DNA of 64,000 bases from an uncultured virus (IMG/VR IMGVR_UViG_3300030085_002899). Lineage: Duplodnaviria > Heunggongvirae > Uroviricota > Caudoviricetes. The stretch spans positions 1 through 64,000 of the IMG/VR virus record IMGVR_UViG_3300030085_002899; one strand, written 5' to 3'. Positions 1 through 64,000 of the stretch are shown here, piece by piece. The first letter of the stretch is position 1; the number at the start of each line of letters is the position of its first letter. A program made the translations under genes and the position numbers. The notes under the pieces are model-generated. The model did not search any database. It was given only the letters and a program-made list of their open reading frames with translations, and was not told the DNA's origin.

Positions 1-580
1 TACAAGACGAGATAAAGTTACTAAGGCTCATGTATCACCTTTATTTAAAGAAGCTCTTTTAAAAACTCGTGAAGCATCTCAAGTAGGTATGCCTTACGAA
101 CAACAACAAGCAGCTTTAAAAGATATTAATAATGCTTACGCAGGTGCTATTAAAAATGTTATGGCTATTTCAGGTGGGCAAAGAGGTGCAGCATTAGCTA
201 ATATAGGCGCTGTTGATGCTTCTAGAGTTAATTCATTAGTAGACTTAGCTTCTAAAAGTGCTGATATACGACAAAAAAACTTAGATTTGTATAGTAAAAC
301 TGCAGCAGCATATTCACAACAAAAATTATCTGCTGATATGAGTCATGAGTCTTTGAAGCAAAAAGTTGAAATGAATAGAAAAAATAATATTAAAGATATT
401 GGTTTAAATCTATTTAAAGAAGCAACTGAATATTCAAGAAATTACATGGACCTTTCAGCTTTTGATACAGATGAAGAAACNNNNNNNNNNACTAACTTAA
501 TACCAACTGATGATGTTGGTACTCAAGTAGTCTATGATGAACTAGGTAATAATTTAGGTTTTATTACACCAAACGAATAG
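1..580 (+). CDS. 5'-truncated putative virion cargo/ejection protein (helical, Ala/Gln-rich)
   Basis: The frame of ORF 89..580 is open back to position 2. It contains an N gap at 481-490 and lies upstream of the giant RNAP gene, where crAss-like cargo proteins sit. Confidence 0.55.
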   Translation, partial: TRRDKVTKAHVSPLFKEALLKTREASQVGMPYEQQQAALKDINNAYAGAIKNVMAISGGQRGAALANIGAVDASRVNSLVDLASKSADIRQKNLDLYSKTAAAYSQQKLSADMSHESLKQKVEMNRKNNIKDIGLNLFKEATEYSRNYMDLSAFDTDEEXXXXTNLIPTDDVGTQVVYDELGNNLGFITPNE

Positions 581-583
581 AAT

Positions 584-2374
584 ATGGATTTTGATAAAGT
601 AAATAGAGCATCTAATTTAGTTAGCAAATCACCTAACTTTAGAAGAAATATAAAATATAATATGCAGCAAGAAATTGCTGAGCAAAAATATAGAGATTAC
701 GAACTAGAAAAACAAAACGTTGCTCGTACTAACACTTTAAACTCTATTAAAGAAATAGAGCAGTTAGCAAGAACATATGCTTTTAGAGATAAAGATAAAG
801 CTAGAATGCAAGAAATCTATGGTGATGCTGCTACAGAATTCAAAGACATAATAGCTAATAAGTATGGTGGAGATATTACTAGATTTTGGTATGAAGGTGG
901 TCAGGCTGAGTTAGAAAGATTTAGAAGTACAATACTAGAAAATGAAGAGTCTTTAAGAATAAAACAAAATACTGAAGAATTCGCTAAATATTTTTCAGCT
1001 ATTAATAAAGAAGGGGGTTTGTCTAATGTATTTCGGACTACTGCAGAATTAGCGTCATTGTATGGTGCAGGAAAAGTAGATAACTTTAGAATGCCTGTAG
1101 CAGGAAAAATAGAGCATGAAGAACCAGATGCAACTGTTTATAATAATGCTAGACCAGGTACATCTAGGGTAGATGTAGTTTTAGGTCATATGGATAATGA
1201 ATTTACTTTTAGGTTAAATTATGCAAATGAAAAAGGTCTAAATATTGAAGATGCTGACAACATTCCATACGAAGACCTTAGAAAGTATGCTGCTCAATAT
1301 GTAGGTGGTTTAGAGGGTTACAATTCTGTAATTAGAAGTAAAAAGCCTAGTTACGCTAATACAATAGCAGAAGTGTTTAATAATAATTTTAATGCTATAG
1401 ATGGTGATAAAATTATAGATACTGAAAATAGAAGCTCTTCTTATAGAGAAGGCGCAAAACGATTAGCTCAATTAGCTCAACAAAGTAGTGGAGATATAGA
1501 TGCACCTGTATATGGTAAAATAGCCTTTGAAGATTATTTACCTGAAATAATAAATGTTTTTGTAGACAGAAGCTTTAAGCCAGGAGAAAACTTTAAAGAA
1601 GACTCTGTGTACCTAGAAGGTAAAAAAGTAGAACATACAACTGGTAATTGGTTTGGAGGTAGTGGTGAAAGACTACAAGAAGGTTCTGAGTTTGAAGGCA
1701 ATGATTGGTCTATAGTTGGTGTGAGCTTATCATATAAAACTGTAGGAGATGAACCTAGACTTTTATCTAAAGAAGAAGTTGAGTCTGGCTCATATAAAGG
1801 AAAAGTTGTTCCAACTTATGTAGTAAACTTAGTTGATGAAGGTTTCTTTGGTGGAGATGAATACATATCAAAAGAACTTAATTTTAACAATGTGCTCAAA
1901 TCAGATGCTATTGATAAGCTAATAGAATACAATGATTCAGAATATCAAATGGGGCTTGCTAAAGAAGAACAGTATGTAGAAGAAACACCTATTGATAATT
2001 TTGTAGATATAGATAGACAATCATCACCTTCACGTTTATATGAATTTGCTTTGTATAACAATAAAGCAATAGGTGAACAAATACAAAAGATAGGAGCAGA
2101 GAAAACTTCTTTAGCAACTAAATCTACTTTATTAGCATTCTCACAATTATATGAAATTGATATAAATTCACTATATCAATTGTTCAGTTTACACAACTCG
2201 CCTGACTTGCATAAAGCAATTGTATCTGATGACCCACAAGAGTTTATAAATAGTTTATCTTTGCTTAGCCAACAAAATGGCCAATCTAAAGATGATGCAG
2301 AAGCAATAGCTAAAGAGTTAGCAAGCTTAGCAGCAGCTATAAACAACAGTATTATAGAAATACAAAACAAATAA
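584..2374 (+). CDS. Putative virion cargo/ejection protein, 596 aa
   Basis: Long ORF tightly coupled to the giant RNAP gene, with a coiled-coil N-terminus. Function inferred from position only. Confidence 0.55.
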   Translation: MDFDKVNRASNLVSKSPNFRRNIKYNMQQEIAEQKYRDYELEKQNVARTNTLNSIKEIEQLARTYAFRDKDKARMQEIYGDAATEFKDIIANKYGGDITRFWYEGGQAELERFRSTILENEESLRIKQNTEEFAKYFSAINKEGGLSNVFRTTAELASLYGAGKVDNFRMPVAGKIEHEEPDATVYNNARPGTSRVDVVLGHMDNEFTFRLNYANEKGLNIEDADNIPYEDLRKYAAQYVGGLEGYNSVIRSKKPSYANTIAEVFNNNFNAIDGDKIIDTENRSSSYREGAKRLAQLAQQSSGDIDAPVYGKIAFEDYLPEIINVFVDRSFKPGENFKEDSVYLEGKKVEHTTGNWFGGSGERLQEGSEFEGNDWSIVGVSLSYKTVGDEPRLLSKEEVESGSYKGKVVPTYVVNLVDEGFFGGDEYISKELNFNNVLKSDAIDKLIEYNDSEYQMGLAKEEQYVEETPIDNFVDIDRQSSPSRLYEFALYNNKAIGEQIQKIGAEKTSLATKSTLLAFSQLYEIDINSLYQLFSLHNSPDLHKAIVSDDPQEFINSLSLLSQQNGQSKDDAEAIAKELASLAAAINNSIIEIQNK

Positions 2375-2375
2375 C

Positions 2376-5300
2376 ATGAGTAACGGAGTAGGTTCACCTA
2401 AAGACGATATTAAAAAATACGATGTAGATTTTTTAAAGCCTAAAACCCCACCTGTTCAAATAGATACTACTGGCGCAGAGAAATCTGACGCTTTTGGTTT
2501 ATTTGGCACTGGGTATACAGAAGCTGAAAAACAAGCCGAACAAAATTATATTGAGCAATTAAATAATAAAGCTCCTATAGATTATGATATGAGCTTAGTT
2601 GAAAAAGGTGCTCGTTCTTTTGTTGCAGGTATAGGTGACTTAATAAATGGTATGGGTGATGCTGTAGACTTTATTAGTGGCACACCTAATCAAGACTATA
2701 TTTCAGGAGCTTCTGAGCTATCAAAAGATATATATGGTGTTGATACTACTAAAACTATTTCTAGCTACTTCTCCGAAGCATTTCACACTGCAGGTAAAGA
2801 ATTACAATCTGTAGGTGACCCAGTAGCTGAATTAGGTGATGTAGAAAACATTACTTGGAATGATATGTTTGATGTAGACTTTTGGTTTACACATGCAGCA
2901 AGAGCTATACCTTTTACTTTATCATTTTTCGTTCCAGGTATGGCAGGGGCTAAAGCTGGTCAATTAGCATACAAAGGACTGTCCTTACTCAATAAAGGTA
3001 AAAGCGTAGGAAGAGCTATGCAATCAATAGGTCTTGTTAAACACATGCATCAAGGTTCAAAATTTGCACAAGGTGCGGCTAGTTTTGCAGGAGGTGCAGC
3101 ACTTGGTAATATGAGTGAAGGCGCTATTATTGCAGGTCAAGTATATAATGACGCTCTTAAAGAAGGAATGACTGAAAAGCAAGCGTCAGTAGCTGCTCAT
3201 GATACTTTTATAGATAACATGAAGTGGATGGCTGTAGATGGCCTACAATTAGGTTTTGTTACTGGGGGTAATAGATTTCTTAAATCTGTTTTACCTAAAG
3301 GAGCGCAAAATTCATTATCACTTAACTTTACTAAAGCACCAGGAATAAAGTCAGTTATTAACAATATGGCTAAAGTTACTGGTATTGTTCTTACAGATGG
3401 TATGTTAGAGCAGTTTCAAGAAACATTCCAAGATTGGTCTAGCAAAAAGAACTTAGCAGAACAGCGTGGTGAAGAGTTTATGTCATACATGGACTTCTTT
3501 TCAAGTAAAGAAAATTTACCTACTAGAGTTATTGCTTTTGCATCTTCTATGGCTGTATCAGGAGCTAAAACTGCTATAGATGTTTCTGCTGAAAGAAAAA
3601 GACTATTCAGTCTTGAAAAAGGTTTCGATGAAGAATTTTTATTTCAAGATGTTGAGCAGTTTGATTTAACAGAAAAAGAATTAGGTAAAACTCCTACAGG
3701 TCAAGTTAGAGCTACATCTGGAAAATCTGTGCAAGAGCTTAAATCTCTTAAAATCAGACAATTAGATAAGCTTTTGGTTAAGAAAGTTCTTGAGGGTAAA
3801 GGTGATTACTATGTAGATTTAGTTAATCACTTACTTGAAGAAAATAAAATTACACAATCTCAACATGATTCATTTGTAAATACTGCAAAAGAAATGGAAT
3901 CATTAGTTGAGTCTACACCAACTATCGGTCTGAATGAACAAGAAAAAGCTAGAATTATTTTAGCTACACGTCAGAAAAATAAAAATAATGCAATTATTGA
4001 AAGTCAACTTGAAGCTTTAAATCAAGAAAAAGAAAAGATTAAAAGTCAAGACCTAGAAGCTGATGTTGAAGCTCAAATGATTGCAGGTGTAGAAGAAGCT
4101 ATTGCAGAAGTTAAGTCAGGAGATATTACTTTATTAGATGAAGATAACAATCCCTTACTTGACGACAATGGTAATGAAAAAACTGCTCGAAGAGAAAATA
4201 CTGTACACGAACAAACAATTAAACAAGTTTATGCTGAAGCAACTGCTAGACGTGAAAGTGAACGAGCAGATAAAGATGTTCGACCTAGAGTAGCACAAAT
4301 TATAGAAAAACAAAATGCAGGTCAAGAACTAACTGACGAAGAGCAATCATTTATAGATAATAAAGCAAATAAGCCTTATTACGAAGAAATGGTAAAATCT
4401 GATAAGCTACAAAAAGCTCAAGATGTTGCAGGTCAAGACTTTACTATAGATGATGAAACAGATATAGAAAACGAAAAGTACGTATTCAAAAAAATTGAAG
4501 GTGATAAAGTTACAACTAGAGTTGTTGACGCTCAAGGTAATTTTACTGAAACTATTGTAACTGACGAAACAATAAGTGAAGATAGTACAAAAGAAGCTGA
4601 AGAAGAAAGTAAAAATTCTGTAGATAACAGAGAGCAAGAAAACGAAGTAGATAAAGATGTAACAGGTAAAGAAGATAGCGTTAAGGACACTTCATCTGTA
4701 ACTGGTGCAGAAGATACAAAACAACCAAAAGTAAACTCAGAAGAAAAAATTAGTGCAGCTAAAGAGCGATTAGGTAACAAGCTTTATGGAGGACAAATGG
4801 AAGTTTGGGCTGATGAACAAATGGAAGCTAATCCTACTACTGCTATATTTTTTGATGAAAGTCTTATAGATGATTTTGGTAAGCCTGCTATTGGTATGGC
4901 TCTCGGATTAACTAAATTTATTAATCCACTAACCATGACTCAAGAAGTATTTCATCATGAGAATTGGCATATATATCAAAATATGTACCAAGATACTGCT
5001 GAAATGCAAGCTTTACTTGAAGGTATTGTTAGTCAACCAATATTCGAACAAACAAAGTTAAAGTACTATACAGAAATAGATATTGAATATAAAGGTCGTA
5101 AACTAAAATTTCATGATTTAATAGGCTCTAAAAAAAGTGGAGTAATTACTATTAAAGAATGGATGTTAGAAAATGGTATAGTTGGAGACTCGCCAACCGA
5201 TGCAAATACAAGAGCATATTTGTTTGATATGGAAACTATTATGGGCTCGCAAGGTTATAATATGCTTTCTGATAACAAACAAACTGATTTAAAAAATGAA

Positions 5301-8300
5301 GCTCTTGCAGTAGCTGGTGGTTTACAAAGTACTATAACATCTCCTTATTGGACTACAGAAGCTAAAAAGCCTAATAGTAAAATAAGAACCTTGTTAACAA
5401 ATGCATGGTCAAGAATAAAAAAAGGAACTAATGAAGAGGTAGCAAACAAATTACTTTCAAGTCATTTCCCAGCTTATTACAACTCTGACTATGCTACTAT
5501 GTTGGAGTCATTCCAAAGAGCTTCTAGGCAGAACGAAAACCCTATATCTTGGAGTACATATACCAAAAGTAAGGGAATGTTCCTTAAAGATAATTCTGCT
5601 GTAGAAAAACATCGAGTTATTTCAGCTGACCTTTCTATTGATTTAGCTATAGTACAAAGTAGTATTATAGAACAAGAAGCTCAAAAAATTGCAGATGAAT
5701 TAAATGAAGGTTTATCTATAGAAGAAATAGGTAAGCGTTCAGCTGCTATATTTGAATCTAAAAAACAAGACTTAATTTTTGAAATTAAAAAACTAGCTAA
5801 ACTTAATAATACAAAAAATAGTGAAGCTATAGAAAGAAGATTTCAAAAAAGAGCTAAAATTATAGATGCTAACATTAAGAAAGAAATTATAAAAAATGTT
5901 ACATCTAAAGTTGTTCGTGAAACTAGTCAATTAGATTTATTTCAAGAAACAATATCTGAAGAAGATTTAACTTTAAGTTTTGGTAATTTATTAAATGATG
6001 CGTTTAAAAGAGGAACAAATACAAAAGTTACTGAGTTTTTACGAGACTTTACTGCATTATATAATAAAAATAAATCTAAAGAAGATGCTGTAATAACTAA
6101 ATCTAAAGTAGAAACTGTTATTGCTCAATATCTTGATGGTAATAGAAACAACTATGATAACTTTGAAATGGCAGTTAAACTTGCTATTGCAAATGTTTCA
6201 GACTCTACTCAATCTACAAGCTCAGAAAAAATTATAAAAGAGTTTGTAAGTTTTGTAAATAGTAAACTTAAATCACCTGGTGAAAATCTAGACACTTCTA
6301 TAAATAACATTTGGCAATACTTTAGGTCATTTAGACACGAACAAGTATTCCAATTTGATGTGACTGAAAATGGTGAAGTAATGATTTCAGAGTCATTACC
6401 TAGACATACTAATATTCAAATAAGTGGTGCTATACAAAAGTATAGAGAAACACTTATAAATGAAAATGGTAAAATTATTAGTCTAGCATACGCACTAGAA
6501 AGAATGAAAGACCCTGCAAACAGAAAGCTAGGTTTACTTTCATTAATAAACACAATAATACCTTCAAGCACACTATTAAAAGATAGCAATTTACAATTTA
6601 AGCTCGAAGATATAGACTCAATGAAAATAGCAGGTATGCCTGCACTTGAGTATTTTACTGAAGAGCGTATTAACGTATTACTATCTAATTTAATAACTAT
6701 AGATTGGGGTCAACATATAGAAAACCAAAATAAATACTACGAAGATAATGATGTAGTGTTTGAATCAGAAGCTGCTCTTATACGAAAAGATATAAATGCA
6801 ATACTTAAAAGAACTCGTGTAGGTCAACAATATCAAGAAAAAGCAATTATTGCAAAAAATAAACTTGAATCTGGTCAAATTTTAACTCCTGAAGAACAAA
6901 CAGCTTACGAAAGATATTTATCAGCAGTAAAAGTTTTAAGAAGTAATTACGAGTCTTATAAAGCTAATCCTAGAGAAAAATCATTTTATAAAACAAATAT
7001 ATTTGTTAGCAAACCTATAGAAAATGGATACCCTAAAAGAATGGGTGGTACAATAACATCTATACTAAACGAAACAGGTGAAAACTTTATAAAAGAATTA
7101 TTACGTTCTGTAATACTAAGTAAGAATACAAGAACTCTTATGGGTCAGGTACGTAACCCTGAAAATGAAGCTATAGGTACTTTTAATAAAACTTCTTATT
7201 TATATAACAATACTGAAAACTTAGAGTCTTTATTTAAGAAAATGAAGTTAGATACAGAAGGTAATTACCCTTCTCGTTTACAGTATTTGTTTGGAGTTAA
7301 TCCTTACGCTTATATGATGTTTGAATCAGTGTATAATCAAACACTATTAAACAATAATAATATAAGTGATAGAGCAGGTTCATGGAGTCCTGAAATAGGA
7401 TACATGTCTGGATATTACGATGGTCGTAATAAGAAAGGGTTTAAAAACTCTAGAATGAACCCTAAGACTATAAAGCATATTAGATTTATGCATATAGTTG
7501 ATTCTATTAAAAATAAATCTAAGCAATACAAACACTTTGTAGGTGTATTCGGTGATTCACAGCGTCAATATTTTATCAATAACGCTATGATATTTGATGC
7601 AGAATCATTAGAAGAAAATGTAAATACTGTACGTATAAAGTCAAGAGATAAAGTTAATATGCAAGAACAAATTCAAATTTTATTTGATGAATTGTTTGCA
7701 GCAAAACTTGTTAAAAAAAGTGACTTTAAATTTGTAGAGCAAGCTTATAAACAAAACTACGTTAATAAGTTTTTTATACAAGATTTATATTTTAATAAAT
7801 CTGCTGCGATGAAGGACGCTAAAATGTTAGCTGACTTACCTAAGCGTATGAAGGGTATATCTTCACCTCTTGCTCCTATGTCAGACGTAAGAATATTACC
7901 TATAATCGTAAAAGATGATGAGTTAAAAACAGAGTTACAAAAACTACAAATTGCAGACTCAGAGTCTTTTATATTACCTGAACATCAAAAACTTTTATCT
8001 TTACAATATGGAGAGCTAAACGAAGTTGGTAATAATCTTAAGTCCTTATACTATGGACAAAACTTAGATAATACAGCTTTTGAAGCGCATATAGGAAGAC
8101 CAAGAGTGCCATTATACTTTAAAACAGCTACTAAAATTCTTGAAGAACAATTTGCTGAAAAAAGTAAAATCTTTAGAGCATTACGTGAAGTTCTTAATGA
8201 AACCACAAGAAGACATAAAGGTGAAGCTGTTATTCCTGTTTTATATTTTGACTCATCTATTAAAGGTGGTATGTCAAGTACTGAACTTGCAAGTATAACG

Positions 8301-11300
8301 CACAGTGTTGAAGATATTATAGATGCTTCAAATGATATATACTTTTTAAATAAACAAAAAGGCGATAATACTGATTCTTCTTACGAACAATTGGTAGAAG
8401 AAGGAAAAGTAAAAAGTTTAAAGAAGTTTATAGATAATCAAAATAAATGGTATCAATTTGAATCTGAGCCAGGAGTAATACAAACTGGTTTTGATGGCGC
8501 TAACTTTGGTATACAAACTGTTTTAGATAATACTAATAAGACTGGTATTTTAGCTAAACAAATGATTGCAAACTTAAATGTATTTAATACAATTGAAAAC
8601 GTATCATCTGGCGCAAATAAAGGTAAAAGTGGTTATGAAATGCTTGAGCCTATTAAAAAGCTATTAGCTGAAATATTAGAACTACAGTATGCTAATTTCT
8701 TTGAAGGTGCAAATTTTGAAACTAAGTTTAATGATAACCAAGATAGGCTTAAATCATTTGTAGACTCAGAGTTAGTAAAAGAATTAGGAGCATCATTTGC
8801 TGGTAATGAACAAGCATTTAATGATGTTGTAGCATCATTGTTTAAGTCGCAAGTTATGCGATTAGAAACAAACGGTACTTTTTCTGTTGAGATGTCTGAT
8901 ATAGGATACAATCTTCAAGTAAATGAAGAAGGAGTTTCTTATTCAGAAGAATTAAAATCATATAAATTAGAAAATGGTAAGGTTACTTATGGTGAAGTAG
9001 TTATGCCGTTTATCGCTAGACAAAGAGGTTACAAGGTAGGAGACAAAGTTTTAGTTTCTCGTATACCACACTCAAAGCCTGGTGATGGTATAGTAATGAC
9101 TATTAAAGAGTTTAATTCTTCTAAAGCTGGTAACACTATTATAATACCAACTGAGCATGCTAGTCTAATAGGTTCAGATAAAGATGGTGATGGTCTGCAT
9201 GTAAACATGAAAGCGCTAGGCGATAACTTATCGGTTATTGATGAAAAGAAAAATCAATTTTTAGATGCTATGTTTGATATGTATACTTCTCCAGAAGTAT
9301 ATAGCATTATTATGCAGCCTGTAGACTTTACTAAAACTATACGTGATGCAGGTTTAAATCACATTGAAACAATAGACACTGTTGACTCAAACGAGTTTAA
9401 AAGAGTTAAAAGTGATTTACATATTAATGATGAGTTTGCTATACAAGATAGATTCTTAGGCAACTTTATAGGTATTGCTGCTTCTATGAATAGAACAGTA
9501 AACTACTTTGCTTCAAGTGGGTTACAAAATGATTTAGCTACAGAAGTTAGAGTCAGAGTAAAAGGTAAGTCTGCTCCATTAAATATAACTCTTAAAGATA
9601 AATCTGGTAGAATTAATAGCATTAATAGGCTAACTAATAAAACAGGTAAAAACACGCATTGGTTAACTTATGCTCAATACTTAAACTTTATTATAGATGA
9701 TGGTAAAGCTGGAGATAGAGCTAAGTTTAATATTACTAAAGAAAGTGCTAGTCATTTTTCTTACTTACTTAGAACAGGTATGCCTATACAAGGCGTACTT
9801 GATTTAATGTATCATCCTAACTATGTTTCCTATATACAAAATAGAGCAGATGGATTAAGTAAACGTGAATCTATAGCTAAAACTTTTAACACAAAAGTAA
9901 GTCAATTACCAGTTGTTGTTATGGATATGCCTGGACAAATCGATTTATCGAAAAGCATAAATACTAAAATGTTTATGCAGCTTATAGGAGCTTTAGATTT
10001 AATTACATCTGATTTACAAGTAATTTCAGACATAACTAATTTAGATACAAAAATGCCTAAAAACATGATTGAGCTAGTTAGTCTTGAAAATCGTTTCAAT
10101 GATGTAATGAACAGACAAACTAGTATTTCTAGAAGGTTTGATTCTGACCCATATTTAAAGTCTCATAAGACATTATTATCTAGATATAAAGAAAAACTTA
10201 ATGAAACTTCTACTGTATCAGCACAAGAAGCAGAAGTACTTATAGAGTCTATCAAATCAACTATTGACTTAAACAACGAAACTGCTTCTGAGCTGATTAA
10301 CAACGCTATTAGTTTTTATAAAATATCTACAGAATTAAAACCTAATTTTGAAGGGAAAAGTTTTCACAACCTGTATTTAGATTTATTAAATAGCAGATAT
10401 AATGAATACTCTACTCAACTAGATAAAATGAATTCAGACCATTCAAATAATAATTTAGGTTTGGATTTATCTGAGTATTCTATTCTTAGAGTTCATGAGT
10501 TAGCTTCTAAAAAGATTGTTAACCTTAAAGAAGAAGGTTCAAATAAATTTATAAACGCATTACAATCTAACTTTACTAAGCTAACTAGGAAGCAGGGCAG
10601 AAGGTCTGTAAGTCATCAGATTAACAGATACTTTATACCATATGAAACTACTGACAATATTTTAACTAAAGAAGATTTAAAAACTTACAAGGATGCTTTT
10701 ATGGAGCTACCTAAAGAATTAAGAAACTTCTTTATAGGTTATGAATATTTTGTCAATAAATTAGGTATAGGCACTAATAATACTTTGATGCCGTTTTTAC
10801 CTAAACAAGTTTTATCTGAAATAAAAAGAGCTAATAAAAAAGTTAAAGATAACACACAAGTAGAAGTAACTCCTGGTGTGTTTGAGCGAAAAAACACTGT
10901 TATACAAGAATTGTTGGCTTTAAAGAATAATTCTGGTCAAGTGCTTAATAAAAAAGGTGAACGTATAAATCTTAATCTTATTTCAGAAAAAGCTTCTATA
11001 AGACATAACCAAGCTATATTTGCTTTAACTACAAACTTAGTAGAGCTAATGATAGGATACAATCCTGTACAATTTTCTAGTGTACTTAGTGATGCACCTT
11101 TGTATATGTACAATCAATTTAAGCTGCATTTAAGCGAAGATATTATTACATCTAAGTTCAATAGAGCAGACTCTAAGTCACTTAAAGGTGCTAAAGGTAA
11201 AATGAGATTTACTAATGAATTTTATCAAACATTAAATTCAAAAATAGCATACAATAAAAAAGGAGAACCTATTGTAAGTTCAGAATATAATATTCTTGCA

Positions 11301-14300
11301 GATAGAGATTGGACAGAGTTAAACACTCTTAATATGTATGCTGAATCATTAGATACTGATGTAACAGTTGTTAAGTCTAAAGCTAATGGAAGTATGTTCT
11401 TAAGAGATAATACTCCATCAGAACTCATGTTTGGTCAAGAAGAAAATTTAAGTGAAACTGCATTTGCTTTAAGATTTGGCTACATTAAAGGTGGCACTAC
11501 TTTGGAGACTTTAGAAATGACAAAAGCTTCACAGTACGAAAAATTTAAAGGAGATTATGCGCATTATCGTGCAGGATATGCAGAGGTCGAAGGTAAAAAT
11601 GGTATAAAACAAAAGTTTCTAAATGATACAAGGTTACAAATGCCTGATGCACCTTTTGAACAAATACCAAATGATTATTACATTAACGCTAGAAAAGCTA
11701 TAAATGAATATCAATCAAGTTTAATAAATACACATCCATTAGCTAAAGCAAAATTAATGGAATCGTTATATTATAAGTATGGCGAAATAATTGCTCAAAC
11801 ACAAAATCAAAGATGGAGAAATACTGTAGCTCCAGATGGTGAAAGAGTTGGTGAATATTTATTAAATCAAGTAAATCAAGAAAAATACGATAAAGATATT
11901 TCTTGGGCTGCTATGGTATTAAGTCCTGGTGATTTTGGTCAACATAATCCTACGCTATCAGGTGTTAGAAGGAATTTAGAAGTGTCTAATGCTAAAATGC
12001 ATAGAGACCTTAAAATTATACAAGACGAATTAAATAATGCTTATAACGCTTTGTTTAAAGAAAAGTATGGTATATTAAAAACACCAGCAAAACTTATAAG
12101 TAATTTACCTTTAATAAGAGCTGCGCATCCATTACAAAAAATTTCTGAAAACTTATTTGAAAATTTGCAAACGCAAAAAACTTCACTATATAAGAAAAAA
12201 GGAAAATGGAAAGCTAAATATACAACTGAGCTAAATAGGACTATATTTAATAAAGATAATAGTTTGAAAGCTGATGCTAAAAAATTCTTAAGTAAAGCAG
12301 AATACAATTACGCAAGAGTTATTAGTACGTATACTCAGTTCTACAATGATTTACTTAAAGTAGAAAAAGGAGCAGACTTCCAAGATAGAAGTTTTTATAG
12401 ACCTCTTGTTACTGCAAGTAGATTTGAAGTTTTAAGACACAGAGGTATATATGGTTTATATAAGAAATCTTTATCTAAAGATAATTTATATCATAACATT
12501 ATGATTGAAGCGTATGACCCTTTTAGCACTAAACCTGGTGGTATGGAAATTAGGTCATATGCTGAGTTTAAAGCATTGTATAGTATTTCTAAAGAAGAAG
12601 CTAAAGCATATTCAGACTCTCAAACAGTATACACTGGAGAACTTGATTCTTTTGGTAAACCAATTAGGTCTACTATAAAAGTTGACTTAGAATTTTTCAC
12701 ACAAAAAAATAGAATACAGGCATTAAAAAAAGCTAAAAGTACTGCTCAGCAACATATGCTTAAAATGCGTGATGCTTTAGGAAATCCAGTAGTTCCACAT
12801 GATGAGGTGTCTTCTACTGTATCTGCAGAAAATGAAACATTCAATAGATATACATCTAGGCGTTCTGAGACTGCAGCATATTTTGCTTCTAATAATTTAC
12901 ATCATGCAATGTTTGAATACCTTAAAACTATGGTATTTCAGTATGGTACAGCATATAGAGGTGACAAGCAAAAAGTGTATAGAATAAACTTTGAGTTAGC
13001 TTCAGATGACTTGTATGGTAAAAAAGCTAAAATTTCAAGCTACGACAAACAAGGAATGAGTGTTAGTATGTTTGAAAATTTAGAAAAACAAGGAAAGCGT
13101 CAAAACTTTGAAGGATTTGAAAGACAAAAATTTATGGTAAATGCTGCTAAAAGTTATTTACAACATAATGGAGGTCAAACAAAATCTATAAAGTATCTTA
13201 ATGATGTTGTTTTAGATAGATTTATATTAAGAAAACCAAAAAAATTAATAACCGATAGTGAATATGAAAGAAAAATATTAGACACTCTTACTAGATGGAC
13301 AATGGTTGTTGGTTTAGGTTTTAATATTCCAGCATCTGTAGCCAATGTAGTAATAGGTAAATATAATGCATATAGGTCTCAAGGCTTCCAAGGTTTTGTC
13401 AAAGCACATGCAAGAGTATTTGGTGTAGATAAACTTGGTAAGTTTGATAGAAGAGCTGCAACTAAAGCGCAAAAAATGCTTGAAGAGTTTGGTATACTAA
13501 CTTATAGACCACAAGACCAACTTGAAGGTGCTGGCTTCAATACTATAATGGATAATATACTTTTCTATCCAATGGTAACTGCAGAAAAATTTATTCAACG
13601 TGCTCAGTTTATGGGTGAGCTTTCTGATGAACAATGGAATGCGTATGACTTGGATAAAGACGGTAACTTAATAGTAGTAGACAGACAAAATGTTTTAAGT
13701 ACTGAACAAGTTGCTAGATATGCTAGAAGAGTTCAAAACGTTCAAGGTAGAGGTTATTCAGAAGTTGACCAACGACTTATTCAAACTTATGCACTTGGAA
13801 GTACAATTTTACAATTCAAAAGATGGTTGCCTACTTATATTGTAGATAGATTTGGTAAAGGTGGATATGAATCTTATATAGATGACTTTGGTAATGTATA
13901 TAGAGGTACTACGCCTGCAGTTTTAAAAAATTTAAAATTATATGCTAATCCTTTAAAGTATTCGCAAAATAAAGCAAAGCTAGATAAAGGTACAAGAGAA
14001 GCTATTGAAAGATACCATAGAGGAATATTTGTTCCTTTGTTTTTAGGACTATTTTTACTTGCAGGTTCTGAAGATGATAAAGACATAAATGATGAACTGA
14101 AAAAATATGGTTTAGATTTAGAAAAAACTGTTGGTGATATGCTTTTAGTAGGTAACGTTCCTCAATTTAAACATACTTTAACAGTACCTGCATTTGCTAC
14201 TGCACAAAATTTATTAGGATTAATATACTCATTTTCTATGTATGTTGCTGGCTCGCCAAGTGCTGTATATAGTAGAGATGCTAAATATGGTAAAGCAGGC

Positions 14301-14456
14301 GAAACTAAAGCAAAAAGATATTTAGCTTCATTAATGCCTAAACTACAAATACCAGGAACTGAAATTAGTGCTAGGGAATCTATATTTGGTAGAGTAGATA
14401 CAAGAGGAAGAAAAAGAAAACGCACACGTAGAACGAAAAGAAACAGTAGAAGATAA
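2376..14456 (+). CDS. Giant virion protein (4026 aa): hydrophobic N-terminal region, zincin-like protease domain, crAss-type two-barrel virion RNA polymerase, C-terminal domain
   Basis: HENWH (HExxH) at aa 861-865 (nt 4956-4970) with a downstream NEALA. RIP at aa 2229 is followed by GSDKDGD (DxDxD, nt 9177-9191), as in the beta'-type catalytic DPBB. The context is a crAss-like genome. Confidence 0.85.
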   Translation: MSNGVGSPKDDIKKYDVDFLKPKTPPVQIDTTGAEKSDAFGLFGTGYTEAEKQAEQNYIEQLNNKAPIDYDMSLVEKGARSFVAGIGDLINGMGDAVDFISGTPNQDYISGASELSKDIYGVDTTKTISSYFSEAFHTAGKELQSVGDPVAELGDVENITWNDMFDVDFWFTHAARAIPFTLSFFVPGMAGAKAGQLAYKGLSLLNKGKSVGRAMQSIGLVKHMHQGSKFAQGAASFAGGAALGNMSEGAIIAGQVYNDALKEGMTEKQASVAAHDTFIDNMKWMAVDGLQLGFVTGGNRFLKSVLPKGAQNSLSLNFTKAPGIKSVINNMAKVTGIVLTDGMLEQFQETFQDWSSKKNLAEQRGEEFMSYMDFFSSKENLPTRVIAFASSMAVSGAKTAIDVSAERKRLFSLEKGFDEEFLFQDVEQFDLTEKELGKTPTGQVRATSGKSVQELKSLKIRQLDKLLVKKVLEGKGDYYVDLVNHLLEENKITQSQHDSFVNTAKEMESLVESTPTIGLNEQEKARIILATRQKNKNNAIIESQLEALNQEKEKIKSQDLEADVEAQMIAGVEEAIAEVKSGDITLLDEDNNPLLDDNGNEKTARRENTVHEQTIKQVYAEATARRESERADKDVRPRVAQIIEKQNAGQELTDEEQSFIDNKANKPYYEEMVKSDKLQKAQDVAGQDFTIDDETDIENEKYVFKKIEGDKVTTRVVDAQGNFTETIVTDETISEDSTKEAEEESKNSVDNREQENEVDKDVTGKEDSVKDTSSVTGAEDTKQPKVNSEEKISAAKERLGNKLYGGQMEVWADEQMEANPTTAIFFDESLIDDFGKPAIGMALGLTKFINPLTMTQEVFHHENWHIYQNMYQDTAEMQALLEGIVSQPIFEQTKLKYYTEIDIEYKGRKLKFHDLIGSKKSGVITIKEWMLENGIVGDSPTDANTRAYLFDMETIMGSQGYNMLSDNKQTDLKNEALAVAGGLQSTITSPYWTTEAKKPNSKIRTLLTNAWSRIKKGTNEEVANKLLSSHFPAYYNSDYATMLESFQRASRQNENPISWSTYTKSKGMFLKDNSAVEKHRVISADLSIDLAIVQSSIIEQEAQKIADELNEGLSIEEIGKRSAAIFESKKQDLIFEIKKLAKLNNTKNSEAIERRFQKRAKIIDANIKKEIIKNVTSKVVRETSQLDLFQETISEEDLTLSFGNLLNDAFKRGTNTKVTEFLRDFTALYNKNKSKEDAVITKSKVETVIAQYLDGNRNNYDNFEMAVKLAIANVSDSTQSTSSEKIIKEFVSFVNSKLKSPGENLDTSINNIWQYFRSFRHEQVFQFDVTENGEVMISESLPRHTNIQISGAIQKYRETLINENGKIISLAYALERMKDPANRKLGLLSLINTIIPSSTLLKDSNLQFKLEDIDSMKIAGMPALEYFTEERINVLLSNLITIDWGQHIENQNKYYEDNDVVFESEAALIRKDINAILKRTRVGQQYQEKAIIAKNKLESGQILTPEEQTAYERYLSAVKVLRSNYESYKANPREKSFYKTNIFVSKPIENGYPKRMGGTITSILNETGENFIKELLRSVILSKNTRTLMGQVRNPENEAIGTFNKTSYLYNNTENLESLFKKMKLDTEGNYPSRLQYLFGVNPYAYMMFESVYNQTLLNNNNISDRAGSWSPEIGYMSGYYDGRNKKGFKNSRMNPKTIKHIRFMHIVDSIKNKSKQYKHFVGVFGDSQRQYFINNAMIFDAESLEENVNTVRIKSRDKVNMQEQIQILFDELFAAKLVKKSDFKFVEQAYKQNYVNKFFIQDLYFNKSAAMKDAKMLADLPKRMKGISSPLAPMSDVRILPIIVKDDELKTELQKLQIADSESFILPEHQKLLSLQYGELNEVGNNLKSLYYGQNLDNTAFEAHIGRPRVPLYFKTATKILEEQFAEKSKIFRALREVLNETTRRHKGEAVIPVLYFDSSIKGGMSSTELASITHSVEDIIDASNDIYFLNKQKGDNTDSSYEQLVEEGKVKSLKKFIDNQNKWYQFESEPGVIQTGFDGANFGIQTVLDNTNKTGILAKQMIANLNVFNTIENVSSGANKGKSGYEMLEPIKKLLAEILELQYANFFEGANFETKFNDNQDRLKSFVDSELVKELGASFAGNEQAFNDVVASLFKSQVMRLETNGTFSVEMSDIGYNLQVNEEGVSYSEELKSYKLENGKVTYGEVVMPFIARQRGYKVGDKVLVSRIPHSKPGDGIVMTIKEFNSSKAGNTIIIPTEHASLIGSDKDGDGLHVNMKALGDNLSVIDEKKNQFLDAMFDMYTSPEVYSIIMQPVDFTKTIRDAGLNHIETIDTVDSNEFKRVKSDLHINDEFAIQDRFLGNFIGIAASMNRTVNYFASSGLQNDLATEVRVRVKGKSAPLNITLKDKSGRINSINRLTNKTGKNTHWLTYAQYLNFIIDDGKAGDRAKFNITKESASHFSYLLRTGMPIQGVLDLMYHPNYVSYIQNRADGLSKRESIAKTFNTKVSQLPVVVMDMPGQIDLSKSINTKMFMQLIGALDLITSDLQVISDITNLDTKMPKNMIELVSLENRFNDVMNRQTSISRRFDSDPYLKSHKTLLSRYKEKLNETSTVSAQEAEVLIESIKSTIDLNNETASELINNAISFYKISTELKPNFEGKSFHNLYLDLLNSRYNEYSTQLDKMNSDHSNNNLGLDLSEYSILRVHELASKKIVNLKEEGSNKFINALQSNFTKLTRKQGRRSVSHQINRYFIPYETTDNILTKEDLKTYKDAFMELPKELRNFFIGYEYFVNKLGIGTNNTLMPFLPKQVLSEIKRANKKVKDNTQVEVTPGVFERKNTVIQELLALKNNSGQVLNKKGERINLNLISEKASIRHNQAIFALTTNLVELMIGYNPVQFSSVLSDAPLYMYNQFKLHLSEDIITSKFNRADSKSLKGAKGKMRFTNEFYQTLNSKIAYNKKGEPIVSSEYNILADRDWTELNTLNMYAESLDTDVTVVKSKANGSMFLRDNTPSELMFGQEENLSETAFALRFGYIKGGTTLETLEMTKASQYEKFKGDYAHYRAGYAEVEGKNGIKQKFLNDTRLQMPDAPFEQIPNDYYINARKAINEYQSSLINTHPLAKAKLMESLYYKYGEIIAQTQNQRWRNTVAPDGERVGEYLLNQVNQEKYDKDISWAAMVLSPGDFGQHNPTLSGVRRNLEVSNAKMHRDLKIIQDELNNAYNALFKEKYGILKTPAKLISNLPLIRAAHPLQKISENLFENLQTQKTSLYKKKGKWKAKYTTELNRTIFNKDNSLKADAKKFLSKAEYNYARVISTYTQFYNDLLKVEKGADFQDRSFYRPLVTASRFEVLRHRGIYGLYKKSLSKDNLYHNIMIEAYDPFSTKPGGMEIRSYAEFKALYSISKEEAKAYSDSQTVYTGELDSFGKPIRSTIKVDLEFFTQKNRIQALKKAKSTAQQHMLKMRDALGNPVVPHDEVSSTVSAENETFNRYTSRRSETAAYFASNNLHHAMFEYLKTMVFQYGTAYRGDKQKVYRINFELASDDLYGKKAKISSYDKQGMSVSMFENLEKQGKRQNFEGFERQKFMVNAAKSYLQHNGGQTKSIKYLNDVVLDRFILRKPKKLITDSEYERKILDTLTRWTMVVGLGFNIPASVANVVIGKYNAYRSQGFQGFVKAHARVFGVDKLGKFDRRAATKAQKMLEEFGILTYRPQDQLEGAGFNTIMDNILFYPMVTAEKFIQRAQFMGELSDEQWNAYDLDKDGNLIVVDRQNVLSTEQVARYARRVQNVQGRGYSEVDQRLIQTYALGSTILQFKRWLPTYIVDRFGKGGYESYIDDFGNVYRGTTPAVLKNLKLYANPLKYSQNKAKLDKGTREAIERYHRGIFVPLFLGLFLLAGSEDDKDINDELKKYGLDLEKTVGDMLLVGNVPQFKHTLTVPAFATAQNLLGLIYSFSMYVAGSPSAVYSRDAKYGKAGETKAKRYLASLMPKLQIPGTEISARESIFGRVDTRGRKRKRTRRTKRNSRR

Positions 14457-14460
14457 TTTG

Positions 14461-14468
14461 TATATTTG
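14461..14468 (+). promoter_or_regulatory. Bacteroidota sigmaA-type -7 element (TAnnTTTG)
   Basis: TATATTTG in a short intergenic gap upstream of the tail module. Confidence 0.55.
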
Positions 14469-14483
14469 TTTAAATAAAAAAAA

Positions 14484-15059
14484 ATGGCATCAACAGTAAC
14501 AACAGACATAGCGTCTGAATTAAATATTACCGCAAGAAGAAACGATAGTTTCATGTTTGAGCTAGAAGTAGATAGCCCAGGAGACTCATCTACAAACAAT
14601 AGCCTACCTATGGTTGTGTTAATGACAGGCTCTAGTGCTAACGATAATGTATATCAGGGTAAGATGTCTATTGTAGACGCTTCAACTGGTGATGTAAAAT
14701 TGAATTTATATTCTGCTAGATGGACACCGACTGATTCGGAAGTAACTAATGATACTCCAACTAGTAATATACCAACAGCAACAACAGCAGGTAATTATTA
14801 TGGTGCTGCAGCTTCTGTTAATGATGCTGGGGGTAATGCTGTAAAAGTAGGAGGCGCTATAGACTTTAGTAATATGGTTGGAACTACATCTACTAATAGA
14901 GTAAAAATTAATGCACCATATACATATATGTCGTTCCCTCCAGGGGTTTACAAATATGATTTACAGATAAGAAAGAAAACTACGACTACAGCAATAGTAG
15001 AGTATAATACTTGGTTGTATGGTACTTTTACGTTAGTAGCTGATGTAACTCAATTATAA
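14484..15059 (+). CDS. BppU-N-like Ig-fold tail/fibre adaptor, paralog 1
   Basis: N-terminal TDIASELNITARRNDSF and C-terminal GVYKYDLQI...TWLYGTFTL, shared with 22849 and 26363. Confidence 0.6.
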   Translation: MASTVTTDIASELNITARRNDSFMFELEVDSPGDSSTNNSLPMVVLMTGSSANDNVYQGKMSIVDASTGDVKLNLYSARWTPTDSEVTNDTPTSNIPTATTAGNYYGAAASVNDAGGNAVKVGGAIDFSNMVGTTSTNRVKINAPYTYMSFPPGVYKYDLQIRKKTTTTAIVEYNTWLYGTFTLVADVTQL

Positions 15060-15745
15060 TGCATACAGCAAAAATAGGAATAGCTTCAGCAGCATCTAAG
15101 TTAGTTTTAACAGCGACACCATCGTCGACTGTAACAACTACTGCTTCAGGAACTTCTAGTTTTGTTTTTACACCTAGCCCTATAAATGAAGCTTTAATTG
15201 ACACAACAACAGCAAGCTTTTCTACTGTTACTAATCCTACTGCATCTACTCCTATTGGTGGTATTGTATACCAACAACCAGTAGTTATAGAAGTTGGAAC
15301 ACAAACAAATTCTTTGATACCGCAGTTATTAAATGCTTATCAATATAAGTTTGAAAACTTTACATTAGATTCACCAAGTGATTTTGCATTAGGTGATGTG
15401 GTTTATTTTAATCATACAGGATTAGGAAATTATGCCTGCACATTAGAAAAAGCTAAAGTAAATGACTTAGCAAAAGGAGCTTACAATAATTTGTTTGTCT
15501 TTATTTCTTATACAGAAAACATATTAAAAGTAATGCATAAAGGGTATTTAGCAATACCTAACTCTGCAATAAGTAGTTGGCAAACAGGGCGAACTATATA
15601 TTTAGATAGCTCTAATAAACTCAGTATAACACCTACATTAGATTCAGGCAGCTGGGTTCGTAGTATAGGTTTTTGTATACCTAACACAGAAAATAAAAAA
15701 ATTATTTGGTTTGAACCAGATACAACATATTTAAAAATAAGATAA
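15059..15745 (+). CDS. Structural fibre/cement-like protein
   Basis: Ser/Thr-rich N-terminus and a C-terminal GDVVYF...WQTGRTIYL...PTLDSGSWVRSIG pattern typical of phage cement/fibre domains. Confidence 0.5.
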   Translation: MHTAKIGIASAASKLVLTATPSSTVTTTASGTSSFVFTPSPINEALIDTTTASFSTVTNPTASTPIGGIVYQQPVVIEVGTQTNSLIPQLLNAYQYKFENFTLDSPSDFALGDVVYFNHTGLGNYACTLEKAKVNDLAKGAYNNLFVFISYTENILKVMHKGYLAIPNSAISSWQTGRTIYLDSSNKLSITPTLDSGSWVRSIGFCIPNTENKKIIWFEPDTTYLKIR

Positions 15746-15746
15746 T

Positions 15747-18700
15747 ATGCCTAAGTATTTCCCACTTACCTACTCAAATACAACATCAGTTTACGGTGGT
15801 ACAACTGTAGATACAAGTTTTAAAAATCCGCTATATGCTATACATACAGCGAACAACCAAACTTTATATTCAAGCGCAGATGGTACGTTTGATACATATA
15901 CTTTTTTTACAGCTGCAGGAACAAGTAGTGACGAAGATTCACCTCAAAGAGCTTATACAGTAGTATTTATTAAAAATACAGGTGCACATGAGTCTGTTCT
16001 TAGACCTGAAAGTATAGAGTTAAATACTGCTGCTATAGATGCAGGTTTTTCTTTAGTATCATCTATAAATGATTTAGCAGCAAATATAGATTTTGATGCA
16101 GGGTCTGCTGCAAAAGGTTTTTTATCTCCAGCTGAATTTAACACTTATCTACAAACTACACATAGTGTAGCTGCAAATTTCGATTTAGGAAATTCTTTAG
16201 TTATCGAAGGTACGGATAGTGTTGAAAAACTTCAACCTACTCCGATACTATACTTACAAGTAACTGAAGAGGCAAATCAAGATGTGGATTCAAATGATTT
16301 TGGTGCTACAAGCATTGACAGATTTATACCTATATACAAAGCTACTGCAGATACAAGTGGATTACTTTCAGGTAGTTCAGGGTCACCAAAAGGAATATCA
16401 GCAAATAATTTAGGTGGTAGTGTTGTTTACCCTGAATATGCTGCTTTTTTATTAAAATGGCAACCAACTAATGAACAAGTAGTAGCTGCTGAAACGCAGG
16501 CTAAATTAACAATTTCATTTTTTGGTTTTGAAAGTAATGTAGTTTTTAATTTATTAGGTAAATCTTATAGAACTGGTGAATTAGAGTTCAGACAAGGTTA
16601 TGGTATAACAACAGATTCTGTTTTTCAAGAAAACTCTTCTGTAACCCAACCAAAAAGTACTACTTTAAATGTAGTAAATGCTGCTGAAGCTAATATAACA
16701 GAATCTAACTCTAACTTAGTAAGTGAAGCAATACCAACATTAGAAAGCGCTTTTTTTGCAGGTCATATTCCTTTTGGATTAGATATTGACTCTTCTCTTG
16801 CATTACCTACGAACCATACAACTCCTAATAGTTATTGGCTAAAAGGAAGTGATACTACTGCTAACGAAGGTGGTGTTCGAGTATTAAAACCTTCTACTAC
16901 AGGCCCTTTTGATGTTCATGCACCTGGATTTACTAGTAATGCAGATTACCAAGCTGGAACTACAGGTAGTTCTGTTTTTTCATACGATATTGGCGTAGAT
17001 TCAGTTATTGGTGGTGCTGGCGATGGTACATTTAATAACGACACAACTGTTACTTCGCATAGATTACAAGATAAACAAAGTATAATTTATAAAATAAATA
17101 GAGAGAGTGGTAATACTCAAAACCATTACTATACTGCTAATGAACTTATAAAAATTTTACGACCAGATAGTTCCGATTTATCTGGTAGTGATAAAAATTT
17201 TAGACCTGCAGTTCATTCTTTACCTTTGGTATATAATAAATTTTATCTTGATGGTAACAGTGAGGAAGAAACTCAATATCGTAAATTACAAATAGTCCAA
17301 GGTATATATAGACCTATATGTACAAATCTTAGGACTGCACTTAAATATAGTGAAGAATCTATTAGTTCTTTATTTTTGTCTGAAATTGCAGGTCAATCAT
17401 ATACAGATTGGTCAGCAAATTATGATTCTACTCAATTAATCTCTCATTTAGGAGAAAAATCAAGGGTTGACACTTACCATATACATCGACATATTCAAGG
17501 AAATGACACAAATGGAGTTGTTTTACCAAACGCTAGCTACTCAACAGTACCAAAAGAATTAGAGTTTGATGTTGACCCAGAAGGTGAAGGTACTGCCGTT
17601 AGTAATAATGATGGTAGCCATACTGTATATAAGCATGCTCATATATATGACTATTTTATTCTTCCAAATTTAGAATGTGACGGCACTGGTAGTGTAACAA
17701 AAGATGATTTATTTTTACAATTTAATGCTTTTAGTAATGACAATTTTTATGGTAATTTTTTCGATTTAATAAACCAAGGCACTTTACAAGCAACTAATTC
17801 TGATGGTGTAGTACAAGATTATACACCGATTACTTTAGTTTCATTTGGTTCTAGTGCTAATGTCAACGGAATAAATTCATTTTCTATGACAGGAGCTACA
17901 GGTGCTGTAAGTGGAAATGACATAACTAGTATATCTACAGTTTTTACTAAAGATGTGAATACTGATGAAAGTTGGGTAGATGCTTCAGCAAATGCAGGGT
18001 TTGGAGCAAATGCTGAAACAAAAAGTATTAACATGAAAATAAAATACCAACCAGCACAAAAGTTAAACACAACTATAACTGGATACGATGGTGTTACTAA
18101 TCCACCTGAGTCTGGCGCAGGTCAGTTTTCTGACAAGCTAGGAAGAATATACGAGCCAGTTATACTTAGTATTACTAATAAAATAACTAAAGCTTTTAGA
18201 GATGTCGGTGAAGCACTAGGTCCACCATTTTATGAATACGTATTAAGGTATAAATTACACGGACACTGTTTTCCTAGAACTCACAGCTTAAATGGTAGTA
18301 CTTTTGCGCCTTTAGAATTACAAAGTCATAATAACTTAACAGCATGGACAGATTTTACTAAATATATAACGCCATACGCAGGTACAGATATATTTGGTAC
18401 TCACGACACATCTTCAGCTAATGTTGCTTTAGTAAATGCTAATATTTCAGCAGCTATACAAAGCACAACTTCTACAAATGATGCAGCTACAAGTGGTAAC
18501 GCAGCAGGTTCAACTAATTTATTACACTCATATGCTTCTGTAGACCCAACTAAAGACAAATATTTTAGAAAATATCCTTTTAATGGTAATTATTCATATA
18601 AATATGAAAATTACTTTAGCTTTATGCAAGCAACACAGCAAACTACTGCTAACTCTAAGTGTGGTATTTTGCCAGGACCTTTAAAGGTTGGTAGATTTGA

Positions 18701-20204
18701 TGATTCGGCAAATGCTTTATCTGCGCATAGAAGCTCTAGAAAAATGTTATTTTCAGAATTATCATTAAATACATCTACAAATAAATACGAGACATTTATA
18801 CCTTTAAACTTTGCTAATAATAGCTCCTATGAAGTTAATGTTGTTTCTATAGAATTAGAAAATCCTGTAGGTGACTCAATGTCAGAAGGTACTTCTGATG
18901 AATGGGGCGACCCAAGATTTATTCAAGGTTCAGGAGTAAATGGTATTAATGAAGCAAATGGAGATGCTGTAACAAACATTTATGGAGATGTTTACAATGT
19001 ACCTGTGATAGACGAGTTAGCTCATACAACAGTTGCTCCTACTCTTAACTTACATAGAACAGGATGTTCTAATGTTGGTACAACTCTTACTCTTCCAAAT
19101 CAGAGCGGTACTACAGGTTTAACTGCAGGAATGAAAGTATTTAGTAATGATGATGATTGGTTAGCATCAGGAACGACTATTGCTTCTATAACTAATGCAA
19201 CTACTTTAGTGTTAAGTGCAGCGCCTACAGGAAATTTGAGTGGTAAAAATTGTTCTTTTGATTATCCACAACCTAGATATGCACAGTGGAGTTTAGTAAG
19301 AGGTAAAAGAACTGGAAATTCACTAGGTGCTATTAATAATTTCCCAGTAAAGGGTAACTTAAAGGTTGATACCGCAAGAGTTTATGTAACAGCTGGTGCT
19401 GCTGGTGCAAATACATTAAGTGCCCTTAATGTTAAAGACCCTAATAGTCAAACAGGTAAAGGATTAGTCTTTCAAACACAAGGGTCTCCTTCTACCCCTG
19501 GAGCGAATACAACTGGAAATCCACAATACTTAGTAGGTTGTCATGTAATTGGTATAGAAACTAATGCTAGTTACATACCTGATGGAGCTAAAATAGTTTC
19601 AATTGCGGCAGATGGCTCTACAGCAACCCTAAATGTTGCGACACCGTCTTCTGGATGGGTTGATGTTAAAGTGGTACACCCTGATGCTCATTTGTATTCT
19701 AGTGATTTTATAGATACTGCAACTCATACAGATTTTGCAGAAAAACTGTTTACAGGCTCTAATGTACCTGTATCTTTTACTACTACAAGTCAGCTAACTA
19801 GATATACAAATGCCACTGACCTTCCTGGTAAGTCATTTTATGAAAATTACAATAATCCTGATAATCAAACAACAGGAGCTCCTTATATTCACATGGCTGT
19901 AGATGCAACTTCTAATGCTGGTATTAATGTTAACGATATAGATATAGCTAGTTTTTACAATAGAGTAAAAATTAAATATATGGTTCATAATAAATTAGAT
20001 TTTTATGGTCTTAATCAAGTAGGTATAACGAAGGATTCTATAGCTGGTACAACAGATGGTGAAAAATTTCATATTTATGAAGATGTTTATTTAGTTAAAA
20101 CTAAATTAGAAAATAAAATTGCTGATATACAAGTAACAGATATAGAAGGAAATACTAGTACTAACAACTCAACAATTGACTTTGGAACTTTATCAGCTGG
20201 ATAA
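15747..20204 (+). CDS. Large beta-rich tail/fibre or receptor-binding protein, 1485 aa
   Basis: Thr/Ser/Gly/Asn-rich composition, Ig/ASH-like strands, located in the tail module. Confidence 0.6.
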   Translation: MPKYFPLTYSNTTSVYGGTTVDTSFKNPLYAIHTANNQTLYSSADGTFDTYTFFTAAGTSSDEDSPQRAYTVVFIKNTGAHESVLRPESIELNTAAIDAGFSLVSSINDLAANIDFDAGSAAKGFLSPAEFNTYLQTTHSVAANFDLGNSLVIEGTDSVEKLQPTPILYLQVTEEANQDVDSNDFGATSIDRFIPIYKATADTSGLLSGSSGSPKGISANNLGGSVVYPEYAAFLLKWQPTNEQVVAAETQAKLTISFFGFESNVVFNLLGKSYRTGELEFRQGYGITTDSVFQENSSVTQPKSTTLNVVNAAEANITESNSNLVSEAIPTLESAFFAGHIPFGLDIDSSLALPTNHTTPNSYWLKGSDTTANEGGVRVLKPSTTGPFDVHAPGFTSNADYQAGTTGSSVFSYDIGVDSVIGGAGDGTFNNDTTVTSHRLQDKQSIIYKINRESGNTQNHYYTANELIKILRPDSSDLSGSDKNFRPAVHSLPLVYNKFYLDGNSEEETQYRKLQIVQGIYRPICTNLRTALKYSEESISSLFLSEIAGQSYTDWSANYDSTQLISHLGEKSRVDTYHIHRHIQGNDTNGVVLPNASYSTVPKELEFDVDPEGEGTAVSNNDGSHTVYKHAHIYDYFILPNLECDGTGSVTKDDLFLQFNAFSNDNFYGNFFDLINQGTLQATNSDGVVQDYTPITLVSFGSSANVNGINSFSMTGATGAVSGNDITSISTVFTKDVNTDESWVDASANAGFGANAETKSINMKIKYQPAQKLNTTITGYDGVTNPPESGAGQFSDKLGRIYEPVILSITNKITKAFRDVGEALGPPFYEYVLRYKLHGHCFPRTHSLNGSTFAPLELQSHNNLTAWTDFTKYITPYAGTDIFGTHDTSSANVALVNANISAAIQSTTSTNDAATSGNAAGSTNLLHSYASVDPTKDKYFRKYPFNGNYSYKYENYFSFMQATQQTTANSKCGILPGPLKVGRFDDSANALSAHRSSRKMLFSELSLNTSTNKYETFIPLNFANNSSYEVNVVSIELENPVGDSMSEGTSDEWGDPRFIQGSGVNGINEANGDAVTNIYGDVYNVPVIDELAHTTVAPTLNLHRTGCSNVGTTLTLPNQSGTTGLTAGMKVFSNDDDWLASGTTIASITNATTLVLSAAPTGNLSGKNCSFDYPQPRYAQWSLVRGKRTGNSLGAINNFPVKGNLKVDTARVYVTAGAAGANTLSALNVKDPNSQTGKGLVFQTQGSPSTPGANTTGNPQYLVGCHVIGIETNASYIPDGAKIVSIAADGSTATLNVATPSSGWVDVKVVHPDAHLYSSDFIDTATHTDFAEKLFTGSNVPVSFTTTSQLTRYTNATDLPGKSFYENYNNPDNQTTGAPYIHMAVDATSNAGINVNDIDIASFYNRVKIKYMVHNKLDFYGLNQVGITKDSIAGTTDGEKFHIYEDVYLVKTKLENKIADIQVTDIEGNTSTNNSTIDFGTLSAG

Positions 20205-20956
20205 TGGCTTTACAACACTTCATTTGGGAGGGATTAGATTCTGTTAGTGAGGTATTGAAAATAAGAAATATTGGTTCGTCAGGTAGTGTTGCTAAAATTA
20301 AAAGCATACACCTGATAAACCAAAATTCTTATTTAAACTCACCAACACTTTCAGGCTATAATAGTAATTCTAACACTTTTTATAGGGCTTTATATCCTTT
20401 TAAATTTTTACCTAGATTTTTATCACATACAAGTGGAGTTAATGTAGGTGACCTTCCAATGATAACACCATCTAGTTCTTTTATTAGTGCTTTAGAGCAA
20501 ACACCTCCAATTAATTCACCTTTTTTTGTAAGCCCATATCAAAATGGAGTATTTGACAGTACGTTAAATAAATATGTGTACTTTGATGGTGAAGGTGTAA
20601 TGGCACAACATTCTAGCATTCCAGGCCCACATCCACTGCCAGTAATGTTTTACAGGTATCCTATAAAAGACTATTATAGATTTCCTAATACATACGGTTT
20701 AAACGCATATAACGATAATAGTGATGAAATAACTTTTAAAATAATGTTCAACCCTAGGCTTGGACTTAGTGGATTATATACAGCAACATTTGTAATTGTA
20801 TACGAAAATGACTTAGGAGAGGTTATAACTAGAGAAAATATTATAACTTGTGAGGTTTTTGATTCTAACATATCTGAAATAGATTTTACATCTAAAAATA
20901 ATATAGAGGATATAAATTCATTTAGCCTTACAAATAATGCATTTGAAATATGGTAA
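20204..20956 (+). CDS. Putative structural protein with ASH/Ig-like fold
   Basis: LKIRNIGS...IKSIHL and ITFKIMFNP...GLYTATFVIVYEND patterns; TAATG coupling to the upstream gene. Confidence 0.45.
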   Translation: MALQHFIWEGLDSVSEVLKIRNIGSSGSVAKIKSIHLINQNSYLNSPTLSGYNSNSNTFYRALYPFKFLPRFLSHTSGVNVGDLPMITPSSSFISALEQTPPINSPFFVSPYQNGVFDSTLNKYVYFDGEGVMAQHSSIPGPHPLPVMFYRYPIKDYYRFPNTYGLNAYNDNSDEITFKIMFNPRLGLSGLYTATFVIVYENDLGEVITRENIITCEVFDSNISEIDFTSKNNIEDINSFSLTNNAFEIW

Positions 20957-21963
20957 AAATAAGCCCACCAACGCCTAGTAGTCCTGCAGTTGAGGTTTGC
21001 GATATAGAAGGAGATGGCGCTGATGTAATAAATTTTGGTCCTATACAAATTTCTGATATTATAGCAGAAACTCAAGAACAGTATATGTCTTTTCCTTATA
21101 ATCAAGGCTGGAGTATTTTTGGTATACCTTTTCTTATACATACTTTAAAATATAGATTTTCAAGCGCAGCTGTAGATGGAGCACCTGCTGTAGTAGAAGG
21201 TGATTATTTTTCTCCTGACCCTTTAATTACATCAAAAGTGTCTATGGAGACATTTATAAGAACACATTTGTATGAATTTGAAAGCGATACTTTACCTTTA
21301 TGGTATAAAAGTGGTAAAACTGTTTTTGATTCAAAAATTCAAATTGTTAAAGATAATGATGCAAAAGTTTATTGGCCTCAGTTTTCATTTGATGGTATAC
21401 CCTCCATGTTTAACGACGCTCATAGTAGCCTTACATTATGTGCAGTAGTAAACAATACAAATACTTTAACTATAGAGGGTGACGCTCCTGAAATTTATCT
21501 TAATACACCAGTAGTTTCTCAAGTGGTTAATAATTTAACTTTTCAAAGTGGTACGAAAATTATAGCTTATAACCCAAGCACAAAAACAATTCTTTTGAAT
21601 AAAACTTATACTTGTACTGGCTCGCAAGCAAATGTAAGATTTTACATAGATAGAAAATATGAAGGTTACCAAATTAGAACATTAATAAACTATGTAATTA
21701 AATATCATGGTATACCTCAACATAATGAAGATGCGAACACATACAATTTAAGTATGAATTTTTTACCAGGATGGAATTTAAAAACATTTCCTTCTATGCT
21801 CCCTATAAATCCTGAAGTATTTTTTGAACCTTTAGGTGGTGATTTACAAATTGTAAAAGAAAATGAAGGAACTATATACTGGCCTGAATTTGGTTTTAAT
21901 AATTTACACGGAGATGGAAATTTAAGACCAGGACAAGGTTATCAAATAAGACTTTACACATAA
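20950..21963 (+). CDS. Putative structural protein with duplicated GW..IVK.N...YWP.F.F...GYQIR unit
   Basis: Two internal copies: IVKDNDAKVYWPQFSF and IVKENEGTIYWPEFGF, each followed by GYQIR. Confidence 0.5.
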   Translation: MVKISPPTPSSPAVEVCDIEGDGADVINFGPIQISDIIAETQEQYMSFPYNQGWSIFGIPFLIHTLKYRFSSAAVDGAPAVVEGDYFSPDPLITSKVSMETFIRTHLYEFESDTLPLWYKSGKTVFDSKIQIVKDNDAKVYWPQFSFDGIPSMFNDAHSSLTLCAVVNNTNTLTIEGDAPEIYLNTPVVSQVVNNLTFQSGTKIIAYNPSTKTILLNKTYTCTGSQANVRFYIDRKYEGYQIRTLINYVIKYHGIPQHNEDANTYNLSMNFLPGWNLKTFPSMLPINPEVFFEPLGGDLQIVKENEGTIYWPEFGFNNLHGDGNLRPGQGYQIRLYT

Positions 21964-21965
21964 TA

Positions 21966-22730
21966 ATGTCTATATATACAATAGATACAAAAAAAGTTCG
22001 TGTAAAGGTAAGAAGACGTAAAAATCTTACAACCACTGATGATATACAATCAATTAGTGATGTTATTACAAATCAAGGTTTTACTGTAATTAATACTCAT
22101 AACCCTATTATACAAGCTAATGACCAAAATGCGTCTATAGTTTTTTCTAGCGCAGCTGTTTATCAGTTAGTGCAAGGTGCTTATGCTGAATATAATATTA
22201 ATGTAAAAGCTCATCTAATAGAATCTAAAGCTCCATTTTCTTATATACAAAGAATAAATAAATATATAAATAGCGTAGGTGAAGAAAACTTAGTAGATGA
22301 AGATGGTTTTTTTAGAAACGCTTTTTATGAAACGGTATTTGATGTGTATAATGAGGTAAAAGCTTTAAGCTTGATAACTGATGCTGATTATATAAATTCT
22401 ATTCAAAATTTAAGTTTACCTTTAGAGATTGTAGCAGTAAAATCAAATAGCGATGTTGTTGTAGGCGAGCAAGAAATAAATTTTAGTAGTGGTACAACTG
22501 TTAGTGAATTTTTTGAGCAACCTACTGTTCAGCTTTTAGGTTTTGATAGCTATGATGTTTCATTGCCTGGTCTTTTAGCTAATGAAATACCTAGGTTTTT
22601 TCTATTTACAGGAGAAAGATTTCAAAAAATAAATGTAACTATATCTGGAGGGGGTAATCCAGTGTTTACTAATTTAGCTTTTTACAACGCAACCTCTGTT
22701 ACCCTAGATACACCTATCAATAAAATTTAG
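21966..22730 (+). CDS. Hypothetical protein in the tail module
   Basis: 254-aa ORF in the operon. Confidence 0.55.
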   Translation: MSIYTIDTKKVRVKVRRRKNLTTTDDIQSISDVITNQGFTVINTHNPIIQANDQNASIVFSSAAVYQLVQGAYAEYNINVKAHLIESKAPFSYIQRINKYINSVGEENLVDEDGFFRNAFYETVFDVYNEVKALSLITDADYINSIQNLSLPLEIVAVKSNSDVVVGEQEINFSSGTTVSEFFEQPTVQLLGFDSYDVSLPGLLANEIPRFFLFTGERFQKINVTISGGGNPVFTNLAFYNATSVTLDTPINKI

Positions 22731-22738
22731 TATTTTTG
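22731..22738 (+). promoter_or_regulatory. TAnnTTTG -7 element
   Basis: TATTTTTG directly after a stop codon, with an ATG at 22742. Confidence 0.45.
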
Positions 22739-22741
22739 TGT

Positions 22742-22849
22742 ATGTATGTAAAAGTTTCTGTAGCTAAAAAAGTTATTAATATTTCTGTGAATGTAAAACC
22801 ACAGAAAGCAATTGCTGCAACAAAAAAACAACTTAAAATAAAAATATAA
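22742..22849 (+). CDS. Small 35-aa beta-strand peptide (MYVKVSVAKKVINISVNVKPQKAIAATKKQLKIKI), missing from the ORF track
   Basis: Fills the gap exactly; its stop overlaps the next ATG (TAATG). Confidence 0.55.
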   Translation: MYVKVSVAKKVINISVNVKPQKAIAATKKQLKIKI

Positions 22850-23277
22850 TGGCTTCTAAAATTTCTGCAGATGTATCTACTAAAATAGATATTACAGCTC
22901 GTAAGAATGATTCATTTTTCCTAGATATAACTGTAACTAATTCAGACGACACAGTATATGATTTATCAAGTTCAACTATAAGTTTTAATATATTTGACTC
23001 GCTAGGAACTAATATAAAAAAGTTTGATAATACAAGCGCAGGTACTAATAATACTAATTTTACAGAGTCATATAAACCAGGAACATTAACAAAAGTAGAC
23101 TCAACAGGGGTTATAACAATTAATGTACCAACTACAACTGTAGACTCGTCGGGTTCTAGTGACGTTACATATAGCAATATGAACTTATTATCTGGTAGCT
23201 ATCCTTATACTTTAGTCATTAACACTTCTACTGAAACTACTACAATATTACACGGTAAATTTAAGGTAATTGATTAG
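22849..23277 (+). CDS. BppU-N-like Ig-fold tail/fibre adaptor, paralog 2
   Basis: ADVSTKIDITARKNDSF...GSYPYTL...ILHGKFKV. Confidence 0.6.
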   Translation: MASKISADVSTKIDITARKNDSFFLDITVTNSDDTVYDLSSSTISFNIFDSLGTNIKKFDNTSAGTNNTNFTESYKPGTLTKVDSTGVITINVPTTTVDSSGSSDVTYSNMNLLSGSYPYTLVINTSTETTTILHGKFKVID

Positions 23278-25882
23278 TGTCTAATAAAGTAAATATATCA
23301 TTAACCTCTAAAGGTCAGCCTACAATTAATTTACAAATAGGTGATGGCGCAAAAAAGATTATAGAATCTGAAGCTGCTGTTCCTATTATATCTTTTGTTG
23401 CTACAGGCTCTAAAGGTGAGCAAGGTGCTCCAGGAACTGCTCTTTTAGATGATAACTCAGTTACTGCAACCCAAATAGCAGATGGTACTATAACATCTAC
23501 ACAGATACAAAATTTTACTATAAGCTCTAATGATATAGGAGCTCAACAAATTACATCAGCTAAGCTTGGTACGAATTCAGTTACAACAGATAAAATAAAC
23601 GCTGATGCTGTTACTTCTGCTAAAATAGCTGATAATTCAATTGGCGCAAATCATATTGTAGATGGCACTATAGTCAAAGAACTTATAACTGACCTTGCGC
23701 TAACTGGAGATAAAATTGCTAATGGTTCAATATCTACTATTAAATTAGCTAATGACTCTGTTAATGCTTCTAAAATTGCTAGCAAGACTATTACTGGCGC
23801 AGAACTAGCAGATAATTTATCTTTAACAGGGTTAACAAGAGTTATTAGATTGACAGTAGATGGTCAAAGTCCAGGATACATAGACGGGCCTGATAATGAT
23901 TTATTCTATGTACGCTCAAATAAAGATTTAATATTCGTAGTTGATGCAGACCAAAGTANNNNNNNNNNCAAGCCGATACATCTTTTTTTAAATTTCAAAA
24001 TGTATCTGGAACAAACTTGTTTACTATATCAGAAACAGGAGAAGCTGTTATTACAGGAAGTTTATCTGTAAATGGAAATATAACAGTTACAGGTACTGTA
24101 GATGGAATAGATATTAACACAGCGCTTTCTGTTGTACAATCTAATTTAACTAAAATATCGTATTTAACTGTTACACAGCCAGTTGACTTAGATGCAATGG
24201 AAACTAAGTTAAATGGTATATCTGATAATGAAGTTATTGACTGGACTACAGACCAGGGAAGTACTAATATACATGCTGGTAATTATACAGATACAAATAC
24301 AACTTATAGTATATCTTGTGTAGATGGAGATAATAGTGATGAAGAAAAGATAAGACTTACAGATAGTGGTGGCACAAATGACGATATAGTTTTAGAGGCA
24401 GGTACAGGACTTTCTATTGCTAGAAGTGGAGATAAAATTACTTTTACTAATACTGTAGCAGATACAGATACTGTTTTAACAGCAGAACAAGTCCAAGACA
24501 TAGTAGGAGCTATGTTTACGTCTAACACTGAAACAAGGATAGCTGTAACGTATGATGATAGTGACGGCACTATAGACCTTGTTGTAGATGATATGACTGC
24601 TGATACTAATACTCAGCTTACAAACGAACAGGTTCAAGATATTGTAGGTGCTATGGTCGATGGTGGTACTGAAACTAACATTGCTGTTACATATGATGAT
24701 ACTAGTGGAAAGCTAAACTTTGTATCTACAGATACTAACACTACATATTCAGAAGCTACAAGCTCTGATGCTGGTCTTATGTCTACTGCGCACCATGATA
24801 AGCTTGATGGTATAGCAGCAGGAGCAGAAGTTAATGTACAAAGTGATTGGAACTCTTCTAGTGGAGATAGTCAAATACTTAATAAGCCTACTATACCTGT
24901 AGACCTAACATCAGATGGTGCAGGTACTATACACGCAAATAATGTACCTACATTAAATCAAGACACTACAGGTACTTCTGCAGTAGCTACTACTGCTAGG
25001 GGATTACAAAGCACTGTTGATGGAGATATAGATATAACTTCTGATGGACATGTTACTATAAAGCTTGATAAAGATAATGATGAAACTTTTCAAAGACTTA
25101 AGATAACAAATAATGTAGACGCAGAAGTAGCTTATATATCTGAGGTAGGTGATTTTTTTATTCGAGGTAAAATAACGAATACTGGTTCAGATGCTAATTT
25201 GAATATTGAATCTGATGGTAATATGGTATTTGTTCTCGATAGAGACAATGATGAAACAGGGCAATATTTTTCTTTTAATAACTTCGTTACAGAAATAGCT
25301 AGGTTAGATGAGTCTGGTGATTTACAAATAGATGGCGGACTTATTACAGGTTCAAGCGCTAGTGTGCAAACTGGTACAATAGAGTTGGGGCATGCAAGTG
25401 ATACAACTATAGCAAGGTCAGCTGCAGGTACAGTTACCATAGAAGGTAATACTATAGCTACTACAAATAAAGTAATAGATGCTAAAACTGTTGCATATTG
25501 GAGTAGTTCTACTAGTGGTTTTTATATAACATTAAGTGGTGCAAGTACATCTGAAAATACAAGTTTATCTACTGCGTCATATACATTAATGTACGTTGCG
25601 CCTTATGATGGTAAGATTAAAAGAATAAGTTCTTTTCATCAAAACGCAGCATCAGGTACAAGTACATTCGAGGTATATATAGATGGTGATGACTCTGATT
25701 TAACTAATGACCAAAGGGGTAGTGATATGACTACATCTTCTTTTACTACAAAGTTTACAGAAGATTGTCCTGCTGATTGGACTTTTAGTAAAGGTGAGGC
25801 TATAGCAATAAAGCGTACAGATAGTGTAGCACGATATGGTGTTACAATGACGATTGTTTTTGAATATGATACAACAACATAA
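23277..25882 (+). CDS. Tail fibre protein, probably one gene split by the assembly gap at 23959-23968
   Basis: About 10-aa DNSVT.xKIA repeats and two EQVQDIVGAM repeats. The pre-gap DLIFVVDADQS continues naturally in the frame QADTSFFKFQNVSGTNLFTISETG, matching the later unit MVFVLDRDNDETGQYFSFNN. Confidence 0.65.
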
Positions 25883-26361
25883 TGGCATTAGCAGATAAAA
25901 AATACGAAAGAATATTCTCTACTACAGGTAGCGATTCTGATAAAATAGATAATAGTAAGTTTGCTAGAATTAAATCTAAGTTTGACAACAATGAATACTT
26001 AGAAGATGATGATTCTTTTGAAACTTTAGCTCCTTTACTATACCAAATACAAAAAATGCAAGATGAGCTTGATGAAATTAGAAGACATGTTGTAAATGAT
26101 ATTGTAGGTACACAAGGACCTCAAGGAGCAACAGGCCCACAAGGGCCACAAGGACCAGCAGGTGCTAAAGGAGATACAGGAGACACAGGGGCGAGAGGTG
26201 CTACTGGTGCAGCAGGGGCTAACGGACGAGATGGCTCTAATGGTAGAGATGGTACAACACCAACAATGACAGACTTAAGCGGAAGTAGCCTTCCTACTAG
26301 CAGCAGAGGTTTGTCTTCAGGTAAATTGTATAATGACAGAGGAATAGTTAAAATAGCATAA
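25882..26361 (+). CDS. Collagen-like (Gly-X-Y) fibre protein
   Basis: GTQGPQGATGPQGPQGPAGAKGDTGDTGARGATGAAGANGRDGSNGRDG. Confidence 0.8.
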   Translation: MALADKKYERIFSTTGSDSDKIDNSKFARIKSKFDNNEYLEDDDSFETLAPLLYQIQKMQDELDEIRRHVVNDIVGTQGPQGATGPQGPQGPAGAKGDTGDTGARGATGAAGANGRDGSNGRDGTTPTMTDLSGSSLPTSSRGLSSGKLYNDRGIVKIA

Positions 26362-26362
26362 C

Positions 26363-26794
26363 ATGGCAGCAATAAATACTGATATATCTCAGAAAATCGA
26401 CATTACTATTAAGGCTGAAGATTCTTTATCTTTAGTTCTTAATATAACAGATTCAACTGGCGCAGCATTTAACTTATCAGAATATTATGTGTTCTTTGAT
26501 ATATACGGAACAACATCTGATGACACATTAATAGCAGCGTCTAATTTAACTGCTAGAAATACAGAGTTAAGCGGTGATGACTTAACGCAATCTGATTATT
26601 TTAATATAGTTTCAGGGTATACATTAGATAAACCTGCCGCTGTAGTAGTAACTGATGCAACAGGAAAAATAGAGTTAACTCTTACATCTGATGAAACTTC
26701 TTTAACACCTGGCTCGTATAAATATAAAGTAAAATTAAAAAAAGGTACAACTATTAAAACATGGATGCATGGAAAATTCAAAGTCAATGAATGA
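26363..26794 (+). CDS. BppU-N-like Ig-fold tail/fibre adaptor, paralog 3
   Basis: TDISQKIDITIKAEDSL...PGSYKYKV...TWMHGKFKV. Confidence 0.6.
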   Translation: MAAINTDISQKIDITIKAEDSLSLVLNITDSTGAAFNLSEYYVFFDIYGTTSDDTLIAASNLTARNTELSGDDLTQSDYFNIVSGYTLDKPAAVVVTDATGKIELTLTSDETSLTPGSYKYKVKLKKGTTIKTWMHGKFKVNE

Positions 26795-26918
26795 TAAAAA
26801 GAAAAACGAAGAAATTGCAGAATCGCAATGGGAGTCATGGATTGTTGATTTAGAAGAGCAAGAACAACCAGAGGCGTGTAGTATTGATGATGATAACTGT
26901 GAAAACTGTGGTTCATAA
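26787..26918 (+). CDS. Small acidic 43-aa peptide ending ACSIDDDNCENCGS, missing from the ORF track
   Basis: Fills the gap, overlapping both the upstream stop and the downstream ATG (TAATG); C-x6-CxxC terminus. Confidence 0.6.
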   Translation: MNDKKKNEEIAESQWESWIVDLEEQEQPEACSIDDDNCENCGS

Positions 26919-29083
26919 TGAAAAATTTAATTTATATAATTCTATTTATTAGTTCTTACGCTTACTCTCAAGACACTATATTTGATTGTAATGGAATACT
27001 TGCACCTGAAGCCTGGCTAGGTGATGGATATTGTGATGACGGTTCTTACGTTTGGAATGATAATCCTATACACTTTGATTGTGAAGAGTTTGCTTACGAT
27101 GGGGGTGATTGCGAAGTACCTTTACCTGAAGGTATATACGGCTGTACTGACCCTGAAGCACCTAACTTTAACCCTTGGGCTGACTACGATGACGATAGTT
27201 GTGTAGGGGTAAGCTGCTCTGATGGTGAGTCTAAAATGATTCTACAGTTAACTTTAGACCAATTTCCTGGTGAAACTGGATGGATACTTACAGATATAAC
27301 AACAGGACAGCCAGTTGCTAATGTAGTAGCAGGAGAATATTCTTATGAACAATCTTACCAAACTATTATATACGATTTATGTGTACCTGAAACAGGTGTA
27401 GAACTTATATTAAGTGATATATATGGTGATGGTTTAGGAGGTTCTATGTATGGTGGAGGCTCAGATGGAAACTTTATTATACTAGGTGATGCACAACCTT
27501 GTGGTAGCCTAGATACTTTGTGGGCTTTACCAGAGGCTAACTTTGGTGGCGCTGCTTACTCAGGCCCTATATGGCTACAACAATGCGATATACCTATAAT
27601 AGAAGGCTGTACAAATAACACATATGTAGAGTTTAATTTTGAAGCTAACTTTGACGATGGTTCTTGTGAAACATTACATACACTAGGATGCGTAAACCCT
27701 AGTTCTTTTAACTATAATCCACAAGCTACATTAAATGAAATTATACCTATCTGCAATTACACTCTTATTATAGAAGATGACGGTGGTGACGGATGGGGAG
27801 ATTCTTATATAGGAATTGTTCAAGAAGACAGCATTCTTGGTACGTATACTATTGGTCCTGGATTATACTCTCAAGAATTTGATATAGTATTAGAAACTGA
27901 TAAAGCCGTTAAAGTATACTATTTTGAAGTAGCTAGTCCACAAACTCCCCTTGCAGAAGTTGCTTTTCAGACTATGCATAACTCATTTACACTTATAAAT
28001 TCTAACGATATTATTACACTTCAAGGAGGTGCTTACCCATTTGCTGAAAATGGTGCTGGTGCTTTACAGCCTTATGCTCCTCCATTTTGGAATGTATATA
28101 GCGCTATGCCTTTTTGTGGTGATTACTGTATACCTACAATATACGGATGTATGGATGAACAGTCTCTTAATTTTAATGAATTAGCTAATACGGACGATGG
28201 TAGCTGCATAGATATTATACAAGGATGTACATCACCTTTTGCTTTTAACTACGACTCTATCGCCAATGTAGATGATGGAAGTTGTGTTGCTATAGTTTAT
28301 GGTTGTATGAGTGAAAGCGCATGGAATTATAACCCATTTGCTAACACAGCAGATGAATCTTGTATATACTTTGGTTGTATGGATACATTAGCTGATAACT
28401 ACGACCCTATTGCCAACGTAGAGCTTGAAGGAGCTTGTTTTACGACAGTTCTTGGTTGTACCGACCCTGAAGCTTTTAATTATAATGAAGAAGCTAATAC
28501 AGAAGATTTTAGTTGTATACCAGTTATATTTGGATGCATGGATTCTACAGCATTCAATTACGACCCTATGGCTAATACAGAAGGTGAGTGTCTAGAAATT
28601 ATAGAAGGATGTATGGATGTAACAGCGTATAATTACGATGTTTTTGCTAATACAAATGCTGAATGTTTATATGACGCAGGATGTATTGGAGAACCAGGAG
28701 AACCTTATTGGTTAAATGATACATGTTACGCTTGGGTGATAATGGTAGACCCTTATTGTTGTAATACTGATTGGGATGAGAAATGTCAAGCATTGTATTG
28801 GAGTTGTAGTTGGGATAGTCCATTAGATACTAGAGATTTACTTAGAGGAAATGATGTTGTTATATACCCAAACCCTATGGATGATTTATTAAATGTACTA
28901 ACAAATGGTCCTGTAGGTATAAAAGTATATGATGTAACAGGAAAACTTGTAATTAAAGTAAAAGAATCACAAACTAAAGAAGGATTAAATCAGCTTGATG
29001 TAGGTTTATTACCATCAGGTATATACAACTTTAGCATTACATACGAAGGAGTAACTAGCAACCAAAAACTATTTAAAAGATGA
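26918..29083 (+). CDS. Secreted Cys-rich repeat protein with signal peptide and T9SS (Por) C-terminal sorting domain
   Basis: Signal peptide MKNLIYIILFISSYAYS-Q; ten GC(T/M/V)xxxxxN(Y/F)-type repeats; C-terminal IYPNP...VYDVTGKLV...LPSGIY...QKLFKR. Confidence 0.8.
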   Translation: MKNLIYIILFISSYAYSQDTIFDCNGILAPEAWLGDGYCDDGSYVWNDNPIHFDCEEFAYDGGDCEVPLPEGIYGCTDPEAPNFNPWADYDDDSCVGVSCSDGESKMILQLTLDQFPGETGWILTDITTGQPVANVVAGEYSYEQSYQTIIYDLCVPETGVELILSDIYGDGLGGSMYGGGSDGNFIILGDAQPCGSLDTLWALPEANFGGAAYSGPIWLQQCDIPIIEGCTNNTYVEFNFEANFDDGSCETLHTLGCVNPSSFNYNPQATLNEIIPICNYTLIIEDDGGDGWGDSYIGIVQEDSILGTYTIGPGLYSQEFDIVLETDKAVKVYYFEVASPQTPLAEVAFQTMHNSFTLINSNDIITLQGGAYPFAENGAGALQPYAPPFWNVYSAMPFCGDYCIPTIYGCMDEQSLNFNELANTDDGSCIDIIQGCTSPFAFNYDSIANVDDGSCVAIVYGCMSESAWNYNPFANTADESCIYFGCMDTLADNYDPIANVELEGACFTTVLGCTDPEAFNYNEEANTEDFSCIPVIFGCMDSTAFNYDPMANTEGECLEIIEGCMDVTAYNYDVFANTNAECLYDAGCIGEPGEPYWLNDTCYAWVIMVDPYCCNTDWDEKCQALYWSCSWDSPLDTRDLLRGNDVVIYPNPMDDLLNVLTNGPVGIKVYDVTGKLVIKVKESQTKEGLNQLDVGLLPSGIYNFSITYEGVTSNQKLFKR

Positions 29084-30174
29084 AAAAATTTCTAGAAAAT
29101 ATAACACCTAGTACTACATATATATCGTACTGGTTAATGCTAATTTTATTTTTTATTGTATTTTTCGGAGGAATTTCTACATGTAATGCACAAGGATTGC
29201 ATAAGATATTTAAGTACTCTACGTTTTACGCTGCAGTAAATGGTGGTACGTCTTTATCTGACGACCAAATATGGTCAGTTACTTCAGGCACATTAGAAGA
29301 AGATGTAATTGTTACACCATTTGATTACGCATTGTCTATAGGTATTAGAAAGATTAAGCGTTTTGGTTATGAAAATAGAGCTAATACTTTTTATAATGGT
29401 ACAGAAAATTCTTACAGTGATGCTGCTACAATAGGTAGAGTTGATGGTTTTGAATATTTATTCGAAGCTGACTTTGTACGTCGACTCGGTATAAACTATA
29501 CTAACCAGCATCACTTTGTAAGATATGTAGCAGACAACTGGGTTGGTAAGGTAGAGTATTTAGAGGATGGCTTTGCTGATATTAAATATTTTGAAGCATC
29601 ACAAAGATATAGACTAAAAGTAAGGGAAGGCAAGCTGTCATTTAACGGGGGTTTTGTGCAGAGACTTGCCGAGCCTTACGGATTTGACCCTCTTGCAGAC
29701 TGGGTTTTAGATAATGGTACTTTACATTACACATACCTAGCACTGCAAGAAGGATACAACATCAGCCTGGGGGGAGAGTATTTTTCACCTGACGGAGAGC
29801 TTGTAGCTAACAGTCAAGAAGTGTGGGAAGAGGTTGTAATACCTGAAGTTATAAATAATTATGTAGAAAAACAAAGAAACGCTTTAAAAGATATAGTAGA
29901 GTATTCTTTTGTAGCAGGTTTAGACTATTATCATTTTACAAAAAACTTTTGGTTTCACACTTGGGGTAATATAATGCCATACCATTTAGATACAGGTAAT
30001 AATTACTCTTATTATAACTTTAAAGGTAAACAATGGATTGACTATTCTTGTGGTTTAATATTTGGATATAGGTTTAATAAAAGTTTAGGTATATTTGTAG
30101 AAGGTCGATATAATAAATACTGGAATAGACAATGGCATAACTTCAGTGTAGGTGTCAATTATGTAATATTTTAA
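29080..30174 (+). CDS. Putative outer-membrane beta-barrel protein
   Basis: Hydrophobic N-terminal signal (CNA-Q), aromatic alternating strands, C-terminal VGVNYVIF ending in Phe. Confidence 0.6.
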   Translation: MKKFLENITPSTTYISYWLMLILFFIVFFGGISTCNAQGLHKIFKYSTFYAAVNGGTSLSDDQIWSVTSGTLEEDVIVTPFDYALSIGIRKIKRFGYENRANTFYNGTENSYSDAATIGRVDGFEYLFEADFVRRLGINYTNQHHFVRYVADNWVGKVEYLEDGFADIKYFEASQRYRLKVREGKLSFNGGFVQRLAEPYGFDPLADWVLDNGTLHYTYLALQEGYNISLGGEYFSPDGELVANSQEVWEEVVIPEVINNYVEKQRNALKDIVEYSFVAGLDYYHFTKNFWFHTWGNIMPYHLDTGNNYSYYNFKGKQWIDYSCGLIFGYRFNKSLGIFVEGRYNKYWNRQWHNFSVGVNYVIF

Positions 30175-30176
30175 TT

Positions 30177-30461
30177 ATGGCAAAAGAATTAAGTGAAGAA
30201 ACATCTTTTAATATAAGTTTAAAAACTTTAGCTGGTATAGCAGTTCTTATATTTACATTAGTGGGTATGTGGTTTACACTACAAAATGATATAGCAGAGG
30301 CTAAAGAATTACCATTACCTCTTGACCCTGAGATTACTCGTATGGAGTATGACATGAAAGACCAACTTATTAGGCAAACGATTATGTCTACTCAGGATGA
30401 TGTAAAAGAAATTAAAGACCACATGTTAAGACTTGAAAGTAAAATTGACCAATTGAATTAA
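30177..30461 (+). CDS. Single-TM coiled-coil membrane protein
   Basis: LAGIAVLIFTLVGMWF followed by a coiled coil. Confidence 0.6.
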   Translation: MAKELSEETSFNISLKTLAGIAVLIFTLVGMWFTLQNDIAEAKELPLPLDPEITRMEYDMKDQLIRQTIMSTQDDVKEIKDHMLRLESKIDQLN

Positions 30462-30763
30462 TGATTAAGCTGTTTTGGATTTTATTATTTATAACAGCAA
30501 TAGCAAAAGCACAAGTAATACAAAATGACAAACTTCTACATATGGGTGGAAGTTACGTTATAAGTTCTACAGTTGCATCTTTAGTATATAACAAAACTAA
30601 AAACAAAAAATGTTCTTTACTTTCTGGGTTAACAGTTTCAATGATTATTGGCGCAGGTAAAGAAATATACGATAGAAAACATGGTAGTCCTGATTGGAAT
30701 GACATGTTAGCAAATACAGTAGGGAGTACTTTAGGTGTAGTAACTATAAAAATAGCAATATGA
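30461..30763 (+). CDS. Small membrane protein (YfiM/VanZ-like DK..H...KE..D...D..AN motif)
   Basis: NDKLLH...GAGKEIYD...DWNDMLANTVG; signal peptide. Confidence 0.55.
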   Translation: MIKLFWILLFITAIAKAQVIQNDKLLHMGGSYVISSTVASLVYNKTKNKKCSLLSGLTVSMIIGAGKEIYDRKHGSPDWNDMLANTVGSTLGVVTIKIAI

Positions 30764-31095
30764 AAAATTTAATATTTTTATTATTAATACCTTGCATAAG
30801 TTTTGCCCAGGACTTTTCTGATGGTTTAGTTGTTGTTCATTTTAATGCTAGTTTTAATAGTGCAAACGAAGTTTCTTGGATAACAAACTTAACAGACTGT
30901 GAAGTAGAAAAAGTAGATATTGCAGCAGACCCTAGATGGTCTTCTGAATATAAAATAGTTGTAGTTCCTACTATAGTAGTCTTTAATAATAACGAAGAAG
31001 TAAAAAGGTTTCAGGCAAATATTATGATGACTATGGAAGCTACAAAAAAAGAAGTGCAAACTTCTATAGACGAAATAATTATGGAAGCATTTTAA
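30760..31095 (+). CDS. Exported thioredoxin-fold protein lacking CxxC
   Basis: VVVHFNASFN in place of F.A.WCxxC; KVDI...YKIVVVPTIVVF...EVKRF cis-Pro region; signal peptide. Confidence 0.65.
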   Translation: MKNLIFLLLIPCISFAQDFSDGLVVVHFNASFNSANEVSWITNLTDCEVEKVDIAADPRWSSEYKIVVVPTIVVFNNNEEVKRFQANIMMTMEATKKEVQTSIDEIIMEAF

Positions 31096-31103
31096 ATTAA
31101 ATT

Positions 31104-31553
31104 ATGAAACTAAGTAAGAACTTTGTATTATCAGAAATTACTCAAAGTAATACAGCAACAAGATTAGGTATAAGTAATGAACCAACTAAAGAACACTTGG
31201 AAAATATGCAAAGGCTTATTTCTAATCTTATACAGCCTATGCGTGACCGTATTGGTCCTATCCGTATCAGTAGTGGTTATCGCTCTAAAGAACTTAATCG
31301 TGCTATCGGTGGAAGTAATAAGTCACAACATTGCAAAGGCGAAGCTCTTGATTTGCAGTATTGGGAAAACGGCAAAATGAATAACAAAGTAATCTACGAT
31401 TGGATATTAAATTCAGGTTTAGAGTTTGACCAAATGATTAATGAGTTTGACTTTGCTTGGATACATATATCTTTAAAAGCTAAAGGCAACAGAAAGCAAG
31501 TATTAGAAGCTTACAAAGATGAGGATGGCGACACTAAATATAGATACGCATAA
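31104..31553 (+). CDS. Peptidase M15A-family endolysin
   Basis: LSKNFVLSE...ISSGYRS..LN..IGG...SQH..GEALD...WIHIS motifs. Confidence 0.85.
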   Translation: MKLSKNFVLSEITQSNTATRLGISNEPTKEHLENMQRLISNLIQPMRDRIGPIRISSGYRSKELNRAIGGSNKSQHCKGEALDLQYWENGKMNNKVIYDWILNSGLEFDQMINEFDFAWIHISLKAKGNRKQVLEAYKDEDGDTKYRYA

Positions 31554-31570
31554 GTTTTATATATATTATT

Positions 31571-31759
31571 ATGGCAAAAGACGCATGTTACAGAAAAGCA
31601 AAAGCAAAATATAGAGTATTTCCTAGTGCATATGCATCAGGGTATATAGCAAAATGTCGTAAACGTAAAGGAAATATTAAAAAACATGGCGGTGTAATGA
31701 AATCAAAATCAACTGCATGTTGTTGTAATATGGATAGATTTAGTAAACAATACGATTAA
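31571..31759 (+). CDS. Small basic conserved phage protein
   Basis: KDACYRK.K.KY.VFPSAYASG.I.KCRK; ends in KQYD. Confidence 0.65.
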   Translation: MAKDACYRKAKAKYRVFPSAYASGYIAKCRKRKGNIKKHGGVMKSKSTACCCNMDRFSKQYD

Positions 31760-32040
31760 TGGCTGTTCGTAAAACAAAAGCTGGTGCAAACCTAAAACGT
31801 TGGTTTAAAGAAAAGTGGAAGGACGAAAAAGGTAATCCTTGTGGCTCATCTAAAAATAAAAAAACAAAAAAATGCAGACCAACAAAAAAAATAAGCAGCA
31901 AAACTCCTGTAACGTGGAAAGGTGTGGGAAAAAGAAAAGCTGCTGTGGTTGCAGAAAAGAAAAAAGTAGGGATGGGCAAAAGGACAAGCGCAATCCGTAA
32001 AAAGAAAACCAATGCCAAGAAAAAAAGAAAATCCAATTAG
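31759..32040 (+). CDS. Small Lys-rich conserved phage protein
   Basis: LKRWFKEKW.D..G.PCG...CRP.KK.S.KTP.T. Confidence 0.65.
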   Translation: MAVRKTKAGANLKRWFKEKWKDEKGNPCGSSKNKKTKKCRPTKKISSKTPVTWKGVGKRKAAVVAEKKKVGMGKRTSAIRKKKTNAKKKRKSN

Positions 32041-32311
32041 AAGAACCACCAAAGGTAAAGGCGCTAATTATAGACCTACCAAAAAAGGTGCTGGTATGAC
32101 AGCTAAAGGGGTTAAAGCATATAGAAAAGCTAATCCTGGAAGTAAACTTAAAACTGCTGTAACAGGCAAAGTTAAACCAGGTAGTAAATCAGCTAAAAGA
32201 CGCAAATCTTATTGCGCACGCTCGTTAGGTCAACTTAAACGAAGTAGCGCTAAAACAAAAAATAATCCAAATTCAAGAATACGTCAAGCAAGAAGACGTT
32301 GGAAATGTTAA
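32012..32311 (+). CDS. Small basic conserved phage protein (DUF6321-like)
   Basis: GAGMTAKG...NPGSKL...RRKSYCARS...PNSRIRQARRRWKC. Confidence 0.65.
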   Translation: MPRKKENPIRRTTKGKGANYRPTKKGAGMTAKGVKAYRKANPGSKLKTAVTGKVKPGSKSAKRRKSYCARSLGQLKRSSAKTKNNPNSRIRQARRRWKC

Positions 32312-32314
32312 GTT

Positions 32315-32704
32315 ATGTTAAAAAATATACTAAGTAATTTAGTAGGTCAGGCATCTACTATTATAGATGAAGTAGTTACAACAGATGAAGAGAGATTAGC
32401 TCTAAAGAATAAACTTGAAAAACTACATAAAGAACACGAACAAGAAATATTTAAACTAGAGGTAGAAGACAGAAAAAGTGCTCGTACTATGTTTATGGGC
32501 GACAATGTTATACAAAAAACTTTAGCAATAATTTTTACTGCAGCGTATTTTTTTCTATCTTACACCATGTTTAAGTACTTTGTTATGAATAGCTTAGAAT
32601 TATCTGATTATGAAATAGGTTTTATTTCTACAGTATTTGGTGCAATGTCAAGTAAGGTAAACACTATTATAGACTTCTTTTTTGGAGGTTCTTCAAAGAA
32701 TTAA
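32315..32704 (+). CDS. Putative holin-like membrane protein
   Basis: IIDEVVTTDEER...EVEDRKSAR, two TM segments, ends FFFGGSS; near the endolysin. Confidence 0.6.
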   Translation: MLKNILSNLVGQASTIIDEVVTTDEERLALKNKLEKLHKEHEQEIFKLEVEDRKSARTMFMGDNVIQKTLAIIFTAAYFFLSYTMFKYFVMNSLELSDYEIGFISTVFGAMSSKVNTIIDFFFGGSSKN

Positions 32705-32705
32705 A

Positions 32706-32888
32706 ATGAGTGCAATAGAAGATGTAGTTCGTGCTAAAATAGCACAAAGAGCTGAAGTAGGTGAAAAAAAGTACGGAGTTACGATGGAGCGTAATGATTT
32801 AACAGAAATTCAATGGTTAAAACACGCTCAAGAGGAAGCTATGGATTTAGCTGTTTACCTTGAAAAGCTTATACAAGAAAAGTCGTGA
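32706..32888 (+). CDS. Small helical phage protein (MazG/nucleotide pyrophosphatase-like motif)
   Basis: R...G..KYG.T..R.DL...WL.HAQEE.MD.AVYLEK; start taken at the internal ATG. Confidence 0.5.
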   Translation: MSAIEDVVRAKIAQRAEVGEKKYGVTMERNDLTEIQWLKHAQEEAMDLAVYLEKLIQEKS

Positions 32889-33268
32889 TTGAATATCTGG
32901 TAATCCATTCTACTGGAACAGAGAAAAATCATGTTCCTGAAAAACAAGAATATAATTTATCAGTATCTTGCGATATAATCCATTTTAATGGACAGCTTTC
33001 AAGATACAAAGCGGAGCAGTCAGAACACCCATCAGATGCTAGTAACTATAAGCATATAGCATATATAGGAGGCAAGTTAGATGGTAATGAAGCTGACACC
33101 GCTACTTGGAAGCAATACGACACTCTAGAACATATAGTAATGTATCATTTACTGTATAATCAAAACTTAAAAATTTGCAAGTCATCTTTCTTTTTTGAAG
33201 AATATTTAGGTATAAACCTTAATAGATGGCTATTAGATATAGGCGTTAATCCTAAAAATATAATGTAA
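32885..33268 (+). CDS. Amidase_2-like protein, possibly degenerate
   Basis: IEYLVIHSTGT...HIAYIGG...DTAT..Q; the C-terminal GH/CP zinc ligands are not evident. Confidence 0.5.
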   Translation: MIEYLVIHSTGTEKNHVPEKQEYNLSVSCDIIHFNGQLSRYKAEQSEHPSDASNYKHIAYIGGKLDGNEADTATWKQYDTLEHIVMYHLLYNQNLKICKSSFFFEEYLGINLNRWLLDIGVNPKNIM

Positions 33269-33546
33269 TGGCTCGTAACTCGTTAGCAGGAAAAAGTTCG
33301 GGTAAAAGCAAAAGCGCAAAACATTATGCAAAAAACAAGTCGTCTCGTAAGAAAAAAAATGAGTACGACAAAAAGTACTCTTCTACTACAAAAAGAAAAA
33401 AATACCGTTCATCTTTAAATAAAGCTAATAAAAAAGCCAAAACTTATGGTAATAAGGATGGCTTGGATATGTCGCATACTAAAAAAGGTAAGTTAGTTAA
33501 AGAAAAACAATCTAAAAACAGAGCAAGAAATCGTGGTAAAAAGTAA
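33268..33546 (+). CDS. Small basic HNH-like protein
   Basis: GNKDGLDMSH...E..SKNRARN. Confidence 0.5.
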   Translation: MARNSLAGKSSGKSKSAKHYAKNKSSRKKKNEYDKKYSSTTKRKKYRSSLNKANKKAKTYGNKDGLDMSHTKKGKLVKEKQSKNRARNRGKK

Positions 33547-34855
33547 AAAAATTGAAGAATACTTAATTAATCACCCTGAAAAATTAAGAAAAGACTATTC
33601 TGATACAGCAAAACTTTTTGATGCTACCTATGAGCAAGTAAGAAGTATAGCTAGACGCATAAGGGCAAGTTATGAAAATGCATTTGAAATAAGTCAAAAC
33701 TCAACTCATAACGATGAGAAAATAACTACAAACGAACAAAAAGACTCGTTAGTTATATCTGTAGAAGACAGCAAAAGAGTAAAATCACTCGACGACCTTA
33801 TTGAAAATTGTAAAGTTGACCTTGACACATGGGAAGTAGATTGGTTTGATATTGGTACATACGAAGTTACTGGTTTTGACAATGATAGAAAGCCTGTAAC
33901 CGTTACTATGTATAGAACTAAGGCTAAATTTAAGAAGATAGATATATGGAAAAATATCAGTATATTAAAGGAGGACCTTAAAAACGATTTATTTGAAGCC
34001 TTCAAATCATACTCTTTACAGCCAAATTATAAAACTGATGATAAAGACATGTCATCTGATAAAGAAGGCTATCTACTTGAGATTGGGGCATACGATTTAC
34101 ATCTTGGTAAGTTGGGTATTGATGGTGATGATTATTCACTCGATATTGCTAGGAGAAGGTTATTTTCTGCTATTAATTCCTTATTTGACAGAGCAAGAGG
34201 TTTTAAAATCGAAGAAATAGTATTTGTAGTTGGTAATGATTTTCTTAATATAGATAAAGATAAACCTTTTGGTTCTACTACTAAAGGAACACCTCAAAAC
34301 AATACTGTATCTGCATACGAAGCTTACAGGTACGGTAGAAAATTACTTGTAGAGTGTATAAACTTTTTAGCAGAAAAAGCTCCAGTAAGTGTAATAGTAA
34401 TACCAGGTAATCACGATGAAGAATCTATGTTACATATGGGAGATGCCTTAGAGGTATTGTATGAAAATACACCACACATAAGGGTAGATAATTCAAGACC
34501 ACTTATGAAAGCATATAAGTATGGTGAATGTTTACTTATATTTGACCACGGTGATAGAGTTAAAAACTACAAAAATCTTGCATCTGTTATATCGCAACGT
34601 TTTAGAGATGTATGGAGTAGTGTAAGGCACATAGAAGTCCATAGAGGGCATCTACATAGCTTAAAAACAAATATTATGGGTCAGGTAGAAGAGCTGAACG
34701 GAATAGCTGTAAGGCATTTAGGAAGCATGTCGCCAACTGACCAATGGCATGATGATAGTGGATACCTATCTACAGTTAAACGAGCCCATGCTTTTATATG
34801 GCATAAGAAAAATGGTATGCAGTGTGAGTATTATTACAATGTACCATTTAACTAA
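33533..34855 (+). CDS. Calcineurin-like metallophosphoesterase with N-terminal HTH-like region
   Basis: DLHLG, GND, PGNHD, HGD and GHLH motifs in order. Confidence 0.85.
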   Translation: MVKSKKIEEYLINHPEKLRKDYSDTAKLFDATYEQVRSIARRIRASYENAFEISQNSTHNDEKITTNEQKDSLVISVEDSKRVKSLDDLIENCKVDLDTWEVDWFDIGTYEVTGFDNDRKPVTVTMYRTKAKFKKIDIWKNISILKEDLKNDLFEAFKSYSLQPNYKTDDKDMSSDKEGYLLEIGAYDLHLGKLGIDGDDYSLDIARRRLFSAINSLFDRARGFKIEEIVFVVGNDFLNIDKDKPFGSTTKGTPQNNTVSAYEAYRYGRKLLVECINFLAEKAPVSVIVIPGNHDEESMLHMGDALEVLYENTPHIRVDNSRPLMKAYKYGECLLIFDHGDRVKNYKNLASVISQRFRDVWSSVRHIEVHRGHLHSLKTNIMGQVEELNGIAVRHLGSMSPTDQWHDDSGYLSTVKRAHAFIWHKKNGMQCEYYYNVPFN

Positions 34856-34860
34856 ATTAT

Positions 34861-35037
34861 ATGACTACGATATTACAAATAACATACAAAGATTATATAT
34901 TTGAGTTAGGCTCATATTGGGGTGTGCTTTTAGGTTTAAGAACATTTGAGCCAGATGAAAATTACAACCAACAAGAATTGCAGATTTTCATACCGTTTAT
35001 ATATATAGCGATTGTAAAAAAACTACAGGATGATTAG
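34861..35037 (+). CDS. Small hypothetical protein, 58 aa, missing from the ORF track
   Basis: MTTILQITYKDYIFELGSYWGVLLGLRTFEP...; its stop overlaps the convergent HNH stop. Confidence 0.55.
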   Translation: MTTILQITYKDYIFELGSYWGVLLGLRTFEPDENYNQQELQIFIPFIYIAIVKKLQDD

Positions 35038-35294
35038 TCCTGTAGCTTCATAATTACTTTTTGTAAATGTTTAACTCTAACGTGCTTGTTAAATGAACGA
35101 CTACTCTCAGCCTTATCATGACATTTCCTACATAGTGCTACAAGGTTTTCTATATAGTCTTTATGAGAACCGCCCATACCACGCGCATCTATATGATGAA
35201 TGTCTACGGCAACTTTCCCACAACTGGTACATAGAATCAGGTCACTTACATCTAAGTTAAAGAATGTACAGTAAAGTTTTTTATGATTTACCAT
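35034..35294 (-). CDS. HNH endonuclease
   Basis: CTSCG..AVDIHHI..RGMGG...IENL.ALCRKCH. Confidence 0.8.
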   Translation of the reverse strand: MVNHKKLYCTFFNLDVSDLILCTSCGKVAVDIHHIDARGMGGSHKDYIENLVALCRKCHDKAESSRSFNKHVRVKHLQKVIMKLQD

Positions 35295-35412
35295 TTTCTT
35301 TTTCTTTAGCTTCTTCTATAAGCTTTAATAATTCAGGCATTACTTCGGCATTAAATGCTTTACGCTTTTCCTTCCTCATCTTTACTATAGATTGTCTTTT
35401 AGTTTTACTCAT
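35281..35412 (-). CDS. Small basic hypothetical protein, 43 aa, missing from the ORF track
   Basis: MSKTKRQSIVKMRKEKRKAFNAEVMPELLKLIEEAKEKENGKS; overlaps both neighbours. Confidence 0.5.
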   Translation of the reverse strand: MSKTKRQSIVKMRKEKRKAFNAEVMPELLKLIEEAKEKENGKS

Positions 35413-35645
35413 TAGTTTTTATTTTTGAGAGCCTTCTTTTTAGAGCTAATTGACCTACGTTTATTCGGTGTTTTATTTTTAGATACCGTTGTATTAGCTT
35501 TAGGTTTTGCGTTCTCTTTTTTAAACTTTTTAGAATTTGGTTTATAAAGTCCATCGTGTTTCTTTTTTTCGTTTACATCTTTGAATATTAAGTATGCAAT
35601 ATAAGTTACAATTAATATTACTGTTCCAAGTACTAGTTTAATCAT
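35412..35645 (-). CDS. Small membrane-anchored basic protein
   Basis: MIKLVLGTVILIVTYIAYLIF TM followed by a Lys-rich tail; internal ATG chosen as start. Confidence 0.5.
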   Translation of the reverse strand: MIKLVLGTVILIVTYIAYLIFKDVNEKKKHDGLYKPNSKKFKKENAKPKANTTVSKNKTPNKRRSISSKKKALKNKN

Positions 35646-35649
35646 TTTT

Positions 35650-35943
35650 TTAAAATTTTTGTAGTGAGTATCCATGCTCACTAATTGGTTTAACTTCAGT
35701 TATTTCTATTTCACAACCATTGGTTTTGTGTCCGTATTTATACTTAAGTCTGTTATGTAAATATAAATTGTATTTAGGATTGTTTATTATTTCTATGTCA
35801 TTCCCTATACAAATTTCTTCACTAGATATTTTATGTACTTTCTTTTGAAGACACAATTCTTTCTTTTTCCTTGAGTAGTTGCGCAATTTGAATGTTAATC
35901 TGTTTAAGCATATCTTCATTTTCATCTTTAGATTCACGTGCAA
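35650..35943 (-). CDS. Hypothetical protein (true start probably near 35850)
   Basis: Fills the gap in the operon; its 5' part overlaps the DnaA-like gene. Confidence 0.4.
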   Translation of the reverse strand: MHVNLKMKMKICLNRLTFKLRNYSRKKKELCLQKKVHKISSEEICIGNDIEIINNPKYNLYLHNRLKYKYGHKTNGCEIEITEVKPISEHGYSLQKF

Positions 35944-36226
35944 TTTTGTTTAACTTACTTTCTATTTCACCGTATGTAATTCTGTATTTCTTATCATACT
36001 TTAAAAGTTGAGGTGTAATTTTACAATAGTGTATGCAAGTAGCATGATGTCTATTTACATACTTTGATATTTCTTGTACACCACAATTAGTAAAATTTCT
36101 TGCGAACAAAAAGTACAAACCCCTAGCTTCGCTAAAGATTCTGTACCTTTTTTTTGAACGCAAGTTTGTTACAGAAATTTTACACACTAACGAAACAGTT
36201 TCTAATATTTCTTTAAGTGTTACCAT
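35831..36226 (-). CDS. DnaA C-terminal (domain IV)-like DNA-binding protein
   Basis: L.EILE.V......L.SK.R....EAR.L...AR.....QEI....NR.HAT.IH pattern. Confidence 0.75.
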   Translation of the reverse strand: MVTLKEILETVSLVCKISVTNLRSKKRYRIFSEARGLYFLFARNFTNCGVQEISKYVNRHHATCIHYCKITPQLLKYDKKYRITYGEIESKLNKIARESKDENEDMLKQINIQIAQLLKEKERIVSSKEST

Positions 36227-36229
36227 TTC

Positions 36230-36649
36230 TTATTTTAAGTATTTGTTATACAACTCTTCAGGCATTTCAAAAATACCTGTATTGTTTATAGATGCATTTT
36301 CTGGTATTTCTTCATTGAAATAAAGCCAAGCAGATATTGTATTTATATCTTCATCTTCGTAGTTTGCTACATGGTCTTTAATAAATAGTATATCTACTTT
36401 TTTTCTTTTATACCAAACAGGATGACACTCTAGGTTATCTAAAGATTTAAGTGTATGCCTATCTACTTTATAGACCTCTCCAACAATGTTTGTATTTTCT
36501 AAAGATTCAGAAACGTAGGGTATACCAGCTTCGTACATAGCGTACTTATTTTTAGTAACCCCAAGCCCTAAATACTCAGAGCCTAACATCAAAATATTAT
36601 TAGCTTTACCTCTTTTTAAAGTTCCATATACAAAAACAATTTCACTCAT
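36230..36649 (-). CDS. Gamma-glutamylcyclotransferase (GGCT/AIG2-like)
   Basis: VFVYGTLKRG..N, GEVY.V, LD.LE, Y.R motifs. Confidence 0.9.
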   Translation of the reverse strand: MSEIVFVYGTLKRGKANNILMLGSEYLGLGVTKNKYAMYEAGIPYVSESLENTNIVGEVYKVDRHTLKSLDNLECHPVWYKRKKVDILFIKDHVANYEDEDINTISAWLYFNEEIPENASINNTGIFEMPEELYNKYLK

Positions 36650-37422
36650 TAGATTTGTATTATACGGTTAAACATACTATAACTATCTTGACCTGCTTCT
36701 TCTATCTCATTAAAAGATTGAATGTTTGATATACCAGCTTTGTAGGCTTTTCTACCATCTTCTAATGAATTAAAGTCTACTACTACAACATCATAAGGAG
36801 CTTTCTTTTCTATAAATACAAAATAGAATTTGTGTGCTTTCATTCCATCTAAATAAAATGCAGCTTGAACTCCATATGAATATTTCTTAATAGACTCTAG
36901 AATACTTTCTATATCTATAGACTTGCAAGTTTTAATATCTACTATATAGTTTTCTTTTGTGTTATAGTAATCTACTTTAGATTTACATTTTGCACCTTCT
37001 AATTCAAATAGATTTATTTTTTCAAACTCACCATTTTCCTGCAACACTAGCTCTTTATATCTAGGATGATTGCTTAAACTTTCCTGCATATTAATAAGCA
37101 TGTTTTCATACTTACCTGGTACGTGGTAGGGCACATCTTTATTTGCTTCCTTCCAATCTGTTATATACGCTTTACCTGCTTTAGTTCTCCTGTCCATATC
37201 AGGTTCGAAAGCGTATAGTTTTTTAAACTCTTCTGGCTCTAACATCATAGCATGGAATGCAGACCCTACAAGCATTGCTTCGGTTTCTACACTTTGTTGC
37301 ATAGCATAATCGAATTGCTTTTTGCTTCCTTGAAGGGCCTGCTTTACCATACTAGCTGATATATACTCTCTATCTTGAAAGTAATTTTCGTTTGTAATAA
37401 TACCGTTGTTATCTAATTTCAT
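36649..37422 (-). CDS. RecE/ExoVIII-like PD-(D/E)xK exonuclease (DUF3799-like)
   Basis: ISAS..K, GSAFH..MLEPE, RRTKAGK, KSKVD, VDIKT, Y..QAAFY, F.F..IEK..PY. Confidence 0.85.
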   Translation of the reverse strand: MKLDNNGIITNENYFQDREYISASMVKQALQGSKKQFDYAMQQSVETEAMLVGSAFHAMMLEPEEFKKLYAFEPDMDRRTKAGKAYITDWKEANKDVPYHVPGKYENMLINMQESLSNHPRYKELVLQENGEFEKINLFELEGAKCKSKVDYYNTKENYIVDIKTCKSIDIESILESIKKYSYGVQAAFYLDGMKAHKFYFVFIEKKAPYDVVVVDFNSLEDGRKAYKAGISNIQSFNEIEEAGQDSYSMFNRIIQI

Positions 37423-37793
37423 TTTAAGACTTTAATAATTACTCCTGCTTTTTCTTTATCTACATGATACCCACTAAAATGTGGTATAATAATATCGCAG
37501 TTGTCATCATCAATCCAACCATACTCAACCATAAGGTCTTGTACTGTTTGTGCAGGATTAATATAATCGAACTTACGTTTGCTGTTTCTTATGAAATAAA
37601 AGTCAACTATTATAGGTAGCTTAGGATTTTCACCAATAAGCTCTATAAACTTTTCTTTGTTTTCTATATAAAAAGATTTACTAGCTTTAATATAGTTTCT
37701 TGTTGACTTGCTGTGTATAAGATACTTGCCCGTCCATTGCTTTCCATTCTTACTAGAACTAACATTACCTGGTATAAATATTTCTTTACTCAT
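37419..37793 (-). CDS. RusA-like Holliday junction resolvase
   Basis: IPGNVSSSKN...RKFDYINP.Q...DL...G.I.DDN. Confidence 0.7.
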   Translation of the reverse strand: MSKEIFIPGNVSSSKNGKQWTGKYLIHSKSTRNYIKASKSFYIENKEKFIELIGENPKLPIIVDFYFIRNSKRKFDYINPAQTVQDLMVEYGWIDDDNCDIIIPHFSGYHVDKEKAGVIIKVLK

Positions 37794-38169
37794 TTGGGTC
37801 AGGTATATAAACACCAAGCTCTTCTATACAAAACCTTTTGATTTGGTCTATGTATGTTATCATTTCTTTGCTTGATATTCTAGTTGTACTTCTTATAATT
37901 TTCATCCATTCACCATTTACTATTTCTTTTTTGTACAAGAATTTTTCTTTAAATACATTATGCATTTCTTCTTTCTCGTAACCTAAAGATTTTGCTGGTA
38001 ATGAAACAACAACACTCCAATAATATTTATTTAAGTTTGTACTTCTAGGTACATTTTTAGTTATGCTAACTACTACTGACTCTCCTTCTAAACTTTTAAG
38101 GTAATCATCAAGTTTGTACTTATCTGTAAATATTATTTGATTGTGTAATATTTTTGCTGAATGCTTCAT
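37786..38169 (-). CDS. NinB/Orf-like recombination protein
   Basis: RS..LNKYYW.VV...G....EMH..FK..FL...STT......M..YI..I....E.LG..IPDP. Confidence 0.7.
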   Translation of the reverse strand: MKHSAKILHNQIIFTDKYKLDDYLKSLEGESVVVSITKNVPRSTNLNKYYWSVVVSLPAKSLGYEKEEMHNVFKEKFLYKKEIVNGEWMKIIRSTTRISSKEMITYIDQIKRFCIEELGVYIPDPNE

Positions 38170-38226
38170 AATAACAAGCAGCAGCCCATCGGGCCGAAGG
38201 CCAGTTCCCTGGGCTACTACTTTATT
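38170..38226 (-). other. Long GC-rich intergenic stem-loop
   Basis: Minus strand AAUAAAGUAGUAGCCCA...GGCC-UUC-GGCC...UGGGCUGCUGCUUGUUAUU, with G-U pairs that favour the minus-strand RNA. Confidence 0.6.
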
Positions 38227-38231
38227 ATATA

Positions 38232-38774
38232 TTAGAATGGCATATCGTTAGGAGCTTCTGAGTCAGCAGTATTAGCAAACTTACAAGCTTCATTATACGC
38301 ACGCATATCTGTTTGTGATAAACCTTTGTTATACTTTACATCAAACGTAATAGGTTTGTTTTCAGGATTAGAAAACTTATACTCTATGACGTGTCTAATC
38401 TCAGGCTTACCATCTGAATTATTAGTCCAGTACTCACGCTTAGATAAACAAACATTTACTTTCTTACCTACAGCTTCTTTACAAGACGCTATCCAATCAT
38501 TAAACTCACGTACTCCACAATTGTGTAAGAACTGCTTAAATATCTTAACCCTTATTTCTTTAGCTTTTTCTGAAGTTTGTGAATCGCTACCTAAGAATTT
38601 TAATTTTGCAATAGAGCCATTGGCTGCTTCTACTGTAAATTCTACGTATGGTATCTTCGGTTTCTTAGGTTCTTTATCAGAAGATTTTACGCTTTTTACT
38701 TTTACTAGATAAGCACCTTCTTTTAAGTAAGAAGACTTTTCTTCTAGCACTACTGAATTCATGTTTTCAAACAT
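38232..38774 (-). CDS. DUF669-like single-stranded DNA-binding protein
   Basis: YL.EG.Y.VKV.SV OB-like start, acidic C-terminal tail DSEAPNDMPF, directly after the AAA ATPase. Confidence 0.65.
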   Translation of the reverse strand: MFENMNSVVLEEKSSYLKEGAYLVKVKSVKSSDKEPKKPKIPYVEFTVEAANGSIAKLKFLGSDSQTSEKAKEIRVKIFKQFLHNCGVREFNDWIASCKEAVGKKVNVCLSKREYWTNNSDGKPEIRHVIEYKFSNPENKPITFDVKYNKGLSQTDMRAYNEACKFANTADSEAPNDMPF

Positions 38775-38793
38775 TTCTTTTTGTTTTTTTTGG

Positions 38794-39429
38794 TTAGTTA
38801 TAATACTCTTCGCACTTTTCAATGACCTGTGCAAGGTCGTTTTCTATATACAAATCTTCGAACATACCCATCGGGCTTTTCGCAGAGTCGCTTCCATTGG
38901 ATTGTGTTCTAAATCTAAACTTAGTTCCTCCATCTCCATAGTAGTTGTCTGTAAATAAACAGCATACAAATTCTTTTTCGACACGCTTCTTCCATCTGTT
39001 CCCGTCAACAGCAACAAATCTTTCTTGTACTCCTGAATCGCTGTCGTAAGCACCATCAATAGCTAAGTATATAATATACTTGTCTGTATTCTTGGAAAGG
39101 TTTAGTATCCTATCTATTTCTTTATTATAGAATGACCACACATCAAAGCCTTTAAATCTAATATCAGCTTCTCTATATATCATTTCTATTAAACTAGTAA
39201 ACGATTCTACTACTATAGTTTTAATCTCATCAGAGGCCATAGCTTTCTCTATAGCAGAGTTAAATGTAGATAAGTTAGGAACTGCTACGTTCTTAAACTT
39301 ATTAGCACCTTTAAATGGTAGTTGTTTACGTTCTGTATTTAATACCGCAGTTGTGTTAGGGTCTAAATTCCTTAAGGATGATGACTTACCTGAGCCACTC
39401 TTTCCTACTACAATAATGTTTGGTTTCAT
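38794..39429 (-). CDS. AAA_24/Sak4-like P-loop ATPase
   Basis: IVVGKSGSGKSSSLRNL Walker A; IVVES; AKSPMGMF..LYI.NDL. Confidence 0.8.
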   Translation of the reverse strand: MKPNIIVVGKSGSGKSSSLRNLDPNTTAVLNTERKQLPFKGANKFKNVAVPNLSTFNSAIEKAMASDEIKTIVVESFTSLIEMIYREADIRFKGFDVWSFYNKEIDRILNLSKNTDKYIIYLAIDGAYDSDSGVQERFVAVDGNRWKKRVEKEFVCCLFTDNYYGDGGTKFRFRTQSNGSDSAKSPMGMFEDLYIENDLAQVIEKCEEYYN

Positions 39430-39719
39430 TTTTTCTTTTGATTTTTAATAAATTCTACTACTGATTCGTACACCTCGTCTATATCACTATATAAACTAAT
39501 GTTAAGCATTTCTTGTGGTACTCCTTCACAATCTTGCTCTATCTTTAGTACTACGGGTCTTAACCAATCCCAAGAGGTGTGGTAATGCAAGTCCATCAAA
39601 CTTCTATTGTTTGAGATAAGCCCCACGTCTTCTACCCTCTCGTCAGGAAAGGCTACCATATTACCATTATGGATTATCTCACATCCCATAAATTCTGCTA
39701 TAAGTTTGTTTGATTTCAT
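39426..39719 (-). CDS. Conserved hypothetical phage protein
   Basis: NKLIAEFMG...YHTSWDWL.PVV.KIE motif. Confidence 0.6.
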   Translation of the reverse strand: MKSNKLIAEFMGCEIIHNGNMVAFPDERVEDVGLISNNRSLMDLHYHTSWDWLRPVVLKIEQDCEGVPQEMLNISLYSDIDEVYESVVEFIKNQKKK

Positions 39720-39946
39720 TTTTTAGTTGGTAATTTAATTATCTGTTCTACTTTTAATTTATCAGGTTTTTTGTAGTGCTTTCTTTTCGATGTAACAAAC
39801 TTAAAGTACCCACGCAGCATTATATTGTTTTCTTTAGTTAGCAATTCTTTTATGCTTTTAAAAGTTTTATTTACAATACTTTCTACTGCGTAGATAGGTA
39901 CGTTAGTTTGTTCACTTACTTTTCTTATAATTTGTTTATAATTCAT
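39716..39946 (-). CDS. HU/IHF-like DNA-binding protein
   Basis: MNYKQIIRKVSEQT...IV...F..I...L....I.LRGYFKF. Confidence 0.7.
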   Translation of the reverse strand: MNYKQIIRKVSEQTNVPIYAVESIVNKTFKSIKELLTKENNIMLRGYFKFVTSKRKHYKKPDKLKVEQIIKLPTKK

Positions 39947-41252
39947 CTACTGTAAAGAAACTATTATCACTAGAACTTTCAACAAATTTAGTAAATTTAT
40001 TGTTGAAATCCAAATTGACACTACCTATACCTATGTTACGACCTTTAGCAAAAATGATTTCAGCTTTACCTATTGTGCTGTTACCATTCTCATCAGATTC
40101 TATACCATAATATTCAGGTCTATAAACAAATACAACAGTATCAGCTGCTTGTTCTATTTCGCCAGACTCTCTAAGGTCAGCAAGACAAGGGCGACAGCCT
40201 GCTCTGTTTTGTACATTACGTGAAAGCTGAGATAAAGCCATAACGCATATGTCTAATTCTTTAGCTACATTCTTTAAAGCTCTAGCAATTTGAGACACCT
40301 CTTGCTCACGACTTCTACCTTTGTTGAAATTGTTAACTAACTGTAAGTAGTCAATCATTACAAGCTTTACTTTTTTGCTAACAACATATCTTCTAATTCT
40401 GTTAATTAAATACCTTAGACTTGTGTTAGAACACTCGTCTATATACATAGGTAATGATTTAACTTTATTAGAATAATCAATTACTCTATCGTAATCTTCT
40501 TTAGACAACTCACCTGAAGATATAGATTTGTTTTCTACATAGGATTCTGAACTAACAACTCTAGTTAGTAATTGATTAACTGACATCTCATACGAAAATA
40601 CTACAGTAGGTATATCAGATTTAGCTGCGTTTAATGCAAGGTTTAAAGATAAACTAGTCTTACCCATAGATGATGCACCACCGACTATAATTAAGTCTTG
40701 ATTCTTCCAACCATTAGTGTGTTCATCTATAGATTTATAACCACTAGTTATACCTGTAATACCTTCTTTCTTGCAGTTTTCATGTACCTCATATAAGAAA
40801 CCTTCAAGCTGATGATTCATGTCAGGAAGCCCAGAGTCATTGTGTTCACCAATACTCCCAAGCTTCTCGACAGAATATTCAATAAGACTGTTGATGTCTT
40901 CTTCACCACATCTCTTACTTAAATCTATAATTAGATTTTTAAACTTAACTAGTTTCTTTTCGTTTATGAGGTATTCGACACAACTTTCAAATGGCATATA
41001 GTAGGACTCGAATGACATAATTTTTGCTATTTCAAACTGCATATTAAATGCATTTAAGTTTGAAATTTTATCAGCTTTAATTATATCAAACGATTCCCCT
41101 TGCTGGTACAGCGTATCTATTACACTAAACACTTCCTTATGTAACAAACTTTCAAACAAGTCTGTATCCAGGACTGTAAAGAAAGTATAATAGTAATCCT
41201 TTTTTTGCATTAACTTAGCAAGCAACGCCTTTTCTACCTCATCTCTACTCAT
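39936..41252 (-). CDS. dnaB: Replicative DNA helicase DnaB
   Basis: GASSMGKT, FSYEMS, IDYLQL, LSQLSR, DLRESGEIEQAAD, AKGRN motifs. Confidence 0.95.
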   Translation of the reverse strand: MSRDEVEKALLAKLMQKKDYYYTFFTVLDTDLFESLLHKEVFSVIDTLYQQGESFDIIKADKISNLNAFNMQFEIAKIMSFESYYMPFESCVEYLINEKKLVKFKNLIIDLSKRCGEEDINSLIEYSVEKLGSIGEHNDSGLPDMNHQLEGFLYEVHENCKKEGITGITSGYKSIDEHTNGWKNQDLIIVGGASSMGKTSLSLNLALNAAKSDIPTVVFSYEMSVNQLLTRVVSSESYVENKSISSGELSKEDYDRVIDYSNKVKSLPMYIDECSNTSLRYLINRIRRYVVSKKVKLVMIDYLQLVNNFNKGRSREQEVSQIARALKNVAKELDICVMALSQLSRNVQNRAGCRPCLADLRESGEIEQAADTVVFVYRPEYYGIESDENGNSTIGKAEIIFAKGRNIGIGSVNLDFNNKFTKFVESSSDNSFFTVDEL

Positions 41253-41254
41253 AA

Positions 41255-42127
41255 TTAATTAAGGCTTATGCCTTTGTCTATTAAGTCTTTAACTAAAAGG
41301 TTAAGTACTTTGTTTGAATATTTATTTGAATTACCTGCAAGCATTTCATAATCAGCTGACCAATTAGTTTTATACTTATGTGTTAAGTAATTAGTTACTC
41401 CATTGAATAAACCAAAATGTGTATGACCTTTGTTGTCCATTTCCATTTTGATACACTCCATTAATTCCTTTCTTCTTTCAGCAGTCTTTCTTGGAATTTT
41501 CTTAAGCTTAGAGCTAGCTATAATATCAGCAGTTTTTTCTATTAACTCTGAACTTGGAGAAGCATCAATAAGTTTTGTGTATAGTTTCTTTAAGCCAGAC
41601 ATGTTTCGATTAATCATTTCATTAATCTTATCTGTATTAATTTGCTCTACTTGCTTAGTGTGTTTGATAACATGAACATTATCTTTATTGGACATTAATA
41701 TAGAAAACATATTTGCACAACTGTGCATTCTAGTACTAATACCAAACACTAGTTTTTGACTACCATCATGTGAAGAGAGTGCATAAAGATACTTATCTAT
41801 CTTGTCATCACCAAATACATCATAACTATTTAGCTTAATAAAAAAGTATATTTTTTTACCTCCAGCAAATGAACCGCATCTAGATTCATCTAAGTTGTAA
41901 GAACCATCTTCAAGTTTATCAAGTATAGTATTTAATAAATCTTCATTCTGTATTACTGTATATTGTTTACGCACTGGTCCTAATGCTTGACCTGTTTGGT
42001 CATTAACAGTAGCAAAGAATGGTGTTTCTGCATAGTCATCTGCATGCAATGTATTATATGTATGCATTCTAACTTTGCTAACGGTAAAGTTTAACTGACC
42101 ATATTCTAAAAATTCTTGTTTAGTCAT
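41255..42127 (-). CDS. DUF932/DUF945-family protein
   Basis: LG.V...Y.VIQN, G...GGK, SHDGS, R..CAN, KHT, GLFNGVT.Y.TH. Confidence 0.8.
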   Translation of the reverse strand: MTKQEFLEYGQLNFTVSKVRMHTYNTLHADDYAETPFFATVNDQTGQALGPVRKQYTVIQNEDLLNTILDKLEDGSYNLDESRCGSFAGGKKIYFFIKLNSYDVFGDDKIDKYLYALSSHDGSQKLVFGISTRMHSCANMFSILMSNKDNVHVIKHTKQVEQINTDKINEMINRNMSGLKKLYTKLIDASPSSELIEKTADIIASSKLKKIPRKTAERRKELMECIKMEMDNKGHTHFGLFNGVTNYLTHKYKTNWSADYEMLAGNSNKYSNKVLNLLVKDLIDKGISLN

Positions 42128-42281
42128 CTTCTAAAAGTTTTTTAAGTTTAGTTATAGAAATTAAAAGTTCATTGTCTTCATCAGGTAAATATTCACCGCA
42201 ATAATTAATGTACATAGCAGTAATATCTTTAGCTGTTTTTTCAATAAATTCTAATTCTTTTTTAATTTTTTCTATATCCAT
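42120..42281 (-). CDS. Small hypothetical protein, 53 aa, missing from the ORF track
   Basis: MDIEKIKKELEFIEKTAKDITAMYINYCGEYLPDEDNELLISITKLKKLLEDD. Confidence 0.55.
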   Translation of the reverse strand: MDIEKIKKELEFIEKTAKDITAMYINYCGEYLPDEDNELLISITKLKKLLEDD

Positions 42282-42296
42282 AATTTTGTATAAAAA

Positions 42297-42382
42297 TATA
42301 TAAGGCGCACGTCCAATTCGTCAGGCTCGCACTAGTGAGACGGTCTTAAAAGAAGGTACACTACCTCTTCTTACCTTATATA
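42297..42382 (-). other. Multi-branch intergenic RNA structure
   Basis: Closing stem UAUAUAAGG/CCUUAUAUA enclosing AGGUA-GUG-UACCU and CGUC...GACG stems. Confidence 0.5.
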
Positions 42383-43849
42383 TTAAAGTTTAACTCCAAA
42401 TCTAGAGGCTCTAGCTTTTACATAAAGCCAAACCTTTTCAAAATCTTTGCTGTTAAGCGAGTATTTAAGAACATCTTTTAAAGTTATTCTATGCTTATCA
42501 CTCAAACCACAATTCCATATACGTCGTTGTTGGTTTTCAGCAAATTTTACAATAGACATACATATTAAAATCCAATTATAGATTTTATTAAAGTCTAGTG
42601 TACCACTATGATTACGAAATTCAATTGTATCAGGTCCTGTTGCACAAGAATAATTAGTCATATTTAACCAATAATATCTTTGGCTATTGTAGTGACCACC
42701 AGGATGGTTTTTCTTCTTATTGTATGTCCTATCTATAACCATGTTCATAATTAACTTACCAAGATTATCTCTATAATTTCTAAAGTTTAATTCTGAAACA
42801 TAATTAGGTAGTTTTCTACAATAAGTATTATCATTCCTAGATTGAGGTAACATAGCGTATAAATCAGATTCTATTTCTTTACACAACCTAGCTACCATAA
42901 TAGAAAATCTACGATTAAAAGAAGCACCACCTATATGAACATGAACACCACACTTTCTATCTACTTTAGCGTTGTGTTCATTTAAGTAGTCACACATTTC
43001 TCTAATAGTTTTTATGCCTTTATTACCATGCAGTACACCTGAAACGAATTCATGACCATCAGTTGAACCGTCATAGACAGCTTTCATGTTTATGTTTGGT
43101 GTATAAGGAACGTCTTTAGAGAAAGAAGTTTCTAATTCAACTCCAAAAGTATATTTCATACCAGATGTTTTCGTAAAGTCTACAAATGCTTCTCTTGTGT
43201 AAATATCTGTAAAAGCTGAATCAAAAGTTTCTCCTGTTGTGTTATAGCTACAACAATAGTCTGTATCTTCATGAACATATTCATCACAACAGTCTCTATA
43301 AACAATTCCATGCATTTCTGCAACTTCTGAATCTATATAATATTCGTCGTTATAACATATATAGTCTTCACTTGTAGAATAACCTTCTTCATATCTACCT
43401 GTCCATACATAATTGCAGCAGGTTTGTTCAGCACACAATCTTACACCTGAACCATTAAAACTTTCATCAGGTTCTAAGACACAATAAACATCATTATCAT
43501 AAGTATCATTGAACAAAACAAAACCTTCTGCTATAACGCAGTATAGTATATAGTTTTGTTCTAATATTTTAAGATACTTAATTATTAACTCTTTGTCTGG
43601 ATGTTCTCTAGGACTTCTAAATCTTAACCATTCAAGTAAAGACCTTTCTCTTGTAACGCCAAACGCTTCAAACTCTATATTAAAATTACAACCGATAAGT
43701 ATTTTAATTCTTTCGAATTCTGTTTGAGTAAAGCTTGATAAATCTATAGGCGGAACTTCAACAAATTCATCTGTATAATCTCGTACAGATGTTAATACAA
43801 TTTCTTGTCTTCTTTCTTCTACGAATAAATCTAAGGTATTTGTTGGCAT
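42383..43849 (-). CDS. Putative amidoligase (COOH-NH2 ligase, Amidoligase_2)
   Basis: FGVELE, DGS, EFVS, CGVHVH, RY..LN, TIEFR.H.GTL motifs; Cys-rich N-terminal half. Confidence 0.9.
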   Translation of the reverse strand: MPTNTLDLFVEERRQEIVLTSVRDYTDEFVEVPPIDLSSFTQTEFERIKILIGCNFNIEFEAFGVTRERSLLEWLRFRSPREHPDKELIIKYLKILEQNYILYCVIAEGFVLFNDTYDNDVYCVLEPDESFNGSGVRLCAEQTCCNYVWTGRYEEGYSTSEDYICYNDEYYIDSEVAEMHGIVYRDCCDEYVHEDTDYCCSYNTTGETFDSAFTDIYTREAFVDFTKTSGMKYTFGVELETSFSKDVPYTPNINMKAVYDGSTDGHEFVSGVLHGNKGIKTIREMCDYLNEHNAKVDRKCGVHVHIGGASFNRRFSIMVARLCKEIESDLYAMLPQSRNDNTYCRKLPNYVSELNFRNYRDNLGKLIMNMVIDRTYNKKKNHPGGHYNSQRYYWLNMTNYSCATGPDTIEFRNHSGTLDFNKIYNWILICMSIVKFAENQQRRIWNCGLSDKHRITLKDVLKYSLNSKDFEKVWLYVKARASRFGVKL

Positions 43850-43992
43850 AACTTAATGGTATTATCTATTATACACTTAAGTTCTTCAATATCAGGACTT
43901 TTTCCTTTACGACTCTCAAGGTTTTCTACAGCTTGAGATAACTCATTAGCAAATTCTGAATCTGCGCAGAGTATAAGTAGTTTTTCTAACAT
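43831..43992 (-). CDS. Small hypothetical protein, 53 aa, missing from the ORF track
   Basis: MLEKLLILCADSEFANELSQAVENLESRKGKSPDIEELKCIIDNTIKLCQQIP; fills the gap. Confidence 0.5.
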   Translation of the reverse strand: MLEKLLILCADSEFANELSQAVENLESRKGKSPDIEELKCIIDNTIKLCQQIP

Positions 43993-43993
43993 A

Positions 43994-44929
43994 TTACACG
44001 TAAATTTCTTGTTCGACTAAATCTAAAAACATTTGTATTTTTTCTATATCTTTTTCGTCAATAGAATTAAACTCTTTCATGTTTTTAAACATTTCATTAA
44101 CTGATTCAAATCCTTGTGACATACAGTTATAATAATCTTCAGTATAAGGTTCAGGTAAACTATTTGTATCTAGTACGTTAAAAGACCTATTCCATGTATT
44201 CTCTTCTGCTTCAGTCCACGAAGATTTGATTGAAGCCGTACCGTTTCCCATGTAATCTCCATACTCGTACCAATTTTTGCTATTAACTTTCGTTATAGCT
44301 GTAACAGGTATTTTAACAGAGTCAACAAGCTCACCAGTAGGAGAGTATATAAATAACTTATCCTTAGTTACTTCTTTAACTTTATTTTCGTCAAATAAAA
44401 TATCTAAACATTCACGTCTTGAACTAAAGTATATACCAGTTTCATCTCTGTATCTAAACAAAGGATTATTTCTACGATATACATAAAGTTGACCATCGCT
44501 TTGAGTAAATACAGCGTTAATTGTACCACCAAAAGAACCTAAAGTAGCATAGTCATCAGTCTTTTTAAGTACGCTATATATTGCTTTTGAATCAACATCT
44601 ACGTCATCTAACTCGTGGTCAAATAAAACATCTTCAAAATTGTCTAACACACCATTGTGTACACCAACGTATTTACCGTAAGTATAAGGGTGTGTGTTCT
44701 CAGCGGTTTTAGCACCATGAGTTCCATACCTAGTATGACCTATAAACAATTGTGATTTTGTTTCATCCATTAATGATAAAAGGTTAGGAGAGTCATCTAA
44801 GCATTTGTATATTTTTCCATCTGTATACAAACCAGCTGAGTGTCCGCCTCTATTATCATTGTCGTGCATCATAAACATTAATTTGTTCATGTTAGCACCT
44901 TCTCCTATATATGCAACTATTCCACACAT
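43994..44929 (-). CDS. Class II (Ntn) glutamine amidotransferase
   Basis: MCGIV N-terminal Cys, RG..SAG, GHTRY.THG, NTHP, HNG, VDS. Confidence 0.92.
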   Translation of the reverse strand: MCGIVAYIGEGANMNKLMFMMHDNDNRGGHSAGLYTDGKIYKCLDDSPNLLSLMDETKSQLFIGHTRYGTHGAKTAENTHPYTYGKYVGVHNGVLDNFEDVLFDHELDDVDVDSKAIYSVLKKTDDYATLGSFGGTINAVFTQSDGQLYVYRRNNPLFRYRDETGIYFSSRRECLDILFDENKVKEVTKDKLFIYSPTGELVDSVKIPVTAITKVNSKNWYEYGDYMGNGTASIKSSWTEAEENTWNRSFNVLDTNSLPEPYTEDYYNCMSQGFESVNEMFKNMKEFNSIDEKDIEKIQMFLDLVEQEIYV

Positions 44930-45147
44930 TTCTTTTTACTTTTAATAGTTTTTGATTTATTTTTTTGAGAGTATTGAGTTATAAATTCATTTTCTTCGTC
45001 AGAAATTAACTCATTTTCTGCGAGTGAACGAAGTTTAAGTTCTTCTTCGTATTGTTCATCTTGTACTTCATAGTATTTGGCATCATATAAAGAGTCAAGA
45101 GCTATGCGCTCTTGCTCTTCAATGAATTTGTCTTTCATTCTACCCAT
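44917..45147 (-). CDS. Small acidic hypothetical protein
   Basis: MGRMKDKFIEEQE start; fits the operon. Confidence 0.6.
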   Translation of the reverse strand: MGRMKDKFIEEQERIALDSLYDAKYYEVQDEQYEEELKLRSLAENELISDEENEFITQYSQKNKSKTIKSKKKCVE

Positions 45148-45152
45148 GGCTA

Positions 45153-45593
45153 CTATTCTTCCAAGACAAATTTTGGTAAACCATTAGTACCGATATACAT
45201 ACCAGAAGCTTTAAAGGTTATCTTAGCACCTTTCCAAGTTACTGTATACTCAACTTGATTGTCTTCAAATTTCTGTTCAAAAACATTATCATCAATTTGA
45301 AGCATGCTAAGCTGCTTATTATCAGTAGTTTCTCCGCTATCTTCAGCAAAATAAAAACCTTCATTAGGTTGTGTATTTTCCATAGCTTTGTTAACAATAG
45401 CATTACTCTTTGTATCAATGTTATGAGTCTTACGTATCTTACTTAACTTGTTTTCAATCGCATGTCTTGTGCGTCCAAGTCTAGCAGCAAGCTCATCATT
45501 TGATAAGTGCATATTATTAATTAAAAATTGTACGTGTTCTACCGACCAAGGTAGACGTGTGATTCTTTTAGGCGTAGTTCTTTTAGTAGCCAT
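45153..45593 (-). CDS. Early protein with N-terminal HTH (Myb-like W.....L......S..ELA..LGRT..AI)
   Basis: PWSVEHVQFL...SNDELAARLGRTRHAIENKL; start taken at ATG 45593. Confidence 0.6.
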   Translation of the reverse strand: MATKRTTPKRITRLPWSVEHVQFLINNMHLSNDELAARLGRTRHAIENKLSKIRKTHNIDTKSNAIVNKAMENTQPNEGFYFAEDSGETTDNKQLSMLQIDDNVFEQKFEDNQVEYTVTWKGAKITFKASGMYIGTNGLPKFVLEE

Positions 45594-45653
45594 AATAAAA
45601 AAATTAAAGGTATATTGTGTATTGTATTTTATAGTTAGCAACACAACTTAACT

Positions 45654-45674
45654 AACTGTAGGGGAAGAAGAAAA
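45654..45674 (-). promoter_or_regulatory. Repeated motif TTTTCTTCTTC-N5-CAGTT, candidate virion-RNAP early promoter, copy 3
   Basis: Plus strand AACTG-TAGGG-GAAGAAGAAAA; same spacing in all three intergenic copies. Confidence 0.6.
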
Positions 45675-45678
45675 TCAA

Positions 45679-45846
45679 CTAATTAGTATAGAACATAAGA
45701 GCTCTTAACTTGATTATAAATTGAGAGTGTGTTATATACTCTTCTTCATATTCTTTTAGTAAATTTCTTACTTGCATTAATTTAGATTCCATAGCGTTTA
45801 TTCTAGCGCTCATGTAATTCATATTTTCGTTATTATACTCAGGCAT
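45679..45846 (-). CDS. Small hypothetical protein, 55 aa, missing from the ORF track
   Basis: MPEYNNENMNYMSARINAMESKLMQVRNLLKEYEEEYITHSQFIIKLRALMFYTN. Confidence 0.5.
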   Translation of the reverse strand: MPEYNNENMNYMSARINAMESKLMQVRNLLKEYEEEYITHSQFIIKLRALMFYTN

Positions 45847-45964
45847 AACATGTGTATTTAATTAAAAGCCAATAGGCAGAGCCGTTAAGCTCCACCATTG
45901 ACACTGACTTTGCCTAGCACCCCTGCTAGGACTTTTCACTTTATGCAGCACTCACGCAGCTTGC

Positions 45965-46168
45965 TCATCGTTCTAACTTTTTAAGTTTAGCTTCAAGTTT
46001 TTTCATTTGTTTAGTACCTAAACTTCTGTGAGGTTCTTGCATGTAATCTCTTATACCTCTTGCAGTACTAATTTGTTCTTGATACGCAGCGTTGCGTTCA
46101 ATAGCTTGCTCTCTGCGAAGCTCTTCACGTTCTTTACGTGGTAATACTAATCCAGCCATAGCTTTCAA
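45965..46168 (-). CDS. Small charged helical early protein
   Basis: MAGLVLPRKEREELRREQAIERN... coiled coil; start probably at the internal ATG. Confidence 0.55.
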   Translation of the reverse strand: MKAMAGLVLPRKEREELRREQAIERNAAYQEQISTARGIRDYMQEPHRSLGTKQMKKLEAKLKKLER

Positions 46169-46194
46169 TTTAGTTTAGTTAATGAATAAAAAAA

Positions 46195-46282
46195 ATAAGC
46201 AGGCTCATATATTGCCACAGGAATTTCACCTGTTTGGGCTATATGATACCCAAATGGTTTTTACATCAAGCTACCTGCTTAT
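46195..46282 (-). ncRNA. Structured RNA element of unknown class
   Basis: Closing stem AUAAGCAGG/CCUGCUUAU with inner UUUGGG/CCCAAA and ACAGG/CCUGU stems, followed by a U-tract. Confidence 0.45.
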
Positions 46283-46567
46283 ATAGTCTTTCCTATTAGT
46301 CACCACACAACACTTATTGTTCCTAGAGGTTGCTTTCTTGGGTGCTTACGGTGCATCATACCGCCCATCTTGGCCAACAGATGAGGTTGTTAATACATGT
46401 TGATAAATTGCAATCTCTTAAATATAAATACATTACATAAGAAACTACCACGCATCCACTTGACTATTAAAATTAAAAGTTGTAACTTCGAATCAAAATG
46501 TCGTAAGCCTCTACGCATTACTGCTCAATCTCCTAAATAGAGCAGAATCCCAAATCAGAAGAAAAGG

Positions 46568-46588
46568 AACTGAATGGGAAGAAGAAAA
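46568..46588 (-). promoter_or_regulatory. Repeated motif TTTTCTTCTTC-N5-CAGTT, candidate early promoter, copy 2
   Basis: Plus strand AACTG-AATGG-GAAGAAGAAAA. Confidence 0.6.
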
Positions 46589-46718
46589 AACAACCCACAT
46601 ACTACTCAGTATCAAGTACTTAGCGCAAGCACAACGCAAGTCTATCGACCAAAACAACCTAAAGGTAGCCGATATAGGCGTGTAGGGTGTAGTTCACACA
46701 CACACTCAAATACAGAAA

Positions 46719-46757
46719 ACTACTGGGTATTTACTGCAGTACTACTGGGTATTTACT
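46719..46757. repeat. 17-bp direct repeat ACTACTGGGTATTTACT x2 (22-bp period)
   Basis: Exact copies at 46719-46735 and 46741-46757. Confidence 0.85.
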
Positions 46758-46770
46758 AGATGATAGTGAG

Positions 46771-46795
46771 AAAAGGTGCACCCGAAGGCACACCT
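46771..46795 (-). terminator. Intrinsic terminator after the first early gene
   Basis: AGGUGUGCC-UUCG-GGUGCACCU followed by UUUCUC. Confidence 0.7.
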
Positions 46796-46811
46796 GCTCA
46801 GTAGTTAGGTT

Positions 46812-47594
46812 CTAGAAGTCTATGTCCTCTTCAGAGCTAACGACAGCGTCTATCTCGTCAAGAGACTTAACTTTGTTAGCAACTTTAGGCTTACTCTTCG
46901 TACCCGACTTAGACATGATGTAAGTCTTACCTCTATTAGAAGTAAGTTTACAGTCTAGAGTCACACCCGACAATTCCTTGAGGTCAAATCCTTTCTCTTG
47001 AAACCACACTAAAAGCGTTTCGCTTGTGTGTTGCACAATGTTTAGGATAAGACCTGGAATCTTGTAAGGACGTACGTTGTCTTTACTACTAGGGTCAAAC
47101 TTATCAGGGTTAGATAAATCCTCCATACTCAAACCTGTTTCACTTTCAATGTAAGTAAATAAGTTTGGGTGAAGCATTTCATCATCATCCTCAATAAGTC
47201 TTAGACCACGAAGACAAGCTATTGCTTTACGCAAAGCACCACTACCTATAGAAGGCATAGCACCCTCTGTAGTAAGCGTCACAACTCTGTCTGGTTGACC
47301 CTCTACACCGATAGTAGAAAGGTCAGGAAAGAACCACGTTACAAACACTTTCCCTTGGGAAGGCTTGCACTTAACAAACTCAACCTTGTGTACTTTTTCA
47401 GCACCACAATATTCAGGATGTTCGGCTTTCTCCAAACGAACATGAGAGTAGTTGCCTACGTTAGCTTGACGATATTTGTCAAACCACCCGTAAGGCTTTA
47501 CGCTTGTAGTTGATGACAACTCACTTGCAGAATGCCCTGCACTAGCTTGTTCCTTAGAACCTAACATACCATTAACTTTAGATAATAAATCCAT
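46812..47594 (-). CDS. First early gene; hypothetical, possibly ssDNA-binding protein
   Basis: 260 aa with a basic linker then an acidic-aromatic tail SEEDIDF; has its own motif copy and terminator. Confidence 0.6.
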   Translation of the reverse strand: MDLLSKVNGMLGSKEQASAGHSASELSSTTSVKPYGWFDKYRQANVGNYSHVRLEKAEHPEYCGAEKVHKVEFVKCKPSQGKVFVTWFFPDLSTIGVEGQPDRVVTLTTEGAMPSIGSGALRKAIACLRGLRLIEDDDEMLHPNLFTYIESETGLSMEDLSNPDKFDPSSKDNVRPYKIPGLILNIVQHTSETLLVWFQEKGFDLKELSGVTLDCKLTSNRGKTYIMSKSGTKSKPKVANKVKSLDEIDAVVSSEEDIDF

Positions 47595-47654
47595 AACGTC
47601 AATAATATTAAATCCATTAACTTAAACCCTAATGGTTGGGTTGCTACTTAGTGT

Positions 47655-47675
47655 AGCTGTTGTTGAAGAAGAAAA
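47655..47675 (-). promoter_or_regulatory. Repeated motif TTTTCTTCTTC-N5-CAGCT, candidate early promoter, copy 1
   Basis: Plus strand AGCTG-TTGTT-GAAGAAGAAAA. Confidence 0.6.
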
Positions 47676-47777
47676 CTCTCCGTCACAATTACGGGGTGGG
47701 TGTACAAAATTTGGAGGTAGTAGGGGCAGTATACTATAAGACAATCGCACTCACAAAAACATAAAAAATTTTTTCAG

Positions 47778-47785
47778 TATATTTG
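47778..47785 (+). promoter_or_regulatory. TAnnTTTG -7 element heading the late strand
   Basis: TATATTTG ending 22 nt before ATG 47807. Confidence 0.55.
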
Positions 47786-47806
47786 AAAAATAATAAAAAA
47801 AAAATT

Positions 47807-48007
47807 ATGCCTGGTAAATCAAAAAAAACTACAAAAGTTAAACCTTTATTAAGTAAAGGTAGTAATACACGTAAATTTCTAGATACAGCAGTGTCAGTTA
47901 TAGGTGGACCAGCTGTTATGGCTTATAAAGGTTTAAAGAATGTCCAAAAGAAACGTAAAGCCTCTGGAATGGTTAAGAAAAGAGGTGGTTTAATACAACA
48001 CGATTAA
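47807..48007 (+). CDS. Small basic protein (MPGK...KKRGGLIQHD)
   Basis: Lys-rich; termini shared with the next gene. Confidence 0.6.
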   Translation: MPGKSKKTTKVKPLLSKGSNTRKFLDTAVSVIGGPAVMAYKGLKNVQKKRKASGMVKKRGGLIQHD

Positions 48008-48008
48008 T

Positions 48009-48230
48009 ATGCCAGGTAAAAATAAAACAGCAGCAGCTTTCAAGAAAGCAGGCCCAGGACAAAGAAAAAAAATTATGGAAGACCCATTGTATGGAAAAGG
48101 GTCTGGTAGTGGTACTATAAGTAAGAGCAAAGGTTTTAATTTTACTAGTTTGTTAAGTGAGAGGCTTAAAAAGAAAGCACAAAGTTTAATGAAAATGAAA
48201 AAAGGTGGTTCTTTGAATCAATACGATTAG
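48009..48230 (+). CDS. Small basic protein (MPGK...MKKGGSLNQYD)
   Basis: Lys-rich; termini shared with the previous gene. Confidence 0.6.
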   Translation: MPGKNKTAAAFKKAGPGQRKKIMEDPLYGKGSGSGTISKSKGFNFTSLLSERLKKKAQSLMKMKKGGSLNQYD

Positions 48231-48275
48231 GATTTAATAATTGCTTTACATATAATATGTTTGTTTGGTTGAATT

Positions 48276-48303
48276 AGGGTAGCTTTCGGGTTACCCTTTT
48301 TTT
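48276..48303 (+). terminator. Intrinsic terminator
   Basis: AGGGUAGCU-UUCG-GGUUACCCU followed by a U-tract. Confidence 0.8.
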
Positions 48304-48306
48304 GTA

Positions 48307-48314
48307 TATATTTG
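48307..48314 (+). promoter_or_regulatory. TAnnTTTG -7 element
   Basis: TATATTTG right after the terminator, ATG at 48319. Confidence 0.55.
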
Positions 48315-48318
48315 TATT

Positions 48319-48603
48319 ATGACAAGAAGTAAGTTTGGAATTGTTCGTGAAAGCAAGGACGGAACTATTAAAGGTTACGTTGACATGGGCGAAAAATATT
48401 TTTGTTACAACGAAATAGATGTATTTGATAGTTATTTAGATATGGGCTATAGTGTTGTAAACAATTGTTATGTTATGGTTGGTGGAAATAGGACTACTTA
48501 TTTATATAGGTATCGTACAGAGCATGGTGAAAAGGTCGAAGAAAGTGTAGACGAATTCACTCACCCAACTATGATGATGGTAACGGAGCTAAAAGTAAAT
48601 TAA
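48319..48603 (+). CDS. Hypothetical protein
   Basis: 94-aa ORF at the head of the terminase operon. Confidence 0.6.
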   Translation: MTRSKFGIVRESKDGTIKGYVDMGEKYFCYNEIDVFDSYLDMGYSVVNNCYVMVGGNRTTYLYRYRTEHGEKVEESVDEFTHPTMMMVTELKVN

Positions 48604-49127
48604 TGTACTTAGTAAATTTAGACAAGACAGGTAAAGTCATTATGGATGACTCAATTTATGCTGTCGAAGAATTCAGAGAAGTTTTAGAAACAAAAACACT
48701 TGGAAACAAAGGTATGCTTTGGGTGGCTTTGTATTGTGACTACGACAGTATCTACAGACATTTTACTGAATCTGAAAGAAGCAGAGCAATAAGTAGTGAA
48801 GTTTTTAAAGATTACGATTGGAAGGGTCAAAAAAATAAAAAAATTGCTAACGCAATTAAAAAATATAAAGAGTTACAATTTGACCCCTTAGATGCTCAGC
48901 TACGAGCTTTCAACGAAAAGATAAATGAGTATACCACATTACTTAAAACTGTTACCATAACAGAAGAAAACGCTAATGAAATGCAAAAGGTAATGATTGG
49001 TATAGATAAAATATTATCTACAAGACAAAAATTACTTGACGCAATAGAGCGAAGAGGTCAGCGTACTAAAATATCTGGTGATGCTGAAATGAACTACCTA
49101 GAAAAGAAACAGTCTTACAGTGGGTAA
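48603..49127 (+). CDS. Conserved protein upstream of TerL, candidate terminase small subunit
   Basis: Helical; directly overlaps TerL; DYDSIY...ER pattern. Confidence 0.5.
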   Translation: MYLVNLDKTGKVIMDDSIYAVEEFREVLETKTLGNKGMLWVALYCDYDSIYRHFTESERSRAISSEVFKDYDWKGQKNKKIANAIKKYKELQFDPLDAQLRAFNEKINEYTTLLKTVTITEENANEMQKVMIGIDKILSTRQKLLDAIERRGQRTKISGDAEMNYLEKKQSYSG

Positions 49128-50919
49128 TATAAAAAAATACCAACCTATAATTTATGAAGGAATACCTGACCTTAATCAGGAAAGCATTGCATACAGAGAA
49201 TTTTGGGATGAGCAGATTGAAAGGTGCAAGAATGGCTATAAGCCAAGAGGTATGGATGCTATATCAGGTAAACATTATTACTATCTCAATTTTTATAAGA
49301 TATTGGGTAATAGTGGCGAAAAAGGTGGGCGTAAAACACTTATTGCTCCTTGGTATCGAGATATGGACAAAGAGTATTTCGATTTATTTGAAACATGTAA
49401 AGACGAAGAAAAAGGAATGATTGTAATTAAAGCTCGTGATAAGGGCTTTAGTTATATGAATTCTGGTATACTTGCTCAAGAGTTTACATTTTATCCTTTT
49501 AATGAAATAGGTATAGCAGCAGGCTTACAAGTAACAGCTGACTCTTTCTTTGGTAAAGTAAAGAATGGTTTATTTAATCAAGAAAGAATTTTTCGGCATT
49601 CTATATTAAAAGATGCAGATGCTTTACTTAAGTCTGGTTATAAAAAGAAAGACAGAGATGGTAAGTGGAATGTAGGTGGATTTCAATCTTCTATACACTG
49701 CCGTACAATGAGTAATCCTGAAGTATTTAAAGGTGAGCGTTTATCTGTTATGATATTTGAAGAAGCAGGTGAGTTCAAAGAGCTTTTAAATGCATACATG
49801 TCATCCAAAGCATGTTTCATGGATGGTGATATTCAATATGGTGTTCCAGTAATAGGTGGTACAGGAGGTGATATAGAAACTTCTTCTAAAGACTTTATGG
49901 ATATGTATTATAATGCAGATGCATTTAATTTAATACCTATGTTTATACCAGCTACTAAATGTTATCATGGATTTTTTGATTTAAACACTGGTGTGTCAGA
50001 TATAAGTGGCGCAGAAAAAAAATTACTCGCAGAGCGAGACCAATTAAAAACTGGTGCTAACAATAAAGGTTACAATTTACATATACAAAACTATCCACTA
50101 ACTGTAGAAGAAGCTTTTCTACAAACTAAATCTTCTAAATTTAATATTGGTAATATTAATGAGCAAAGAGGTCTGATAATGTCATCACCTCAAACTGAAA
50201 ATCAAATACAAAAAGGTAGGCTTGAATGGTTTGGTGAAGGTATGGATGTAGAATGGATACCTGACGATACTGGTCCTTATAAAATATTATCACACCCAAT
50301 GACTGATTATCAAGGACTTGACATTGGAGGTATTGATTCTTATGACCAGGATACAGCAAAAAGCTCAAAGTCTTTAGGTAGTGCAATTATATATAGAAGA
50401 TTTTATAGTGTTGATTTACCTAGTAATTATGTAGTTGCAGAATATACTGAAAGACCTAAGACTGCAGAAGAGTTTTGGGATGGTTGTTTAAAGCTAGCTG
50501 TATATTATAATTCTAAAATGCTTATTGAGTTTACTAAAATAGGTATTATAGATTACTTTAAACGAATGGGTGGTATGAAGTTTATGAAAGAAAGACCGAC
50601 TGCTGCGCACTCTCCTAAAACTGTAAACAGAAATAGGTTTGGTATACAAATGAATAAACATACTAAATCTGTAATGGAGCAATATTTACATAAATACGTA
50701 GAGGAAAATTGTGGAGATATTTGGTTTATGGAACTGTTAGACGAATTAGCTAATTACGGTGTGCGAAATACAGACCGTGTAATAGCTTTTGGGCTGTGTT
50801 TGATACATGACATAGACATATACGAAAAAAGTGTTAAATTTGGTGAATCTGAAATAAATAATATTGGGTTTGTTTATTACAAACGTGAAAACGGCAGACT
50901 TGTACCATATAAAGAATAA
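49120..50919 (+). CDS. terL: Terminase large subunit (crAss-type)
   Basis: G.HYYYLNF, KARDKGFSY (Walker A variant), IFEEAG (Walker B), GGTGG, GIDSYD and DRVIA nuclease motifs. Confidence 0.93.
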   Translation: MGNIKKYQPIIYEGIPDLNQESIAYREFWDEQIERCKNGYKPRGMDAISGKHYYYLNFYKILGNSGEKGGRKTLIAPWYRDMDKEYFDLFETCKDEEKGMIVIKARDKGFSYMNSGILAQEFTFYPFNEIGIAAGLQVTADSFFGKVKNGLFNQERIFRHSILKDADALLKSGYKKKDRDGKWNVGGFQSSIHCRTMSNPEVFKGERLSVMIFEEAGEFKELLNAYMSSKACFMDGDIQYGVPVIGGTGGDIETSSKDFMDMYYNADAFNLIPMFIPATKCYHGFFDLNTGVSDISGAEKKLLAERDQLKTGANNKGYNLHIQNYPLTVEEAFLQTKSSKFNIGNINEQRGLIMSSPQTENQIQKGRLEWFGEGMDVEWIPDDTGPYKILSHPMTDYQGLDIGGIDSYDQDTAKSSKSLGSAIIYRRFYSVDLPSNYVVAEYTERPKTAEEFWDGCLKLAVYYNSKMLIEFTKIGIIDYFKRMGGMKFMKERPTAAHSPKTVNRNRFGIQMNKHTKSVMEQYLHKYVEENCGDIWFMELLDELANYGVRNTDRVIAFGLCLIHDIDIYEKSVKFGESEINNIGFVYYKRENGRLVPYKE

Positions 50920-50921
50920 AA

Positions 50922-53156
50922 ATGGCAGTTAATAATCATGGGTTTCCTAGACAAGCTATTCCTGATAGCGAAAAAACAAAAGAATGGTGTATAGATAACT
51001 TACGCTCTATAACTAGATTTCTAGGTGGAGCTAATTCATCTGCTGATAACTTTCTTAATAATAGGAATAAAGATATAGCAAACTATGCTATGTATAATGG
51101 TCATATTAATACAAAAGACTATGAATACATAACTGACCAATATGGCTTGCCTTTTCCTGCACAAATGGCAAACTTTCCTTTAGCTCAAACTAAAATAGAT
51201 TTACTTGTAAATGAAGATACTCAAAGACCTTTAGATAAAAAAGTTACATCTATTAATAAAGAAGCTGCTCTTCGTAAAGAAAAGTTTAAAGTATCATTAG
51301 TTGCTAATAAATTACTTGAAGACATAAATAATCAATTTGCAACTGCTTTTGGCGTTAAGCCACCAACTGAAAATGGTGACTTTCCTGTGCCAGATGACAT
51401 TGATGAGTTCATGCGATATGAATACAAAGAACTTATTGAGGAAGTGTGTCAAGATGGTTTAGACTACCTTATACAAAAATATAGACTTAAAGATGTTTTT
51501 GGAGTAGGATTCAGAGATTTTTTAGTTACAGGTAAAGAATTCTATAAAGTATATGTAAAAAATGGCGACCCTTTTGTAAGAAGAATAGACCCACGTAGTG
51601 TTATATGGGATTCATCTATACAAAGTGATTATTTAGAAGAAGCAAATTGGGTTGCTGAAGAACGCTTCTTGTCTGTAAATGAGGTAATTGACGAGTATAG
51701 AGAACAACTTACTAAAGAAGATGTACAAAAACTTGAAGAGATACGTCAAATAGATGGTATAGATAAGTTGTCTGACTTTAATGCAGATATTGAGTGGATT
51801 GATTTTGATAAAGACAAAGGTGTTCGTATACGTGTTGTTACAGTAGAATGGAAATCAGTTAAAGAAATTAATTATAAGATTTCTGAAAATAAACACGACC
51901 CTTTTAATCCTTTTAAGAAAATTGTAAAAGAAAATTACCGACCACGTAAAAAAGAAAAAGTAGAAAAAAAGTTTGTAGATGACATATGGGAAGCAACTGA
52001 GATAGGTGGTCAAATATATGTTAACTGTAGACGTAGACCAAATCAAGTACGTTCTGTAGATGACGCTGGTACTACACCTCTTTCTTATGTAGGATGTATA
52101 CACAATTACTCAACAGGTCAAAGTACTTCATTATGTGACTTATTGCGTCATGTACAAATGATGTATAATATAGTACATTACCACATTGAACTTACATTAG
52201 CAAGAGCAGGTGGTAAAGCTGTCGTTTATGATGTATCTCAATTACCAACTAATATTGGTATGGATATGCAAAGTGTAATGTATCATCTTAAAACAGATGG
52301 TATTATTCCTATTAATAGCCAAATGGAAGGACAGGAAGCTTCTAGATTTAACCAATTCCAACAAATAGACTTTACCCTTTCAAACTCTGTAAGACAGCTT
52401 ATAGAGCTTAAATTAATGTTAGAACAAACAGCTGGACAAATTTCTGGTGTATCCCCACAACGTGAAGGTTCTGTATCTCAATACGAGTATGTAGGAAATG
52501 TACAACGCAGTGTGGTACAATCTTCGTTATCAACTAAAGGTTGGTTCTTTCAACATAATGAGGTTAAAAAAATGATATTCGAAAGAATGTGCAACCTTAT
52601 GAAAATTTGTTGGTCTGAAGGTAAAAAAGCTGGTTATGTTTTAGGTGATGGTGGTTATAAATTCTTATCTGTATTACCTGATATTGCATTAAATGACTAT
52701 GGTGTATTTATAGGAGACTCTGGTAAAGATGATGCTATGAAACAAGTAGTTCAACAAATGTCACAGGCTGCGTTACAAAATGGAAGTTTGACTATGTTAG
52801 ATGCTATCAAAGTTTTAAAAGCAGATAGTCTAAGTGAAGCAGAAACAATACTTGAACGTGGAATGGACACTATGAAAAAAATTCAAGAACAAGCTCAACA
52901 ACAAGCACAGCAACAACAACAAGCTATGCAAGAGCAAATAGCACAGCAACAACAAATGGAAAGCGATAAGCAACAAGCTGAAATGCAAAATAAATTAGAT
53001 ATAGCTAAAATAGCAGCAGATTCAAGAGTTACTGTAGCTGAAATTAATCAAGAAGCTAAGTATGAATCTGAAATGCTAAAAGAAAAATCTAAAATACAAC
53101 TCGAAGGAGTTAAAGGAAGCGTACAGGAACAATTAAATAACCAATCAGCAAAATAA
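50922..53156 (+). CDS. Portal protein (crAss-type)
   Basis: FPRQ..P..EK..EW start, 744 aa, after TerL, G..PQREG motif, Gln-rich C-terminal coil. Confidence 0.88.
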   Translation: MAVNNHGFPRQAIPDSEKTKEWCIDNLRSITRFLGGANSSADNFLNNRNKDIANYAMYNGHINTKDYEYITDQYGLPFPAQMANFPLAQTKIDLLVNEDTQRPLDKKVTSINKEAALRKEKFKVSLVANKLLEDINNQFATAFGVKPPTENGDFPVPDDIDEFMRYEYKELIEEVCQDGLDYLIQKYRLKDVFGVGFRDFLVTGKEFYKVYVKNGDPFVRRIDPRSVIWDSSIQSDYLEEANWVAEERFLSVNEVIDEYREQLTKEDVQKLEEIRQIDGIDKLSDFNADIEWIDFDKDKGVRIRVVTVEWKSVKEINYKISENKHDPFNPFKKIVKENYRPRKKEKVEKKFVDDIWEATEIGGQIYVNCRRRPNQVRSVDDAGTTPLSYVGCIHNYSTGQSTSLCDLLRHVQMMYNIVHYHIELTLARAGGKAVVYDVSQLPTNIGMDMQSVMYHLKTDGIIPINSQMEGQEASRFNQFQQIDFTLSNSVRQLIELKLMLEQTAGQISGVSPQREGSVSQYEYVGNVQRSVVQSSLSTKGWFFQHNEVKKMIFERMCNLMKICWSEGKKAGYVLGDGGYKFLSVLPDIALNDYGVFIGDSGKDDAMKQVVQQMSQAALQNGSLTMLDAIKVLKADSLSEAETILERGMDTMKKIQEQAQQQAQQQQQAMQEQIAQQQQMESDKQQAEMQNKLDIAKIAADSRVTVAEINQEAKYESEMLKEKSKIQLEGVKGSVQEQLNNQSAK

Positions 53157-53167
53157 ATTATTTATAT

Positions 53168-53175
53168 TATCTTTG
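53168..53175 (+). promoter_or_regulatory. TAnnTTTG -7 element upstream of the capsid genes
   Basis: TATCTTTG in the intergenic gap. Confidence 0.55.
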
Positions 53176-53195
53176 CTGTATAAAAAACAAAAAGC

Positions 53196-54209
53196 ATGAG
53201 TGAAAGTAATAGTTTAATCGACCAAGTTACCTCTGAGCAAGAAGGTAACTCTTTTGATGCATCAGCATTTATTAGTTCTGATGTAGCAAATAACTTGGAA
53301 AGTATTGAAGAAGACAGTAATCAACAGGTTGAAACGCAAGCGCAAGCAGAAGATACCGACCAACAAGAAGCAACAGCGTCAGGAGAAGTTAATGAAGATG
53401 GAGAAAGCGATAATGAGAATTTCAGCTGGGATAGCATCGAAGTTAACGAAGAACCTAAAGAAGATACAGTTGCCGAACAACCCAAAGAAGAAGACTGGGA
53501 TGAAGTAGAGTCAACTACAGATACTTTTAATTGGAATGAAGTTGGAACTGAGTTAGGAGTGGAAGCTAAGACTAAAGAAGAGTTTGTTCAGCAAGTAAAA
53601 AATCTAATTGAAAATCCTGTAAAGGACAATGAAAAGATTGCTAACATACAAGAGTATATCAAAAGAAGTGATGAAGAGTTAGTTATCGCAGATATGCAAG
53701 CTTCTAAGTTCGATAATGAATATATAGAAGACACTGTAAATAAACTTAAGGAGTCTGGATTATTAAAGCGTGAAGCTTTACAGATTAGAACTCAATTACA
53801 AAAGTTTGTACAGAAAGAGCGTGAAAACATTAGACAAGCTCAGTTAACTGCTGAACGAGATGAAATCGCTGCTCAACAAAAAGCAAAAAAAGAATTACAA
53901 AGCCACATAAAAAGTAAAAATGAATTTTTTGGTGGTAAAATTAATTCTGATGAAAAACGAAAATTATACAATTATATAACGAAAGGAGATTTTTCTAAAG
54001 AAATATTTGATACTCATGCCAATGTTGCGGAGGCTGCTTTTCTTTGGAAGAATAAGGACAAAATTTTTAAAATGATTCGTACGCAAGGCGTTGAACAAGG
54101 TAAATCTAAAATCCTTAACAATATTACTTCTCCTAGTAAAAACTCTAGAAGTCAAAATAGTTTTACTCCAAAGAGTGAAGGCTTTGACCCAAAAGGTTTT
54201 TTAAAATAA
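53196..54209 (+). CDS. Acidic scaffold-like protein (crAss gene 77 position)
   Basis: Very acidic N-terminal half plus coiled coil, between portal and MCP. Confidence 0.7.
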   Translation: MSESNSLIDQVTSEQEGNSFDASAFISSDVANNLESIEEDSNQQVETQAQAEDTDQQEATASGEVNEDGESDNENFSWDSIEVNEEPKEDTVAEQPKEEDWDEVESTTDTFNWNEVGTELGVEAKTKEEFVQQVKNLIENPVKDNEKIANIQEYIKRSDEELVIADMQASKFDNEYIEDTVNKLKESGLLKREALQIRTQLQKFVQKERENIRQAQLTAERDEIAAQQKAKKELQSHIKSKNEFFGGKINSDEKRKLYNYITKGDFSKEIFDTHANVAEAAFLWKNKDKIFKMIRTQGVEQGKSKILNNITSPSKNSRSQNSFTPKSEGFDPKGFLK

Positions 54210-54251
54210 TTGATAATTATATTTATTAATTTATTTAAAATACTTTAAAAA

Positions 54252-55694
54252 ATGAAGGTATATAGTGCTAAGTACGACCCGTCGTACAACACAGCTGACA
54301 ACTCGCTTGTCGCAAACATGCTAAAGTACCCTGAGATTGCGAAGAAAATTATCGAATTATATCCTCGCTACTCAATGACGTACTTACTAGAACGATTAGG
54401 TTTCGGAGCTAGTGAAAAAATTATTGGAGCTAACGCTTTCGAATGGAAAGTAATGTCTCGTTACAAAAAACCTGCTGTCTTAGATGTAGCTGATGCTACT
54501 GACCGTAGTGCAGGCGATGTTGTAACTTACAAGATTGCTTCTGCTGAAGCTGCAGGTGAATACTGCCATTTAGCAGTAAATGATGTTGTTCGTTTTGATA
54601 CTACAGGTACAACTGGTATTGTAACTGCAGTAGGAACACAAAATACAGGAGCTGATGGTCAAACTGATGTTACTGTAAGATTATTACAAGCATTTACAGC
54701 TGACTTAACTACATCTACTAGATTAGGTGTAATTGGTTCTGCGTTTGGTCAAGGTTCTCTTGGTGATGAAGTAGGTGAAATGTACGCTTACCCAGAAACT
54801 CACCGCAATCACTTAACTCTTTCTCGTAGAAAGTGTAAGATTAACGGTATTGATTTACACGATGTTACTTGGGTAGAGCACAATGGTCACAGACTATGGT
54901 ACTTTACTAAAGAGCAACAAATGACTGACCAGTTCATGTATGAGCTTGAATTGAATCGTTGGTTTGGTAAGTCTTCTGTATCAGGAGATATTACATACCC
55001 AGGTCAAGAAGGTAGTGCTACTACAGGTTTCCCAGTTATGGGTGATGGTATCATTGCACAAATTGATTCAGGTAATGTATTTAACTACACTGCTGGTGCG
55101 TTAACTGATGATATTTTATTAGATGCTATGGCTTCTCTTTCATTGAACACATTATCTCCAACAGGAAACGAATTTGTTTGTTTCACTGGTATGGCTGGTA
55201 TGGTTCAATTCCAAAAAGCTATGAAAGCTTTTGTTGGTAATGGTGTAGCTAATGCAGGTTCTGCTGGTTCTATGATGGTTGACAAAGCTGGACAAGATGT
55301 TGCAGTAGGTGTAAACTTTACTACTTACCACGTATTAGGTAACAAGTTAACTGTAGTTCACAACCCTTGTTTTGATGACCCTAATATTGCGGCATTAACT
55401 TCAGGTGTAGGTAATTTCGACTCTGCTGAATTATCTGCATTGATGGTATTTATGGACATGTCAGTTCAAGATGGAGTTGCTAACGTTGAGCTTATCGCTA
55501 AAGGTGCTGAAGGATACAACAGAAACTACGTTAAGAAATACGTTCCTGGTATGATTAACCCTAACGACCCATCTTCATTGATGGCTGCTAATGGTAATGA
55601 TACTTTCGAATGTCACATTCTTTCTGAGTCTGGTGTTATTATTCGTAACCCATTATCTTGCGGTATTTTAAAGCCAACTGGTCTTAACATATAA
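54252..55694 (+). CDS. Major capsid protein (crAss-type)
   Basis: 480 aa at the canonical position; biased codon use typical of high expression; N..TL.R, E....WFG, GDGII.QI, TG.AGM..FQ, HNP.FDD patterns. Confidence 0.88.
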   Translation: MKVYSAKYDPSYNTADNSLVANMLKYPEIAKKIIELYPRYSMTYLLERLGFGASEKIIGANAFEWKVMSRYKKPAVLDVADATDRSAGDVVTYKIASAEAAGEYCHLAVNDVVRFDTTGTTGIVTAVGTQNTGADGQTDVTVRLLQAFTADLTTSTRLGVIGSAFGQGSLGDEVGEMYAYPETHRNHLTLSRRKCKINGIDLHDVTWVEHNGHRLWYFTKEQQMTDQFMYELELNRWFGKSSVSGDITYPGQEGSATTGFPVMGDGIIAQIDSGNVFNYTAGALTDDILLDAMASLSLNTLSPTGNEFVCFTGMAGMVQFQKAMKAFVGNGVANAGSAGSMMVDKAGQDVAVGVNFTTYHVLGNKLTVVHNPCFDDPNIAALTSGVGNFDSAELSALMVFMDMSVQDGVANVELIAKGAEGYNRNYVKKYVPGMINPNDPSSLMAANGNDTFECHILSESGVIIRNPLSCGILKPTGLNI

Positions 55695-55713
55695 TTTATA
55701 AAACTTAGAAAAA

Positions 55714-56175
55714 ATGGCTGAAGAAAAATACTTAGCGGAATATGAAAAAAGCGCAGCAGGTAACTACCTAAAGCGTTCAAGAGGTACATTAATTAATGTA
55801 ATCTCACAAGGAGCTACTGATAAAACTCTTATTGAGGAAGAGTCAGGCTCAACTGTTTTAGTTACTATGACTGGTAACTCAGATAAAACTGTAACTTTAC
55901 CTGCTGCAAAAGCTGGACTTAACTTTAAATTTGTAGTTGCTGCATCTCCTTCTGGAAGTGGCGACTTAATAATTTCATCTGCTGTTGCAGATACAATAGT
56001 TGGTCTTACAAACGCTGATGCTGCTGCAGATGGTGCTACTAACACTGCTGCAGACAGTGTTATTATTGAAGCTGCTGCTGTTGGTGGAGAAGTAATTGAA
56101 TTATTATGTGACGGTACTAGCTGGTATGCATTTGCACACCAATCTGCTGTTGACTCAATTACATTAGCTGGATAA
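55714..56175 (+). CDS. Auxiliary capsid/cement protein
   Basis: TL....SG.TV...TVTLPAAKAGLNFKFVV...CDGTSWY; between the MCP and a terminator. Confidence 0.65.
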   Translation: MAEEKYLAEYEKSAAGNYLKRSRGTLINVISQGATDKTLIEEESGSTVLVTMTGNSDKTVTLPAAKAGLNFKFVVAASPSGSGDLIISSAVADTIVGLTNADAAADGATNTAADSVIIEAAAVGGEVIELLCDGTSWYAFAHQSAVDSITLAG

Positions 56176-56194
56176 TTGATTATTCAATAATATT

Positions 56195-56222
56195 CATCCC
56201 CTCTTCGGAGGGGGTGTTTTTT
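56195..56222 (+). terminator. Intrinsic terminator after the capsid genes
   Basis: CAUCCCCUC-UUCG-GAGGGGGUG-UUUUUU. Confidence 0.85.
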
Positions 56223-56246
56223 AACTTAACTCAAAAAGCAAGAAAA

Positions 56247-56909
56247 ATGGAGAACAAAAATTTAATTATCTACAAACACAAAACTAAATCTAAACTACAT
56301 AGATGTAGCTTTGGTAATTCTTACAAAGACAAATACGGTAAGCTAAAGAACTTAGTTGACGTAAATGGTTTAGAAAGAGGGTTTACAGCACGTAGCTCAT
56401 CATTTGTTTTAAGAAAAGATATTGAAAATGATGTAATTTTAGATAATTGGTTATCTAAACATCCAGACATTTTAAATCAATGGACTCGTGAAGATGTTGT
56501 AGAGCAAGAAAAAATTGAAACAGAAAATACATTAAATGAAGCTCAGGCAATTATTGAAGCTGCAAAAATGAATGTTAAATCTGTTTTAGATTTTGCTAAA
56601 CTAAGCAAAATGAATATTAACTCTGATACTGAGGTTCTTAGAGCTAAGATTATAAAGATTGCACAAAATGACCCAGCTAAGTTTATGGAGCTTCATTTTG
56701 ACCCTGAAAAAGACTATAGAGTATTTATTATAGATGCACTAAAGTCAAAAAATCTTACTTATAAAAATAGTACTTTTATGTACGGTAAGCAAGCTATTGG
56801 AACAAACGAAGAACAAGTAATTGTTTGGCTTAAAGAAAACAAAGACATCTTTGCTTTAATCAAGCATGAACTTAGAGGTGAAACTAAAACTAAAAAAGTT
56901 AAAGCATAA
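56247..56909 (+). CDS. Conserved crAss-like structural-block protein (gene 75 position)
   Basis: Position after the MCP; A..DP.KF...IG..EEQV..WLK pattern; start at ATG 56247. Confidence 0.65.
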   Translation: MENKNLIIYKHKTKSKLHRCSFGNSYKDKYGKLKNLVDVNGLERGFTARSSSFVLRKDIENDVILDNWLSKHPDILNQWTREDVVEQEKIETENTLNEAQAIIEAAKMNVKSVLDFAKLSKMNINSDTEVLRAKIIKIAQNDPAKFMELHFDPEKDYRVFIIDALKSKNLTYKNSTFMYGKQAIGTNEEQVIVWLKENKDIFALIKHELRGETKTKKVKA

Positions 56910-56912
56910 TTT

Positions 56913-57551
56913 ATGCCACTAGCATTATCAGATGCAGCTTCAATGCAAGCAAGAATTCGTCAGATTGTAGACCGTGAAGACACGGCTTACTTTAGTGCTG
57001 ACCAACTCAATGAATATATTGAAATGGCAGTTGATGAATTTTTACAACAATACTATACTATTTTTGAAGCAAATCAAGATGCAAGAGATAAGTTAGAGTC
57101 TTTAGTGAAAACAGAAAGTAAAAGTTTTGCTTCTAGTGCTTATGAGGTTGCAGTTTCTACTTTAGCAGATAGTGGTGATGACACATTAATATTTTATAGA
57201 TTGTTATCTGCAAGACTTACAGATTCACCTAACACATCTGTTAAAATTATTCAACTGTCTGATTATTCAGCTTACACTAACGACCCTTTTAATAAAGCTG
57301 ATGATAATAACCCTGTTATATATCAAGAGGGTGGTAAACTGAAAGTTTTAGGTTTAAGTTCTACAACAAGTATAGATTTAACTTACTTACAATATACAAG
57401 TACGTTCAGTGATTTGGCTGGACATACTTATGAGGAATTATGTCAAATTGCTGCGAGAAAAATACTCCAAACGCTAGGAGACCCAAGATATAGTCTGATG
57501 CAAGCAGAGGTCTTGGAAAGAAATACGGCACTTGGAGGTCGCAGTAAATAA
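56913..57551 (+). CDS. Head-tail ring/adaptor protein (gene 74 position)
   Basis: YF..DQ...YI..A..EF.QQ.Y..FE..Q...D.L..LV; DPFNK; H..EEL...A motifs. Confidence 0.7.
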   Translation: MPLALSDAASMQARIRQIVDREDTAYFSADQLNEYIEMAVDEFLQQYYTIFEANQDARDKLESLVKTESKSFASSAYEVAVSTLADSGDDTLIFYRLLSARLTDSPNTSVKIIQLSDYSAYTNDPFNKADDNNPVIYQEGGKLKVLGLSSTTSIDLTYLQYTSTFSDLAGHTYEELCQIAARKILQTLGDPRYSLMQAEVLERNTALGGRSK

Positions 57552-57576
57552 AGGTGCTTTTTGCTCCCTTGCTTCG

Positions 57577-57618
57577 GAAGAGTGGTTGTGGTGTTAACTG
57601 CGCCACTCTTCTTTTTTT
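57577..57618 (+). terminator. Intrinsic terminator/attenuator
   Basis: GAAGAGUGG...CCACUCUUC followed by UUUUUUU. Confidence 0.7.
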
Positions 57619-57632
57619 AATAAAAATATGAT

Positions 57633-58283
57633 ATGGCAACATTAAACGAAATTGCGTACAACATTAAAAACATCGTAGAAGGCGGTGTAGGTTCTGATGA
57701 TTCGAATTTGTCAACACGACAAATAAAACAAATGATACACGTAAAGCGTGCTGAATTATTGGTTAAGTATACAGATAATGGTAGAAAAACATCGGATGTA
57801 TGTTATCAAGTAGATATTGCTACACCATCAATGTCAGGATACGCATATAAAGAGTTTTTAGGCTTTAATAACAATAGAGCTATAAGAAGTGTCAGCTTAA
57901 GAGAGTCGAGCAATATAGAAGCGTCTAGTGAGATTTTACCTTTAGTTCAAGACCAAGACAGAACATTTATACAGTCTGCAAGATTTATGCGAAATGTTAC
58001 TAAAAAATACGCAAGTCTTTTAGATGATAAAATATATGTATTTGATGGCGATTCTTTAGTTTCTAGTGGTACTTTAGAAATAAAAGGTATATATAGTAAT
58101 CCAACAACAGTAAGTTCTTATGTGGATGACGATACAACTCAATATCCTTTTCCAAATGAATTGATTAGTGTATTGACTCAAGAAATAATTAGCAAAGAAA
58201 TTGTTATGTTATATAATTTGTCTGCTAATACACCAAACAACCAGACAGATGAAAAAACTCAATCTAAGAACGTACAAAGATAA
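57633..58283 (+). CDS. Tail ring protein (gene 73 position)
   Basis: MATLNEIAYNI...SDDS.LS.RQI...I...RA.L; GIY.NP; YPFP. Confidence 0.7.
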   Translation: MATLNEIAYNIKNIVEGGVGSDDSNLSTRQIKQMIHVKRAELLVKYTDNGRKTSDVCYQVDIATPSMSGYAYKEFLGFNNNRAIRSVSLRESSNIEASSEILPLVQDQDRTFIQSARFMRNVTKKYASLLDDKIYVFDGDSLVSSGTLEIKGIYSNPTTVSSYVDDDTTQYPFPNELISVLTQEIISKEIVMLYNLSANTPNNQTDEKTQSKNVQR

Positions 58284-58671
58284 ATACAAGTTTATAAAAG
58301 ACATATATAAACCTATTCGAAATGAACTAAGAATAAATGGAAAAAGGATTACATATTCTACTTACTTTAAAGTTATAACTTGTTTTTTAGAAAATATAAT
58401 ACATGAAGTAGCTGTAGAAAAAAATAAATTTGTATTACCATTTAGTTTAGGTAAAATGTATATAAAAAAAGAGGTACATAAAAGACCTTTTCATATACAA
58501 ATAGATATACAAGAATCTGAAAAAAGAGGTGAGTTAGTAAAATACAAAGTGCCTATTGTGGATGATTTTTACAATAAATTAGTCTGGGAGCGACCAACAA
58601 CTTATAAAAGGTATAAAATATTACCTTTAAATAAATTTAAAAAATTAATAAACAAAGTTAAAGAATATTAA
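58249..58671 (+). CDS. IHF-like protein of the crAss tail block
   Basis: Y..Y..VI..F...I...V......F.LP..LG.M.I.K; lies before the tail tubular gene. Confidence 0.6.
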   Translation: MKKLNLRTYKDKYKFIKDIYKPIRNELRINGKRITYSTYFKVITCFLENIIHEVAVEKNKFVLPFSLGKMYIKKEVHKRPFHIQIDIQESEKRGELVKYKVPIVDDFYNKLVWERPTTYKRYKILPLNKFKKLINKVKEY

Positions 58672-58672
58672 T

Positions 58673-59302
58673 ATGCAGCCTAGAATAAGTGTAAAACAAG
58701 TAGTTCAAGCAGTTATTAGAAATTTAGGAGTTCAAGATGCAGCTTCTGAGTTTCATAATTTTGTTGAATGGGCATTTGAAGCTGAAAAGAAAATTGGTTC
58801 TTTTAAAACATTTGTAGTTAAAGAAGTAAGTATTTCTGTTAGTAATAAACAAGCTGCTTTACCAAATGATTTTATAGAATTAATTGATGTAAAAAATGCT
58901 AACAATCGTTTTTACGAAGCTGAGCAAAGACCTTTTCGAGAAAAGAATACTCACATGAATAGCTATAATACATACTATTTAACTAATGGTTTTATAAGGT
59001 TTAGTGAGGTTACAGATACTTCTATAGACATTGCTTACACTGCATTAGACACAGATGATGAAGGTTACCCAACAATAGAGGCTAATCACGAAGATGCTGT
59101 TTCTGCATATTTAATGTATAAATATAAAGCTAGAGATTATTATAATCAAAAACTACCTAAGTACATACATGACGATATGAAGCGTGAATGGTTTAGATTA
59201 TGTGCTCAAGCAAGAGGTAATGACAACTTACCTAATAGAAACCAAATGAGAGCTATTTCTAAATACTGGAATAGTTTAGTACCACATGTACCAAGATACT
59301 AA
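58673..59302 (+). CDS. Tail tubular (P22 gp4-like) ring protein
   Basis: EW..EA...IG, A.LP.DF, Y.....G.I, I.Y.A..TD.EGYP.I, W..LC.QARG. Confidence 0.75.
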   Translation: MQPRISVKQVVQAVIRNLGVQDAASEFHNFVEWAFEAEKKIGSFKTFVVKEVSISVSNKQAALPNDFIELIDVKNANNRFYEAEQRPFREKNTHMNSYNTYYLTNGFIRFSEVTDTSIDIAYTALDTDDEGYPTIEANHEDAVSAYLMYKYKARDYYNQKLPKYIHDDMKREWFRLCAQARGNDNLPNRNQMRAISKYWNSLVPHVPRY

Positions 59303-59305
59303 AAA

Positions 59306-62300
59306 ATGGCTAAAACAGTAAGACAACAACTAGCAGATTTAGCAGGAGGTAAAAAACCAAATGTATTTTATAAAGGTCTTAATACTGATACTGATGAGCA
59401 CTTAATTGGTAATGACCAATTTACTGATGCAAAAAATGTACGTATAAATTCAAAAGACACTGACCTTGGTACATTACAAAATTTAAAATCTAATTTATTA
59501 GAATCTACAATAAGCACACCTGGATGGGTTTTTACCCCTACATCTGTAGCTAATCAACATTTTTGGGGTGCAACAGCACCTGGAGATAGTAGTGTAAATC
59601 TTAGTAAGTTAAGTTTTGCATTTGAACTAACAGGTGGTTCTTTTGTTCAATTTGCCTCAAATCCTAGTGATGATTATAGAATAGATGTAGGTCTTACATA
59701 TGCAGATTTTATTTATGGTAGACCTTATTATGCTTCTTCTATAGCATATACAAACGATGATATAATTTTACACGTTTATGACTCATTAAAAAATAATGCA
59801 ATTTTTAATGCAGTTATGACGGTAGCTTTAGGGCAGACAGGTACTGTTAAAGGTAGTAGTTTGAGTTTGTATTTCTTTCCTAAAAACACTGCTTTAGTAC
59901 CAGACACGTCTAATTCAATTACTTTGTATAGAACTTTAGATGGAGCTACTACAAATACTACAGGTGGTACAAATTTGTTTTCTTCAACATCTTATGGAGC
60001 TGATGGATTTGGTTTAAATATATTAGCATTAGAATCTTTTTCTGATTACATGGCAGCTATATGTTTTAACTCTAACACAATACAAGCTGTTGTTAAAATA
60101 TTCACAAATGACGAAGGCCGTATATCTAGCTTTGAACCTGTTGTAATTAGTAATTTTGGATTAACAAATTATTATACAGCAATCACTACTCAAAAAGTTG
60201 AAGAAAATGAAAATTATAATCGGATATATTGGACTGATGGTGTAAACCCTATTAAGACTGTAAACCTTGAAGCAACAGGTGGTTTTTATAATGACTTTAG
60301 CGACCCAGATGATTTTAATTTATTTGCTAAGTCTTCTTTATCTCCTTTAGAGGTTGTAAGTGTTAAAGATGGTGGTTCTATTAATTGCGGTAGCTGGTCG
60401 TATTGTTATAGACTAAAAACTGATGATGGTAAAACTACAGTTTTTTCTCCTATAACTAATCCAATACCATTACCGAAAAGTAATAAAAATATTGAGTCGC
60501 ATTTAGTAGAAGGTGGTTTACTTTCTGATAACTCAGGTAAGTCTGTTACATTAACTATAACAGGTATAGAAGAAGTATATACATCTGTAGAGTTAATAGG
60601 AATACATTACTTAGATGAGGTTGGTGGAGCTGCTTTTTATTTAATTAAAGAAGAAGGCGTATCAAGCTCTATATGTAATCTTACTCATAATGGTAATGAA
60701 AGTACTACACCTATTACAGCCGCATCAATATTAACTAAAAAAAATACATGGGATGTATGTCAAGATATTGAAGTTAAAGACAATAGACTTTTTGCTGCTA
60801 ACTTAAAAAATCTTACAGATGAAATTGTAAGTGATTATAATACTTTTAAAGTAAAATCATATAAACACTCAGATTCAAGTGCTACATGGAGTCCTAGTTC
60901 AGGAACATATACAACTTATACAGATGACTTTGTAAATCCTGACCTTTATGAAGCAGAGCTTTATAAATATCCAAACACTGACACAACTCAATATAGATAT
61001 GCATTAGGGCCTTCAGGTACATCACCTTTAGTGTTCGGAGCAAGCACACCTACATATCACACTGCCAACACAGGTGTATATGTAAGTTTTAAGCTTAAAA
61101 AATTTACATTAAATCAATTCGAATATTGGCATAATTTTAAAGCTGATGTAGATGGTAGTGATGACTTTGAAACAGATGGTGTTTGTATACCTCCATTTGT
61201 AGGTGTTCATCCATATGGAGAAGACCAAAATTTCGATAACTATAAAAATCCTGTATTTGCTAATAAGTATGTTGGTTATATGCGAGATGAAATATATCGT
61301 TTTGGTATACAATTTTATGACAAGGATGGTAATCAATCTTTTACATATCCTATTGGTGATGTAAGGTTTCCGTCTATAGAGAATGATTTAAGAATTATAG
61401 GTACTACAATAGACACGTATTCATTTGCTACTGCTCCAACTAATAAATACATTCTAAAAGATGAATTAGGTAATGGTTATATACTTTACCCTGAATTTAG
61501 AATTAAATTATCTTCAGATATTAGAAAGAAGATTTCTGGTTTTAACATAGTAAGAGCTGAAAGAAATGATGTAGACAAACGTGTTGTTGCAGCTGGTATG
61601 TTAAATCAAACATTAATATACTCTAATGACTCAGAAAATAAAAGTCTTAAGAACAAAATAGGTTTAGATAAGATACCTTTATTTACTCAAAATACAAGTT
61701 ATAGTACAGGTGATTATGATTTTGGTGCTGCTGACCAAAGTTCAGTATATACTTTAGATACACCTGAAGTATTATTTAATTCTTTAAACTACATAAAGTC
61801 TGGTGAAGAAAAGTTAAAAATATGTAATAAATTTTTATGTAAAAGCTATACGACAGATGATAAACCTATGGCTGGAAACCATATTAATGTTACTTCAAGT
61901 TCTGGTAGTGATGTAGATTGGATGACACATGAAGGTACTGCAAGTACTTTTTTTGCTGCTCCTATGGAAGTAAATCATACGACAGCACCAGATTTAACAG
62001 ATAAAAAACAGAATTCTTTTTTTAGTTTATATTATTCAGATGATTCTGAAACCTCTCCTTTGCATACAACAGCGATAGCAGATTCAGGTCATTATTCAAA
62101 AACTTTGCATTTTGGTAAAAATGTAGGTGCTGATGAGCTTGTACCATCTTCTTTATTAAGTGCTACAAAAGATTTTAAAAATAGAGCTGAAGTATATACA
62201 GATTCAAATGTATTAAATCATATTAATCTTGACGGTGGTTTTATAGAAAGTGCTGATTCAAGGTTAATGATTGGTGGTAGAACTTTGATGTTAAATTTAA

Positions 62301-63940
62301 CGTCAGATAGTTTTTTTACATTTTCAAATCAATATATATTTCACACAGCTAATACTGTAACACCAGTTATTAAAAATAGTAACTATTACGCAGCAAAACC
62401 ATATGCCAAAATCATTAAAACAATGACAAATGATTCTGGTCAATATGGTGGAAATACAGATAATGCATTTATATCGCAAAGATGGATTTCTACAGGTGCA
62501 TCATTACATGGAGATGATATTACTGATGGCGAAATGATACTTTCAGTTTTTGGTGGAGATACATATATAAACATGTTATCTTTAAGTAAATTTCATCAAG
62601 AAACATATAATACTGGCTCTAAATTTAGATACACTCAAGGTTTAATTTTTCCTGTGGAATCAAGTATTAATGTTGATTTAAGAAGAGGTAATTATTTTGG
62701 TAAAAATTCTGCTGAGCTTCAAGTAGAAGATGAGTACTTAATAAGCTCATCATACTCTGCTACAAATAATTTAAAAAGTTTTCCATCAAAAGACCCTAAA
62801 ATAGAAATTGTTAATGATTATAAAAATTTAATAGCAGCTTCTAATGTAAAAATATCAGGGCAAACACAAGATGCTTTTGCTAGGTTTGATGCCAATGAAA
62901 TTTTTCAAGTTAACCCTAATTACGGGCCTATATACAACATAACATCTTTTAAAGATACTTTGTATGCTATACAGGAAAAAGCAATTTCAGTTCTTTCTAT
63001 AAACACTAGAGCGTTAATTCAAAGTAAAGATGGTTCTTCAATATCAATACAAAGTGAATTAGGTACTGGTACTGTAATAGAAAGGAATGATTATATAAGT
63101 ACAAAGTATGGAAGCCAAAATAGGTTAAATGCTATAAGTACTGATATGGGCTTATATTGGTTAGATAATAATAATGCTGCAGTATGTGTAGTACCTATAG
63201 CTAATAGAAATCAAGTAGTTAATCTGACTGAGTCAAGTTCGTGTTCAAGTTTGCTTTCAGAAATTAAAACTACAAGACTTAAAGATAATCCTTTAAATAT
63301 TGCACTAACTACAAATACAGGTGGTATAGATTTATCTTACAATCCTTACTATAATGAAATACTTTTTAGTATAAGTTATTACAAATCAGGATATAAACAT
63401 TTATGCGTTGCCTATGATGAGGCAAATAAAGTATTTTTAGGAAATAGAAGTTATAGTACTCTAGTTAACTGTACACATAGAGGTGTGTTATATTCTGTTG
63501 GTTATGAACATTCACAAACTTTTCAAGAAGCTACTGATGCTAGAAGAAAAAAAATATACAGTCATGATACTGCCGCTACAAACTATAATGTTTTTTATGG
63601 TACAACTACAGATAATCCAAATGTTACATTTGTTAATAATGAAGAGGTAGTATCATTAAAAGTATATGATAAAATTGTGCTTAGCACTCAAGAACATCTT
63701 GCTAGTGGAATTTTTAGTAAATTTGTTTTCAACACAAATGTAGATGCAGGAGAAACGTTAGATTTAGCTTCAACTAATATTGATAAAGTAATTGTAGGCA
63801 AACAAATTGTTCCTGTATTTGTAACGAAAAGACAAAAAGGCAATTATTTAAAAATTAAAATAGAGCAAAGTGTAAACCCAACTACTCAGATATTTAACTT
63901 ATTTTCAGTTGTTTCACACTATAGAAAGAATATTTTATAA
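59306..63940 (+). CDS. Tail stabilisation/muzzle protein (P22 gp10-like), 1544 aa
   Basis: F.KGLNTD, DA.NVRI, RIYWTDG.NP, KDNRLF.AN, GYMRDEIYRFGI.F, FGGDTYI, YG.I, YGSQ motifs. Confidence 0.85.
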   Translation: MAKTVRQQLADLAGGKKPNVFYKGLNTDTDEHLIGNDQFTDAKNVRINSKDTDLGTLQNLKSNLLESTISTPGWVFTPTSVANQHFWGATAPGDSSVNLSKLSFAFELTGGSFVQFASNPSDDYRIDVGLTYADFIYGRPYYASSIAYTNDDIILHVYDSLKNNAIFNAVMTVALGQTGTVKGSSLSLYFFPKNTALVPDTSNSITLYRTLDGATTNTTGGTNLFSSTSYGADGFGLNILALESFSDYMAAICFNSNTIQAVVKIFTNDEGRISSFEPVVISNFGLTNYYTAITTQKVEENENYNRIYWTDGVNPIKTVNLEATGGFYNDFSDPDDFNLFAKSSLSPLEVVSVKDGGSINCGSWSYCYRLKTDDGKTTVFSPITNPIPLPKSNKNIESHLVEGGLLSDNSGKSVTLTITGIEEVYTSVELIGIHYLDEVGGAAFYLIKEEGVSSSICNLTHNGNESTTPITAASILTKKNTWDVCQDIEVKDNRLFAANLKNLTDEIVSDYNTFKVKSYKHSDSSATWSPSSGTYTTYTDDFVNPDLYEAELYKYPNTDTTQYRYALGPSGTSPLVFGASTPTYHTANTGVYVSFKLKKFTLNQFEYWHNFKADVDGSDDFETDGVCIPPFVGVHPYGEDQNFDNYKNPVFANKYVGYMRDEIYRFGIQFYDKDGNQSFTYPIGDVRFPSIENDLRIIGTTIDTYSFATAPTNKYILKDELGNGYILYPEFRIKLSSDIRKKISGFNIVRAERNDVDKRVVAAGMLNQTLIYSNDSENKSLKNKIGLDKIPLFTQNTSYSTGDYDFGAADQSSVYTLDTPEVLFNSLNYIKSGEEKLKICNKFLCKSYTTDDKPMAGNHINVTSSSGSDVDWMTHEGTASTFFAAPMEVNHTTAPDLTDKKQNSFFSLYYSDDSETSPLHTTAIADSGHYSKTLHFGKNVGADELVPSSLLSATKDFKNRAEVYTDSNVLNHINLDGGFIESADSRLMIGGRTLMLNLTSDSFFTFSNQYIFHTANTVTPVIKNSNYYAAKPYAKIIKTMTNDSGQYGGNTDNAFISQRWISTGASLHGDDITDGEMILSVFGGDTYINMLSLSKFHQETYNTGSKFRYTQGLIFPVESSINVDLRRGNYFGKNSAELQVEDEYLISSSYSATNNLKSFPSKDPKIEIVNDYKNLIAASNVKISGQTQDAFARFDANEIFQVNPNYGPIYNITSFKDTLYAIQEKAISVLSINTRALIQSKDGSSISIQSELGTGTVIERNDYISTKYGSQNRLNAISTDMGLYWLDNNNAAVCVVPIANRNQVVNLTESSSCSSLLSEIKTTRLKDNPLNIALTTNTGGIDLSYNPYYNEILFSISYYKSGYKHLCVAYDEANKVFLGNRSYSTLVNCTHRGVLYSVGYEHSQTFQEATDARRKKIYSHDTAATNYNVFYGTTTDNPNVTFVNNEEVVSLKVYDKIVLSTQEHLASGIFSKFVFNTNVDAGETLDLASTNIDKVIVGKQIVPVFVTKRQKGNYLKIKIEQSVNPTTQIFNLFSVVSHYRKNIL

Positions 63941-64000
63941 TGAATTATAACAAAGGTTTTAAAAATCCGTATACAAAAAATATAAGTCTATCTCAATTTA
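63940..64000 (+). CDS. Start of the next ORF, 3'-truncated
   Basis: TAATG coupling; MNYNKGFKNPYTKNISLSQF runs to the window end. Confidence 0.5.
   Translation, partial: MNYNKGFKNPYTKNISLSQF

Follow-up and report, generated by a model that had tools for sequence, protein, structure and literature searches.

A bipartite sequence motif present in three copies in the window (the whole stretch of phage DNA analyzed here, 64,000 nucleotides of a 66,539 bp record) is probably the early promoter of an injected two-barrel RNA polymerase, acting alone or with a co-injected partner, and we place the probability of this reading at roughly 0.78. The motif, TTTTCTTCTTC-N5-CAG, would present an 11-base block at -17 to -7 and direct transcription from the purine of a C-A/G step. 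This reading comes from sequence comparison, since the motif is fixed in strand, is confined to the early arm with its first copy at the early/late junction, and is replaced together with the polymerase while the host promoter box stays unchanged. An earlier note on this DNA had proposed the motif to be the recognition sequence of the RNA polymerase of a 4026-aa protein, and the comparisons below support this as the probable assignment. The copies are as follows.

Site A: 47657..47675, minus strand; copy where the early and late arms meet, in front of the first early gene; +1 proposed at 47658.
Site B: 46570..46588, minus strand; after the terminator of the first early gene, pointing into non-coding sequence that is conserved; +1 proposed at 46571.
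Site C: 45656..45674, minus strand; heading a long replication operon; proposed +1 at 45657.

An exact pattern scan located these three copies, the spacer always 5 nt long as had been claimed, and no copy occurred in any of 100 dinucleotide shuffles (expectation from base composition, 0.001 copies). The exhaustive scan of the whole 66,539-bp record also agreed with the earlier note that there is no fourth copy; the 11-base core alone was found at the same three places only, with equal spacing to the CAG in each. When two mismatches were allowed one extra site appeared, at 30893 and antisense in a late gene, which is within chance as four sites or more were also found in 2 of 100 shuffles. A profile built from the three copies scored 32–36 bits at its own sites and 18.7 bits at the next-best site in the genome. 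All three copies lie on the strand of the replication-gene arm and face that arm, with none elsewhere, which counts for the promoter reading. Their non-coding nature holds with respect to real genes: a 61-aa plus-strand ORF overlaps the middle copy, and its ATG is gone in the related loci L233, L234, L235 and L237. In the window genome (G000) and its relatives the motifs are repeated, oriented, non-coding and restricted to genes presumed to be expressed first. The 14 fixed bases were also matched in at least 117 stretches in a scan of viral contigs. Among the matches listed, 112 of 117 were in long open frames, 102 were on the strand reading as Glu/Lys codons, and the two multi-copy loci were both tandem repeats; for these reasons the 14 bases cannot serve as a diagnostic by themselves when taken out of context.

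The phage is crAss-like: TerL and capsid match those of crAss-like phages best (27–30% identity), the muzzle protein matches Pfam crAss_MUZ (E 1e-122), and terminase, portal, capsid and muzzle are all of the crAss type that marks Crassvirales. No close cultured relative was found. A virion-arm protein encoded at 26918–29083 has a C-terminal type IX secretion sorting domain (Pfam E 1e-11), supporting a Bacteroidota host. The minus arm, from 47594 to about 35000, encodes a helicase, Sak4, SSB, RusA/resolvase, an exonuclease, an amidoligase, a glutamine amidotransferase and GGCT. Because this content resembles the replicative module of phage phi14:2, which is early in that phage, the minus arm is presumed by analogy to be the early class. 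The amidoligase and glutamine amidotransferase pair (42383–44929) is common to the relatives G001–G003. The plus arm begins 130 nt from the first motif copy, and the first late genes (47807–48230) encode short, very basic peptides that are variable among relatives. Among the minus-strand genes behind motif copies are these two.

First early gene: 46812..47594, minus strand; encodes 260 aa with an acidic tail.
Helix-turn-helix gene: 45153..45593, minus strand; directly downstream of site C, with weak helix-turn-helix matches.

The product of the first early gene belongs to no Pfam or PHROG family; eight homologues were found, and a scan of genome contigs returned no relative. Its structure model is of low confidence, with a best fold match (Z 4.1) too weak to be informative, and the protein is possibly an OB-fold single-strand binding protein.

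The putative reader of the motif has its gene in the virion arm, where it follows that of the muzzle protein on the circular map.

Two-barrel RNA polymerase: 2376..14456, plus strand; 4026-aa virion protein with R2229-x-P2231, G2266-S-D-K-D-G-D2272 and HExxH at 861.

By sequence this protein matched nothing in PDB, PHROG or Pfam, and by tblastn its best match was at E 0.09, to crAss001-type polymerases. The R-x-P and G-S-D-K-D-G-D (2266–2272) motifs showed no variation in alignments of 14 and of 25 homologues; the catalytic motif is DKDGD, and the DFDxD form is absent. Residues 1701–2600 were modeled with a pLDDT of 83.4, and the top Foldseek match of the model was phi14:2 gp66 (6VR4, E 3.1e-19, TM 0.59), followed by QDE-1. 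The fold thus settled what sequence searches had left without a match: the model, with a catalytic DxDxD in a double-psi barrel and a gp66-like fold, confirms the protein as a two-barrel RNA polymerase of phi14:2 type, and the claim that the 4026-aa protein carries an RNA polymerase is borne out by both motif and fold. A protease part is described adjacent to or fused with gp66 homologues in the available text of a preprint (bioRxiv 10.1101/2020.03.07.982082), and the HExxH at 861 fits this description. By analogy, the polymerase would be packaged and injected.

Site A stands back to back with a promoter of host type on the opposite strand, and a further conserved element lies between them.

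TAnnTTTG host-type box: 47778..47785, plus strand; 21 nt before the ATG at 47807 of the first late gene.
C-run/TTTTG/C-run box: 47692..47728, no strand assigned; between the late promoter and site A, with invariant columns in seven loci.

The second of these is possibly a genome end or packaging site; the window genome has no terminal repeat, so the genome end was not located. TAnnTTTG is the sigma-A box of Flavobacteria (PMC9723704), and all 22 junction loci compared, 18 of them distinct, carried it 15–30 nt ahead of their first late ORF. In six records it preceded 30 of 86 gap-preceded late ORFs versus 9 of 75 early ones, against a background of 3–9%. The earlier statement that plus-strand operons carry this box stands for 4 of 18 gap-preceded late ORFs of the window, the first late gene included. 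No TAnnTTTG was found on the minus strand near any motif copy, the three genes that follow the motifs have none in the adjoining 80 nt, and a sigma-70 scan gave 62 sites versus 61.5 in shuffles. A promoter for an alternative sigma factor that differs among hosts would be one way to explain the motif, as Flavobacteria possess sigma-54 and several ECF factors (PMC9723704). This we regard as very unlikely, because the signal spans 19–21 bases with nothing conserved further upstream, has none of the CGT box described for ECF promoters (PMC9723704), and differs between phages that share the sigma-A box.

Conservation of the motif among close relatives was followed in nine metagenome loci carrying the first early gene, three of them near-identical to the window and one (L238) a repeat of L120. 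At site A, L231 and L233–L236 had an intact 11-mer and CAG and L237 a one-base difference, with varied spacer and upstream flank; the distance from site A to the upstream box ranged from 8 to 46 nt across relatives. At site B the CAG is changed to CGG in L233–L235 and to CGA in L237. L231 and L233 retain site C; the remaining contigs stop short of it. Within this lineage the C of the proposed start never varies and is followed by a purine (A or G) in every case. An identical offset of two copies from the downstream ATG had also been noted, and is true of the window, where the A of CAG is 64 nt from the ATG at both sites, but it is not conserved in relatives: the distance from site A to the ATG in the window and six relatives is 64, 64, 70, 76, 71, 77 and 73 nt. 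With 70–77 nt in five of the six relatives, equal offset was rejected as a constraint, and on these sequences the shared 63-nt value of the window is a coincidence.

Two of the proposed transcripts could fold at their 5' ends, and the first gene is followed by a terminator-like element.

Short hairpin: 47643..47657, minus strand; 5' end of the proposed site-A transcript, whose 68-nt leader folds with z -2.42.
Weak seven-pair hairpin: 45633..45657, minus strand; 5' end of the proposed site-C transcript, no better than shuffles (z +0.80).
Hairpin and T-run, then the reverse complement of TGATAGTGA: 46761..46799, minus strand; after the first early gene, and the same in G001, G002 and G003.

In L234 two pairs of the site-A hairpin are altered on both sides and the loop is variable, a score equaled in 38 of 500 shuffles; in L233 the site-C hairpin retains its stem with a changed loop. 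A 5' hairpin as part of the signal was rejected, being weak or absent in most of the 14 copies of G001, G002 and L124. The hairpin that had been reported after the CAG is present at two of three copies, but other lineages do not have it as a component of the signal; at site A it is real but local. Strict orientation and these paired changes would fit equally well with an RNA-level signal, in which the motif is a processing or antitermination site within one long early transcript and the resulting 5' ends are protected by hairpins. Such a role is improbable, because site A is the first element past the junction with indels directly upstream, and because a host RNA factor would hold the sequence constant, whereas the motif varies by lineage. 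In L124, L126 and L128 each gene is preceded by a copy that directly follows a terminator-like hairpin, an arrangement that fits restarting of transcription. Early cassettes in these loci are closed by a hairpin followed by TAGTGATAGTGA (L124:415,748; L126:7642,7994; L128:7123,7543,8013), and the same 9-mer, inverted, follows the first gene's terminator in the window genome and G001–G003. The hairpin plus 9-mer is a candidate sequence-specific terminator; a conserved terminator motif is reported for phage P23-45 in the available text of bioRxiv 10.1101/2022.12.01.518664.

Early regions of more distant relatives revealed lineage-specific repeats on the early strand. The repeat search covered 19 of 80 terminase loci, each showing the junction, plus the window, giving 20 early regions, of which 18 contained a repeat scoring at least 5 above the best of three crude shuffles. 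Against the promoter reading, L141 and L142 had no clear repeat and in some regions the best repeat was terminator-like. Five relatives were scanned over their whole records: G001 has six copies of a AACTCTCT-type motif and G002 five of a GAGTCTTTT-type motif; G003 has four copies of a hairpin-linked type, one cut by a contig end, with a weaker fifth; G006 and G007 have five and six top-ranked AT-rich copies, respectively. All are on the early strand, and nearly all are intergenic and within the first 4 kb. A looser form of the G003 pattern also matched three coding places, where the stem is absent. At 27, 344, 65341 and 65889 of G003:C1 (L134–L136) the repeat carries a hairpin with a C-TANC-G loop, both sides of the stem changing between copies; most of the stem is missing from the fifth copy, at 64259, the orthologous site B. 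In leave-one-out scans of whole records the held-out copy was outranked by training copies alone in 21 of 22 cases, and no profile exceeded 19 bits in foreign genomes, compared with 28–44 bits at its own training sites; it counts against these figures that the training sites were chosen by patterns written after the copies had been seen.

Replacement of the motif runs in step with divergence of the polymerase. Identity of the polymerase core to that of the window is 63% for P0001, 39% for G001, 38% for G002, 23% for G003 and 20–21% for G006/G007, the terminase identities in the same order being 93, 83, 83, 72 and 64–65%. P0001 falls in the L137/L120 type (98.9% identity across 1071 aa; the DNA of L137 and L120 is 99.6% identical), which keeps the motif, site A having one change. 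Where core identity is under 40%, a private repeat takes the motif's place at the same sites and on the same strand. Within the G001/G002 and G006/G007 pairs the cores are 57% identical each, and the motifs differ while their make-up is loosely similar. The sequence thus tracks the phage polymerase and not the host promoter, although over seven polymerase-motif pairs only, and this co-change does not single out the polymerase, since all fast-evolving phage proteins diverge together. Regulator proteins could likewise shift specificity by lineage, and a helix-turn-helix gene lies directly downstream of site C, so that the motif might be an operator or activator site bound by a freshly synthesized DNA-binding protein of the phage, such as this one, working with the host polymerase. 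We consider this unlikely: by tblastn a homologue of the helix-turn-helix gene was found in G003 only, while G001, G002, G006 and G007, where there is none, show the same layout of sites; the motif is non-palindromic and strictly oriented, with no host box nearby to repress or activate; and an activator would first have to be expressed from the very operon that it activates.

Further support for a promoter read by a phage-encoded protein comes from the fixed register at site B and the stretch behind it.

CTATTTA at +31 and an AT-rich 14-mer, present once, at +141, both counted from site B: 46417..46540, minus strand; at conserved distances from the site.

The motifs of the window genome, G001, G002 and L124 end in C-A/G about 17–19 bases after the start of the block. 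The proposed-start CA is present in five of six copies in G001, its absence from the remaining copy counting against the proposed start. From the proposed +1 at site B the distance to CTATTTA is 29–31 nt, and to the 14-mer 139–142 nt, in eight of eight sequences carrying three motif types; G001 and G002, with their other motifs, agree to within 2 nt. This fixed register across motif types indicates that site B is orthologous and that each lineage rewrote it together with its remaining copies; this points to a reader encoded by the phage. Transcription starts follow a pyrimidine/purine rule. With the purine taken as +1 the block occupies -17 to -7, which is also the extent of the T7 binding region as given in the available part of PMC4496689. 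The 14-mer occurs once per genome in the window genome, G001 and G002 and is absent in G003, G006 and G007. The stretch itself is a candidate replication origin or non-coding RNA, and no DNA polymerase or primase was found among the scanned proteins; a search of 44000–49000 against Rfam gave no match at the curated threshold, the single match (E 0.82) being far under its gathering score. The adjacency of site B to this AT-rich stretch, together with variation in the number and content of early cassettes among relatives, would suit replication iterons or recombination points for cassette swaps with no transcription role. Yet neighboring copies, placed ahead of genes, are separated by about 1 kb and do not form a tight array, recombination does not need a free 5-base spacer of fixed length, and the scanned proteins include no recombinase or integrase, making this explanation highly improbable. 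The motif may nevertheless have a secondary role in cassette exchange.

Phage-specific early promoters have been described previously for T7 and N4 and, in the class of two-barrel virion enzymes, for P23-45. In the open literature, mostly the opening parts of abstracts and, for phi14:2, parts of the preprint text, no early promoter for crAss-type polymerases was found; the available parts of PMC8375218 and PMC11502894 held nothing on phage early promoters. Phage phi14:2 resembles the window phage in polymerase fold, in a giant virion protein with an HExxH part, in a replicative arm divergent from the capsid arm and in host-type promoters for later genes, but differs in its catalytic DFDID (DKDGD in the window) and in having no common early motif where the window has a clear repeat. 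According to the available text of bioRxiv 10.1101/2020.03.07.982082, its early class, the replicative module, is rifampicin-resistant. The same text reports that the early transcripts share no upstream motif, a point absent from the earlier note, and that gp66 transcribed only single-stranded or denatured DNA in vitro; both count against the promoter reading, gp66 being the single polymerase of its type studied so far. The same repeat search applied to three windows of the phi14:2 early region gave nothing above shuffles, in agreement with the reported motif-free gp66 transcripts. At the crAss001 junction no repeat rose above shuffles, and hits in two further windows were local near-duplications. 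Conversely, the cultured Flavobacterium phage Fpv3 (NC_031904, L243/L244) has the layout of the window and encodes a 4287-aa protein with R-T-P and DYDID. An 18-base repeat lies on its minus (early) strand at 338, 79/88387, 87870 and 83772, with its first copy at the junction. As the record ends overlap, 79 and 88387 count as a single site, giving four distinct places. There is an additional degenerate copy at 455, and none elsewhere in the 88 kb at three mismatches. In cr10_1 (NC_055875, L247, Suoliviridae) a three-copy, roughly 35-base early-strand repeat lies within 1.6 kb of the junction, with its first copy at the junction, and is a weaker candidate (score 59.4 versus 48–49).

As far as the available text of bioRxiv 10.1101/2022.12.01.518664 goes, P23-45 gp96 is likewise a virion polymerase of the two-barrel kind, and a phage-specific motif recurs upstream of transcription starts near the first-entering genes. 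It differs in being fused to the tail tape measure, in belonging to another polymerase clade (Foldseek matched the window polymerase to gp96 at E 7e-4 and to gp66 at E 3e-19) and in a motif common to relatives, whereas that of the window is replaced lineage by lineage. T7-type promoters (-17 to +6), as described in the accessible part of PMC4496689, resemble the window motif in a specificity block at about -17 to -5, a short initiation element and a sequence particular to each phage lineage; the T7 polymerase, however, is an unrelated single-subunit right-hand enzyme that is not injected, and in the window the spacer is free and the register is deduced. The three N4 early promoters, P1–P3, also lie near one end and serve an injected giant polymerase, but according to the same excerpt (PMC4496689) they are template-strand hairpins centered at -11. 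The 19-base motif and its upstream flanks share no inverted repeat of this kind, the window's hairpins being downstream.

Under the favored reading of the motif as an early promoter, the 11-base pyrimidine block at about -17 to -7 would give specificity when bound by the polymerase, with five free bases next, and transcription would begin with the purine that follows the invariant C (47658, 46571 and 45657). Site A would drive the first early gene, site B would restart transcription after that gene's terminator and read across the conserved AT-rich stretch, and site C would drive the replication operon; late genes would rely on the host sigma-A box on the opposite strand. A wider proposal, offered tentatively and with the odds leaning against it as a whole, is that many crAss-like phages outside the phi14:2/crAss001 family use compact, linear, T7-sized promoters (a -17 block and a C/purine start) read by a two-barrel polymerase related to eukaryotic RNA-interference polymerases. 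In every lineage all copies would be rewritten in step with the enzyme to give a natural set of mutually orthogonal polymerase-promoter pairs, and the middle promoter would fire, from a fixed distance, into an AT-rich origin to trigger replication.

The motif sites provide exact templates and predicted start bases for a crAss-type polymerase, and the existence of several polymerase-motif pairs makes the recognition domain mappable by swaps. As Fpv3 is cultured and has its own repeat in the same layout, the promoter idea is testable, and polymerase-promoter pairs from crAss-like phages could yield new orthogonal transcription systems.
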